In this document: in pieces, positions 1-64,000 of the stretch
How the letters are laid out: every line of letters begins with the position of its first letter
Position numbering within the stretch: position 1 is the first letter of the stretch
Source of the DNA: Botryllus schlosseri
Taxonomy: Eukaryota
Reading direction: 5' to 3'
Assembly (NCBI GenBank): GCA_051294905.1
Contig: CM119372.1
Coordinates: forward strand, 31,064,001 to 31,128,000
DNA length: 64,000 nucleotides
Notes under the pieces: generated by a model
Seen by the model: only the letters and a program-made list of their open reading frames with translations
What the model was told of the DNA's origin: nothing
Database searches by the model: none
Program-made: the position numbers and the translations under genes

Positions 1-11072: not shown

Positions 11073-13832
11073 AGTAGTGATATGGGATTCGTTTCGTGCA
11101 GGCCAATCAAATTACGCCACGTCGCCCTAATTGCCACGCCTATATGATTCCCATTGCCGCACCTAACGCGTGTTTGTGAATGTGAATTTGTTTTCAATTG
11201 ATTTATATGCGTGTTTATATCTGCAATGACGCCCATTGCAACGCCTAGATATTCTAATGTTTTGTGAATTTCAATACCGATTTTCCATGTGTATTTAGCA
11301 ATATGTATTGAATAACTTGCTTCCGAGAAATAAATAACATTCATTATACGTTAGATGATTAAATTCCGAGACTTTATAATAATTTGCTTCCGAAAAATAA
11401 ACATCATCACTAATTAATTAATATAAAATGCTATTTTGAGCGCTGCGACTTGATAATATTAATCCCTACGCTTCTGATGCATGATTTTTTTTTGTGATAA
11501 GGAGCTTGGTAACATTCAGAGTCTGCAACGATTGTTTGGATATACATTATAGCAATACCCCACTAAAGTATAGGCGGTTATATTACTCTATTGGTCAGAG
11601 ATAACTCATCCGTCCATATTTATAAACTTGGTTTTATCTGAAGTAGAATTTCAGCGTCGTTATTTGTTATAAGCCGAGAAATGTACCTTCGCACAATTTT
11701 TACAGGCGGTCTCACACACTTTGCTGCGTCTGAAGTAAAATTTCAGCGTCGTTGTTTGCTATAAGCCGGGAAATTAGAGTCGCTGCTTCGCACCATTTTA
11801 CAGGCAGTCTCACACACTTTGCTGCATCTGAGCTTCCTACTAATACATGCATAATTTTTGCATGACGAGAATAGGGTAATACGGTCAATAAACGCCGGAG
11901 GCGAGTCATTTAAACCTTGTCGCTAGATAATACCGCTTTCGGCTACAACAAAGTTGCCCTGCAACAAAAAATAGAAGCCCTAATGATCATGCAGAGGAAA
12001 GTTCAATTATACATCGAATTATTCGAATAGACTATCTACATTGTGTAAGTATGAAGTGAAATAGAACGGAGTTCACGCAAAAGTTGCTATTGATCATAGA
12101 CCTAGCTTGCTTTCAGAGCTGGAAACTAAATGCATATGGAAATTTACCTAGGTTTTCCCCACACGCATCAAATGTAGGCCTACTCAAGTGTTTATGAGGT
12201 GGCGAATAGTAGGTTGTTGGCATGCAAGGACGTCACATAGAATTGTGGAGTTTTCTGTAAACTATAATCCAGTGATCTATTTTCAATCACTATATTTTTC
12301 AATAATCTAAACTAAGTACTGTTAGTATGCAAACCCTAGGAAAGTATCCTCTGATAAAAGCAGGAGTAATTTGTTATCTGTGAAATAAATAGATGGTGCG
12401 CAATATGAGCGGTGCTGCGATGACTGACAAATACTTTGAAATAATGTATAAAAGTAGCGATTTCGAACTACGTAAAAAGTTAGTCCAGCTCACGCATTTT
12501 CCATTTTCAAAAGTCAAAATACGACATTTTTTGTAAAATGAATACTAATTTTAATAAAAAATAGGAAAAAAAGAGCGAAAAATTACATTTTATCCCGGAA
12601 CGCAACAAGAAAAATCGTATGAATTTGTAAACTACTTATTCATGACATAATATTAATTCTACTTGTACACTTTTTCACATTTTATAACACTTTTAGTAGT
12701 ACTTAACAGTTTCAGTTTTAAATAAAATTCAGAATATAAACTAATCGAAAAATTCGATAACCAATTTCGCGTAGGCTATGCATACAAATGAGGAACGTTA
12801 CATCAACGCGTGTTAACTAGTTGTATTATGTAGCTTGTAATTCATGCAAGTAAGTCGGACAAATTCGTCGCATGAACACGACTCTATGGACATAAAGAAA
12901 TGAAAATTTTGTAAAGTAGATATTTTTCGGTATGCTAAATTCGGCTACGCGGTGCTAGTCTTCTTGGCCGCATGAAATAGGATGTTTTAGCTTCAACCTC
13001 AACGCATTAGCACACCGAATTTAAATATAGGCGATAAATAATATACAGTAGCTCCAATTTTAATGAAAAAATAAAAATAAAAAAGCGCGAAAAAATGCAT
13101 TTATCCTGGAACGCACCAAGAAAAACCGTATGAATTTGTAAAGTAGTTAGAAAACTACACTATTCCGCTACACTAAAGACTTTGACAATCCGGATTTTGT
13201 ATGGTGTATACTGTATACTAATTTTACATTGCGGAGTATTCAGTAAAGTTTAATCCAGTGATTCTCCATCTATTTTCAATCACGATCCTCTTATTTGTCT
13301 AGGCTTCGAACCCCACACCCAGTACGTTTTATGGGGATTAATATTTTCAGAGTCAAGTACATGGTATCGAGACTTCATGAAACTTACTTGCAAATAGTTA
13401 CTTCTACCCTAATTTAAAAGGTTTCTCAGATATCGTTACAATGGAACTGGGTTGAGCGAGCGGTTAAGGCGTTGGACTTAAGTTTCAATGATCAGGTGTT
13501 CACGTGGGTTCGAACCCCACACCCAGTACGTTTTACGGGGATTAACATTTTAGATTCAAATATAGCGTATCGAGTACTTTTTCCCAACTGTAATAAAAAC
13601 TTTTAGACTCCGGATTTTGTGTAGTAGGCTATATACTAATTTACAATACCGCATTTGTAATTCGTGCAAGTACAGGAATATCATAGTTCTTGTAACAAAG
13701 TTGTCTGCGCACAATATATGTTAATCATAAGTCCTACACATTCATGATTTCGTCCTAGTTTGAGTTTTAGAAAATATTATACCGATATCGCGGCATCTTT
13801 TAAAAACAAAACCATGATCAATGCTTGAGAGA
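11073..13832 (+). repeat. Left 2,760-bp inverted arm
   Basis: Reverse complement of 19944-22703. Paired coordinates sum to 33776 at both ends and at the mirrored ORFs (11712..11909 / 21867..22064; 11344 / 22432), so there is no net indel. About 8 substitutions seen by eye. Confidence 0.97.
13446..13528 (+). tRNA. tRNA-Leu(TAA) gene or pseudogene in the left arm
   Basis: 83 nt. Acceptor stem ACTGGGT/ACCCAGT plus discriminator A. Anticodon arm TTGGA-CTTAAGT-TTCAA. Long variable arm. T arm GTGGG-TTCGAAC-CCCAC, then a TTTT run. D-stem mispaired (AGC/GGC), so function is uncertain. Confidence 0.85.
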
Positions 13833-14501
13833 CTAGGTTTTAGACTACTTTATCGTTACTTGACAGTTTCAGTTTTAGATAAAATTTGGTAAGACTTTAA
13901 ATTTTAAAGTAGTTTGAGCTTACGTTTGTATCACCTTGACAAGTAACATTATCAGACATTAAAATGATATTATCACCTAATACAGAAGTTAACACACGTC
14001 AATGTGCTTCGGAATTCACGAGAAATTGCTTACTAAGAGAAGTATATTCTTGTATACACAATAGTGGAGAGAATCTTTAAAATGTAGTAAGCAGGCCGAT
14101 GGGTATTCGTTGAGTTGTATAAGCATAAAAACATTCCCGCGCGTCTTAGTATTAGGTGGTAGGGTTAGAAAAAGTTTAGGTTTAGGAGCGCGCGGGAATG
14201 TTTTTATGCTTATACAACTCAACGAATACCCATCGGCCTGCTTACTACATTTTAAAGATTCTCTCCACTATTGTGTATACAAGAATATACTTCTCTTAGT
14301 AAGCAATTTCTCGTGAATTCCGAAGCACATTGACGTGTGTTAACTTCTGTATTAGGTGATAATATCATTTTAATGTCTGATAATGTTACTTGTCAAGGTG
14401 ATACAAACGTAAGCTCAAACTACTTTAAAATTTAAAGTCTTACCAAATTTTATCTAAAACTGAAACTGTCAAGTAACGATAAAGTAGTCTAAAACCTAGT
14501 C
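13831..14501. repeat. Perfect palindrome: 313-bp arms (13831-14143, 14189-14501) around a 45-bp TTAGG-rich spacer
   Basis: Arms are exact reverse complements by eye (coordinate sum 28332). Spacer is TCTTAGTATTAGGTGGTAGGGTTAGAAAAAGTTTAGGTTTAGGAG. Confidence 0.97.
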
Positions 14502-15111
14502 ACTTTTTACGTGGAGGGAGTACATAGCGAAGTACTTGTACATTTTGGAGTACTCAAGTATAGATTTGGCCTGCTTGCGCTATACTTAATGAATCATTCC
14601 TGCGCAATAAACACTTGAGTAGTTGGTGCGTGTAGACAAAAACCTACTTGAGTACTTTAAAGAAGTACATATACTTCTCTGCTTAACATCTCTGAACGGT
14701 AGAAGTGGAGATATAGTCTACAAACACATTCAGTTAGTTACTTACTTTGTAATCGCTATTGCATAAGTAAAAAGTTAGTATTCAGGGGTCTATTTTTTGT
14801 TTAATACTGAAACAGTCTTGAAGTAGAAACGATCCTATATCACAAACATTCGAGTATTTTCTGTATGTAGGGAAAACCTACTTGAGTACTCAGTACTTCT
14901 CTACTCATCGTCTCTGAACGCTAGAGGTGGAGATAGTCTACAAACATTTACTTACTCACTTTGAAATCGCTACTTGTACTTCTATTCGAGAAGAATTGCT
15001 CGACGTTGAATACCATCCGAGAGCGTTTATGATGCTACTTTTACATCATAGAATATAGAGTTAAAAAGTAAATAATTTTATGATAATCTACATCATCAAG
15101 CTGAAAAGAGG

Positions 15112-18100
15112 ATGTACCATCAATTAGTACTTACGGATCATGATGAAGTGAAAATTCCTTATGGGCTCTATCACCAAACTATGACTGCATTGGACATCAC
15201 TAATATCGCGAATTCTCTTATTCGCCAATCTCACGTGTATGAGTTAGAATTTCGTCAATGTCATCTCAATGAAAACCTCGTCCAGATTCTATTGGATAAA
15301 ATTCGCGGATTTGAATATGGGGTAAACGCCTTCGCACATTCCGCTCGTAGTCATTGATCATTATAAATTCACGTTCAATTTAAGTATATGTTATCCGTAA
15401 ATATTGAGATACAGTTTTATCGTTATCGCATTGTTCTGTATTGCTAATGTGTTAAAGGCGCAAATTGGTGGTATCGCAGCGAACAATGCCCATTTGCTAC
15501 TGGTATAGGCATTAGTCTCGATAGCCTTACTAGATAGACTATAGTCAGAGTTGATCAGTGTTAGGCTGTTCATAGATCATTTAGCGTTTTATGCGTTAAG
15601 TTTTGCGCTCGTTCAGGTCGAAATAAGAAAACTCAGCGTTACAGCACACAACGACATTGAAAAACTCATCCCATTAATCTGCGAGCTGATGAAGGAGTGT
15701 GCTTCGACGGAGCTCAATCTGCAAGAAAGTGGTGGATCCGATGATTTTCTGATTATTTTGAGTAAACTTATCCAGCACCATCAGGAATTGGTGATGGAAA
15801 AAGCTAGGCGCTAATCTAGTATAGAGCCTCTCGAAGTGATATTTCCTAATACCTCATTTCCGTAGGTGAAATTGAAAAACCTCGATCTCAGCTACAGGGA
15901 GAACATTAACTTTACGCAACTCGGGACTATTATTTCGAGCGATCTAACATATTTGTCAGTTGTGAACTCGCGCTTGCAGTCAACAGATTTCATTGCTATG
16001 CAGCTCAAAAACATTAAGGTCTGCGCGATTATTGCTGGGTACAGTTGTTAATGATCACATTCTGTATGAGCGGCTGTGTAGAGATGGATGAGGGAAATTC
16101 TAGTTTAATCTTAGCCAGTGTTGGGATCAAGTCACTACCTTCGAGTCACGAGTCATCTCGAGTCATTGCAGATTTTGACTCGAGTCAAGTCAAGTCAATC
16201 GATTTTCAAAAGTGACTCGAGTCAAGTCAAGTCACTCGTTTTTTGGAGGTGACTCGAGTCAAGTCGAGTCAAGTCAAGTCAAGTCACGAGTCAAGTCACA
16301 ATTCAAGTCAAATTGAATTTTCGATGTATGAGTGATGATTCAAAGTCATTACACTTTGCTAGCTGTGTGAAAGACAGATTAATTGATCAATGCTGATCAT
16401 TTATCTTGAATCAAATAACGAATATCTAGTTAAATATACCTGCGAAAAGACGTTGTATCACTCACGCACACGTAGAACTGTTAATAAAATACGTGAGTAA
16501 CTGTACAGTCACATGCTACAATCAGTTATTATCAGCCAAAATATAGGACATAATCAACATCTATACATCCGTGAGTAAATAAACGCCCAAACTATATTTG
16601 TTTGACTTAAATCATACATAAAGGTTGGTAAAGGTGAGCACTGCGCAACGTAAGCATTGATCCGTCTAAGAAACAGAGACACATTGATATTTAGAGTAAT
16701 CTTCTACTACTACTACTACTACTAGTACTACGACAACGCAAGCTGTGATACTTTAGTTTGCGGTCTATTTATTTGTGATCTAACAATCGAGGATCAGTGT
16801 ATCGTACGATCAGTGAATGACTGGCTGCTCTCACAAAGTGACACCGGCGTATCTCGAACAATCCGAACATACACAAGATACAGTGATTTATTCGACACCG
16901 TTTACTTGATGACTTGAAATTGACTCGTAAATTTTGCTCCGAGTCACGAGTCAATGCGCATTTTTAAAGCTTCGAGTCAAGTCAAGTCAAGTCATTTTTC
17001 CAAAGTGACTCGAGTCAAGTCAAGTCATACGAAAAAGTTGACTCGAGTCTGACTCGAGTCAAGTCAAGACTCGAGTCATCCCAACACTGATCTTAGCACA
17101 TTTAGCCTATATTATGACGTGAGTGACTAAACAACATTTTTTGCTGTTATAAGTTTGAATTTTTTATGCCTGATCATTGCTGATCGTAAATTTACAGTTT
17201 CCGATATTTTTAGCTCCAATATCTTGACATTAGTTACAATCAGCTGGATGAAGAGTGTATGATCGCGCTGCCTGCCTTACTTTGTAAAGACAAAGCGGTT
17301 ACTCTTATCATGAAAGGATGTGGCCTTACACCCGAAGAAATTCGCGCTTTTGAAAGTTTTGCTGATATCGGGGTACTTGATCGTTTCTATAGTTTTGTGG
17401 ATCATTTTGAAATAAATTGGTGGATTTATAGGTTGAAAGCCTTGATCTGAGTTACAATACCGATATGGAACCGGCGGGCTTGAAAGAAATTGGATGCTTC
17501 GTGAGAAAGCATTACACGAAAACAGTTCGACTTTCAGCTTGCGAATTGGATGAAGACTCACTAATATCGTTAAATAATGGTCTCGGAATTTATGAGGTGA
17601 TCATTTGAACTAGATCTGTTTTGTTTTCTAACTGAAATATTCAATCACAGTGTAATGCTTATGTGAGTTTTAGTCATATTCAAGCATGACATTTCATTGA
17701 TCGATAGAATTTTCATCATCAATAAAGTGTTTCTGATCACGAGCTTCATTATCTTCTTCAGTGTTGAATAAGTTTTTGCTATTAGGAGTAGAAATCGCAA
17801 AAAAAAATGCTCAACCGTCGGTAAATAATATTATGACTAATCTATTACAGCCTTCGAGCCGTTTGTAGTCTCGTAAACTATCTGAACATCACACCATGTT
17901 TTAGCTGCATTCGCTGGATTTAAGTAGAAATCCTGGCATATCATCCTGCTACAAAACAGTAACTAAAGTCCTGTGCAATTCCCGTGTGGAAGAATTTAAT
18001 CTGTGTAATTGCAAGATGCTTTCCATGCAAATCAGGAATCTGAGCGAAGAGATGGGAAAACGATGCGGTACGGTAAGATCTTTCTGCTCAATCATAGATC

Positions 18101-18364
18101 CCAATGTAGCGATGTAGTTCGTTTCTTTACTTTTAAATTGATATTAATCTCGTATTATTCAATTAACAGCTAAAGGCAATCGACCTCAGTGATAGCGATA
18201 GAACGAGAATCGATGAGAAATACGTGAATTCCATTCAGAGCTTCGTGAGATATAATCCTGAATGCCGCAAAGTCAAACTAGTCTTACCGCGCTTCAGTGG
18301 GGAAGATATGAAGACCTTGAGAAAACAACTGTTCTCACCCAGTAAGGGGATATTTTCCGAATAA
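15112..18364 (+). CDS. Spliced LRR-only protein of NLR / ribonuclease-inhibitor type, about 407 aa. Exons 15112-15321, 15617-15790, 15866-16018, 17214-17372, 17432-17596, 17905-18072, 18170-18364
   Basis: Seven GT-AG, phase-0 exons of 153-210 nt join into an open frame with LxxLDLSxN repeats (LKNLDLSYRE, LQYLDISYNQL, VESLDLSYNT, LHSLDLSRNP, LKAIDLSDSD). Stop TAA at 18362-18364. An in-frame TAA at 15073 lies upstream of the ATG, and there is no NACHT exon inside the element. Confidence 0.8.
16116..17089. mobile_element. hAT-type MITE (CAGTGTTGGGAT TIR, GACTCGAGTCAAGTCAA subterminal arrays) in intron 3 of the LRR gene
   Basis: TIR CAGTGTTGGGAT / ATCCCAACACTG. 8-bp TSD ATCTTAGC at 16108-16115 and 17090-17097. 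Confidence 0.9.
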
Positions 18365-18462
18365 ATATGTATCTAGATGAGAATTAGGAGATTTCTCCTT
18401 TACTTGATAATGCTTTGCGTGAGCGCTACGGCCTGATAAGATTATAGGTAGGTAGGCCTACA

Positions 18463-18564
18463 TATTAGCAGAAGTTAAGACATGTCAATGTAACTTTATT
18501 AGCAGAAGTTAAGACATGTCAATGTAACTTTATTAGCAGAAGTTAAGACATGTCAATGTAACTT
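18463..18564. repeat. Tandem repeat, 3 x 34 bp (TATTAGCAGAAGTTAAGACATGTCAATGTAACTT)
   Basis: Identical units start at 18463, 18497 and 18531, with no spacers. Lies between the convergent 3' ends of the two cargo genes. Confidence 0.95.
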
Positions 18565-19007
18565 TCCGCATTTCTGTCTATATCGATTCGGAATCCACCA
18601 GAAATTGGTTACTATGTGAGCGAAGTATTCTTGCAAAGCAACAGCACAGGCAAATTTATATTTGTTCGGTATAGACAATATTATAGAATATGATATTTCC
18701 ATTTGGAGAGAAGACGAAATTTGATGTCGTAATGTAGGTTATTTTACACTATCGTAAATCTCTGTCGCTATAATGCTCGTAATCGAATCAAATTTGACCT
18801 GCAACGTATTCTGGGTAACCCTAACAAATTACTTACGTAGCTGTAGAAATTTGAAAAATTAAAAGTATAAAGAAGGTTTCCATATGGGGCAATCCTTCGA
18901 GTATTCTCAGAAGAAACTGTATAGATCTTACAGTAAAATGGATGCGATTAAACGATGAAGGATTTTATTCTTAAAATATTACATGAGACAAAACATGCGA
19001 ACATCCA

Positions 19008-19792
19008 TTATCTTGATAATGCCATTGCAATAGATTTCAGTCCGATTCCGACAAACACGAGTCCCTTCCAAACTTTATTGTAGTCGAAAGCGGTATTATC
19101 AAAGAATTCTACAAAGCCGTCCTGCAATAAAAATAGAAGCCTTAATGATCATACGGAGGAAAGTTATCGTGTCGTAGAATATAAATTGGGAACCGAATTA
19201 GAAGGTAAAGCTGAATTTCATCATCGAGAGGTGATATGGGCTCTGGAGAGCAGATACACTATATGTCTCATGCTAAAGATAATTTGTAAATCCTAAGCAA
19301 GGCATGTAAATCACCTACCCATCCTCCATTTCGCACTATCCACTTTCGTCTTTTGCTAGCAATGTAATTCCCAACTGTCTGTATGATAGCTTCTATATGC
19401 TCCCCGCGATGTTCAACATCGTTCTTGCGAGCAAGAATGCTACCGAGCACAAAAAGGGAGACAATCCTTCCCCAATTTTCTTTGGTATCTTTGAAAATTT
19501 CATCAGCTATCATCAGGAACATTCGCTCATCGGGTAAATATTCTTTATATTTTTTATTGACTTCAACATCACTACAGCGGAGACGTTTGGAGACTGCGTT
19601 TAGGACTGTTCGATATCGCTCGAACATTTCATCCCCAACTTGACGTAAGGTTCTCTCTGCTTTCGTATTTACCTTAACGCATGAGCCGTCGAGTTCGTAC
19701 ATGATAAAATTCCTGGTCAAGGAATATGCTTCGGATATAATTTCATCCTTTTCTTCAGTGATCGAAGGTGCTGATACTCGTGATAATTCCAT
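19008..19792 (-). CDS. Bcl-2 family apoptosis regulator, 195 aa. Exons 19792-19319 and 19121-19008
   Basis: BH4-like LTRNFIMYEL, BH3 LRQVGDEM, BH1 EIFKDTKENWGRIVSLFVLG. BH2 WIVRNGGW|DGFVEFF is split by a 197-bp phase-0 GT-AG intron at the family-conserved position after GGW. Hydrophobic tail VWKGLVFVGIGLKSIAMALSR*. No stops or frameshifts. Confidence 0.93.
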
Positions 19793-19943
19793 GGTTTGAG
19801 GAGAATAGCGAGTCAAAGCTTATTTCGAGATCTAAGCTACTTTGAAAATGAGGATCCTAGGATTTGCTTAATTTTCATCTATATCGTACAATGCGTTTTC
19901 GCGTTCCAGAATGACTTATGTCAATGAAAAATAGCAAAAATGA

Positions 19944-22703
19944 TCTCTCAAGCATTGATCATGGTTTTGTTTTTAAAAGATGCCGCGATGTCGGTATAAT
20001 ATTTTCTAAAACTCAAACTAGGACGAAATCATGAATGTGTAGGACTTATGATTAACATATATTGTGCGCAGACAACTTTGTTACAAGAACTATGATATTC
20101 CTGTACTTGCACGAATTACAAATGCGGTATTGTAAATTAGTATATAGCCTACTACACAAAATCCGGAGTCTAAAAGTTTTTATTACAGTTGAGAAAAAGT
20201 ACTCGATACGCTATATTTGAATCTAAAATGTTAATCCCCGTAAAACGTACTGGGTGTGGGGTTCGAACCCACGTGAACACCTGATCATTGAAACTTAAGT
20301 CCAACGCCTTAACCGCTCGCTCAACCCAGTTCCATTGTAACGATATCTGAGAAACCTTTTAAATTAGGGTAGAAGTAACTATTTGCAAGTAAGTTTCATG
20401 AAGTCTCGATACCATGTACTTGACTCTGAAAATATTAATCCCCATAAAACGTACTGGGTGTGGGGTTCGAAGCCTAGACAAATAAGAGGATCGTGATTGA
20501 AAATAGATGGAGAATCACTGGATTAAACTTTACTGAATACTCCGCAATGTAAAATTAGTATACAGTATACACCATACAAAATCCGGATTGTCAAAGTCTT
20601 TAGTGTAGCGGAATAGTGTAGTTTTCTAACTACTTTACAAATTCATACGGTTTTTCTTGGTGCGTTCCAGGATAAATGCATTTTTTCGCGCTTTTTTATT
20701 TTTATTTTTTCATTAAAATTGGAGCTACTGTATATTATTTATCGCCTATATTTAAATTCGGTGTGCTAATGCGTTGAGGTTGAAGCTAAAACATCATATT
20801 TCATGCGGCCAAGAAGACTAGCACCGCGTAGCCGAATTTAGCATACCGAAAAATATCTACTTTACAAAATTTTCATTTCTTTATGTCCATAGAGTCGTGT
20901 TCATGCGACGAATTTGTCCGACTTACTTGCATGAATTACAAGCTACATAATACAACTAGTTAACACGCGTTGATGTAACGTTCCTCATTTGTATGCATAG
21001 CCTACGCGAAATTGGTTATAGAATTTTTCGATTAGTTTATATTCTGAATTTTATTTAAAACTGAAACTGTTAAGTACTACTAAAAGTGTTATAAAATGTG
21101 AAAAAGTGTACAAGTAGAATTAATATTATGTCATGAATAAGTAGTTTACAAATTCATACGATTTTTCTTGTTGCGTTCCGGGATAAAATGTAATTTTTCG
21201 CTCTTTTTTTCCTATTTTTTATTAAAATTAGTATTCATTTTACAAAAAATGTCGTGTTTTGACTTTTGAAAATGGAAAATGCGTGAGCTGGACTAACTTT
21301 TTACGTAGTTCGAAATCGCTACTTTTATACATTATTTCAAAGTATTTGTCAGTCATCGCAGCACCGCTCATATTGCGCACCATCTATTTATTTCACAGAT
21401 AACAAATTACTCCTGCTTTTATCAGAGGATACTTTCCTAGGGTTTGCATACTAACAGTACTTAGTTTAGATTATTGAAAAATATAGTGATTGAAAATAGA
21501 TCACTGGATTATAGTTTACAGAAAACTCCACAATTCTATGTGACGTCCTTGCATGCCAACAACCTACTATTCGCCACCTCATAAACACTTGAGTAGGCCT
21601 ACATTTGATGCGTGTGGGGAAAACCTAGGTAAATTTCCATATGCATTTAGTTTCCAGCTCTGAAAGCAAGCTAGGTCTATGATCAATAGCAACTTTTGCG
21701 TGAACTCCGTTCTATTTCACTTCATACTTACACAATGTAGATAGTCTATTCGAATAATTCGATGTATAATTGAACTTTCCTCTGCATGATCATTAGGGCT
21801 TCTATTTTTTGTTGCAGGGCAACTTTGTTGTAGCCGAAAGCGGTATTATCTAGCGACAAGGTTTAAATGACTCGCCTCCGGCGTTTATTGACCGTATTAC
21901 CCTATTCTCGTCATGCAAAAATTATGCATGTATTAGTAGGAAGCTCAGATGCAGCAAAGTGTGTGAGACTGCCTGTAAAATGGTGCGAAGCAGCGACTCT
22001 AATTTCCCGGCTTATAGCAAACAACGACGCTGAAATTTTACTTCAGACGCAGCAAAGTGTGTGAGACCGCCTGTAAAAATTGTGCGAAGGTACATTTCTC
22101 GGCTTATAACAAATAACGACGCTGAAATTCTACTTCAGATAAAACCAAGTTTATAAATATGGACGGATGAGTTATCTCTGACCAATAGAGTAATATAACC
22201 GCCTATACTTTAGTGGGGTATTGCTATAATGTATATCCAAACAATCGTTGCAGACTCTGAATGTTACCAAGCTCCTTATCACAAAAAAAAATCATGCATC
22301 AGAAGCGTAGGGATTAATATTATCAAGTCGCAGCGCTCAAAATAGCATTTTATATTAATTAATTAGTGATGATGTTTATTTTTCGGAAGCAAATTATTAT
22401 AAAGTCTCGGAATTTAATCATCTAACGTATAATGAATGTTATTTATTTCTCGGAAGCAAGTTATTCAATACATATTGCTAAATACACATGGAAAATCGGT
22501 ATTGAAATTCACAAAACATTAGAATATCTAGGCGTTGCAATGGGCGTCATTGCAGATATAAACACGCATATAAATCAATTGAAAACAAATTCACATTCAC
22601 AAACACGTGTTAGGTGCGGCAATGGGCGTCATATAGGCGTGGCAATTAGGGCGACGTGGCGTAATTTGATTGGCCTGCACGAAACGAATCCCATATCACT
22701 ACT
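19944..22703 (-). repeat. Right 2,760-bp inverted arm
   Basis: Reverse complement of 11073-13832. Starts TCTCTCAAGCATTGATC (19944) and ends CATATCACTACT. Confidence 0.97.
20248..20330 (-). tRNA. tRNA-Leu(TAA) gene or pseudogene in the right arm (mirror copy)
   Basis: Reverse complement of 13446-13528. Confidence 0.85.
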
Positions 22704-25700
22704 CATCGCGATACTTAATCGTTCAATATGCGGTCATTTTACCCGCGTTGGTGACCACTGATGTAGGACGTACAAACCCTTAGTAAAGATTGCACGTGAA
22801 CATCACTTACATTGGAACGCCGCTTTGTCTTGCTCATGTTTGTGATCGGCAATGTTTTCTCACAAAATGCATGTAGACCCGGGCCGCAAGCTCCATTACA
22901 TGTAAGACAGAAACTGTCTGCGGGCGGCCCCAAAAACTGGCTGAGCTGACGCTTCAAGTGGTTAAAATAAATCATTATAAGCCATCAAAAAGAAATACTA
23001 GGAAGACTTTTGCAGCTCACTCACCGACAATTCCAGTTTGGCGCGCATCTGGCACGTGGTCAAATCCATGTCGCACCTGGATTCGTATCAACGCCGGCCT
23101 AAGGACATGCTGCTTGATGGTGCAGAGCGGCAGTTCGGCTCGTAAATAATAGTATTATTCGTGTGACATGAACGTGACTTAATATTGTATCATCACGTTC
23201 CCAACATTCTCACATCCACCAGCTCTTCAGCTAACTCTAGCTGCGTAAGCGTAGGGCATATAAAAATCGTATGCGCCAGGCGAGTTCAGGCTCGAAGTAG
23301 AAGAATATATCGGTATCTCAGTATAAACAGTAATTTGTCATTGCAAACGGCATGATTTTGTTACAATGCATTGAATGGTGACGAAACCGTGGTACGTAGG
23401 CTACACTTCATTGATCATGAGTCGTATGACTGATATAGTAGGCTATACGAAAGAGTGCAGTTTGTAAGATTCTAAACCTCTACTAAGAATAACGAGAACC
23501 ACAATAACATGAAGGGTTATTTGGAACATTTTCAAAATACGATTTTTGTATCACAATTTCGAAGGTCGTTACAGATACAATAAACCGGAATCAACACAAC
23601 TCTCACTTGGTCGTGTGTCTCGTTACTCTCTGTAGAGGCTTTCGATGGCGATGGAAGTGGAAAGTTACGGTTATACTGGTGTATGTGAACAAAGATACCG
23701 GGCGGGGTCTATGCTTTTCGCCACGTACCCGACCGCGTAATATTGTAATCCAGCCCATCAGCCTAATTCAAGGGCAGATGATTTTTTCGCTTCTTCACCT
23801 AAGCCAAACATGGGTCACGCACGCACACAGGCTTATGTTGACGAGTAACAAGGCAACGAGGTCTGTATCAGAGCAATGCCGTTACTGTTGGCTGTAAGTA
23901 GGGGATGCTGGGCAAAATCGGGTACGCTAGTGATTCGAATATTATGCTTCGACTCGAATAGACTGTACAATCGTGTCTTTTCTATAACTCTGGTCATTAT
24001 ACGCCCCTTGATGTTGCACTCTACTAGCATTAGACCAAAATGTTTCGTCAAAGCAATTTAAAGCAAATATATCAAACATCACAACTATAGGGTTGTGATT
24101 AAAACAAGAATCTATTTAAAACAAACTTGTTCAAAACAACGCCCTTTTTTGAAACATGTTTAAAAAAATCTAATCCATGACGTCTCGCATTGGTATTCAC
24201 AATTGAAAATACAGGTTAAATATAGCTCCTTTGACGAAATAGGCTTCCAACCCCTGTCATATACGGACCAAAAATATCTTTAACCAGGACTACATCGTCG
24301 TGCAGCATTTGTACGGTCGGCGCCTCGGCGGTCTTCATGATCAGAGCATTCATTCCGTACAAATGATCTATATCTGCTTACTGTTAGCTGTTGAACCCAC
24401 TATTTCGAGCAAACTTCCCATATCGTGTATACATCGGCTATATCGGGTGGCAATCGTCGTCCTTAGGCTCATACAGCATGTTTTTTGAAAGTATTTACAC
24501 AATTATAGCATAATTAAACAACTTAGAAAAACATTTTTTGAACGCCTTTGTTTAAAACACTGCTTAAAACATGTTTTAAGCAATTCGTTTTAAACAACCA
24601 TTTGTTTTAAATGCGACCCTAATCACAACGAAGCAAATGCTACTTCTCCCTCGCGAGCACAGTGAAAAGTCGATAAACAATACCTCTAATATCTTCTATT
24701 GCAGCGGTTCGAAATTCGGCGGGCGCGCCTTCCTTGGAGGGGGAACGGGGCATGGAAACATCAGGAGGGCGCGAAGCCGTGGTTAACTGTAAAAAAATTT
24801 CGCGGTCTGCGCGATTTATCCCCAGTTCATAGCTTTTGCTTTGTCCCATCCACAGTCATAACCTTCCATGCCATCATACTATCTGTTGTGATTGCTAGCA
24901 TTCTGGCTACATATAATGATGTGACGATAATGAGGCGCGAGATATTTTACTATCATAAAGGATGGCGTGTCTGAAAAAGTTTGAGAACCACTACTCAATT
25001 AAAATATTTTGCAGTCCGAAACAGGATGTCAAATGATTTGTAATTCTTTATAATTTATGCTAATTCATGAAATAAGTTTGGGCCCCCTTCGAGCTCGGCC
25101 CCCCTTAATTGGGAGATTTGAGGTGGGGCAGTTACGGCCCTGACTATAGGACTACCAATTATGCTGCTTTTAGCCGGCTAAGCGGTATGCATCTCGGCGT
25201 ATATTCAACCGTGAGTCACGTGTTGCACATCTAGCTATCATAGGGTTACCATACGTCCTCTTTTAAGATGATATGTCCTCTTTTTTGATTTTTTTAAAAG
25301 TGACCACGGAGGACGCCCAAATGTCTTCTTTTTCGGGATTTTGTTTATTTTTTGAGGATTTTGGTTACATAAAGGGCCAAATTCGACTAATATGCATTAA
25401 GTCAGCACTGTAGGAACGCTACGGCGGCTATTTCGGGAGCTGGACCGGAAAGTTAACGTTTTTTTTTCAGTCAACCACCTGTTAATGTGAAAGAAAAACT
25501 GTATTTTCCGGGAGTTGAGCCTCTTTTTCTTTTTCAGTCAAGCGACCACGAAGTGGGAAAAATTTACCATTTTTTCAGGATTTTCCTCCGGTTTTGAAAG
25601 TTTTAAATATCTATTTATATCTATAGCTACTGCTCGTTCAACTGGATGGTTAGGGCACATTGCATTGAAACAACAGTGACGTAACGTTAGCAGTCTATAC

Positions 25701-26275
25701 TCACAACTTTCCCGCGATTCTATAATTAGAAGCTACTGAGGCCAAGCCAAGGAAGAGTATTTTAAAAATATAAATTTTATTTTTTGTCATAAATCGATTT
25801 CCTAATATATTTTGGGGGCCGCAAGAAGGCTATCTGGGGGCCGCGCTTGGGAATCCCTGCTGTACACCATGTGGTAGGTCACGTGCGGATCACGACCCCA
25901 AGTGGAGTCGCCACCACTCCCGGATTCAATTTCCTAAAATTTTAATCTTATACTGTAAAATAATCAATTTGCCCACTTTTGATTCAAGTCGGCAACTTTT
26001 GTTTTGTTTGTAGTACAGCTTGCTACCTTTTGCCACAAAAAACACTGTGTTGCAATGATGAAAAACGAGGAGTTGCGATAAGAAGTTTTGTGAAGTAGAA
26101 ATTTTGTAGTAGTATAAAGCTAACTGTTCACGACGCATGTTTAGACTAACTCTTTCTTTATTCAAGCCAGCGAGGTTTCATGAAGTTCGAAATGCGTGAG
26201 TACGATTCGGTAAATGACCTGTTTGTTATCAAATTTACACTCTTCACACGCAGGCTACGTACTTCGCATCCACAA

Positions 26276-28015
26276 TAGGGATGGTGTGAACGTGAGGTTC
26301 ACGTTCGCTTTGGTAGGTTTTGCACTGTGAACCTTTTTGATGTGTTACAATTTTCCCTTCCTTGTAACATCTTTGGTTGAAATTTATTGCATTTCAACTG
26401 CGGGCCACTCAATGCATGGCGCTGGCCGCATAAAAAAATCAACACTAAACGAGCATGCAGCTTGACCATCTCAAATATTTACTTACTTTGCTCGAAGTAT
26501 CCAGTTATCCGTTTGTGAATACTTGGCGACTCACTGCTGTGAGCTTGACCCGCAATCACACAGCATCAAGAGAAAATTACACTACATGTAATCAGCGAAT
26601 GATGCTTATTCAACCAATCAATGAAATTGATATCGTTGTCTGATGTAAACAAATCTTGCAGGCGTACGGGTCAATCTTCACTTCATATCTTTATTGTTTC
26701 ATGAAAACCAATCCGTGCTATTGGGGTGTTGGCTGCAGCTGTACAGCTTTTTAATGGGGTAATATCGGTAGCAAGTATAGAAACCCGTTTTACACTCTGC
26801 TCAATATCAACGTAGCAATACTGAGACGCCGAATACATGGTCCAATCTGGCCTAGACTGTTACGGCGTAAGCTTATATTTCCTTGCAAGTTCTCGTCGAA
26901 ATTGTTGGCAAAGCGACAGAAGATACTGATTTTATGGGATTGTTATATCATTTGATTGCCTAGTTGATACATTTGGTCACGTTTAAAACATCAATATGTA
27001 CTTCAGCATTGTGGCATTATGTGGCCCTAGTCGTCGTTTATAGATATCGTCAACAATAGAGGTCTCAAACTCAAATGTACTCGTGGGCCAATTTCCTAGT
27101 TTTTGATGACGCCGCGGGCCGCAGCATCAATAATAGGGATTTTCGATGCATAATTTTCAGGTAGGCCTTATTTGACGGACCTTGTATACAGGCATTCCAC
27201 AAACATCGTGGAAATGTAATTTACTATTGTATTATTTCCTCTTGACATGGAAAAAAATCACGTTTTGAAATATTTGAATAAAATTGATTTTGTGTCGGGC
27301 CTAATTTCTGAGAGGATGCATCATGACACCGTCAAACTGTCGGGTTATTATATTGCAGCTGGTGGAACTGTGACGTGCTACAATTTTATGTAGAATATTT
27401 TGTAATGTACTAAACATTGATTTGATATTAGAGCATTTGAGCGGTGTGGCCTAATCCCGGTTTTGATATAGTCGTGATGAGTATAAGCTATTGTTATTGC
27501 CAAAGTCAAATTAAATCAGCGTTAGATTTTGCCTTCGATTATTATTGGAACATATCAATAACAACTTAAATATAATCATTATTGAGCCATTGTAATAGTA
27601 CTGTTTCTCAACATTTTTAGCTATCGTACCCCTTGTGCTTCCAATGAGATTTCTCGTAGCCCCTGTCTATTTCAAACAAAATTGTTTAAATTTCAGTGAT
27701 TTTTATAGTAGTTATAGAATGAACTTTAAGTTCTTATATCAAAAAGGATATTTCACTTGAACAGATGTTGATTACTTGAAATTCCAAAAATTCCGTCGCA
27801 GGCCGCACAAAAAGCTCTCGCGGAACGCGTGTTTGAGACCTCTGGTCAACAAAGTAGTCTCTACATAGGCTATCATTTCACTGAAATGTTGGGTTGCAAT
27901 CAGCAATATGACGTCACGTGACGTCAAGAGGTTTACGTTCGCGTTCACACAGAACCTTTTAAAAAGGTTCGCGTTCACACGAGCGTGAATATTTCAGAGG
28001 TTCACACCATCCCTA
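26276..28015. mobile_element. hAT-type element (TAGGGATGGTGTGAAC TIR) with a nested insertion
   Basis: TSD ATCCACAA (26268-26275, 28016-28023). Related fragments at about 868-970, 32940-33796 and 52021-52755. Confidence 0.85.
27057..27844. mobile_element. Nested hAT-type MITE (YAGAGGTCTCAAAC TIR)
   Basis: TSD GTCAACAA (27049-27056, 27845-27852). Confidence 0.85.
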
Positions 28016-28077
28016 ATCCACAATCGAAACTAGTGAGACGAACGTTTTCGACCGCATTGGGGTTGCGACCCCTAGAT

Positions 28078-28375
28078 CTGTGGTTCCCAACCTTTTTTAG
28101 ACACGCCCTCCTTTATGATAGTGAAAAATTTCGCCCCCCATCCCTTATCGTCATATCACAAAATCCAACCGGGATGCTAGCAACCTCAACAGATTGTTTG
28201 ATGGCATGAAAGGTTATGACTGTTGATGGAAGAATTAAAAAATATGAAATTCGGTCCATATAGAGAGAAACACGCGTGATTTGTAGGTAAATCGCGCAGA
28301 GGGCGAAATTTTTGTTCAGTTGACCGCTTCAGAGCGCCCCCCCCTCAGAGCGCGCCCCCAGGTTGGGAACCAATA
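28078..28375. mobile_element. About 300-bp hAT-type MITE; family also at about 3207-3520 and 24702-24992
   Basis: TGGTTCCCAACC / GGTTGGGAACCA TIR. TSD CCCTAGAT (28070-28077, 28376-28383). Confidence 0.8.
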
Positions 28376-28846
28376 CCCTAGATTGAGAACTACTGATTTA
28401 CAGGCAGATGTAGTGATTTTCAAAGCTTTCAAAAGAAATGGCAAATGGAAAGTCGGGGAAGTAGTCAATAAGTGCCAGAAGCGTGTGAAGAAGTAGACTG
28501 GAGCAATGCGCTGTAGACTTTTGTTCATGAATGACTTCTTTTGTCGATGTATATTTGCGACCAATTCATAATGATTGATATCGATAAGAAGTAGTCCAAT
28601 TTTTGAAATTATAACCAGAGACTCAACTGCGTAGTGTTTACCGGCATACGGGCATTTCATCAGCCAGTCGTGACGACAATAAATTTATCCAATAAATGAA
28701 ATGAGATGAGATGGTATGCGATACAATCCATCACGGCTACTTTTCGGCGAGGGTATGTTCGGGATAGAGTGCAAAAGAGAGACCTCTTGTAATTGATGAT
28801 GAAATGAGGGTATTTTGTACACGTCACATTGTAACTTCGTTTAGGT

Positions 28847-31562
28847 CAGGGGTGTCAAACTTAACTTGTGTCGCGGGCCGGATTCGAAAATTTTGATCGC
28901 TCGCGGGCCGGACCAGCAATAAAATGATTCCAGTGTGTTACCTAACAATCCATACCCTTGTTTCCACTGGAATGCTTCATTTTCAATGCTATATGCAAAA
29001 CAGTATTATATATTATATTGCAGATCAATGTGGGCTCTATTCGAGCAACACCGTTATTCCGAAACAATAGAATTGGCAAACATTCGATGATTGGCCGATT
29101 GAATGCAGATATAAACCACTAAAACAATGGCTCTAACAACGATAGGTTGCAATATTTCTGCACTGCACACACTGGATCAGTGCTTTTCAACCTGTGTGAC
29201 GGTTCGCACTTGTGCGAATGAAAAAAATCGCAGTGCGAATGACGAAGGTGGTGCGAACAGTGCGTATGAAAATCCGGATCAAGTGTGAATGAAAATCGTG
29301 AATAATTGTTAATTTTTCTGGCTTGGAATAATTCAAATAAACCTAATCGGAAATTTAAGGTCAGTGTAACTTTTGTAGTGGCGACGCAATTGTAAAAACT
29401 TGTTTACTTACGACGCACCACTAATCGTAGCTCTCACAAGCCGTAGTGAATGACGTCAAATTGACTTTCTGTTTTCTTTCGCTAAACAATCATCATATTT
29501 TCGTAATAACTGTTCGATTAGCGCGAGGCACGAGTATAGTATAGTACATACCATCATTACAGACTCACATTTGCAAGTTACTGTAACGCAAATTTTGACC
29601 CCTTCGAAGGTAAAATATGGCTTTATCGTGAGAATTCTTGATAAGATTTGCCCGACTAGTTTTTCTGGAAAACATGATCGAAGACCGTTCGGATGAACTA
29701 GTGTAGGGGTGTGCAACGAGCGAGTTCAGACCTATGAGTTCATTTCGAGCCAACCCCTTCTGGCTAGGGGCACATGAAGACGTAAATTTTTGGCCAACAA
29801 ACCGCTGACAAAATGCGGTGCCAAAAACATAAGCGGCGACAAAATCTTGGTCTAAAAATGACCGATGCTGGATGGCCAAACTTTTCGATATGGATATGCT
29901 CCGTTGTCTGCACGGAACATTCCCGTTCTTGCAATCGGAGTAGACAAGTAGTAAAACTACGACACGCAGAGGAATTTAATTTGCCCTAATTTGAAATCGC
30001 GTGCGTGAGACATGTTTTGTAGAGCAGTGGTGGGTGGAATTGTGGTGTGCGCGTTCTGTATGTCATACATGTCCTCAAAATTGTAGCTTACAACTGTAAT
30101 ATTCTAAATGAATTTTTTTTTCATGGGTGAGGCTCGGGTCGCTTTACCGTTATTAAACTGTTCTGAGTTCCCAAGTTAGATTGAGCTAAAGAGCAGAACA
30201 CACAGCATCGTGAGCATATTTGCTCGTCTCATATAATCGCGAGACAGAAATTAGAGTTCGCTACCTTATGATCCGTTGCTCCAATGTGCCTACTGTCCTT
30301 GATCGTTTTTGCACCTTATGTTCCAACACATAAGGCAAAAGCCTCAAAACAAACATGTGGTATTTTCACCTTTTCGACAAAATGGAGCCTCAGGGACCTT
30401 TGTGTCAGCTCTCAAATACCATTTCTGCCAGCAGGCATTTTGCAGTCGCGGAAAATACGCTGTATTTTGGATAGGCATACAGAACAGATTTTAAGACCTG
30501 GCCATCCAAGCACTAGTAGACGTTCTTGTACAAAACCCGAAAACTTGTTTGGCCGAGCAGGGTTTTAGTGAAATAATTGAAATAAAAATGAGCGAAAAAC
30601 GTTGCCTTTTTAATGGGACACTTGATAGCTTAAGTTACATAGCAGCTAATTTGTTGCACATCTGAACAAAATGTTGTTAAGTATCTTCATCTTTTTGTAT
30701 AACAATTTTCGATTAGTTTGTGCGAATAAAATTTATTTTACAAAAACGTGCGAATGGAGCTCAAAAAGGTTGAAAAGCACTGCACTGGATTATTCACGAT
30801 ACCTCGTTCGCCAAACGTATTTTTGGTGAGAAATACTAGAGATTGTATAAAGTGGGCGCTAGAAATTTGTTCATCATTTTCATATCACGTGACCAATTCA
30901 CCATTCGAGTTTCTCTGGATACCGGTGCTGGGGCAGTTTGGGTCAGACTAAGGTAAATAGAAGTGCGGCCGAAGATATTTGAATTATGTTCTTGTATTTT
31001 ATAACGGTTTCACATTGTCATTTTCGTCTCTGAATACTATTATTTATTCCATATAAAAAAAAACTCTGAACTCAGTTTGCACTTTTTTGCCTTCTTGAAA
31101 TGTTATGTCAATGTCACTATGGAGCCTATTTTCATTTATATTTTCGGAATCAGTGCCATAGTAGCTTTCGATCAAGACCGAATTCATTAAATTCTGCCCT
31201 CTGGAAGACAACTTTTGGATTGCCAGAAATCCCACAGTCGCTTACGCAAAACAATTCTGAATCCAGCCACAGCGAAGCGGAACGAAGCTACAAAATCGGT
31301 CTTTGCCATTCCATGTTTACATTCCGTAATGTCACCAACTTGTTCCTGATGGCTACTTGAGTTAGAATTAACACTGCCGACATATGGTTATTACTATGAC
31401 CTACGAACATGTTCGATATTAGTGTCTTGAGGAATAATTTAATATTTACGTCAAAGGATTTATTACTAATAATCTTAACTTTTGTTAGAAATGTACTGGA
31501 TTATACGATAATTTTTCAATTTGCTCAGAATGGCCTCGCGGGCCGTATGTTTGACATCCCTG
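28847..31562. mobile_element. hAT (Charlie-like) non-autonomous element (CAGGGGTGTCAAAC TIR)
   Basis: TSD GTTTAGGT / GTTTAGGA (7 of 8 match). Related copy at about 48545-49341. Confidence 0.8.
29178..30782. mobile_element. Nested hAT-type element (CAGTGCTTTTCAACCT TIR)
   Basis: Perfect 16-bp TIR. TSD CACTGGAT (29170-29177, 30783-30790). Confidence 0.92.
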
Positions 31563-34500
31563 GTTTAGGATGTATAGATTTGTATACACAAGCACATCCA
31601 TCGCGTTAACACTTCAAATAACTTTTCGTTTAAAGTGAATGTTGCACAATCGTGTCAAACCTTTTAGGGTGATCACTTCCGTGTACCATTCAACCTGTTA
31701 CTAAACTTGCATTTTATATCTGGTTAATCTGATTTTGCTGACTGTCGCCTTCAACAGCGACGGTCAGGTTTCCAAGTCAATTATAGTCATTGTAGCAACA
31801 GAGTGTACGGAAATCATTTCTAACGTGAGTGTTACATGCTTGAGCATGAATTTAAAAAGCTGAAGTTACATTTCATTTCTGTGATGTTCCAAATCCTTAC
31901 TTTGGTGAATATAGTTGTAGCTTAGTTACAATCTTAAAGTCGATATCGGCTAGACTCCAATCAGCAACCCATCCGTACCGGAGTGAAGCAGCGAAACGTT
32001 GTTCTACGTTAATTGCGACCGCAATCTACCACAGATAAAACAATTCATGTCATCCACAACCAAAAGACCTCGATGATTATCTCGCTCAACAATGCATAAT
32101 GGATAGTAATCGATACACTCACAACGCTGCTATTAACATATTAGTACGATTACACAATACACATGCACGACAACATGACAACGTAGGGAATTAGCCTACA
32201 TTCATGGTCGTTCGTCGGAAAGCTGACGCATGTAATAGGTTTACCTCATTCCAAACGAATGCCGCGTTATATATATAGATTGCTAACATAGAAATGAATT
32301 TGACGAATTTAGATTGTTGTATTGGGAGGTTTTATATTATATCTTGTCGTTGGTATGATATCATCATGCGATATTTTGATAGGCCTCTAGCGTTGTTTAA
32401 AGATATACAAACATTAAAAAAAACGATTTATATCAAACGTAGCATATAGAACATGGGGTTCATAAACGTTTTTTGACTGCTGATTCTTCTGCTATACACA
32501 TGGATGTGCGGCGCACCCCGGCAAAATGGGGTTACAAAGTCAATGTCCGGTTGTCTTTAAAGTCTCATTTTACGGTTGGGAGCCTAACGAAACCCTGATA
32601 GCCATAATGCCAGTAAGCTGTAACTATTTCTCGCGTGGTACATATATATGAGTCGAAATCCTTGTGGTAGAAAATGTCCACGGTGCCAGGAACATATAGT
32701 TACCCATGTAGCCACACCCGCGTATACCTGGGGGTGCGCGTACCCCAGTTTGAGAGCCCCTGCTATAAGATATCGACCCTACTCATATAGTCTTAGGAAA
32801 TGGATGCAACATATGTATGGGTATATAGACATATGCATGGATATAAAATATATCATACTATAATATCGACGGCAGGGGTTGCTAAAGTATAGGTCGCGAC
32901 TAGGGTGGTGAGAACCCCTGATTGGTTCTGGTTCTCTTTGAAAAGTTCTGTGTGAACGCAAACGTGAACCTATGACGTCACGTGACGCCATATTGCTAAT
33001 TCAAACCCTAAGTTTCCGTATAGTAATATATTAATATACATGATAATTATAGCGGCGGCTCACGCCTTATTATACAACAATGCTGAAGAACATGCTTACT
33101 TTTTAAACTTCATCTAATGTATGAACTGGAACAATCAAATGCTATGACAGTTCCACAAAATTAGTTTTCCGTCGCTTTGCCAACATTGTCGACGAAGACT
33201 GGGCAAGACTGAACATTTGCGAGTGAAACACCGGTCTCTATACTTGTTCCAGGTAATATCTCAAAAAAAGTTATCCATTAGCCAAGACCCCAATCCGACG
33301 GATTTGGTTTTTATGATACAATAAGGATATCAGATCAAGATAGATCCCGTACGCCTGATAATTTTTTTTCATTCGACTTGGACGCATTCTGCATATCAAT
33401 TATGTTGATGTAAATAATTGACTGGTTGACCATAAGCACAAATCACTGACTTCCTACATGCAGTTTGTTTCGTTCTTGCTATTGTGTGATTGCGGGAAAA
33501 GCTCACAGCAGAGAGTCACTAAAGAATCACCAACGTAAAGCTGATTATTCCAAGCAAACTGTCAAGCAAATAATTTTTGATATAGACAAGGTGGATGCTC
33601 GTTTAGTGGTGAATTTCTGTACATGCTGTCAGCTTCATGCGCAGAGTGGTCCGAAGTTAAAATGCAATGAATTTCAACCAAATACGGTAATAATGACGTG
33701 AAAGATTTTAATAGATGAAAAAAGGTTCACAGTGCAGAATCCACCAAGGGTCGTTGACGAACGCGAACGTCAACTTCACGTTCACACCATCCTTAGTCGT
33801 GACCTAAACATGGGCTCGTGAAGGTAATAACATTGGGTCGCGACGACACCTAAGCATTCTTTTAATTTCTGGCGACGAAGCATTTTCTTCGCGCTTTGCG
33901 CTATTACCTGCGCAATATTTGTGAGCGATCGAGGACTCTGTGTGGGGTCGACCTTGGTATTACCAAAATTGGTTTGAATTCATCATAAGTTTGTCAGACA
34001 TTGATTTATCTGGAAAACACCGTCGGATACCGTTCGTATGCTATACTGTAGGGGTCTGTAACAAGCGGGTACGGGACTATGTGATATAGGTATTTCGAGG
34101 CCAACCAATTTCGCACCGGAAAACACGGAGACATGAAGTTTAGTCCATCACATAGCTTGTAAAGTGCGGTGCCACCTAGATCAGCGGTGATGAAACCTTG
34201 GCAAAAATGACCGTCATTGATTAGTCAAAACGATGGATATTAATATGTACGGCCGTCGAATTGGCACAGTTCGTTCTTAAATTCTGAGTATACAGTAGTA
34301 AAAATGCAGTACAAATGCAACCCGCAGAGGAAAATAATGCACCCAAATTTCGAATAGCATGCGACAGAAATGTTTCAGAGCTGCGTTGCGTACAACGGTC
34401 GTCTGCGCGTTATATACGCCATACATGCCCGCACCAACGTGTAGCATACTAATAATAAAAATGCATTCTTTGTGATGTGTGAGGCATGGGTCGCAAGATG

Positions 34501-37500
34501 CCACTAAACTCACATTTTGGTCGCGCCCAATAAAGTTTAAGGACCATTGCTTTAAGAAACGGGTACAAAATTAATATTGAAAATCGACGAAGAAAGAATA
34601 CAATATATCTTCATCATAATATTATTATAATGACCATGATCTTATTTCCTATAAGCTTCAATAAATCTCAGACGAGCTATTCAAAATTTTATTTTGTGAA
34701 TAACGCAGTGGTACGTAACCGGTGTTCCACGGAACACTAGGGGTTCCGCGGATATCAAAAGACACACTCAGTTAACACACATGATTTGTCCGTCTTGGCC
34801 ATAATGGTTTGCAGGCCCGATCAGTAGTCGCATTGTGTCGGTTATCATGGTACGTCACGTACAGTGTCGTCCACAGGGAGGTTAGGGTTCAAATTCGACA
34901 CCCCGTTCTTCTAAAATGATAATTCTATCCCAACATTTATATGCTCATTTGGAATTAAGCAATTGGTATCACGCTGTTGCGTTTTGACTGAGCAATACGA
35001 TGGCACTTTCAAAGGTGAAGCCTCGCATTTCTGAACTAGTATCTGAAAACGAACCGTAGTAGTCACACTGAAATAAATATTCATTATAAAGTTTTCGTTT
35101 TGTGTGAAATTATATTTTAATTGTTTTGCATTTTCAACACTCTGTTGATTCACATGTCACTCAGTGCACCAGTAATCTATAGGAATGTATTAGATGTGTA
35201 GTTAGTGGTGGACTTCAGTTTTGTGACCCAGCGAAAATTGGGAGTTCCGCGAAGGCTTGAAGATTAGCGCAAGGGTTCTGCGAGTCAGTAAAGGTTAAAA
35301 ACCACTGGTATAGCGATATAGGCCTACCCATCGAAGCGGATAAAGGAAATTTGAATAAGCTTGAAACACAAGCTAGTTCCGTTCAATCTATGCGAAAGAG
35401 TGTGGATATGGGTTTTATTGTTCCGAGCTGCAAAATAACTGGCTAGCATGACGCTTCACTTGATTGCAGCAACTCCTTATGTGTCAAGTAGAACTTGAGC
35501 GTCAGTGTTTTCCGAATACATAATGGTAACCCTTCGGAAGCGATTCTCCCAATCGCTTCATCAGGCCTTTGTGGATGTTTGAAGGCCGTTCCATACAGGC
35601 GCACCTCACCGCGTGAGGGATCTACGTGTTCTAGTCAGTAGCAGCCAGTAGCAGTGAACAGATCAAGTGGAAGAATAATTGTAGATTCGAATTTTCCAAT
35701 TTCAAGTCAGACACCATGGTGATGCGTATCAGTATGACTATGTTTATCATACTGATGCTGATGTTGATGGTGGTGATGATGATGACCTGATCTCTTATTC
35801 ATCAATCCGCTGTCAAGATACCACCAGATATCAAAATCCCTTTTATAGTCTGCAAATAGAATGTCATCAGTATCAACCACGGTTCCGCATACATGCCTTC
35901 ACATCATACAGCATTGAGCTGCAATTAAATCAGGTATAAGCAGAGGTAGTCGCCAGTCAGTAACGGAGAACCATGCACATTTTCGGAGTACTCAAGTAGG
36001 TTTTGCCTACCTGCACTACTTACTCCAGTACATATGCTTCCGGACCAGGCGTCGCCAAGCCCTGGTAAGGCGTGTTACAAGTGATGATATGATTGTTCAT
36101 GACACGCCATATGATTTCACACTTACGTTGTATCAAAACCACGTTTGTTGCTATCAGTGAAATAGAAGTTTTCAAATGGAAAATCATGACGCCACCGGGA
36201 GGCGAACCAATCACCTATGATTTTGTTGGCAAGCCGATATGCGACACTACGGCCGTAATGCGGTTTATGATTACTTCTAAACCAATATGTTAAACTTTTC
36301 TCGAATATACTTTCCCTAGTTTTCTTTTTAAAGTTCGTCCAAATGTAGTCAAAACCTATGTGATAAGGTGTAACGTACCCAGCGGTTCCAAAACTTTTTA
36401 TAGCATTATAGTATTTTATAGTATCATTCATATGTCTTGACCAGGGACTCACGCAACAATTATACGCTTCGCAGTTACGTGAAACATGAATCATAACAAA
36501 ACATCAATGATTCAATCATCCTCTGAAGTCTTTAGGATGCTTCAATCTAGGGGTGTGTAACATGTGCGAGCGGGACTGTTAGGAAAAGGCATTTTTGCAA
36601 TAAATCAAGCAAATATGTCGTGCATTAGACGATAGCTCTGACGCGGTGCTGATCAAAATTTAAACCATTTGCGACCCATACTTTAAGCACCACTGGCGTT
36701 ACAGATTATGTCGTCAGTTTCAGAGAAGCGGTAGTTAGCGATTTCAAAAGAACATTGTTATTTAAGTTTTTCGTTGATAATTATCGGATTATCCATGTAC
36801 CAATCAAGATTAATCCGAGAATTATCAACGAAAAACTCAAATACCTCCGCGTCTACTAGTTGGAATTGAGTCAAATTTTTTTTTGCATAGTCTTTGAAGA
36901 CAGCTCAACAATTTCACGGGGTTGACAGAAAAATTTTAAATTTTTTTTTTAATTTTCTAATAAGTTGAAAATTTTAATTGGATCTGGGGAGTCCTATACG
37001 TGTTAAAATTGAACCAAATTTGGTGTACAGCGTTTTTTTAGGGTAACCTGACAATTTAATCAGTATATGGCTGGAATCCGGAAAAAAGTTATTTTTGAAC
37101 AGCTCCAATGTACATGCAATGGCATGGAGTAAATTGCGTTCTCGTGCGGATATGACGTCATCGACAGACGACAGGAAATAATTATTACGTCACAGGACTT
37201 TTCATACCCCAACAAAATGATGGTTTCTTGCGACGGCTACAACCGAACCATAGTTGCCGGAGCCAGAGCTGGGGCTGAAGCAGTGATATCAATGAGCTCC
37301 GGAGCTTGGAGCCGGAGCTAATTCATCATAGAAGAAAGCTCCGAAGCCGGAGCTGGAGCAGTTTAAAATTTACGACTGCTCCAAAGCCCTGGGAGCTGAT
37401 TACATTGTAGAGTAGAACAATTTTGAGATTAACTCAAAGTTCTATATCTCCGATCATTTGTTCTGGATACACAATTGAATCAAACAGAAATACTGTCACT

Positions 37501-38768
37501 AGAGTCGGGTTGACTTTTTAGTCGTTGCCCTTATACCCGCTAATATTTGAAAGAACGTTTTTTCAGTGCCGTGACAAAGTTTCTAAGTCACAGCAGAAAC
37601 CGACTTGACAGTACGGGACGAGGACACTTTAGAGATAAGAGATTTCATGAGATTGTTCTTATCAAAACACAAACCCAATTTGATGATGAGGATGATGATA
37701 TTAATAACAATACACCAGCCTCATTCGTGTCATTATTAGCTGTAATAAATGCAGAAAAACTTTCGGTTTATGATTTGGGCCGGGTGAGGGGGGTCGGGGG
37801 GCGCTGGCACTATTTTCGTTGTCCAGGGGGAGGTAGCTCCAAAAAGTATAGGAAATACTGATTTAGATAAAAATGTTGAACTCGATTTATACCGCGGTTT
37901 AAGTCTGAGGTAAGTTCTGGATTTGTGCGTCATAGGTGTATATTCACATCCGTATATCAAGGGTGGTACACGGAGGAAATGCACTCTTTTCACAAAGAGT
38001 GCAGGATTAAGTAGTGCAGGAAAACCCTGCCTTAGTGTACTCAGAAATAATACAGAACTTCGCTACTGTGATTACCTCTGCAGCTAGTCAGACCTTACAG
38101 ATCTCTTCTTTGACAACAAACAGGCTTGGGACACAGAGCAATGAACATTTCTTTTGAACCGTCATTCAAATTCCAGATCGAGTTCAACATTTACATCGCT
38201 GCGCACGACATTCAATGCCATATAGGCAGAGGTGGTCAAAGCAGTCATCGTCGCTACTCAAGTAGAAGTAGAAGTAACGCCGGAATTTCTACTCAAGTAG
38301 AAATAGGAGTGGTGGTTCACGCTTATTTTTGCCCACAAAACTGAAAACTGTCAAGTAGAAGTAGTCTAAAATCGTAACTACTTGAAAAGTAGTGTGACTA
38401 GGCAAAATCTACTTCAAGTATTTCAAAAAGTAGAAGTATTCGTTACTGACCACCTCTGTATATAGGACAATTAACGAAACACTCTACTCACGCTTTATTA
38501 TGTTTATCCCAGTATTGTCCAAGTCCTGGTGCCTGTATTCCGACTTCTCGTATACCAACGTAAGACTTTGCAAATCGCAATTCCCGATGAGTAAACGAAT
38601 ATCGTCGAGAGATGCGTGGTATTCCAATATGCATCGGAGAAATCCAACCTTCGGAAAGCGGCGAATTTCAAAATATGGACGGACGCCAGAAATGTTGCAT
38701 TTTGAAAGGGGACGGTATATCTCAATCTTATGCTCGTACCACTTTCATCAGATTGAATACAGAGCCAA

Positions 38769-39681
38769 CAGTGTTGGGATAGAGTCACTACCTTCGAGTC
38801 ACGAGTCATTTCGAGTCATTGCACATTTTGACTCGAGTCAAGTCAAGTCACTCTATTTTTGATGGTGACTCGAGTCAAGTCGGGTCAAGTCAAGTCAAGT
38901 CACGAGTCAAGTCACTAGCCGAGTCAAGTTGAATTTTCGAAGTACGAGACATAATTTGAAGTCATTGCATTATGTTAACTGTCTTAAATACAGATGAAGT
39001 CCCCATTTATTCCGAATCGAGGAAGGAATAACAAGTTGATTATACACGCAAAAGGCGCTAACGCATTCGTTAAATTGCTAAAGTATACGCAAGTGGCGGT
39101 AGCCCCAGTCTATATAATGATCAGCCAAAATACTGGATAAAATACGAAACCTGAGAAAGTTGAAAAAGGATATGGCGCAATACCCGAATCATCTACATAT
39201 CCATGATATACAATTATAAACCTATAAACGATATTTGTTCGATTTAAGTCATACAAGAGGGTTGGTTTAGGGGAGCACTGGGCACAGTGAGCAGTTTCTA
39301 GAAGAGAGATGTATTGCTAGTATATTACTTTACTACTTATTTACGAAAACGTAAGCTGTAAGCTCCGATCACAGCGTTTTGCGATCAAATTATTTGTGAC
39401 ATAACAATGGAGGTTCGGTAAAACGCACAATCAATGAGTTATCGGTTGCTCTCACAGGTCACACCAGCGTATCGATAACAATCAGAACTTATACAAGATA
39501 CATTGATTTAGTCGACGTCGATTACTTGATGACTTGAAATTGACTCGTGAATTTTCCTTCGAGTCACGAGTCAATCCGCATTTCTGAAACGTCGAGTCAA
39601 GTCGAGTCAAGTCATTTTTGCAAAGTGACTCGAGTCAAGTCAATTCATACGAGAAAAGTGACTCGAGTCATCCCAACACTA
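38769..39681. mobile_element. hAT-type MITE, same family as 16116-17089
   Basis: CAGTGTTGGGAT...ATCCCAACACT(A). TSD AGAGCCAA (38761-38768, 39682-39689). Same GACTCGAGTC arrays. A related element follows at about 39736-40239. Confidence 0.9.
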
Positions 39682-40981
39682 AGAGCCAAATGAGTAATTT
39701 GTGTTCATTTTATGTAGAATTCGCTTTGTGCGGGCCAGGGTTGTAATGACTCGAGTCATGACTCGACTCGAGTAATCGAGTCAATTTGTGTATTGACTCG
39801 ACTTGTACGCGAGTCATTCCGTATGACTCGACCTAGTCATATGACTCGACACATTCTAGTTCCAGTTATTCAAGTCTCCTATATCAGTACCAACAATTGA
39901 GAAATAGGTACAGAAACTGTCAGATACGTGTTTGAACAAATATGTTTAGAGTGAGAAAATGAGTATATTATGGACCTGAGGCCTTCGATATCCCCCAAGA
40001 GTTTCATAGAAGTGAGTTGGACCTGACTTAACTTGATACTGAACAGTAAACACTATGACTTGGAATCGGACTTGAGTCTTAACACTTTGACTCGGACTCC
40101 ACCCGATGCTCCCTGACTTGGAATCGGACTTGAAACGGTGGTGAACTGAAAATGACTTGACGTGACTCGAGTCAAAACTATAACACTCAAATTAACTTGT
40201 GACTCGGAACCTTGTGACTTGGTTACAATTACAACCTTGGTGGTTATGAGAGAGTATTCATTGAAAATCTTCTGCTAGTTTTGGCGATATGTATATTGTA
40301 GCAGAATTAGTTAAACATGGCTCTATACAGAGTTAACGAAGCACGTCTACTTGATCTGAATTCTCAAGTAGGTTTTAAGACTTGCGCTACTCACAGAAGT
40401 AGTTATTTTTTAGTTAGACTATACTAACTCTTTTTTACTAGACATTTTTCAGTTTTACCGGCGAAGCTAATAGGCCTAGAATTCTTACTATTTACTTGGG
40501 CGTACTTGAAAATCTGTACTTGTACTCGAGTGGAGTCTACAAAGTTGCTTCCAGTTCTACTTGTGTAAAATCGATCAATACTACTTTGAGCCCCTCGATT
40601 GCATAATTTTAGGCAAGACACACCTGTACTTTTTAACATGAAAGATATCTACATCTAGGTTTGAACAATACTCAATAATCATAGTTATTGACATGTCGCT
40701 GTTGAAGGGATGGAGAAAGAACTGTTTGACCTCTCCAAAGTAATATCTTCCGTCGAATCATCGCTAAAGAAATTTAATTCCCCACCATTTTATTCTCTCC
40801 TCCCAAATATTATGACTTACAATTCTCCCTATCAACGTAGCTGCCAAGACGAATTTTCAAAAAACCTTAGGAAAATATATTGAACATGTTCAAAATTTTC
40901 AGGTGTTCTTTTTTAATATCAGTATTGATAAAAAGAATCTTCGTGCAGGATTCTTCAAGTACTAGCAGAAGCAATTCATAC

Positions 40982-43900
40982 CTTCTTCTGCCGACTAGCA
41001 TCCAGGATGTTTTTGAAATCACCCGCATTCTTAGCCTTAAACATCCGATGTACGTTGACAGGAATTCCAAGCGCTGGGATTTCATCATCGCCATAGGTCT
41101 GACCAGCCACAGCATCATCCAGTTGCTTCAGCTAGATCGTAATTGAATGAATATTCAGCATCATACTATCATGATAAATTGCGGAAATAAAACCTGGTAT
41201 CTCTCTACAGTCATTTTAATGCATGGCCATTCGATGTTTTCTTCTTTTACACAATCGAGCAATATTCTGTTCATCTAAATCCAATGTCAGGTATAATGAT
41301 GCATGAACACACAGAAATTACTTGGATTGCAGTTTTTCATGATGCTTAAGAATCTAAGAACCACAGGTTAAAACATGTACATTGGTAGACTGCAGTTACG
41401 GCTGTCGAAAAGAAGATAGTGTACAGTATTATATTTGCTTTCAGCAAGTAAGCTATGCGTGGAGGGAGAACTAAATAGTTCGACGCTTACAACATGTTGT
41501 TGCCTCGATTTAACAAACAATTACCATGACTTCCGTTACAAGAAGTCGGCATTGACTGGGTTCTGTTTCACCAAATGTTCTTTAATGCAACACTTCCTTC
41601 AGACTAGAGAGAAAATGTAATGCATATTTTGGCGAATTGGTCTCAGAATCGAGTTCTGAGTGCTATTCGTCCTCAACCAACCATCTCGCGTACCTCTATA
41701 ACAGAGTGTACTCTGGAAAGGTATAGGATAGGTTTAGGATTAAGAACATAAGTCTATCCTAATATATTTATGGTAAATAAGTGTATAGGTATAGGTATAA
41801 AGTATATATGCTATTTCATCCATCGTGCCAACTACGATGTCGAATACATAGTATAATGAGATTACTAACCTTTCGTAATTCAATCTCACTGGTCTCCCGT
41901 AGATCAGATGGCGTAGCATAAAGTTGTTGGTCGCAACATATTTTGATCAATTTCGGCTGAAACAGTTGTCCAAAAAATACCACAACATCGAGCATGTGAA
42001 CCTTTTCAAAGACGAGATCCGCGCGCTGAATAAGCAACAGTCGATAATCTTATGTATGTAAATTCGCGAATATGATCTGGCTATAAATCAGCAAGGACGC
42101 TTCCCTAATTCGATAGCTCTAGAGCAGTGGTTCTTAACCGCGGTGTACATGTACGTCAGGGGTTGGCCGAGCCAGTCCCAGAGATTTGTTGGACATCAAG
42201 GCAGATATCCAGCTCATACAGCATACCTCACACTGATTTGCACTGAATATTCATTATGATCTTTTTGTGACTTCACAAATCCCGTTCGTCGTTAGTAAAT
42301 ATGACGAGACAGAAGACCATATGAAAATTCGTATGGGCAAAGTCACCTCGTCCTTGCCGTGTGATATAGCCGAGTGGTTCTCAAACTAGGGTCCGCGTTT
42401 CTTTTAGGGTCCGCGAGACAATATTTGGAACCGCAAAGCACGTACCAACAAAATTCATACGATCCAGAAGAAAAAAAATCGATTACAAAAAATTTCAGAC
42501 AACTTATTTTTCAAACCAAAACTCGAAATACCCAAAATTATATCTTTAATTAACATAAAGTATATTGTTTTATTGCAGAGCGATTCAATTAAAAATTTAT
42601 TCGCGGTTCGCTTAGAGCTTGGCGTTAGCTAGCTTGTTCGTGAATCGGCCTGATCAAGGATAGTGATGAAATTATACATGTGAAGGTCGGACAGGTCTGA
42701 ATGATTAGTCGCCCATACATCAGGTTTATCAACCTATGAGGACCAAGATCAGTAAATGTATGAATTTGATTCAGTTTGATGAGATTCACTATATTAGGTC
42801 TGTCTTGGCAAACACATAACCAAATATTGCCAAGCTGGTCGCATCTCGACGTCAGATAAACCCGTCACTGACACCATAAAATCTGACGTGTTGTTTTGTT
42901 CTGATTTTGTAAGGGACCGTGAGTCGGTTAAAATATTGCCAAGGAACCGTTTCGTGATTTTTTTTTCGGAAAGTTTGAGAAACACTGTGATAGCCTATAT
43001 ACGACGCATCTGAATCCGATTCTGAATAATACGTTAATCTTTGCTCACAAAATTATTTCATGGTTTAACCTAATATCCTAATTTGCAACGCTTGCCGTCA
43101 GAAATCGGGACAGGAAACGTGGCTCAGTTTTTGCCGTGTTACCTTCGCATCATTTCGGGGCTCATATATCCTGATGTCAACAAGTATCTGCTATATCACC
43201 TCTTTGTCGAAAGTTCCTCTCGAATTTCCGTAGATGTTGATGGATTTTACTTCATTCTTCAGTGTGATTCCACAATTGTGGGATTTTACACGCACTTCTA
43301 CAACCTGAAAAGTCAATGGATCATGTGCTGATAGCCGCAATAAAGCGACATTGACACGCCAGTAAACTTCGATCTTAAATACAACTTAGGTGTCGAATGT
43401 TTTGATGCTATTCAAGTATATGTTTTCTATCAAAAGCTGAAATAATCTAATCTGAACTAAAGCATGACGTACTTTCCAGTCGAAATACCCCCATTTCGAT
43501 TCATTCCGACGGTATCCAAGAAGTGGACGAAGTGCAGTTGCGGAGAGTGAGTTTTGCCGCAAATCCACATTCTCAACCTGAATGGAAATAATGGATGTGC
43601 AGGTATAGAGCAATATATAGTCGAAAATTGAAATAACTGCAACAATATCCACGTCAGGCTAGTGTGCGAACTGCCCAACGTGATTTTCATACGAATGTAG
43701 GGATATTCAGGATTTCTATAATGATCAACGGGGGCACATTGTTTTGTCCCGTTTCATATATCGAGTAACGCGGTAATTAATGACTCAAAAATAGTTTGCT
43801 ATCCAAGCTATCATATCCAACATCTAACATTACACCTGTTACACGATATGTTACTGATTTTTCTGTTCTGCGACCCGCTAACATATCACCATTCATACAA

Positions 43901-46900
43901 TAGCCAGACACACCGTAAATCCACGTTCGTATAGCCATGAGAGATGAGATGGATATTCCAGCCTAGAATCATGTCTTCTGAAATTGTGAACTCATCAGCT
44001 GACGTAATTTAACACGCCAACGAACTGCAGCGTCATTATTTGTCGCCTCAACATATGCAATGTAGGCCTATATACATAAGTTACAGATGTGCGGTATTTA
44101 ATCAGGTGGCACTATATATCCTTGATTTGGGTCTAGAAAAGGGGCCTTACCTAGTTTCCGCACACAGCATCCAACATTTTAAACATTTTATGGATTTACA
44201 CTTGACACCATTGCTAATAAATGATAGAATATATTCAATATAATATGCATAAAGATATTGCACTCATTGAGAAAAGACTCACATGAACTTGTGTGTGGCC
44301 CAGTGGTCTCAGACTTTCTGTAATAATGTTCATCATCTCGTCGTTCATATTACAATTGCAAAAGTTGAATTCGTCGAGGCCGTTGGCACCTTTGCTCGTT
44401 GCTGCTAACGTTCCAACAATATGAGCTTCGTCACGGCGCAATGGGACGTTGGAGGCATTGATGACGGAGAGACCTTTCATCAGTTCGTCGTCGCAATTTG
44501 ATTCGTAAATTGCGGTGTACAATTCCATGCGATTATATCTGTTGTTGAACCCATCCCGTGTCTTCTCAATTTGCGAGCGAATCGATGCGGCAAAAATTTC
44601 TCTTTTGCCAGACTGATCTGAGAAGACGAAGATCCTTTAATACATTAGAACTATTAGAATTGGATGTAGCAAATATGTGGTCAACATGAAGTGTCATGCT
44701 TGACTTAAACTTGATAAGACTAGCGCAGCAATGACTCTGGATCTGGTCGCGATCAATATGCAGCCTTATACGGAGAACAACGGCAATTTCGACGAATATA
44801 CATTGTGATTTCGACGTTTTTGCCAGATATGGACTTTTTAGTCGCTTGTCTTCAAACCTGACATGTTATATGCTGGGTAGTGAGCATATTTGTAACAGGA
44901 TTTCTGGCTCGTGTTCTAAATGGCGAGTGGTAAACACCGAGTGTCAAAATAGAGAGTCATTCGAAGTAACACAAGCTATAACTTGACTCCCACTTTAACC
45001 CAACATAACCTAGCTTTATGCTAACGCAATATAATCTGACCTTATCTGTAGCCGCAACCACATAAAAACGTAGCCCATCCCCTCAGCCCCACCGAACCCC
45101 TCAACCCCATTCGTATAGCCGTCACACTAGCTAACCTGACACCGAACCATAACAAATCGATCCGACCTTATCCCTAACCCTCGCCCTAACCCAAACAATC
45201 CCTAACACTAACTCGACATTGTCAATAACTCTGTATTTTGAATGACTCTGTATTATGAATAACGTATTAGTAGTATGACACACCTTGTTTTGACAGTCGC
45301 TATATCGAAGCCTGGCTATTTTGAATTCACGCTATTTTGTACTCGCAATTTGGAAGTCGCTATTTTGGCGGGTCGCGAGGATTTCTACATCTCTTATATA
45401 CAATACACACGAACACACTCTCATCAAAAATATCTGTTGCGGCCCAAATATGCCTCAACAGAGATTTGCATATAGGTATTACTCCGGTACCATATCTATC
45501 GAGTTATTGGTTCAGGTGAGATGTCATGGTAAACATGAAGGCTATACAACGTATCACTTCGGGCTTAGGCATTGACCCGACCATATGTCATGCCTCCAAC
45601 GAGACAAAATGACCATGTCGGCTACCAAATGAGGAGTGACGTATGAGGTATACCTTTTATGAATACCTGGCCATCGGGAATTGATGCCAGATAGAGAACG
45701 CCAGTAACAAATCTTCGAACTACAGACCATCGTTCCTCGTGGAGCTCTCTGTTGTTGAAGTCGGTGAATTCCGTGAACTTCATTTCCGCTATATAGCTCG
45801 CTGCCAAAAATTCTTGCATGCTTTGATGGCAGAAGAAGAACGTGAAATCGCCTTCCATCAGATGACTGCTGACAAGATTAGTATCCGGAACTTTCGTCAT
45901 CAAATCGTGGACTTCATTCGCGGAGATTTGATAATTCTTCAAATCGCTTTCGTAGAATATGACCCTCCTTTCTTTCATGCCCTGAAACGCCATACCCTTC
46001 AATTTCTTGATAATCCCAGAAATTTGCCTCCTATTTCTTATATTTTCCACACTGCGGAATGATAATACGATCCTGTTGTACAGTTCTGTAACTGTCGCTG
46101 GAAGTGGTTTTTCCGGGTCACTTCCCATCACAATCGCCGTTAGAATCAGGAACACCGGTATTGTGATAAGATTGAGTAATCTTGGTGACATGGTTCGGAT
46201 ATTATTCCACAGATGCGCACCGTTCTCGCCTACTAGAAAAGTGAACAAAGACCGCGCGTCTTTTAATTCAAGTCCAGTAAGCGTGATAATATCGCGTGGT
46301 CGTGATTTCGCGGGTAGCTCTGATATCTTAAACTCACGTGAAGTCACGACGATTCTAGTGCTGCGAAGGACATTACGAGCCAAGATGTTGTAAATGATAG
46401 TTGGGGTATCTGCTTTACTGTAAAGGTCCATTTTACGAAGTTCGCTATCGTCAAAATCCCACCCGGCTTGGTCAAGGCCGTCTAGGATTAGAAGCACTTC
46501 GGATTGATGGTTTACTAACCATTCGAAAGTGTTAGCTATGTCAGATTTCTTTCCGAAAAGTCCGCCAAATAAAAATTTGGATAATGTCATAGACCTTTTC
46601 TTTATATCCTTCAATTCAATGTAGCGCACCATTTTAAATTTAATCGACTGGGTCGGATTGACGTCGCTTTTTGCAAGCGGAATTCCCTGAGCCGCTTGAG
46701 CTAATCTGCGTGTAAGAGTGGTTTTACCCGACCCCGCGGATGCGATTATACACGTCACATCGACTGCATTAGATAACTCCGATCTTTTCCTGTTCGATAT
46801 TGAGACGATTAGGTCATTAAATTTTATCACACTCCCTCTATTCTCGTCTTGGCCGTAGAACCCCGCCTCCTCTGTCAGTTGATTTCGGATTGATTTAACC

Positions 46901-47155
46901 GTTGACCCTTCGTAGATTGCGGGATCTGACGTGCGATTTACGCCGTGACGACCTTTAAAGTAATCCGCGAAGTCTACTCTTCGCATTTTGGGATGAACTA
47001 CAAGACTGGGTTCATTGAGCTGTTCGGGCCTGTAGTCATCAAGGATGCTGACAGTCGTATTTTCCTTGGTGCGGTTGTTGACGGTCTCTACCAGTTTCTC
47101 ATAGTTGATATCTGCGACAAAATTTGACTCATTCATACGAGAAAAGGTGATATCT
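40982..47155 (-). CDS. NACHT-LRR (NLR-like) gene, possibly damaged at the 3' end. NACHT exon about 47155-45654; further candidate exons 44617-44283, 43577-43473, 43304-43143, 41956-41870, 41603-41525, 41274-41194, 41131-40982
   Basis: Walker A IIASAGSGKTTL, Walker B VLLILDGLDQ, sensor IVVTSR, IPVFL motif, winged-helix FCHQSMQEFLAASY. Phase-1 join AAAG|GT (45654) to CAG|AT (44617) is in frame with LRR-like FNFCNCNMNDE and VENVDLRQNSL. The 5' end and distal exons are less certain. Confidence 0.85.
44980..45215. repeat. Degenerate (CCTAAC/TAACCC)-like low-complexity tract in an NLR intron, flanked by short inverted repeats
   Basis: C/A-skewed TAACC, CCTAAC motifs. Flanks AATAGAGAGTCATTC (about 44948) and GAATGACTCTGTATT (about 45240). 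Confidence 0.55.
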
Positions 47156-47163
47156 CTGTAGTA

Positions 47164-48008
47164 CAGCGGGGCATGGACCGTAGCAGGATTGGATATCCGG
47201 CCCAACCGGCAGGATCTTCTCATTTATGGCCGGGGCCGGATTAGAGCCGGATCAGCACTTCTCAGGGATGAGCGGATTTGAAATTTCAATGTCCTAATTC
47301 AATCCAAATCCGAAGCTTCAAATCCTAATCCTAGTCCTAATCCATAACTTTAGTATATTAAACTCCCAATCCTAATCCGATATAATCGTAGAATTCCTTT
47401 TAGAACTTAGCCTACATCTTTTGCCTATAATTCCCTAAAAAGAAAGAAAACGCATATTGAGTGCCAAAGTACATGAAGTAACTTTGGTAGGACGAAAATC
47501 TTTTTCGCCATTCACCACAGGACATCAATCGTACTGAACATCGGTATATGCAATCCAAATCCTAATCCATTTTCAAAAACATCTGAAATCCTTTCCAATC
47601 CTAATCCGGCAAAATTTCACAAATCCGGTTTTCCCAGATCCTAATCATAATCCATGGTCAACTCGGGCACTTTTCCTGATACGGCCGGAATCGTATCGGA
47701 ACTAGATCTCTACTTTCACCTTGGAATCAATAGTTACATTAAACAGCATTTCATGTAAATAAACCGCATGTTAGGACAAAGTTGCCATCATTACTTCAGA
47801 TAAGGGTTAGGCTTGATCTTTGAATTTTTAAATTTCTGTTTGTATTGTTTCAATCAATATTCAATACCAACCTGTGATTATGGCCGGAGTTGTCGGACCT
47901 GACCACGGATATTTCTAGGATCCGGCCTAGGAGTCGGACCGCAGTCGGACCAGGGAATTAAAAAACAGGATCGGAATCGGATCAGAGAATTTGTCAATCC
48001 GTCCGGCG
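47164..48008. mobile_element. CCGGA-rich MITE abutting the 5' edge of the NACHT exon, with a nested AATCC-type MITE (about 47263-47666)
   Basis: Similar to about 51590-52008 (GCATGGACCG...GAGAATTTGTC). Boundaries approximate. Confidence 0.65.
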
Positions 48009-49454
48009 CCAATTTATGCTTAGTCATGCTCGTTTACTCGCGTCGAAGCATGTTTGTGTGTGACAATCGAAGTAAGGTTTTGGAAATTGATTCGCAGTAG
48101 CCTACAGTTACTTCATGTCAAAATGCAGAGAGTGTGCGGACTTGCTTTCGCAAGAGGGAAACACCATTATATGAGAAGATAAAGTAATATGATGCAATTG
48201 GTGATGGGCCCGACTGCAAAAGCTTGTTTATAGCTAGAATCGGGAAAAGAAGAGGGTAACTGTGTATCTTTACAGCTACCTACAATTGGTGCTTCTGAAC
48301 AAGTGCATGAACGATCCATGCGTATCGTTCCGGGTACCCAACGCAACGCTCGTGGCTCGTCGCTGATCTCGTTATCTCACATTGTTGCTGTCATGAAAAT
48401 GAATCGATATGCAGACGTACCCTTCCTGGCAGTGTACGCAAACACTTCGGCGAAGGTGCAATTGTTTGAGCCCTTCACCATTTCAAGTGAATGAAATAGT
48501 GGTGATAAGGTCATATTGGGGCTATGCCCAAAAGCATGTTTTACACCATGGTTGAATCGACTTGGGTCGCGGGCCGGATTCAAACCTTTTGATCGCTTGC
48601 GAGACGTTACAATCAAATATGATTCAACAATGTTGCTGGAATGCTATATAATCAAGCCAATACATAATAGTAAGTCATAATATTGCGGATCATAGAGGCG
48701 CATCTCTAGCAACTTCTTTATTCGCAAACACTGGAATTGCCCCCAGGATACGTTGATTTTGGGGCTGGAAAACCAAACACTACCCCTATTAACTGTAAAC
48801 GCGGACGTTGGAATTCGATCATTGTCATTTAATCGCCAGTCGGGTTTCTCGAAAGGACGGGAATTTTTGAGTAAGAAGATATACAGCAGCGCAGTGCGAC
48901 CACAAATAAATTTAATTGAAAGATATTTTGTGTGTAGCGATTATATTCTCCATGCAACCTACATACAACGGTTTCACATTGCCGTTTTCGCCCCTGTCAA
49001 TAGCTATTTTGACTCCCTATTGTTCTAGAAAACTATGAACTTAGTGTGCGCAGATCTTTTGCCTCTACAGAATTTTCTGTCAATGTCACCGACTTGTCCG
49101 TGATGGTGACTGGAGTGACAACTCAGAATTGCCGTCGGGTGGTTGTTGTAATGTGACCTATGAACAATTAACTATGTTTTACATTTGCTGTCTTATAAGA
49201 TATTATTTACGTGGAAATATTTCACACTAAAAATCTCAACTTTGTTCGAAATGTGCTTGAAAATAAAAGCAATACAACATATGCCCAGAATTGCTTCGCG
49301 GGCCGGATGAAATCGTCTGACGGGTCGGATAGGCCCGCGGGCCATATGTTTGACACCCCTGTTTTAGACGGTTCTACAATTAACTTGAAAAACGAGCATG
49401 CATTTACGGTACACTCCTTTTGAAACAGATACATCTTGTTGTATATACCGGTAT

Positions 49455-49881
49455 CAGAGATGAGCGGATTTGAAATTTCTATGTCCTAATCCAATCCAAA
49501 TCCGAACCTTCAAATCCAAATCCAAAACCTAATCCATAACTTTTTCATATTCAAGGCCATGTCCAATCCTAATCCGATTCCAACTGGAAATTCAGAAAAA
49601 ATACTAATTTATGTAATGGAGGGATTCGAAAATTTTCTTTCACAACCAACGATTCACTTGATTCAAGATAACTTAGTAACTATAAGTACATTAATAACTG
49701 ATCTGAATAAAGTTTGTCGCCATTCGCCACACGACATTTCAATCTCCCAGAAAATAGGTAAATCCAATCCAAATCCTAATCCGTTCCGAAAAAAATGTCT
49801 AATCCAAATCCAATCCAAATCCGACAAAATTTCACAAATCCTGTTTTTTCAAAACCTAATCCTAATCCATGCTCATCTCTG
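49455..49881 (+). mobile_element. hAT-type MITE (CAGAGATGAGC TIR)
   Basis: TIR CAGAGATGAGC / GCTCATCTCTG. 8-bp TSD ACCGGTAT. A diverged copy lies at about 47263-47666. Confidence 0.92.
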
Positions 49882-50890
49882 ACCGGTATCTGGTTTACAT
49901 TGGAATTGACTCCCTGACGATATGATGTACTTCTTATACATAATTGCACTGCACAGTTGTTGTTGTTTGTGGTATTCATGGTGTTTGTCGACTACTATAT
50001 GGTCATTTACACCATGCTGATATTCCTTATTTTTGATTCCGTGTCTGCCGACTTGTAGCACGGCACACTTCTAGGCTTCTTGTAAGACACCGCTCACGCG
50101 GATGAGATGGCGAGGAGGAGCTCAGATAAACCTCAAACACTTAGGTAGGAATTCTGCAGTCGACCTCGGTCCGTGCACACTGCACAGTGATGATCAAGTC
50201 TATACAAATCCCGATTGCTCTTGATATCTGCACCGCAGTTATTAGATGATACCACAGCAGGATAATATCAGGTAGATGTAACTATACCCTTTATAAAGGC
50301 TATGATGCAACTATACCAACATGCTGCTACAGCTACCGGTGAAAAATGTGAAACTTGGATATTTATCTTCGCACCTACTAATTATATTTATATCGAGTGT
50401 GCTAGAAGTAGTTTTGAATTCATAAACTGGCTTGCAGCATATGAAACTAGCAAATACATACCAAAAACAACCATGGTAGGCAACTTCAGCCGTACCCAAT
50501 AGCAGGCTTAGAAATCGGTCGTCGCAAAGCCCGACATTGCGGGCGAAATCCTGTCACAGTATTGAAATGGACTTGGGACGGAGTGGGGCGGCTTTTAAGC
50601 CCGAGAATCGGAATAAGTCGACTTTTTGAAACCCACCATAAATGTTTGGTTTGGTTTGTTTTTTTGTAACATTAGCTCAATAACGATTAAAGGTACGAAT
50701 GATCTTGGTAACAGTAGATCAGTTTATATACAAGGGGCCGTTGGATCAAGGCGGCATTGGATCAACTGATTTAATATGGCGTATTATTTAATATCTATTT
50801 TAACATAGTATTATCTAGTTTCTTTTCAGCTTTACCGTTCGATGTCGTATTACTCGTAGTGTCCGGAAAAATTTGGAATACGATTCTCAC

Positions 50891-51037
50891 CTGCGTTAGT
50901 AGGACATGTTTCGTTGTAGACATTCAAGGTTTCATTGAAGATGTTCTGATCTCCTGCGAAAACCTTCACCGGGCTACATACGAATGTCTGATCGACTCGG
51001 TTACCTTCTGCCAACGTTGCGATTTTGAGTCTTTTTT
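50891..51037 (-). CDS. Candidate 147-nt upstream exon, possibly of the NLR gene (KRLKIATLAEGNRVDQTFVCSPVKVFAGDQNIFNETLNVYNETCPTNA)
   Basis: Good acceptor (CTGTTCACAG) and donor (CAG|GTGAGA), open frame, phase 1-1. Its phase does not directly match the apparent NACHT-exon acceptor. Confidence 0.4.
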
Positions 51038-54000
51038 CTGTGAACAGTTTTCAATCATAACACTTTGTGCATGCGAAGATAGTCAAATTACGTCATATTG
51101 TAAATCAAATACGGACGAAGTAAGAATGTAAGCTCTGGTGAGTGCAAGTTACCGTCATTTGTGCAAGTCCTTTACCAGAGTTAATCAGGTAATTTCAGAG
51201 GCGGTCATCGTTATTACTCATGTAGAAGAAGAAGTAACTTAAATTTTCATTCAAGTACATGCACAAGTAGAGATTTCCAAGTAAGTAAAAACGTAAACAG
51301 GATATGGGTCTATTAGTTTAGTCAGAAAATCTGATCACTCTGAAGTAGGCCTAGTATTCTAATATCATGACCGCTTGAGTAAGCAGTTAGAGTTGGAATA
51401 TCCTACTTGAGTAGGCCTACTCCGAAAAAGTAGAAGTGTTTCGTCACTGACCATCCTCTGGAGTAATTTAACAATAAATGAAAAGAAAGGATGATAAATA
51501 ATTCAATAATAAATGCCGATTATTTTTTGAACTTGATAATAAACCGCAAAGCGTAATAAAGGCAAGCTAATACGGAGTATATATAGTAAGGTGGAGCATG
51601 GACCGGAGCCGGATTGGATGTATGGCCGGATTTTCTCATTTTTAGCAGGAGCTGGTTCAGAGCCGAATCGGAGCCGGATCAGTAATTTTTACTAAGAATA
51701 TGACAGCCTCACCCTCTTCCACCCTTGAATCAATAGTTACAGTGAAACGTTCACGGAAATGAACATGCTAAGTACAAGTTCGGATAAATACTTCAGATAA
51801 GGGTTGGGTTTGCTGTTTGAGTTTTTAATTTCCTGTTGCATTGTTTCAATCAATATTCAATACCCTCCAGTAAGAAGATAATTATTATCGGCGTTTTCGG
51901 CCCGGATCACGGTCATTACTAAAATCCGGCCTAGGAGTCGAGCCGGATTCGGACCAGAGCTTTAAAAACAGGATCGGAGTAGGACCAGAGAATTTGTCGA
52001 CCGCTCCGCAATAATATATAATGGGATGGTGCGAACGTTCTGTTCAAGTTCGGTATCCAAACCGTTACAATCCATCTATTCACGTCTGCAAACCAACCTT
52101 AATAGATTCTATCCGTGTTCTATTTGAAGAAAATTAGAATTATTCAGGATTTCAATGTATTTGTTCAAAATGTCTTCAATTTCAACTTCCACAGTCGCGG
52201 TGGCAGTCAGAACGGAAATCCAACAGGATGATAAGATGCACCTTGTATCGTCCATTATGATACTACGTTCGAGAGTTTTGCTCGAAATATAAATAATAAC
52301 TTGGCTCGTTTCCGCCACCGCCATGTGCTAAGTTCAAAAACAGGCAGGACCGAAAAAAGGAGCGTGTATCTTCTCGTCCAATAGCAAAGTTAAGTCTGCC
52401 ATATGCCAGATACAACCGCATTTGAGTACTAGATTCGGATTTGCGAAGTCATGCAGGCTTCAAAGATTCCCGTTGGGGGTCTAACAATATTGAGAACTTT
52501 GCTGGTATAGAAACTAGCCCAATCACTTTTATAATTTCGCCGACAACTCGTTAATATAATATCGTCGTAAGTCACTGACACTACGCGTAGCCTTATAAGA
52601 GGCCTACAACTCCAATAAAGGGCGGGAGCCAAACGAAAATTGATTTGGCCTTAAATTAGCATTTTGGCATCACCCGACGTCATTCACAAAATACCTTTAA
52701 TAAAATTTTGTGTTCGCTAGAACCCGAACCTTCCACAGGGGTTCGCACCTCCCATAATATATAGATCAGCCCATTCCGAAAACCGGCGTGTTAAATCGTA
52801 GGCACACTATTATAATATATGGTTATTACGTTAGTAACCAATTGTTTACTTGGTATCCCAGGTGATGATACCGACGATGAGTGGTCATGGTCACTATCAG
52901 ACGCGACACAGTGTAGATCTTCACGTCCTTCAGCCATGATAAAATCTACATGGTGTGAAATAGCTATGTATCGTACAATACTAAAAATACTTTGAGTTTG
53001 GTCAGTTGTCATACCAGGTATTTCCTGACATACATGAGACCTGCGAGTCATACATCGTTTGACATGTAAACTGTGAAACAATAATAGCATCCACAGAACC
53101 GTAACATAATTTCGTCAGACCTCCACCAAAACACCTCTGATCTTGGGATTCGCACAGAGTGATATACAATACCTGTGGGAGGGGGGGGGGCGCCGCCTAG
53201 ACTTATACCTATACATCTGCGAGCGGGCCCGTTGTCATCAATCACTTTCTTGTGTATTGTTTGTTTTAGTGACCGTCCGTCTACGGTACAGTCAACATAT
53301 TTTGAAGTCGCTGAAACGCATCAGACGTAAAGAAGTTCCTCCGTGCAACGCATACGACTCAAAATGGCATTTCTTCGTAATTTTTCTCTACGGGTGGCAT
53401 TTTTAATGTGGGGCTGAGATCGCCAGGACAAGAATATTATGCGCCATCCATTTAGGCGCATGTGCACAAAGCGAAATTCGACATAGATATATATAGGTTT
53501 CGGTCAGCATGAGGCGGTTCTTTTGGGTCAGGGTATCTTTGCCGGCTAGCTTTCTCGCAGCGCACTTCGCAGAGTCGCATGGTAGCGGAACCGTCATTTT
53601 CAACGTCTTGGTGTGGCGTGACGCGGTAATGGCAGACGCCGAAATGCTTATTTCTATAAATTATGCGTTTTTTTAGGGGGGAGTGGAGCTAGCATGCAAC
53701 AAGAAATCGCGCGCAGTGCGAAAAAAATCTGAAAAAAGTTGCGTGAATATCAAAATAATACTCTATAATTTATGTTGATTTACGAAATAATTTTGGGCCC
53801 CCTTCTAGCTCAGCTCCTCCAAATAGGGGGTTTGGGGAAGGCCTAGGGCAGTTACAGCACCGAGCATCCATAGCAAATGTATCATAAATACTTGAATCAC
53901 AGATTTGCGTAAGTTGCACAATACCTAGGCTACATATATTTTTAGCACGGAGCAACATACCTTCAAACAACTAAAGCGGTATATCTGGATAGACGTGTAG

Positions 54001-56359
54001 GGCAGGGGGAACAATAATTATGCGGCGGTCTATACATAATTGAATTGGTGTGGGTTGGAGCAGTCAGCGTGCAATTTGAATAAATGGATTGTATTCCAAA
54101 TTGTTAAAGTGAGTTTAAATCCACTTTGGTTTTTCGCACTTCGCGCGATTCGGTCTTGTATGTTTTTTTCGTTTTTAATATAGTATGTCTTTGCAATATG
54201 AACCCCATTGCTCGAATGAGAGCTGCGGAAGAACGTGACCCATCCCATAGAAGAAATTACAAATTAGAATCGTGGATTTTTCTGGTACGTTTGGGCGATT
54301 CCAATTTATATGTTTACCATTCCAATATATAGTTTTACTATAACAACAATCCTTAGGGGAGACCAAGAAACAATTACATGCAACAAAGTGATTAATAACA
54401 AGCTGAAGATACATCATCGTTAATTATGTACCCGAATTTTCGTAGACACCCCATCCATCAGCTCTACCACTAAAGTTGATCACGTGGGCTGAGAAAGGAT
54501 AAATATTTGATGTGTGAAACTAATAATAATATTGACGAAATTAATTCATAAAAATGAAGAAAGTTTTACTATCCGTGCGACTAGACAACGAGCTTTTCAT
54601 AACAATAATACTCGAATTTTCATTGCGTATAGAAAGCGAGGGCGTTCTGCTTCTACAATTAGAAACTTTTATGCGCAGGGTAATGGGCCTATTTCACAAG
54701 AAAACAGGGATGGTACAGAACACCACAATGGATGACGCAGTGCGAAGTCCTCCGCAGTAGAGCCAATTTGAGATGGTTGGTATCCAGGTGTGTCATTACG
54801 TCTGTCCGCTGGATTGCGGCCGTATGCAGTAAATGTGATCGAAATGCACACCATTGGTGTAGCATTTTTGGTACATAGTAACATTATAATAAGATGACGT
54901 ACTATTTCTATTTCCAAATAGCTTTGCTGCGCCATAACGCGATTATGCAATTAATTACAGTCCACCAACTTTACTGATTAACATAATGCACTTAATTCTC
55001 CCTCTAATACTCCATATTCGAATCGGATTTGGATTCGATATTTTTACGAGCTTGGCGCAGGGGAGGTAAAATACACACCCTGAGCCACGCAAATGTGATA
55101 ACTTAAAGTGGTGAAATCAATACGCGATACCATCCACTCACCAGTAGCATTATAATGAAAGAAGAACTTGCTCAGTTATTCACCTTTTCTGAAAAGACAT
55201 GATGTAGTGGCGGAATGAAAGATTATTTGCTGTATCAAGGATACACAATGGACAATGAACAATGAACATGTATACTACAACATTGTATAGGATGCTTTGA
55301 TTTTATGATTTCTGAGCTGCCGACATGTACCACGGCACTCTATAATTTTCCCCATCTGTAAAAGACCGCCGGCACGGATCGACGACAACCGCGGACACAA
55401 GCTAGCCTCTTTGTTGCTCTCATTAACCACTGAATATCCCACAAAAATATAATATACAGTTGCCGTTTGTTTCTAGGAATAGTCATCGTCAATTTCCGTA
55501 TATGAATGCCATAAAATAGCGGATATTAGTATTGTCTAAGCCGCTTCTGGGAATCGAGAAGAGAATTCATGCTGATAGCGTCAAACGCATGGACGAATAT
55601 CCGGCTGTCACATAAGTATATATCTTGGGTTCTACTGGTGGTAGGACCTTAGATAGTCTCTGTGATAAGCACATGCCAATACAATTTTACTAAAATCAAA
55701 ATAACGGCAAATATTCGAATCCAATATATTACTCTGCAAACCTGTGCAATAAGTGCATGTATGAATAAAAGTTGAAGACATATCACATAACAACATATGT
55801 ATCATGCTGTAATAATAATATGCAGTTGCGGTTTGTTTCAATGGATAGCACTCGCTAATCCGCGTCTTTCAATGCTAAAATGATCGATAACGAATCTATA
55901 GAAGTCCATGTGTATATTGCGTATAGTGTGTGCTTTTGAAATAGCCGAATAGAATGGAATACAAAGGTACATGGTTCAAACTGTTCGTCATAATTATACT
56001 GAATATTTTCATGCGGCTCCATACGCACGCTGAGGTTTCAATCACCAAAAAGTTGGGAGCCACTGGTCTAGATAAACCTCTAAACCAGTGATTCCCAACC
56101 GCGGCCCTGAGGGCCGCATGCGGCCCCCAACTAGCCTTCTTGCGGCCCCCACAAAAATATTGAGAAATCGATCTATGGAAAAAAATTATATTCATAAAAT
56201 ACTCTTGCTTGGCTTGGAGTCTGGAGTTTTCAATTAGGGTTGCACGCAAGTTGTGAGTAGACTGCTAAGATTACGTCACTGCTGTTCCATTGCAATGTGC
56301 CCGAACTTTCCAGTTGAACGGGCAGTACCTATAGATATAAGTATAGTTAGAGGTATTGA

Positions 56360-57610
56360 CAGGGCCGTAACTGCCGCACCCCAAGCCCCCCAATTGGGGG
56401 GAGCGAGCTCGAAGGGGGCCCAAAATTATTTAGTGAACCAGCATAAATTATAGAGTATTTTATGAAATTTTATGCAACTTTTTCAAAGATTTTTCGCGCA
56501 GCGCGCGATTTCAACTTTCCAAGTACCTTAATTATTGGGTACTCTTCGACCAAGATAAAATACGCAAGATTTATAGAAGTGGGCATATCGGCGTTAGCCA
56601 TTACCGCGCCACGCCGCATGAAGACATATAAAGTTTTAGGCCATGTAACATGCGACTCCAATAAGTGTGCCAGAACGATCGGCAGCGAGAAAACCTTGGC
56701 CGAAAAGAACTGCCCTTACGCTGACCGAAAACTTCGTTATGTATATTCAAAATACATATAGGTATAATTGAAGGGAAGAATTATATGCCAGTGGAGAACT
56801 ACCAATTTGAAATAGTTTGCATCTTTTAGTTTAGTACGTTTGGGCGATTCTATATTTTTTGATACAGCAGACTGGATGTCACGAAATGAAAAATAACATC
56901 ATGTAACGAAGTCGTACCAACGGCTCCGCCCGTCCGAATATGTTTAATTATTATTTACGGGCCCTACAGTTTCCAAGACCCCTCAATCAGCTCTATCGGT
57001 AAATCTGATTACGTGAGCAGAGAGGACAAGTAATTAAATAGCATAATATATGCAATTGCCGATCTTATTGACCTATTTTATTTTGAATTATCGAAAATTT
57101 TCGCGCTCCGCGCTGGCTCACTAAACGGGGATCCTGATTTCGTGGCAGAAGCGAACAACGGCACGGGGGTCGGTTTATGACCCTATGGGAGCCCAATACC
57201 TAAGTGTTCTGGGGGGCCTGACGAAGTGCTGTTTCGTTAGTGCCACCGGGTATACTCCCGAAGATGTTTAATTATTATAATGAGTGGTCCTACCTTTTCA
57301 AACACACTCACTCGGCTCAACCGGTCAATCTGATTACGTGAGCAGAGAGAGGATAAAAATTGATACCAATATATATGCAATTCCCGATTATATTGACCGA
57401 TTTAATCATGAATTAGAGAAATTTTTCGCGCTTCGCGCGATTTGTCGAGAGAAGCTGCCTAAAACGGACACCCGATTTAGATGATAAATAGCGGTAAACA
57501 GCCATCTAGTCTGAGGGAGGCTGGGGGCTTCGAAGTTCGGTTTATCACCCTATGGGGGGCCAAGGGAAACGTTTTTTGGGGGGAGCTGACGAAGTGCTGT
57601 TACGGCCCTG
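56360..57610. mobile_element. Non-autonomous hAT element (CAGGGCCGTAAC TIR) with an internal duplication of about 325 bp
   Basis: TSD GGTATTGA (56352-56359, 57611-57618). Internal part also present at about 1174-1880; end fragments at about 25075-25142 and 53570-53850. Confidence 0.9.
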
Positions 57611-58438
57611 GGTATTGATAACTAATTTACGGATAGATGTGCAACAAGTGACTCACGATTGAATACGCCGAGATGCGTACTGCTTATTTAGCCGGCAAAA
57701 AGCAGCATAATTGGTAGTCCTACTCCTATAGCTCGCGACCCAAGCGTCCGAATAATTTGATATGTCGGTGTTTATCGAAAGCAAGTGCAATAAAACTACT
57801 CCGAAATGGCCAGCAAAGGTTGATTGTTCTGAACAACGGGAGCGCGGCAACACAATGGCCAATGGCGTCAAGCGAATGATCGGAACAATGCCAATTTCCA
57901 TATTTTGGTGACAATTTTGGGTTCCTTTCATTGCCCTGGTATTCGTGCGGCCCCGGCCGTACTCTGAAATTCTAAATTTGGCCCTCACGCCGAAAAAGGT
58001 TGGGAACCACTGCTCTAAACAGAGGAACGGATTTTGCACTCCTACCCGCGACCCTTTTGTGTTGCAACGCTGAAACATACCGCTAAGATCGCGCCATTGG
58101 AGAATTCATAATTAGAATCTCACTTTACTAATATAGTAGGCCTAATTGTGATAGACTTGTCGCGTGCCTGCCATTGCGCCTCTCTTCCATACGGTATATC
58201 AACGAGCAGTTTGATGAATTCTCTGCTTACAGCAAGTCTACCATGCTCTGTAACGTCCTGCGAGTACGCCCTGTTATGAATTCATATTCTCACTGTGACC
58301 GCTACTATTGAATTTGGCGAGCACCGATTACTTCCTTCATGTCAAATTCGGTAGAACTAGCAACGTCTACTTACAACGCTAGGCTTTAGTGTAGTCGCAA
58401 TCACATCTCTCACATTTCGATATAGCCTACCCATGTAG

Positions 58439-59712
58439 CAGAGATGAGCATGGATTAGGATTAGGTTTTGAAAAAACAGGATTTGTGAAATTTTGTCGGA
58501 TTTGGATTGGATTTGGATAAGACATTTTTTTCAGAACGGATTAGGATTTGGATTGGATTCACCTATTTTCTGGGAGATTGAAATGTCGTGTGGCGAATCA
58601 AATCAATCAATCAATCAATCAATCAGGTTTAATAATACTTTCATCGTTTCAAAACATCACAAGACTGCGATAAAATGAAAAGATAGGAAGGTGTCGAAAC
58701 AACTTGGAGTAGCCATTAAGATCAGACACCCACCTTAGCCTAGGCGAAGTAAATAAGAGGCATTCACACTGAATGAAAAGTAATGCAGAGAATATAAGAC
58801 GCAAGCGACAAAATGGGGGGGGGGCATGTGGCGGAGGGTGAGGTCGATGTTAGGTCGTGGTCCGGTAATCCTGAAGACTGGCTAGTACTGATTTAGACGA
58901 AATTGCTTGTATTTCGATTTGAATGCGGACATGCTCGACGACTGTCGGATAGCCGGCGAGATGGTGTTCCGCAATTGGGGTCCGGCATAGCCTACTTGGT
59001 AGAGCAATGCGGTTTCTTGTATTCAGTCCTGATCATATGATAGTTGTTCTTCGTTGACGCGCGTGTGCTGTACTTGTGCGCTTTTGTCTCCGAGGTGAAG
59101 TAGTCCTTGAAATATGACGGACATTGACCGCAATGGAACTGATACATAAACTTGGCAATTTCTAGCTTCCTCATATCTTCTAAGTTTAGAACACCAAATC
59201 TTTTGAGAAGCGATTTATCAGTTGCACATCCAAGCCCCCGGGGGGCTTTGGCAATGATACGGATGATCCGATGTCGAAGTTTTTGCAGTGGGTCAATTGT
59301 ATTCTTGCAGGCCGCACCCCAACAAAGAATTCCGTATTGTAACTTTGATAGGAATAGAGAGTTGAAGAGTATCAACAGCACGCTGACTGGCAGAATGTAG
59401 CTTAGGCGGCGAAATAGACCCATACCTTCGATAGTTGTGGTTTGAGGCGACAAACTTTATTCAGATCAGTTATTAATGTACTTATGGTTACTAAGTTATC
59501 TTGAATCAAGTGAATCGTTGGTTGTGAAATAATATTTTCGAATCCCTCCGTTGCATAAATTGGTATGTTTTCTGAATTTCCAGTTGGAATCGGATTAGGA
59601 TTGGACATGGACTTGATTATGAAAAAGTTATCCATAAGGATTTGGATTTGGATTTGAATGTTTGGATTTGGATTGGATTAGGGCATAGAAATTTCAAATC
59701 CGGTAATCTCTG
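58439..59712 (-). mobile_element. hAT-type MITE (CAGAGAT TIR, AATCC-rich) carrying the LINE insertion
   Basis: 8-bp TSD CCATGTAG (58431-58438, 59713-59720). Near-identical inverted copy of 49455-49881. Confidence 0.9.
58599..59445 (-). mobile_element. 5'-truncated non-LTR retrotransposon (CR1/L2-like) 3' fragment with (TTGA)n tail, inserted in a MITE
   Basis: ORF 58992..59453 encodes a typical post-RT region (LLILFNSLFLSKLQYGILCWG...LQKLRHRIIRII...HKYSTR) with a frameshift near its end. The (ATCA)n run at about 58599-58625 is the minus-strand tail. It splits the MITE motif GGCGAAT|GGCGAC, which is intact in the 49455-49881 copy. Confidence 0.85.
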
Positions 59713-62048
59713 CCATGTAGCCATACAATACACTTGTCTGGTATAGCCATGAGATTTACATTGGTTTTAGGCGGAAAAGAACTTCTTATTATTCGACAAT
59801 TCATGTAAAAACACTCATCTTTCAAAAATGTTATTTTTATAGTTGAATGAATTTCAATCGATTGAGACATTCAAAATTTGACAAATTTGATTGCAATAGA
59901 ACTAAAAGGAAACTCGGCAATTGCATGCGTATGGGTTCCCGAAATGAGTATCCAATGAAAAAACAAAAGCTATTAGCCAAGGAAAGCGCTGTTCTGATCA
60001 TCAGTGAATTTCGGAAACTCGAAAGTAACGATACGTTTCACATTGAAAAATTTAGCAGTTAATATATTATGTTTCAACTAACTACCAGTGATGTGTGGAT
60101 TCAATGCGCGACCACGCAATATCGTTCCATTGTTGCAGACCGAATCTGGGGTGGATACCTATTGGCGATGTCTGTAATGTCGACGGTGTCAGCATCTATA
60201 CTTCGGCAATATCACCTTAGCGATGTGATCCATACATTTCGGCCATACTATTGATTAAATTATTCATATATTTTAGGGATCTCATATTGTACTTTGACGG
60301 TGAATAAGTTTGTTAAATTCTAAAATATTATATTTATATACTAACACGATGCATGTGTCCTCTATGCATATTGTGTTTATCTCATAATTTTAACCTATTA
60401 TGCTTATCCTCTATACACCAAGTATAATAACATTTCTAGTCACTTATTTATAAACGTGACTTTTTCCTGCCAGACGGGAATTGCTGTAATAGTAAATGAC
60501 ATTTTCGCGACGTGTGTGAAATGTCAGTGAACAAGGTCGGCTCACTTTTAATTGGACAATTTCATCCTGTCAAATAGGACGTACTTGGAAAGACAATGAG
60601 TATACCTGTTGATGCCGAGGCTCGTGACGCCATCAAAATCCTGGAAATTGGTCGTCAGCACATTTGAGTTTGAGACCCCTGATCTAACCCTTGCAATAGC
60701 TCTAGTTCTCAACTTCCTATTCCCGACAAAAGCATTACGTCACCACAACGCTGATGGTACGCAATAAGCTGTACTGTCTGGCTACACTTCACCGCAAAGC
60801 AATCGATCTTCAATGACTGTCGCTGACATCCAACCTGCTACCGCGGCCAGCGCAACCTTTATAAAGACGTAATATTTATAAAAATATAGTAACTCGGTGG
60901 TATGACTCAAAACTTTAGGTCATAATAAACGGACGTAAAACAGTTGACTCAAGGTAAAACGTTTATTTAAATCGTTTTCACAGTATTGTAAAAAAAACAA
61001 GTGTCACAAACCAAAAGCTATGCAATAGTGAATCCCAACTATCACGGGATGAGCTAACGGGAATTGACAAATAATGATGGCTCCGAGAGCAGACTGTACC
61101 TGTAAGGGTGCGCTAATAATCGACGAGCAATTAACGTAGACGCGAAAAATTAACCTGATATCAGTTGAGCCCCGTTGCTGAAAATTCACGTGAAGAACCG
61201 AATTCTTAACTATATACTGAGATTATGATTGCCTACAAGCACGAATTCGTGCATAATCTATATATAACCCTACTTCAAGTCCATATTTATGGCGACTTGT
61301 TTTTGTTTAATCAAAGCATGCTTTCAAATCGAACGGATTATCTTCGCGTCCTAGTATCAATGCAGTAAATCAGATGCTACGGAGTCGTACAGGCTTTATT
61401 CATTGCATCATTACAGAATATGTCATCGGGAAGTTACATTCACTTCGGATCAACTTACTGGCTCATACTATTTCAATAGGGAATATTATGCACACTCTGA
61501 CATCGCCGCAGAAAAGTATAGGCTACGCTACATACGTTACCGTGTTATATTGCGTATTGCTATATTGGCTTCCAGGAAATAGCAGCCATTCCCGTACTGG
61601 TTGAATTCCCGAATTCTCCTTTGTGTGCATGACAGTAGTGTATAAGGATGATTTTATGGCCCCAATCAGAGCATGCCACGTCACAAGCTATGTTACGCAT
61701 CACAAACTTTTAAAAACGGCACTTTCACGGAATCGACCGACTACCTCTGACATCTGAACTAGGAACAATACCACTACACTACCGAGCCTAACCTAGCGCC
61801 CTACGCTTATTTGAGACTATAAATAAAAGTGTCATGAAATTTTCAAAGGGGTGTGCGAAATTCGCGGGTACCTACGAGGAATGAAATAACCACTGACACC
61901 TTCGATACCATCGAAGCCGTTTGTTTACGTAGTAACCGTAGAAAATTTCGCTGCACCATTTAAAAAAATTCAAAAACTGCACTTTCACAGACTTGAACCG
62001 ACGTGAATATGGCGGCGCTTCAGAATCGCGTTCGAAACATTTCGTAAA

Positions 62049-62688
62049 ATTTCTCGCCACTAGGTGGCGGTGACAATCCAATTCCAAAAACAGTTCCTTG
62101 TATTATTGATAGCTATCCAACGAGACCAAAACGAACTTCCTACGTAGTCGGGGACATGCCGGGGCTAGAAAAGTTATATAGCATATATAACATAGCATAT
62201 ATAACCGCTGACAAAAGTTATTAATTGTCACAGCGTTATAAACTCGTTTGGTCACGCGCTCGAGGCCCCGAACGTTTTGGGACCGCTCGAGGAAGGTTTC
62301 GTTTGGTCACATGTACCATTTCTATTATATAACAAAAGTTATTAATTCTCACAGCGTTAAAGACACGCGCCACGGTATCGCGCTCGAGGTTTCGGACGTT
62401 TTAGGTTACTTCGATAAGGTTTTCGTTAGGTCCCATGTCCGTATATAATTAATTCTCACAGCGTTAAAGACACGCGCCACGGTATCGCGCTCGAGGTTTC
62501 GGACGTTTTAGGTTACTTCGATAAGGTTTTCGTTAGGTCCCATGTCCGTATATAATATATAACTTTTCTGACCCCGGCATGTTCCCGACTAGGTAGGAAG
62601 TTCGTTTTGGTCTCGTTGGATAGCTATCAACAATACAAGGAACTGTTTTTGGAATTGGGTTGTCACCGCCACCTAGTGGCGGGAAGTT
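62049..62688. mobile_element. Foldback/MITE-like element with imperfect inverted repeats of about 130 bp and internal 107-bp tandem units
   Basis: About 62049-62180 is the reverse complement of about 62556-62688. Identical 107-bp units start at 62342 and 62449, with a diverged unit at about 62221. No TSD identified. Confidence 0.8.
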
Positions 62689-62726
62689 TGTTTACAAGAC
62701 GAGAGACTAAAATAACGCACAATTTT

Positions 62727-64000
62727 TTATTCTGGAATACAGGCATCAATCAATAGTCGTAACCCGACAAATATTGACACAACTGTGAACACACGAACAG
62801 CGAGATTTTTGTCTCGATAGAGAGGTCTACAGAGAGCGAGTTGTCGGCCGATTCGTAACTTCTCCTCTAATGCAAGGTGACGTTTCTCCAATTCTTCACG
62901 TGTTAGCGGGTTTGCTATCGTCGGCCGATCAAGATTCGGATGATCACATTCGAGCGAGCGTGCGAATTCAAGACCTTTGATTCTCGATACGTACTCGCAT
63001 CCAGGAAACCACTTTGCATGCTCCGTCCATGCCTCGTCGTTATCTTGCCAATGTTGAAGGGAACCATTACAATAGAAACATTTTGTTTTATCAGGTAATC
63101 CTGTATAATAGAACCCGGCCTTTGATAATTCCTCTGCACCAATTTTACCTGTCCAACCTTCGAATGTTGCTAGCCTTCGTTCATATGAAACCATGTCCGG
63201 ACTCAAGGGTTTCGAGCAGGGTAGTAATTGTGACAGATGACGTCGCTCTCTGAGAGAAGGATTCGGTGGTTCAATAGCTGTTTGCTGTATTTTTTTACAG
63301 AGTAATCCATCCAACCACAAACGCTCCCGATCGCTTAGTGGTATGTTACCGGAATATTCACCACGAACAAACTTGCAATGAGGAAAATGTTCCTTGTGAT
63401 AGTCAGAAACATCGCAAGTAGATCTCCAGCCACAAAGCACACCGGAACAGAATACACATTGCGTTCTTTGTTTATCCCCGAGATAGAAAGAACCATGTTT
63501 AGCCAACTCACCGACGAGAAGGGGAGAAGGATACGAGGGCCATTTTTCAAATGTTCTCCGACGGTGCGATTCGCGAAGCAAGTTGGAACATTTCAACAAA
63601 TTCTCATGCTCACGATCAACGATTTTAGCAAACTCAATGGGTTTCACACTTCTAAAGTCCGTAAACAGTCTTTTAAAATGTGATTCATGAATAGGTACGT
63701 TAAGTACGGCTCGACCATCTAACATAGCACAACCATTTGTATGCCAAATCCGAGTATGTTCAATACGATCAAAGGTCCAATCTTCAACGGTGCAAGCACA
63801 ACTGAAACATTTCACACGACCATCCGTCAAATAAAATCCACTAGCTGCCAAATCCGACAATCTGATGGGCGAATTGAATCGACAACCAGCAAAAGTAGCG
63901 AGTCTATAGAACTCGTAGTTATGTAGTCCCGACTCAACCATAGTTAAGACTAGCGAATGGAGCAATATTTCAGAAACTCGTCTTATATCTTGAGCCAGGC
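62727..64000 (-). CDS. Inhibitor-of-apoptosis (IAP/BIRC) protein with three BIR domains and no recognisable RING. First ATG 63941; frame is open to the window edge
   Basis: BIR2 CVFC-x16-H-x6-C. BIR3 CFYC-x16-H-x6-C with RLATF and LSKAGFYY motifs. BIR1 has RLATF, LAASGFY and VKCFSC but atypical His/Cys spacing. Single uninterrupted ORF of more than 1.2 kb. Confidence 0.93.
   Translation of the reverse strand, partial: LAQDIRRVSEILLHSLVLTMVESGLHNYEFYRLATFAGCRFNSPIRLSDLAASGFYLTDGRVKCFSCACTVEDWTFDRIEHTRIWHTNGCAMLDGRAVLNVPIHESHFKRLFTDFRSVKPIEFAKIVDREHENLLKCSNLLRESHRRRTFEKWPSYPSPLLVGELAKHGSFYLGDKQRTQCVFCSGVLCGWRSTCDVSDYHKEHFPHCKFVRGEYSGNIPLSDRERLWLDGLLCKKIQQTAIEPPNPSLRERRHLSQLLPCSKPLSPDMVSYERRLATFEGWTGKIGAEELSKAGFYYTGLPDKTKCFYCNGSLQHWQDNDEAWTEHAKWFPGCEYVSRIKGLEFARSLECDHPNLDRPTIANPLTREELEKRHLALEEKLRIGRQLALCRPLYRDKNLAVRVFTVVSIFVGLRLLIDACIPE

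Follow-up and report, generated by a model that had tools for sequence, protein, structure and literature searches.

The question raised by this locus is whether the 671-bp hairpin at positions 13831 to 14501 of the window (the whole 64,000-nt stretch of Botryllus schlosseri DNA analyzed here) is the scar of a single replication accident or an inherited structure. The hairpin arms, 13831-14143 and 14189-14501, are exact reverse complements of 313 bp flanking a 45-nt spacer (14144-14188). Between the longer arms of the surrounding element (11073-13832 and 19944-22703), 8 of 2,760 positions are mismatched. Its outer borders read AGTAGT on the left and ACTACT on the right, and the 6-bp duplication CATCGC is present on both flanks. 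The initial annotation had the palindrome start at 13831 and the long arm end at 13832, with an overlap of GA, and had the right hairpin arm run on into the sequence at 14502; the exact coordinates bear out both observations. Folded as DNA, the inner 93 nt of the hairpin have a predicted energy of -27 kcal/mol (z approximately -10), a stability reached by none of 200 shuffled sequences, and the 45-nt spacer by itself has no predicted structure. An Rfam search of the hairpin returned no family at threshold; the only hit, mir-BART19 (34.7 bits against a cut-off of 100), is a generic hairpin match. The features of the element are listed in Table 1.

Table 1. Features of the palindromic element, in window coordinates.
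Feature	Position	Strand	Evidence or remark
Left target-site duplication	11067..11072	.	CATCGC
Distal left arm, 2,760 bp	11073..13832	+	Starts with AGTAGT; 8 mismatches vs right arm; sole left-arm remainder outside the deletion
Terminal ~93 nt common to Polintons	11073..11165	+	Putative origin and integrase site
tRNA-Leu(TAA) gene, left arm	13446..13529	+	ARAGORN; Rfam tRNA 39.3 bits, cut-off 29
Left hairpin arm	13831..14143	+	Inner 313 bp of left arm
Junction with GA microhomology	13831..13832	.	5,442 bp missing, the mirror of 14502-19943
Conserved inner stem	14130-14143		Within left hairpin arm; includes variable (CG)n run
Asymmetric loop, 45 nt	14144..14188	+	G-rich on +, TTAGG x3, one C; inherited axis of the family
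Right hairpin arm	14189..14501	+	Inner 313 bp of right arm
Mid right arm	14502..19943	+	Unpaired now; on both arms in close relatives
LRR-like short reading frames	15076..18364	+	Pfam LRR below cut-off, best E 0.0086
Secondary insertion, non-autonomous element	16116..17089	.	8-bp duplication ATCTTAGC
34-bp unit, three perfect copies	18463..18565	+	
Bcl-2-family gene, intronless	19268..19792	-	174 aa from first ATG, directed toward centre; Pfam Bcl-2 E 1.6e-21
Distal right arm, 2,760 bp	19944..22703	-	Ends with ACTACT
tRNA-Leu gene, second copy, right arm	20247-20330		ARAGORN
Right target-site duplication	22704..22709	.	CATCGC

The exact stem-loop-stem was detected at 221 sites in the genome, compared with none for a reversed control. 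This count is inflated by false duplicates arising from poor assembly of palindromes, as all four of the two-center loci examined (L005, L043, L044, and L060) contain 100-N scaffold gaps. For the same reason, we rejected these double-center "concatemers" as replication intermediates, and with them the use of same-direction loops to tell copy-back from slippage. The family comprises approximately 200 copies, with element lengths of 11-19 kb and a whole element of about 15 kb. The palindrome spans the entire 3.7-kb locus in 25 of 30 loci, which were the best scoring of 40 scored from 713 candidates and are thus biased toward young, intact copies. Close relatives (L002-L004 and L007) carry the sequence of window positions 14189-19943 on both sides of the loop, with further support from paired matches on contigs C1, C10, and C17 and from L045 (98-99%). 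In four loci (L063 and L065-L067), arm similarity to the window stops 46-82 bp from the loop and the center is still kept; an axis of about 70 nt is retained though the arms have been exchanged. The asymmetry of the loop and that of the inner (CG)n run are inherited by subfamily. AGTAGT ends with a 6-bp duplication were found in seven of nine elements tried (four perfect, three with one mismatch), a set that includes the window element and leaves out the chimera described below; the ends of the C10 and C11 elements are the two other cases. The turn-back joint across the loop is present in contigs from three of four sequencing runs (X1, X3, and X9). The center motif had no match in viral contigs, the loop is absent from the Polinton pieces compared, and the 83-aa reading frames across the center have no start codon and no support. 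A literature search turned up no paper on an AGTAGT-ended palindromic family. Collectively, these results indicate that the 671-bp hairpin is the inherited center of a family of giant palindromes and not a one-off scar.

The arms carry genes and a secondary insertion. AG acceptor-like sites precede four of the five LRR-like pieces looked at, and the same pieces are found in L003 and L045; the frames are probably exons of one spliced gene directed outward from the center. The insertion at 16116..17089, which we take to be hAT-like from general hAT features, is missing from the C1 and C17 copies and has a related copy at window positions 38769-39777. The Bcl-2 gene shares 82% DNA identity and 72% protein identity with a gene at the left end of a Polinton on C1, compared with 30-36% for its best outside homologues. 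No pPolB, integrase, ATPase, protease, or capsid gene was identified in the window copy, where the longest frame between 10900 and 23000 is the Bcl-2 frame (183 aa), and a locus carrying a piece with Polinton core genes (L041) had no DNA match to the window element.

Polintons/Mavericks (polintoviruses) end in 5'-(AGT)2//(ACT)2-3' or (AG)3//(CT)3, and vertebrate Mavericks have TIRs of 46-1,447 bp, according to Barreat and Katzourakis 2021 (PMC8097293); butterfly polintons are described with TIRs of about 2 kb that bear genes (bioRxiv 10.1101/2025.02.07.637071). Positions 20-93 of our element are 89-96% identical to a resident Polinton (G000:C5:25611682-25629377) and two others. The arms contain Polinton accessory modules (Bcl-2, a death-domain gene, and subterminal blocks); the match to Polinton pieces is limited to the last ~93 nt and these scattered modules, and most of the arm has no match in the Polinton pieces compared. 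The genome encodes at least 120 Polinton-type integrase genes, mostly stop-free, and Polinton core genes are present in L041 and L074/L080, which suggests potentially active helper Polintons in the same genome. Of 35 integrase genes on C1-C3, a single one is within 20 kb of any of the 50 centers listed, and it belongs to a nested insertion with its own duplication. On C6, an integrase gene lies 9 kb from a half-center (G000:C6:114716-124869). Pfam searches of the genome were insensitive (DNA_pol_B_2, 0 of 9 candidates with controls also negative; Pox_A32, 1 of 73), and the Polintons were found instead through fetched loci and the integrase search. With its AGTAGT/ACTACT ends, 6-bp duplications, common terminal sequence, and accessory genes, and with no replication gene seen in the window copy, the family is probably a non-autonomous derivative of Polintons. 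The palindromes seemingly depend on these virus-like transposons for the enzymes that copy and insert them. The link to protein-primed replicons drawn in the initial annotation thus holds, by way of Polinton ends, duplications, and common genes. Our literature search returned no dependent satellites of Polintons.

One element joins the two kinds of sequence directly. At G000:C5:20788136-20807016 (18.9 kb), a satellite arm is fused to Polinton core genes and a Polinton polymerase truncated on its 5' side, and a single target duplication, CACAAG, encloses both ends. The first ~62 nt of the two ends are identical, including a stretch that varies between copies. The joint lies inside the loop, with imperfect microhomology (7/8), and the five pieces contain no N. 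The pairing of the two kinds of end within a single duplication is indirect evidence of possible mobilization in trans by a helper. The 373-aa frame of the chimera had no Pfam or PDB match; we consider it a likely pPolB because polymerase motifs are visible in it, because it is 66% identical to the C1 Polinton frame, and because of its Atlas clusters (DNA_pol_B_2 in 16-17% of members, score 0.92). An upstream continuation of this frame is present in two other Polintons and absent in the chimera, and the loop is shortened and of a subtype other than that of the window. The predicted parent of the window copy was a larger element in which Polinton core genes lie across from the arm and spacer and the true TIR is short. 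The C5 element has this layout, but its cut-short loop and truncated polymerase frame make it a recombinant daughter, not a parent.

The two arms of a copy resemble each other more closely than they resemble other copies. Arm-versus-arm differences within a copy averaged 0.8 per 290 bp, whereas the median difference from other copies averaged 11.5, and 202 of 224 variant sites relative to the window arm were mirrored on both arms. Across 27 loci, we counted 106 arm asymmetries in 44,720 columns, one of which recurs in a second locus 55 kb away. Whole modules of hundreds of base pairs are mirrored in L013 and L006. Insertions into a single arm, including the Polinton nested in a C1 copy and those in L002, L014, and L018, have no mirror image, suggesting that the chromosome does not strongly homogenize the arms. 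These patterns indicate that the arms are re-symmetrized between insertions, which is consistent with, and not proof of, replication of a free hairpin or palindrome by a helper polymerase.

The window copy departs from this symmetry at 13831. Among 40 matches scored of 1,112 candidates, only the window itself matched its junction at full length, and none of the matches listed from sequencing-run contigs spans 13830/13833. The GA microhomology had been read as evidence of a template switch. We rejected this reading, as 18% of random joins in the window's composition are expected to share at least 2 nt; the overlap is at chance level and uninformative. Thirteen loci were examined for one-armed or other centers (L059, L061, and L063-L073), of which six were counted as one-armed deletion copies; L063 is symmetric, no center lies in range in L064, L068, L072, and L073, L069 has a different center, and L071 is an ambiguous local replacement. 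In all six, the break is no more than about 85 bp from the loop, at junctions that differ and are free of gaps. In six of seven copies (P = 0.125), it is the arm 3' of the C-rich loop strand that is truncated, or in seven of eight (P = 0.07) with the chimera, which was found through a one-sided motif and hence is not independent. Half-motif counts across the genome were 213 and 220. Both of the one-armed junctions tested are single-copy, which gives no indication that one-armed forms spread. We infer that the left arm of the window copy was shortened by 5,442 bp after the last step that made its arms symmetric. A forward deletion and a template switch leave the same sequence in a palindrome, and a switch at 13831 is thus indistinguishable from a chromosomal deletion. 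We give roughly even odds to a chromosomal deletion close to the center of the palindrome, a lower chance, near one in three, to a polymerase jump in the free form, and the small remainder to an assembly error. Taken alone, the window junction is an ordinary one-sided deletion.

These results bear on how the hairpin arose and whether the window sequence is sound. The initial annotation proposed that a single copy-back event, from an asymmetric parent with core genes to the left of the spacer, produced both the hairpin and the oversized TIRs. The layout of the C5 element and the Polinton accessory modules in the arms speak for it, and an ultimate origin of the family by fold-back of a Polinton end is plausible. 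However, in the close relatives the same loop lies at the center of a complete palindrome, with 14189-19943 on both sides, the C5 element has a truncated polymerase and a truncated loop of another subtype, and the one integrase gene of 35 found near a center is a nested insertion. The proposal is therefore largely refuted, and we consider it very improbable; the TIRs and the 313-bp arm are instead the leftovers of a full-length left arm minus 5,442 bp. One could also take the 671-bp palindrome for a foldback transposon or MITE in its own right, inserted where the long arm ends on its inner side, since all 40 places scored carry it at 94-100%. Yet the palindrome ends at 313 bp in none of 29 other loci, where the shortest arm is 682 bp, it has no flanking duplication, and in relatives its right arm passes without a break into the sequence from 14502. 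This case, which the initial annotation had named as one that would overturn its reading, is refuted and retains practically no probability. With the family itself genuine, the lopsided window form could still be an assembly error at a long palindrome. Scaffold gaps occur in all four double-center loci examined, two centers lie within ~4 kb of contig starts, and none of the sequencing-run contigs listed crosses the junction. Against this, the window contains no N, the junction is clean and without foreign bases, six more one-armed copies have different gap-free junctions, and run X1, which may be the source sample, contains 0.79 of the words of 13400-14143, compared with at most 0.56 elsewhere. 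We regard an assembly error as improbable, though less so than either of the preceding explanations.

We favor, with a probability of about 0.7, the reading that the hairpin is the center of a non-autonomous palindromic Polinton satellite whose second arm is rebuilt from the first by a turnaround at the loop. In the cycle that we envisage, a helper terminal protein and pPolB would begin at an AGTAGT end, and a turn at the (CG)n stem adjoining the loop would let each mobile cycle rebuild the second arm from the first. The free form would alternate between two states, a hairpin with one protein-capped and one closed end and a palindromic duplex; the helper integrase would then insert the duplex. 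The initial annotation had placed a fold-back at the CGCGCG/GGGAATGT stem around the TTAGG-rich spacer; this stem does behave like a turnaround point, but one inherited at 221 sites and not used once. More tentatively, and with somewhat less than even probability, the turn may be programmed: a dedicated, sequence-specific signal of (CG)n stem and G-rich loop would close one arm, the helper polymerase would turn there and copy its own product to give a perfect palindrome for integration each cycle, and mis-switches at this signal would yield one-armed copies and satellite-helper chimeras. A less likely possibility, to which we give about half that weight, keeps the same family and helper and dispenses with a programmed turnaround. 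Here, the displaced strand would snap back, host mismatch repair or gene conversion, or cruciform cutting into hairpin-ended halves, would equalize the arms, and the loop would be a spacer that makes the palindrome tolerable. This explains the mirrored changes equally well, and the polarity of truncation is not significant; in chromosomes, moreover, spacers stabilize palindromes and asymmetric deletions near the center are reported as common (PMC8701086). It fits less well with the persistence of the stem and loop core in subfamilies that have otherwise exchanged their arm sequence, with mirrored modules of hundreds of base pairs, and with the change of template inside the loop of the chimera.

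One animal genome thus tolerates about 200 palindromes of 11-19 kb, which exchange apoptosis genes with a virus-like element and cause false duplications in the assembly. The current account of extrachromosomal Polinton replication rests on models, and the family offers sequence footprints of a free stage: arms reset to identity, matched chimera ends, and a 70-nt axis that is kept. The satellite model predicts half-length hairpin DNA with a protein-blocked 5' end. If the programmed version is true, the germ line of an animal would be host to a replicon that multiplies by programmed copy-back, and mis-switches would let the satellite acquire anti-death genes of the helper (Bcl-2, death domain), together with tRNAs, at double dose.

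Comparison with known systems places the family close to Polintons/Mavericks, with which it shares the end motif, the 6-bp duplication, a size of 11-19 kb, the terminal ~93 nt, and accessory genes. Unlike them, the window copy has no core genes, the inverted repeats make up the whole element, and the central loop is fixed. Foldback transposons (FB, Galileo, and TU) have long inverted arms built of repeat arrays, little coding capacity, cut-and-paste transposases, and 7-10-bp duplications. The palindromes resemble them in their long inverted arms and little coding capacity, whereas the ends, duplication length, and common genes indicate Polintons. The yeast protein-primed plasmid pGKL1 has palindromic or hairpin deletion derivatives, and phi29 has palindromic terminal-protein mini-genomes; in these, a protein-primed linear replicon is reduced to one end, occurs as a palindromic duplex and as a hairpin, and is copied in trans. 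They are laboratory products, unintegrated and without captured cargo, whereas the family described here is natural, diversified, and chromosomal. The enterococcal linear plasmid pELF1, with one hairpin end and one presumed terminal-protein end (PMC6863802), has the end topology that we infer for the free form, but it is described as bacterial, autonomous, 143 kb in length, with a 4-nt loop, and not integrated as a palindrome. Long chromosomal palindromes undergo one-sided deletions from near the center that lengthen the spacer and stabilize the palindrome (PMC8701086); the window copy and the six other one-armed copies resemble these, although the deletions in that account represent decay of a palindrome and not copying of a mobile one. 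Finally, snap-back (hairpin) and copy-back (panhandle) defective viral genomes (PMC6140465) depend on a helper, are self-complementary, consist of terminal sequence, and vary by template switching, traits that the palindromes would share. Unlike these genomes, which are described with many independent break points, the palindromes are integrated germ-line DNA flanked by target duplications, measure 11-19 kb, and carry genes, and their approximately 200 copies share one inherited turnaround sequence.

The 671-bp hairpin in the window is the axis of a family of giant palindromic elements. Its anatomy is as initially annotated: perfect 313-bp arms flank a 45-nt spacer, and the hairpin overlaps by the dinucleotide GA a 2,760-bp long arm, whose mirror arm has 8 mismatches. 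The surrounding element has AGTAGT/ACTACT termini and a 6-bp target duplication, CATCGC. The initial annotation had read the hairpin as a possible copy-back scar. Across the 495-Mb assembly, the full 671 bp was present at 94-100% in all 40 places scored, out of 713 candidates, and the exact stem-gap-stem motif occurred at 221 sites, a count that includes some false assembly duplicates, compared with 0 for the reversed control. The loop came from one sequence family in every copy examined and is thus inherited rather than re-made; copies with otherwise different arms retain it, with flanking similarity limited to 46-82 bp. Of nine elements whose termini were sought, seven had AGTAGT ends with a 6-bp duplication (four perfect, three with one mismatch). 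Element lengths were 11.4-16.4 kb, with one of 18.6 kb inflated by a gap.

Positions of the features discussed (plain numbers, window coordinates; G000:C, contigs of the same assembly; L, fetched loci)
Feature	Position	Remarks
Window element	11073-22703	
Terminal variable stretch	11079-11102	element positions 7-30
Hairpin arms	13831-14143, 14189-14501	
Mirror of long arm	19944-22703	
hAT-like insertion	16116-17089	974 bp, right arm; class named from general hAT features
Second hAT-like copy	38769-39777	~85% like the first; both copies non-autonomous, with AGTCA-rich subterminal repeats
NLR-like gene	45622-47223 (-)	533-aa frame; NACHT and NOD2 winged-helix domains
Inverted repeats	47262-49881, 58439-59712	267 and 160 bp, 93-98%, separated by ~9 kb; probably a different small transposon in several copies
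Three-BIR frame	62727-63965 (-)	window right edge
Integrase match	G000:C2:31132922	~5 kb past window end
BIR (inhibitor of apoptosis) gene	L055:1365-1946	in C5 Polinton
Closest full palindrome	G000:C1:20425964-20460221 (L031, L002, L045, L032, L041, L042)	16.4 kb, duplication GGCAGT; 17.8-kb Polinton inserted in right arm, own duplication AATGTT
Different fold-back	L069:423-759 (G000:C14:14.5467-14.5471 Mb)	family arm enters an imperfect 337-bp fold-back without the G-rich loop; inserted foldback element or alternative centre
100-N scaffold gaps	L005:2830-2929, L043:1817-1916, L044:1448-1547, L060:2465-2564	between duplicated centres
Near-start centres	G000:C10:3399-4070, G000:C7:3091-3768	<~4 kb into long contigs, whose assembly probably broke at the palindrome
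Chimera	G000:C5:20788136-20807016 (L076, L077, L074, L080, L075)	18,881 bp
Integrase gene near centre	G000:C6:114716-124869	~9 kb from a centre with one intact half-motif only; second chimera or Polinton inserted beside loop

Neither the family nor its centre is an artefact. In three of four sequencing runs, which come from different studies, contigs cross the loop and continue on the opposite strand; run X1 may be the source sample. These contigs support the centre and do not confirm the window junction at 13831. Apparent double-centre concatemers were rejected as assembly errors: in four of four examined, a 100-N gap separates the duplicated centres, and the duplication of the element is false. 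Two further candidate pairs occur among the listed motif sites. A stand-alone foldback element was likewise rejected: the palindrome spans the entire 3.7-kb locus in 25 of 30 fetched loci and has arms of 682-1,650 bp in four others, and among the 30 it stops at 313 bp in the window only.

Compared across 290 bp, left and right arms within one copy differ at a mean of 0.8 positions, versus a mean median of 11.5 to other copies, and 202 of 224 sites differing from the window arm occur on both arms. In 27 loci, a sample biased toward best-scoring copies and with three gap-joined duplicates dropped, 44,720 columns contained 106 differences between left and right arms; a single one is shared, by two loci that lie 55 kb from each other. 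Later one-arm insertions are not mirrored on the opposite arm. Asymmetry persists, and is inherited, in the loop and in the inner (CG)n run. These observations imply that, before an element inserts, one arm must be rewritten from the other, over a zone that starts at the stem.

Relatives also clarify the window copy. Its 17100-19943 segment is found on both sides in relatives on C1, C10 and C17, and its 14502-15998 segment on both sides in four loci (L002-L004, L007). The boundary at 19943/19944 is unbroken in relatives, and the boundary at 13831 has a full-length match solely in the window (40 of 1,112 candidates scored). From these comparisons, the window copy appears to be a one-armed derivative: a ~15.1-kb palindrome minus 5,442 bp of its left arm, plus the right-arm insertion. 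In six further one-armed copies every break lies within ~85 bp of the loop, two of them in the (CG)n stem itself. Six of seven copies have their truncated arm after the C-rich loop strand (P = 0.125), but genome-wide half-motif counts are 213 and 220, and the polarity of arm loss is therefore not established.

At the window junction, a polymerase jump and a forward deletion yield indistinguishable sequence. The GA overlap, proposed initially as the mark of a template switch, does not discriminate, as 18% of random joins show as much. One-sided deletion is described as a known fate of long palindromes in chromosomes (PMC8701086). The one other one-armed junction tested was also single-copy (40 of 979 candidates scored), and single-copy junctions slightly favor chromosomal one-sided deletion.

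The family is linked to Polintons, of which the genome has at least 120 integrase genes in several clades. The Maverick definition in PMC8097293 gives the same end motif and duplication length as the satellite. End positions 20-93 of a 17.7-kb C5 element (duplication CATGAT, integrase match inside) are 89-96% identical to the window arm. A terminal gene of the C1 Polinton matches the satellite Bcl-2 gene with 82% DNA and 72% protein identity, against 30-36% for the nine outside homologues found. Other satellite copies and Polintons have in common a death-domain gene and subterminal blocks of 240-390 bp. The window element itself lacks core genes and was rejected as an autonomous Polinton. Seven Polinton-containing pieces yielded no copy of the loop. 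Of 35 integrase genes on C1-C3, a single one is <20 kb from any of 50 listed centres; it belongs to the nested C1 Polinton, which carries Bcl-2, ubiquitin-conjugating and death-domain genes.

The terminal variable stretch differs from copy to copy, in satellites and Polintons alike, and matches at each copy's two ends. The window variant resembles that of the C5 Polinton, and the C1 palindrome variant that of the C12 Polinton. Because satellite variants resemble those of different Polintons, satellites and Polintons may repeatedly exchange ends. Separately, given the integrase match beyond the window, a Polinton may begin at the window's right edge.

A satellite-Polinton chimera came to light through a half-motif located 2.5 kb from an integrase gene. 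On the left it consists of a satellite arm terminating in the inner stem and a partial loop, joined through a 7-of-8 imperfect microhomology to the middle of a Polinton polymerase gene. Two other Polintons match this polymerase at 98%, and in them the frame extends upstream. Beyond it lie genes for ATPase, integrase, a capsid-like protein and protease, and then a Polinton end. A single duplication, CACAAG, flanks the whole, and the two ends agree exactly over their outermost ~62 nt, with the same terminal variant. The five pieces read contain no N; ~850 bp inside the integrase gene lie outside them. A larger Polinton-like parent had been predicted, and the layout of arm and spacer joined to Polinton core genes was found; with loop and polymerase both cut short, the chimera is a daughter, not that parent. 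This one case points to joint insertion of a matched pair of ends, one from the satellite and one from the helper, and to a template change inside the loop.

Building on the observed anatomy, inherited axis, mirrored arm evolution, common ends and genes, and chimera, we propose that a helper Polinton pPolB would prime from terminal protein at AGTAGT, that turnaround at the stem would rebuild the second arm, that the free form would be a hairpin or palindrome, and that helper integrase would insert the palindrome. Polinton pPolBs have an N-terminal terminal-protein domain (PMC11161782). We place the probability of the whole scheme at roughly 0.7. Its main rival retains the family and the helper but has the arms equalised either when a strand snaps back and is repaired or when a cruciform is cleaved, which we consider unlikely.

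We found no description of palindromic Polinton satellites in the openly accessible papers searched, which did not include Repbase-type catalogues. Protein-primed plasmids give rise to palindrome and hairpin derivatives, to which we liken the satellite; it would work like a snap-back defective genome. Newly described here are the fixed 45-nt axis, the lack of inherited arm asymmetry, the centre-proximal one-armed copies and the chimera. The topology of pELF1 is the one that the satellite's putative free form would have.

Follow-up and report, generated by a model that had tools for sequence, protein, structure and literature searches.

The 64,000-nucleotide stretch of Botryllus schlosseri DNA analysed here (the window; contig CM119372.1, positions 31,064,001 to 31,128,000) contains an LRR gene that sits in an 11.6-kb element with Maverick/Polinton-type ends (AGTAGT..ACTACT) and a 6-bp target duplication. 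The element and its insertions are laid out as follows.

11067..11072: target-site duplication, left copy (CATCGC), 6 bp
11073..13832, + strand: left terminal inverted repeat, 2760 bp, starting AGTAGT, with 8 mismatches against the right repeat
13828..14504: central hairpin, 316-bp arms and a 45-nt loop
16116..17089: MITE, a later insertion in intron 3 of the LRR gene, with an 8-bp target duplication; not found in the other close copies
19268..19792, - strand: Bcl-2-family open reading frame, 174 aa from the ATG in one open frame (PF00452, E 1.6e-21), convergent with the LRR gene
19944..22703, - strand: right terminal inverted repeat, ending ACTACT
22704..22709: target-site duplication, right copy, 6 bp

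None of the Maverick core genes (polymerase, integrase, ATPase, protease and capsid) was found, the Bcl-2 gene being the only open reading frame of at least 120 aa within 11073-22703, and the element is therefore a derivative and not an autonomous Maverick. In its two-armed relatives the central hairpin stands between two head-to-head LRR genes; the window copy is lopsided, with a left arm that carries neither the LRR gene nor Bcl-2. An assembly artefact was considered, and the 8 differences between the arms, the target duplication and the presence of copies on many contigs speak against it. A gene with three BIR domains lies at the end of another Maverick in the same window.

The LRR gene (15112..18364, + strand) consists of seven phase-0 exons and six GT..AG introns, with splicing predicted from the sequence and from the conservation of the boundaries.

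15099..15100, + strand: phase-1 acceptor AG, homologous to the acceptor of the host gene and present in both element subfamilies, 11 nt 5' of the ATG
15112..15321, + strand: exon 1, 70 codons counted from the ATG, where the host gene encodes Thr
15617..15790, + strand: exon 2, 58 codons
15866..16018, + strand: exon 3, 51 codons
17214..17372, + strand: exon 4, 53 codons
17432..17596, + strand: exon 5, 55 codons
17905..18072, + strand: exon 6, 56 codons, the query of the genome copy search
18170..18364, + strand: exon 7, 64 codons and the stop

The coordinates, the frame and all six introns were checked and bear out the sequence-only reading, which had these exons joining into an uninterrupted protein of about 407 aa; the 407-aa frame has no internal stop. 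The exon structure is not a product of chance, since the same boundaries are found in a host gene on contig C16 and in diverged copies. LRR exons of 51-58 codons with an LxxLxLxxN/C motif at their starts are the ground for the label 'RI-type'. Matches of single exons to Pfam LRR_1 and LRR_6 all fell below the cut-off. A profile of exon 4 searched against the PDB matched an LRR protein (E 8e-6) and ribonuclease inhibitor at just E 0.67, while a profile search with exon 5 gave no LRR match; the predicted fold of exon 1 alone (pLDDT 54) was too weak to use.

The gene, at first treated as single, belongs instead to a family with well over 100 exon-6 matches. The exon-6 protein search of the genome gave at least 150 matches among 157 candidates, ranging from 98% to 42% identity and five of them with stops, which resolve into at least 147 places in 82 clusters, 108 of the places being in head-to-head pairs. 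A search with Bcl-2 returned at least 150 scored matches among 419 candidates, and both copy counts are lower bounds. Where the two genes were found adjacent, the LRR-to-Bcl-2 spacing was 1.11-1.24 kb in 17 of 18 pairs, alike in the two element subfamilies (A and B, below). Among the integrase matches compared (68 of 144), one lies within 15 kb of one of the 147 exon-6 places, and that integrase is of another family.

No NACHT exon had been recognised in the element, and a tblastn search with the window's own NACHT (45622-47223) agreed, finding no second NACHT in the window. The NLR to which that NACHT belongs lies on the opposite strand and outside the element, and was rejected as the parent of the LRR gene (an 11-aa match, E 0.78). 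With 94 of 224 NACHT candidates scored, just one of the 147 exon-6 places, on C16, was preceded within 30 kb by a co-oriented NACHT match. At this locus (L043), a NACHT exon (E 2e-18) precedes LRR-like exons, which lead to a low-complexity linker exon of 90 aa with a phase-1 donor. Next come seven exons that share 64% amino acid identity with the element's gene, have the same boundaries and phases and are separated by alignable introns; exon 7 of the host gene stops a few codons before that of the cargo. From the splice phases, the seven C16 exons are predicted to be spliced to their NACHT as one transcript. The NACHT, the post-NACHT exon and the linker exon are each single-copy in the genome, and among the 92 of 198 NACHT candidates that were scored, the next best after L043 itself has 28% identity.

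The cargo is very probably the last seven exons of this single-copy host NACHT-LRR gene, and was with the same high confidence captured as genomic DNA together with its introns; it then multiplied along with the element. A parental NLR with an upstream NACHT exon, the target of the proposed tblastn search, was thus found with the exon-6 search, and the suggestion of a captured 3' part of an NLR stands. The accompanying view that the sensor domain was kept without the ATPase is right as to the missing NACHT and too generous as to the sensor, for the cargo corresponds to the second of the host gene's two LRR blocks and the NACHT, the proximal LRR block and the linker were left behind.

DNA homology between the window and the host gene spans 15077 to 18428, so that the break fell in the intron 5' of exon 1. 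The first exon had been proposed to have once been internal, with an acceptor at 15051 and an in-frame TAA at 15073 as its trace. Its internal origin is upheld by the exons that the host gene carries 5' of it; the trace is not, since the homologous acceptor is the one at 15100. The AG at 15050-15051 and the TAA are both present in the window copy, but the stretch from 15052 to the ATG is out of frame in 10 of 11 other close copies and has two stops in the eleventh. Judged by these alignments, the AG at 15050-15051 is an accident of the window copy and the ancestral acceptor is at 15100. Another AG, at 15080-15081 (6 of 11 close copies), was rejected as a phase-0 acceptor because it does not match the phase-1 donor of the host gene. 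The start codon is Met in both element subfamilies and Thr in the host gene; this comparison between the element copies and the one C16 gene suggests that the ATG was gained in the element lineage. A TATA-like motif lies 5' of the ATG in all 11 other subfamily A copies, and is absent from the window copy and, at that place, from subfamily B.

Seven related regions were fetched, with both ends in view in five, and all five have AGTAGT/ACTACT ends and a 6-bp duplication; ends were read in the window element and these five LRR-less relatives. The five are mirror-image elements of 14.3-17.6 kb (one is 26.3 kb, with a Mutator-type insert) whose arms are 99.2-99.8% alike, with Bcl-2 in each arm and the LRR gene in none. 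In the palindromes on C7 and C11 the last 65 bp of exon 7 are all that remains of the LRR gene, which shows that it was lost there. Given this remnant and how common LRR-less palindromes are, the LRR gene is dispensable for movement.

A 51-bp end motif occurs 565 times in the genome (277 + 288), against 0 for the reversed control. The genome also contains Maverick genes, with at least 144 integrase matches (770 candidates) and at least 80 polymerase matches (258 candidates), and among the first 100 listed ends, inspected by eye, 5 end pairs enclose polymerase and integrase matches of one family. The Mavericks of this genome were first detected through one weak A32 match; Pfam genome searches for polymerase PF03175 and capsid PF21738 gave no match, with the positive controls equally silent, and a search for viral contigs gave 52 pattern matches, of which 0 were confirmed. 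In a comparison that took in 68 of 144 integrase and 58 of 80 polymerase matches, at least seven Bcl-2 genes were neighbours of an integrase, and a further analysis showed an eighth. At the locus L045 the shared end (73% identical over 103 bp) is followed by BIR, Bcl-2, an A32 ATPase and integrase, with no polymerase in between. The palindromes presumably arose by fold-back of the end that carries Bcl-2 in L045-like Mavericks. Non-autonomous Polintons were reportedly the subject of a 2006 paper.

The element in the window is a non-autonomous, palindromic derivative of the Maverick/Polinton family. An AGTAGT-type end motif (in its vertebrate form) and a 6-bp duplication are Maverick hallmarks according to the accessible text of PMC8097293, and that of PMC8502044 describes Bcl-2 and IAP homologues in adintoviruses. 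The likeness to Mavericks/Polintons in these two sources extends to the ends, the 6-bp duplication, the long terminal inverted repeats and the Bcl-2 and IAP accessory genes, and within the genome the end motif is common to this element and polymerase-encoding elements. Unlike Mavericks, the element has no polymerase, integrase, ATPase or capsid, and most of its relatives are mirror images from end to end; its cargo has six introns, whereas conserved Maverick open reading frames are described as intronless in the passages available.

Expression was sought in RNA data and protein databases. In two raw RNA runs, of which about 6% and 3% were read, depth was 0 over the bins of exons 1-3 and did not exceed 9 over exons 5-7, and none of the 15 listed splice joints (30 in all) fits an intron. 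Two further runs, presumed but not certain to be RNA, gave contigs that extend through introns 2 and 4 with no splicing. The run index listed no RNA run among those containing the sequence. The RNA runs are shallow and carry an organism code different from that of the best DNA runs, possibly another species label. The proposed check of RNA-seq junctions thus yielded no spliced transcript in four runs of limited depth. No spliced product was present in the protein databases, one search being empty and another returning two single-exon read-through gene calls and three distant LRR proteins; the database proteins that match exon 1 are unspliced read-through calls.

Element copies of the LRR gene fall into two clades with full support, subfamily A (the window copy, L012, L018 and L020) and subfamily B (L039-L041), which share about 73% amino acid identity. 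Codon models (GY94) were fitted to 394 of 405 codons, with stop and frameshift columns dropped; in a separate comparison of copies, the L013 rows were invalid because of a frameshift and were left out. Omega was 0.49 over the seven element copies (2dlnL 28.5 against omega 1), 0.42 between A and B (p 5e-8) and 0.44 within B (p 7e-4); within the young copies of A it was 0.75 (p 0.4), no different from 1. For Bcl-2 it was 0.51 (p 0.023, 4 copies). An NG86 dN/dS of about 0.31 was set aside as overstating constraint, the value being 0.42-0.49 once transition bias is modelled. Between A and B, dN is 0.14-0.17, about half of the intron distance of 0.29, and the fixed differences comprise 51.7 synonymous and 64.3 non-synonymous changes, the corresponding sites being in the ratio 262 to 920; fixed and tip changes did not differ significantly in this respect (Fisher p 0.14). 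Synonymous divergence is about 0.46 between A and B and 0.53-0.59 from the element to the host gene. The open frame had been attributed to selection or to very recent capture: the constraint between A and B favours the first, and a dS of about 0.46 between the subfamilies makes the capture old and not very recent.

Of the close copies, 12 in number, 6 have a complete, open gene; frameshifts, truncation or the loss of a splice site affect the other 6, and all 4 diverged copies fetched are broken. Constraint between lineages coupled with decay of individual insertions is the pattern of transposon genes that are selected during propagation. Both are seen here, the LRR protein having been conserved as element lineages diverged while single insertions decay, and selection probably acted at the level of the element. 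This reading requires a single capture, for which the ATG, the Bcl-2 spacing and a 3' flank absent from the host gene, all common to A and B, are evidence. The same shared features count against the cargo being a passenger, now neutral, whose omega below 1 is a legacy of constraint in host genes, with A and B descended from since-lost paralogues or altered by host exchange. So does the omega of 0.44 inside B, as does the failure to find a second close host paralogue among the NACHT candidates scored, the next one being the 28% match given above. An A-B dS not far below the host-gene distance, the neutral appearance of the young copies and the lack of spliced RNA in the four shallow runs would fit a passenger, which we nevertheless regard as improbable.

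Selection could instead have acted on the host, with a few copies serving the animal as COP/POP-like NLR regulators or as defensive interfering satellites and acting as the source of the rest. Selection may have little hold on a trans-acting protein at the level of a single element, and the available sections of PMC7555848 describe primate single-domain regulators born by exon duplication. The copies examined are, however, young or decaying, as the tally of broken and truncated copies attests; the LRR gene keeps its linkage to Bcl-2 in mirror-image pairs, and no old copy lacking element ends turned up among the copies examined. A host-level origin of the constraint therefore seems quite improbable to us.

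Under element-level selection, the proposed course of events is as follows. Helper Mavericks with the same ends would copy and insert the element in trans, as its dispersed copies with target duplications suggest. The LRR gene would be switched on during replication of the element, while most resting copies stayed silent. The free LRR block could then compete with the parental C16 NLR for a ligand or partner, or bind the NLR and hold it shut, with the outcome that the cell mounts no defence and does not die. Bcl-2, and the IAP genes of sister elements, would act further down the same path. We regard it as an evenly balanced proposition that the LRR cargo is such a decoy, an accessory gene blunting NLR-triggered defence or death during replication of the element. 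Support for the decoy comes from the company that the gene keeps, namely Bcl-2 in this element, BIR in L045, the three-BIR gene at the end of the other Maverick in the window and the Bcl-2 and IAP genes of adintoviruses.

LRR solenoids are general binding scaffolds. The same selection data would apply equally if the element were selected for another job of the LRR block, such as binding a nuclease, a helper-virus protein or another host factor, with no damping of an NLR. The captured block is parted from the NACHT-proximal LRRs by the 90-aa low-complexity linker and may not contact the NACHT. We consider another job unlikely, as the remaining identified cargo of the family (Bcl-2 and BIR) is anti-death. 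As far as the sequence goes, the cargo behaves like a viral accessory gene and is NLR-derived, not an NLR, and the evidence suggests, without proving, a stolen decoy against host defence.

The conservation of a trans-acting gene that should be easily lost is easiest to explain by single-copy bottlenecks such as the infection of new cells. It is possible, though we think it doubtful, that the palindromes are packaged satellites of an active polintovirus, passing through single-genome bottlenecks and equipped with an anti-defence kit at three levels (LRR decoy, Bcl-2 and IAP). If so, the LRR gene would encode a viral inhibitor of genuine NLR descent, the C16 NLR would be named as a polintovirus sensor in an invertebrate, and there would be indirect evidence for an infectious cycle of animal Mavericks. 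The element touches on two questions: what it is that the NLRs of invertebrates detect, and whether the Mavericks of animals are infectious viruses. That one LRR block from one NLR of a large NACHT family was kept next to anti-death genes singles out a particular receptor and supplies a reagent for tests. Purifying selection on the trans-acting cargo of a coreless element is unusual and bears on how such elements spread.

In the literature within reach, mostly open-access, no report was found of NLR-derived Maverick cargo or of such palindromes. Bcl-2 and IAP on adintoviruses are already known (PMC8502044). Nematode Mavericks with host protease and kinase cargo (Widen et al. 2023, as cited in the accessible part of PMC11131425) likewise spread host genes; here, by contrast, the cargo is an immune-receptor fragment on a coreless palindrome, amplified within one genome. 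Compared with the C16 NACHT-LRR gene, the cargo has no NACHT, proximal LRR block or linker, has its own ATG, and is mobile and multi-copy. It resembles the COPs and POPs (PMC7555848, available sections) in being a single domain of a signalling protein that was copied by exon duplication and may compete with its parent; those are host CARD or PYD genes, whereas the cargo here consists of LRRs, is carried by a mobile element and has a hypothetical inhibitory action. KSHV ORF63 is also a viral protein reported as an inflammasome modulator, but the consulted text of PMC3437474 deems its homology to NLRs unlikely, whereas here NLR descent is plain at the DNA level and the function is putative. Capture by Pack-MULEs and Helitrons (PMC6431247, in the portion available) similarly yields non-autonomous elements with intron-containing host fragments; the present element is of another class, and it carries an entire reading frame that has been conserved between element lineages.

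The window contains, besides the LRR cargo, a separate host NLR gene and the end of another Maverick-type element, together with further repeats. These and a frame in L045, a Maverick derivative on contig C1, are as follows.

Features of the window and of L045
16116-17089 and 38769-39669: abundant MITE, present once in each interval
26276-27036 and 33053-33795: arms of an older inverted repeat, matching each other at 70-79%, spacing about 6-7 kb
43458-47223 (-): separate host NLR, with a NACHT exon (45622-47223) and LRR-like exons downstream
61634-64000: end of another Maverick-type element, with AGTAGT at 61634 and a variant end motif
62730-63998 (-): open three-BIR IAP frame within this Maverick-type end
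L045, 1224-1787 (-): 187-aa frame

The NLR at 43458-47223 was considered as the parent of the cargo and rejected. In the single-copy host NLR on contig C16 (L043, G000:C16:8626300-8635800), a 90-aa low-complexity linker exon divides two LRR blocks. This gene and subfamily B, one of the two element LRR lineages, share a GC donor after exon 2, the window copy having GT at this position.

For the Maverick-type end at 61634-64000, matches to integrase and polymerase lie outside the window, 5-9 kb past its edge. L045 (G000:C1:8321600-8328400) lacks the polymerase and encodes BIR, Bcl-2, A32 ATPase and integrase; Bcl-2-integrase neighbours of this kind occur at least eight times in the genome. Among the first 100 Maverick-type ends listed, the 24 bases separating AGTAGT from CCAATC vary between elements and are mostly identical at the two ends of one element. 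In these ends the 24-base stretch appears to be put together from a small number of recurring blocks.

The MITE copy at 16116-17089, which we take to be hAT-like, is flanked by an 8-bp target duplication, and copies 98-99% identical to it are present on C3 and C7. In an LRR-less palindromic element on C14 (L031), a Mutator-like transposase (PF20700, E 6e-51) is inserted centrally (L031 2527-4302). The window ORFs at 36123-36503 (-) and 58992-59456 (-) had no match above the cut-off in Pfam; the latter looks like a LINE-type reverse transcriptase tail. Two of the genome-wide LRR pairs are arranged tail to tail rather than head to head (G000:C12:17225200-17236200 and C2:36230593-36239355).

Follow-up and report, generated by a model that had tools for sequence, protein, structure and literature searches.

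The window analyzed here, a 64,000-nucleotide stretch of the Botryllus schlosseri genome, holds an intron-containing gene of the Bcl-2 family between two long inverted arms. This arrangement raises the question of how a cell-death regulator came to be carried there and what it may do for its carrier. The account that we consider probable as a whole is that a Polinton captured the Bcl-2 gene, which now resides on three carriers, with the palindromes among them moved in trans and with a pro-survival role for the product.

The Window Element Is a Polinton Derivative

The element spans positions 11073-22703 (11,631 bp; 11.6 kb). Its parts and the flanking duplications are given below, with the strand in brackets where one applies.

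11067-11072 (+): left target-site duplication, CATCGC, 6 bp
11073-13832 (+): left arm, 2760 bp, starting with AGTAGT; left half of the palindrome as it remains after an internal deletion
11926-12003: two short rearranged Bcl-2 pieces (intron end and exon 2), mirrored at about 21773-21850
13446-13529 (+): tRNA-Leu(TAA) of the left arm; its counterpart upstream of pPolB in fully equipped Polintons is 88% identical
13828-14504: hairpin of 316 bp with a 45-nt loop; ancestral palindrome centre, by comparison with sister elements
15112-18364 (+): LRR-only gene, the second cargo, 407 open codons, convergent with Bcl-2; seven exons (15112-15321, 15617-15790, 15866-16018, 17214-17372, 17432-17596, 17905-18072, 18170-18364), all introns phase-0 GT-AG
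16116-17089: hAT-like MITE, a later insertion in LRR intron 3, with the 8-bp duplication ATCTTAGC; the empty site is found in a public contig
18463-18565: tandem repeat, 3 x 34 bp, between the convergent 3' ends of the LRR gene and Bcl-2
19008-19121 (-): Bcl-2 exon 2, 37 codons and stop, BH2 end and hydrophobic tail; equals parent exon 3
19122-19318 (-): Bcl-2 intron, 197 bp, GT..AG, phase 0, directly following GGW and placed like intron 2 of the parent
19319-19792 (-): Bcl-2 exon 1, 158 codons ending in NGGW, with alpha1/BH4, BH3, BH1 NWGR and the BH2 start; equals parent exon 2 with a new ATG
19793-19943 (-): upstream segment; its last ~30 bp are a remnant of parent intron 1 (3' end), and the remainder gives a borderline alignment only
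19944-22703 (-): right arm, ending in ACTACT; 19944-20720 is ~95% common to sister Bcl-2 elements
20247-20330 (-): tRNA-Leu(TAA) of the right arm, on the Bcl-2 strand, 455 bp upstream of the Bcl-2 ATG
22704-22709 (+): right target-site duplication, CATCGC, 6 bp

According to the available text of PMC8097293, Mavericks end in the motif (AGT)2//(ACT)2 and duplicate 6 bp of the target. The window element has these Polinton features, namely long TIRs, AGTAGT/ACTACT ends and a 6-bp duplication. The nine other terminus pairs examined all shared these ends and carried a 6-bp duplication as well (six exact, three with one mismatch), which is far beyond chance. The terminal 74 bp of the window element are 76% like those of a polymerase-less Polinton family present in the same genome. 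Foldback, MULE or hAT identity for the whole element was ruled out by the duplication length and the AGTAGT ends.

Within the element, pPolB and integrase are absent, the Bcl-2 exon being the longest stop-to-stop frame, and so are capsid proteins, packaging ATPase and protease, all of which related carriers have. The tblastx and blastn comparisons with the Polinton coding regions of four loci (L082, L086, L087, L089) matched the window element only at Bcl-2 and the tRNA. The search of viral_contigs gave no relative. By its ends, its dispersed copies at different target sites and the helpers in the genome, the element is a non-autonomous Polinton (Maverick) derivative. This bears out two proposals of the initial annotation, which had read the gene as mobile-element cargo and had linked it to Polintons; the second also agrees with the Polinton carriers of the same gene described below. 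A further AGTAGT Polinton-type terminus starts at 61634, and integrase and polymerase matches lie 5-9 kb past the window end (C2:31132922, C2:31136647).

The arms (11073-13832 and 19944-22703) showed 8 differences over 2760 positions and are thus 99.7% identical, as in a fold-back artefact. An assembly artefact, a segmental duplication or an ordinary host gene at its ancestral locus nevertheless has next to no probability. The exact target duplication, the 8 differences and the dispersed copies with different target sites contradict it, as do a separate three-exon parent gene and the presence of the sequence in runs of several independent studies. We regard the artefact and host-locus readings as refuted by the dispersed copies, the target duplication and the separate parent.

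In sister elements on contigs C10 and C17, the sequence of the window hairpin forms the centre of a palindrome. This comparison showed the window copy to be a palindrome from which the Bcl-2/LRR part of the left arm (~4.5-5.4 kb) has been deleted. The deletion join has 2 bp of microhomology. The arms contain the Bcl-2 fragments in either orientation, which testifies to earlier template switching.

The distance from the ATG at 19792 to the inner edge of the right arm at 19944 is 152 bp, as previously measured. The significance attached to this proximity to the TIR edge did not hold, since the inner edge of the right arm is simply the mirror of the left-arm deletion and the sisters hold the whole gene within both arms; the distance therefore has no design value. 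The block 19793-20720, including the tRNA, is ~95% common to close sisters and is the likely candidate promoter region. Other Bcl-2 carriers match the window only 20-90 bp upstream of the gene, so each carrier would supply its own promoter region. The promoter must be element-derived, because the parent exon 1 and promoter were left out of the capture.

The Cargo Is a Complete Bcl-2 Family Gene

The window gene encodes a protein of 195 aa from two exons, with NWGR and the tail intact, and exon 2 is trailed by ~140 bp of parent-like 3' UTR. Exon 1 matched the Pfam Bcl-2 family (PF00452) with an E value of 1e-21 and 77.7 bits against a cut-off of 31.4. The BH1 motif NWGR, the BH2 motif WxxxxGGW and the BH3 motif LRxxGDE are all present, and among distinct copies NWGR was retained in 33 of 36, W..GGW in 36 of 36 and LR[RQ]VGDE in 32 of 36. 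The AlphaFold2 model, which covers exon 1 and was built from a 90-row alignment (89 homologues), had a pLDDT of 90.1 and seven helices. Used as a Foldseek query, it gave 335 PDB matches at E<=0.001 with TM of about 0.65-0.74, including Bcl-xL, Bcl-2, NRZ, BOK, BAK and Mcl-1. The best 17-mer of the C-terminal membrane anchor has a hydropathy of 1.79 in the window copy vs. 1.98 in the parent.

By Pfam, motifs, predicted fold and tail, the window gene is a multi-BH member of the Bcl-2 family. The reading of the gene as a complete BH4-BH3-BH1-BH2-tail protein with an intron directly after GGW in BH2 was thus confirmed. Pro-survival and pro-death members are inseparable by sequence and fold, as BOK and BAK match too. 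The closest PDB entries by sequence were Mcl-1 (E 4.5e-10) and Bcl2L10/NRZ (1.3e-9), at about 30% identity, followed by Bax (8.3e-8). The word-indexed protein search with Bcl-2 returned a single distant mollusc protein and nothing else. A copy-specific marker lies at position 19036 in the hydrophobic tail: of the 29 close copies with a full tail, the window copy alone encodes Lys where the others have Thr.

The Gene Was Captured from a Host Parent at the DNA Level

The nearest named relative is the Styela clava bcl-2-like protein 2 (49% identical). Used as a genome query, this orthologue hit best at a distinct locus on contig C14. The C14 gene has three exons, the first of which matches the Styela N-terminus; it occurs once on the chromosomes, and the unplaced contig C112 carries a probable allele. 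The case in which the window would hold the host's single syntenic Bcl-2 orthologue is thereby excluded.

The element gene consists of the counterparts of parent exon 2, intron 2 and exon 3, and lacks exon 1. Its ATG stands where parent exon 2 has its second codon, and the copies align with the parent from ~30 bp inside intron 1. The 3' UTR of element and parent aligned with a score of 90 against a shuffle maximum of 45. Meanwhile, alignment was lost in the intron (23 vs. 39 shuffled) and was borderline in the upstream segment (32 vs. 32 shuffled). As the intron position, the intron-1 remnant and the 3' UTR all match the parent, we conclude, in agreement with the initial annotation, that the capture took place at the DNA level and omitted exon 1 and the host promoter. 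The same three features rule out a retrocopy origin of the window copy.

The Polinton took up the stretch of the C14 gene that starts near the end of intron 1 and reaches the 3' UTR, and gained a new ATG; the resulting protein lacks the ~37-residue N-terminal exon of the parent.

The Captured Gene Resides on Three Types of Carriers

The exon-1 protein matched the genome in at least 150 copies on 18 contigs, with 78-100% identity; this count represents 150 of the 150 matches scored among 417 candidates, a list biased to the best copies. Internal stops were present in 11 of the 150. The copies stand mostly in convergent inverted pairs, 3-16 kb apart. In the 30 closest loci, the intron position (GT donor) was always kept, in six of them with an intron shrunk to 58 bp, and 28 loci had both the ATG and the full tail, the other two having lost the ATG or carrying a truncated tail.

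The pairs belong to palindromes of about 6-17 kb, which lack Polinton coding genes and carry Bcl-2 and often the LRR-only gene in both arms. The LRR gene was co-amplified (40 of 40 and 150 of 150 scored matches, 45-100% identity), often lies between Bcl-2 pairs and is largely open down to 59% identity. At each of two loci, C10:21036721-21057643 and C9:13235380-13257049, two palindromes stand in tandem, with four Bcl-2 copies within about 21 kb.

Complete Polintons are also present in the genome, with at least 144 integrase and at least 86 polymerase matches to protein queries among those scored. In one fully equipped family, 12 of 12 integrases were accompanied by an open pPolB and an intron-less Bcl-2, situated about 270-340 bp inside one end. 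A sister form of the window gene is thus present in all 12 integrated elements of a family with a complete viral gene complement, and may be regarded as a candidate viral Bcl-2. One of these elements has Bcl-2 at both ends and an exact 6-bp duplication. In the two loci read, the intron-less gene stops nine residues after GGW, with BH2 in register and the tail absent, and the element also encodes capsid, protease, ATPase, an E2-like ORF and tRNA genes. The single-sequence AlphaFold2 model of the intron-less protein reached a pLDDT of 47.8 and was set aside. At L087, a tRNA-Ala, an ORF that by eye resembles E2 ubiquitin-conjugating proteins, and a tRNA-Pro lie beside the intron-less Bcl-2 (3978-4838). 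At L088 (1-2538), a fully equipped Polinton starts 1.7 kb from a palindromic arm of the window type and may be nested there.

The second family has 42 integrases, which were paired by eye from coordinate lists: 32 had a polymerase upstream, seven had an intron-bearing Bcl-2 in the place of the polymerase, and three had neither listed. At the one of these seven loci that was inspected, the Bcl-2 gene continues into the final ~45 polymerase codons, with a BIR gene upstream. These polymerase-less Polintons retain the integrase and capsid genes as well as the Bcl-2 intron and tail, and add the BIR gene. At L085, the BIR/IAP-domain gene (2692-3327, minus strand; Pfam 3.8e-18) is divergent from Bcl-2, and the element is inserted in a reverse-transcriptase ORF.

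This single capture now occupies three carriers: fully equipped Polintons, polymerase-less Polintons and palindromes free of Polinton genes. The palindromes would have formed by copying of one end back on itself. Copy-back defective viral genomes are likewise mirror-image genomes that keep the replication ends. Judging from the shared ends, the palindromes are presumably copied and inserted in trans by polymerase and integrase acting via the Polinton ends.

As to the second cargo, the internal exons of the LRR-only gene have 51-58 codons and phase 0, like the LRR part of NLR genes, and this pattern of exon size and phase we take to indicate an NLR origin. The Atlas LRR hits for the cargo agree with this origin. 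The host parent of the LRR gene was not found: there was no clear match to the NACHT gene of the window and none among longer proteins, and copies crowd the genome search. The NACHT gene (45622-47223, minus strand) is a 533-aa frame in which Pfam identified NACHT and NOD2 winged-helix domains (2e-17), and is probably a host NLR gene.

Phylogeny and Selection

The protein tree comprised 36 rows, five of them called intron-bearing by the GT donor alone, with L069 dropped and no named reference set. In this tree, the 26 element copies formed one clade (100/99), sister to the C14 parent (97/93), and the two intron-less copies were nested among the intron-bearing ones. The AU test rejected a clade of intron-less copies with the parent (p 0.0175) and did not reject monophyly of the intron-bearing copies (p 0.157). 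In the nucleotide FastTree, unlike in the protein tree, the intron-less copy adjoined the parent. The best reading of these trees is a single capture followed by intron loss, an order that is likely.

Selection was estimated on exon 1 by the Nei-Gojobori method for 37 distinct of 52 copies, with pairs that are not independent and no transition correction. Between the parent and the copies, dS was 1.2-1.9 and dN/dS 0.08-0.15. The copy pairs with dS above 0.2 gave a dN/dS of 0.24-0.34 (0.24 above dS 0.4), and comparisons between subfamilies sampled mainly from palindromes 0.24-0.42. Meanwhile, the close young copies were near neutral at 0.57-0.71 (0.71 at dS under 0.02). The pN/pS ratio was 0.33 for shared variants and 0.51 for singletons (difference p 0.098). 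These ratios clearly point to long-term purifying selection on the element Bcl-2, and young inserted copies are, by the same estimates, less constrained. Neutral evolution of the copies, the case set against the earlier reading, is thus approached by the young copies but does not describe the older divergences.

The idea of an early stage of vBcl-2 acquisition had to be abandoned, given the dS to the parent, the intron that no longer aligns with the parent's and the intron-less derivative already fixed in the fully equipped Polinton family. Judging from these divergences, the capture is old.

The near-neutral ratios of close copies would also suit passive hitch-hiking, in which Bcl-2 is useful only to self-equipped Polintons, and the palindromic copies, the window copy included, multiply via their ends and decay almost neutrally. 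The stops in 11 of 150 copies, the lesions in 2 of 30 and, as described below, the low RNA depth with no splice junction among the joints listed fit this reading. It is a possibility of the lesser kind, as the ratios between the mainly palindromic subfamilies stay at 0.24-0.42, the GT donor is kept in all 30 close copies, including the six with the 58-bp intron, and the linked LRR gene is largely open down to 59% identity.

Element-Type Bcl-2 Copies Are Weakly Transcribed

A sample of 3-6% from each of three raw RNA runs was mapped, along with one contig set, at 92% likeness, a threshold that excludes the 75%-identical parent from the signal. In bulk RNA, exon 1 was covered at a depth of 2.6-5.2, against 0.4 for a bin that is largely intron. 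The signal in two single-cell runs lay on the minus strand at Bcl-2 and on the plus strand at the LRR exons, and these runs also had intronic depth at Bcl-2. The 19121/19319 splice junction was absent among the joints listed, a list filled mainly by MITE reads. At position 19036, 17 of 17 raw reads carried the common allele; therefore, the RNA signal is assigned to the copy family as a whole. The element-type Bcl-2 copies are weakly transcribed as a family. The expected expression was thus recovered as low, strand-correct family RNA, without the 19319-19121 junction among the listed joints.

A Proposed Pro-Survival Role of the Captured Protein

The protein may most plausibly be a deregulated pro-survival Bcl-2 that sustains the cell during replication of the element, a view to which we incline with moderate confidence. 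In this it would resemble the viral Bcl-2 proteins. This role is suggested because the groove motifs are intact, the best matches are Mcl-1-like and a BIR gene is a companion.

The truncated protein might instead be dominant-negative, pro-death or a non-apoptotic modulator (autophagy, calcium, mitochondrial shape). The BH3 motif LRxVGDE, which we take to be common to Bax/Bak-type proteins, and the BOK and BAK fold matches speak for such a function. So does the absence of Apaf-1 and caspase-9 from ascidians, as stated in the part of PMC10959488 available to us, which makes the downstream pathway uncertain. We consider this function quite improbable, as the best sequence matches place Mcl-1 and Bcl2L10/NRZ ahead of Bax, the polymerase-less family carries a BIR gene, and a host could hardly tolerate killer copies that number in the hundreds and are transcribed.

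The pro-survival function may also act at another level. The copies could favour host cell lineages (stem or germ cells, cyclical apoptosis, chimeric competition), so that selection among host lineages rather than viral replication would amplify them. The very large number of copies of a Bcl-2 that is open, tail-anchored and truncated at its N-terminus, the transcripts in whole-animal and single-cell runs and the cyclical apoptosis of Botryllus, described in the available portion of PMC4818882, are consistent with such a drive. Against this, expression looks low, and the fixation of the gene in fully equipped Polintons together with the recurrence of Bcl-2/IAP in adintoviruses (PMC8502044, as far as its available text goes) points to a viral role, which leaves host-lineage selection improbable. 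A bolder version, speculative and in our estimate unlikely, would have palindromic Polinton satellites spread by a cell-survival cassette, formed by the truncated Bcl-2 and an LRR-only decoy of a host immune receptor, with bearer cells outlasting programmed death or stem-cell competition; the genome would then record the stepwise viral conversion of an intron-containing host gene to an intron-less one.

Relation to Known Systems

Bcl2 and IAP homologues have already been published in adintoviruses (PMC8502044, available in part). According to the portions of PMC8502044 and PMC8097293 at hand, the elements described here belong to the same class as adintoviruses and Polintons, with Bcl-2 and BIR/IAP accessory cargo, the same ends and the 6-bp duplication. 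The Bcl2 of the Branchiostoma lancelet adintovirus (A0A5H3CWZ2) was 12% identical in the fold search, which indicates a separate capture. Unlike in adintoviruses, the parent, intron-bearing and intron-less forms share one genome here, and most copies lie on palindromes without viral genes. The arms of the window type measure 2.8-7 kb vs. 46-1447 bp in the available report on vertebrate Maverick TIRs. In nematode Mavericks (wasp/krma; bioRxiv 10.1101/2022.07.12.499685, available in part), intron-containing host-type cargo likewise lies near a Maverick end and is shuffled between elements; that cargo consists of proteases and kinases moved between species, whereas here a cell-death regulator of the same host is present in at least 150 copies.

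As far as described in the accessible text of PMC6431247, planarian Burro LTR retroelements also combine a transposable element with apoptosis-regulator domains (BIR, BCL2-like), which are parts of a retroelement polyprotein, whereas here a separate intron-containing gene lies in a DNA element. The same text covers Pack-MULEs and Helitrons, likewise non-autonomous carriers of host DNA; their cargo is mostly fragments, whereas the Polinton-ended palindromes found here hold entire open genes that are under constraint.

The predicted fold is shared with the viral Bcl-2 proteins (adenovirus E1B-19K, gammaherpesvirus BHRF1/BALF1/ORF16, ASFV A179L, poxvirus, iridovirus). Viruses generally streamline captured genes, and the loss of the N-terminal extension here, with the additional loss of intron and tail in the fully equipped family, resembles the streamlining of viral Bcl-2. 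Unlike for those proteins, the host parent is still identifiable (65-75%), and the window copy, known from its sequence, retains the intron and tail. Poxviruses reportedly capture genes by LINE-1 retrocopying, whereas the capture here was by DNA. To our knowledge, the host parents and capture steps of viral Bcl-2 genes are usually lost. With the parent, the intron-bearing intermediates and the intron-less, tail-less Polinton form in one genome, DNA-level capture and intron loss, as an alternative to retrocopying, can be studied directly.

The literature search gave no report of this Bcl-2 amplification or of a traceable series from parent to intron-less form, and the main text of the Botryllus genome paper makes no mention of Maverick or Bcl. 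Whether cell-survival cargo drives the spread of non-autonomous elements is a testable question raised by these copies. The mobile elements have also added at least 150 Bcl-2-family genes to Botryllus schlosseri, which will confound annotation, RNA mapping and apoptosis knock-down work. As a minor observation, runs labelled with two other organisms (X15, X16, X19) hold 0.47-0.71 of the words sampled from 18960-19900; these could represent related species or mixed samples.
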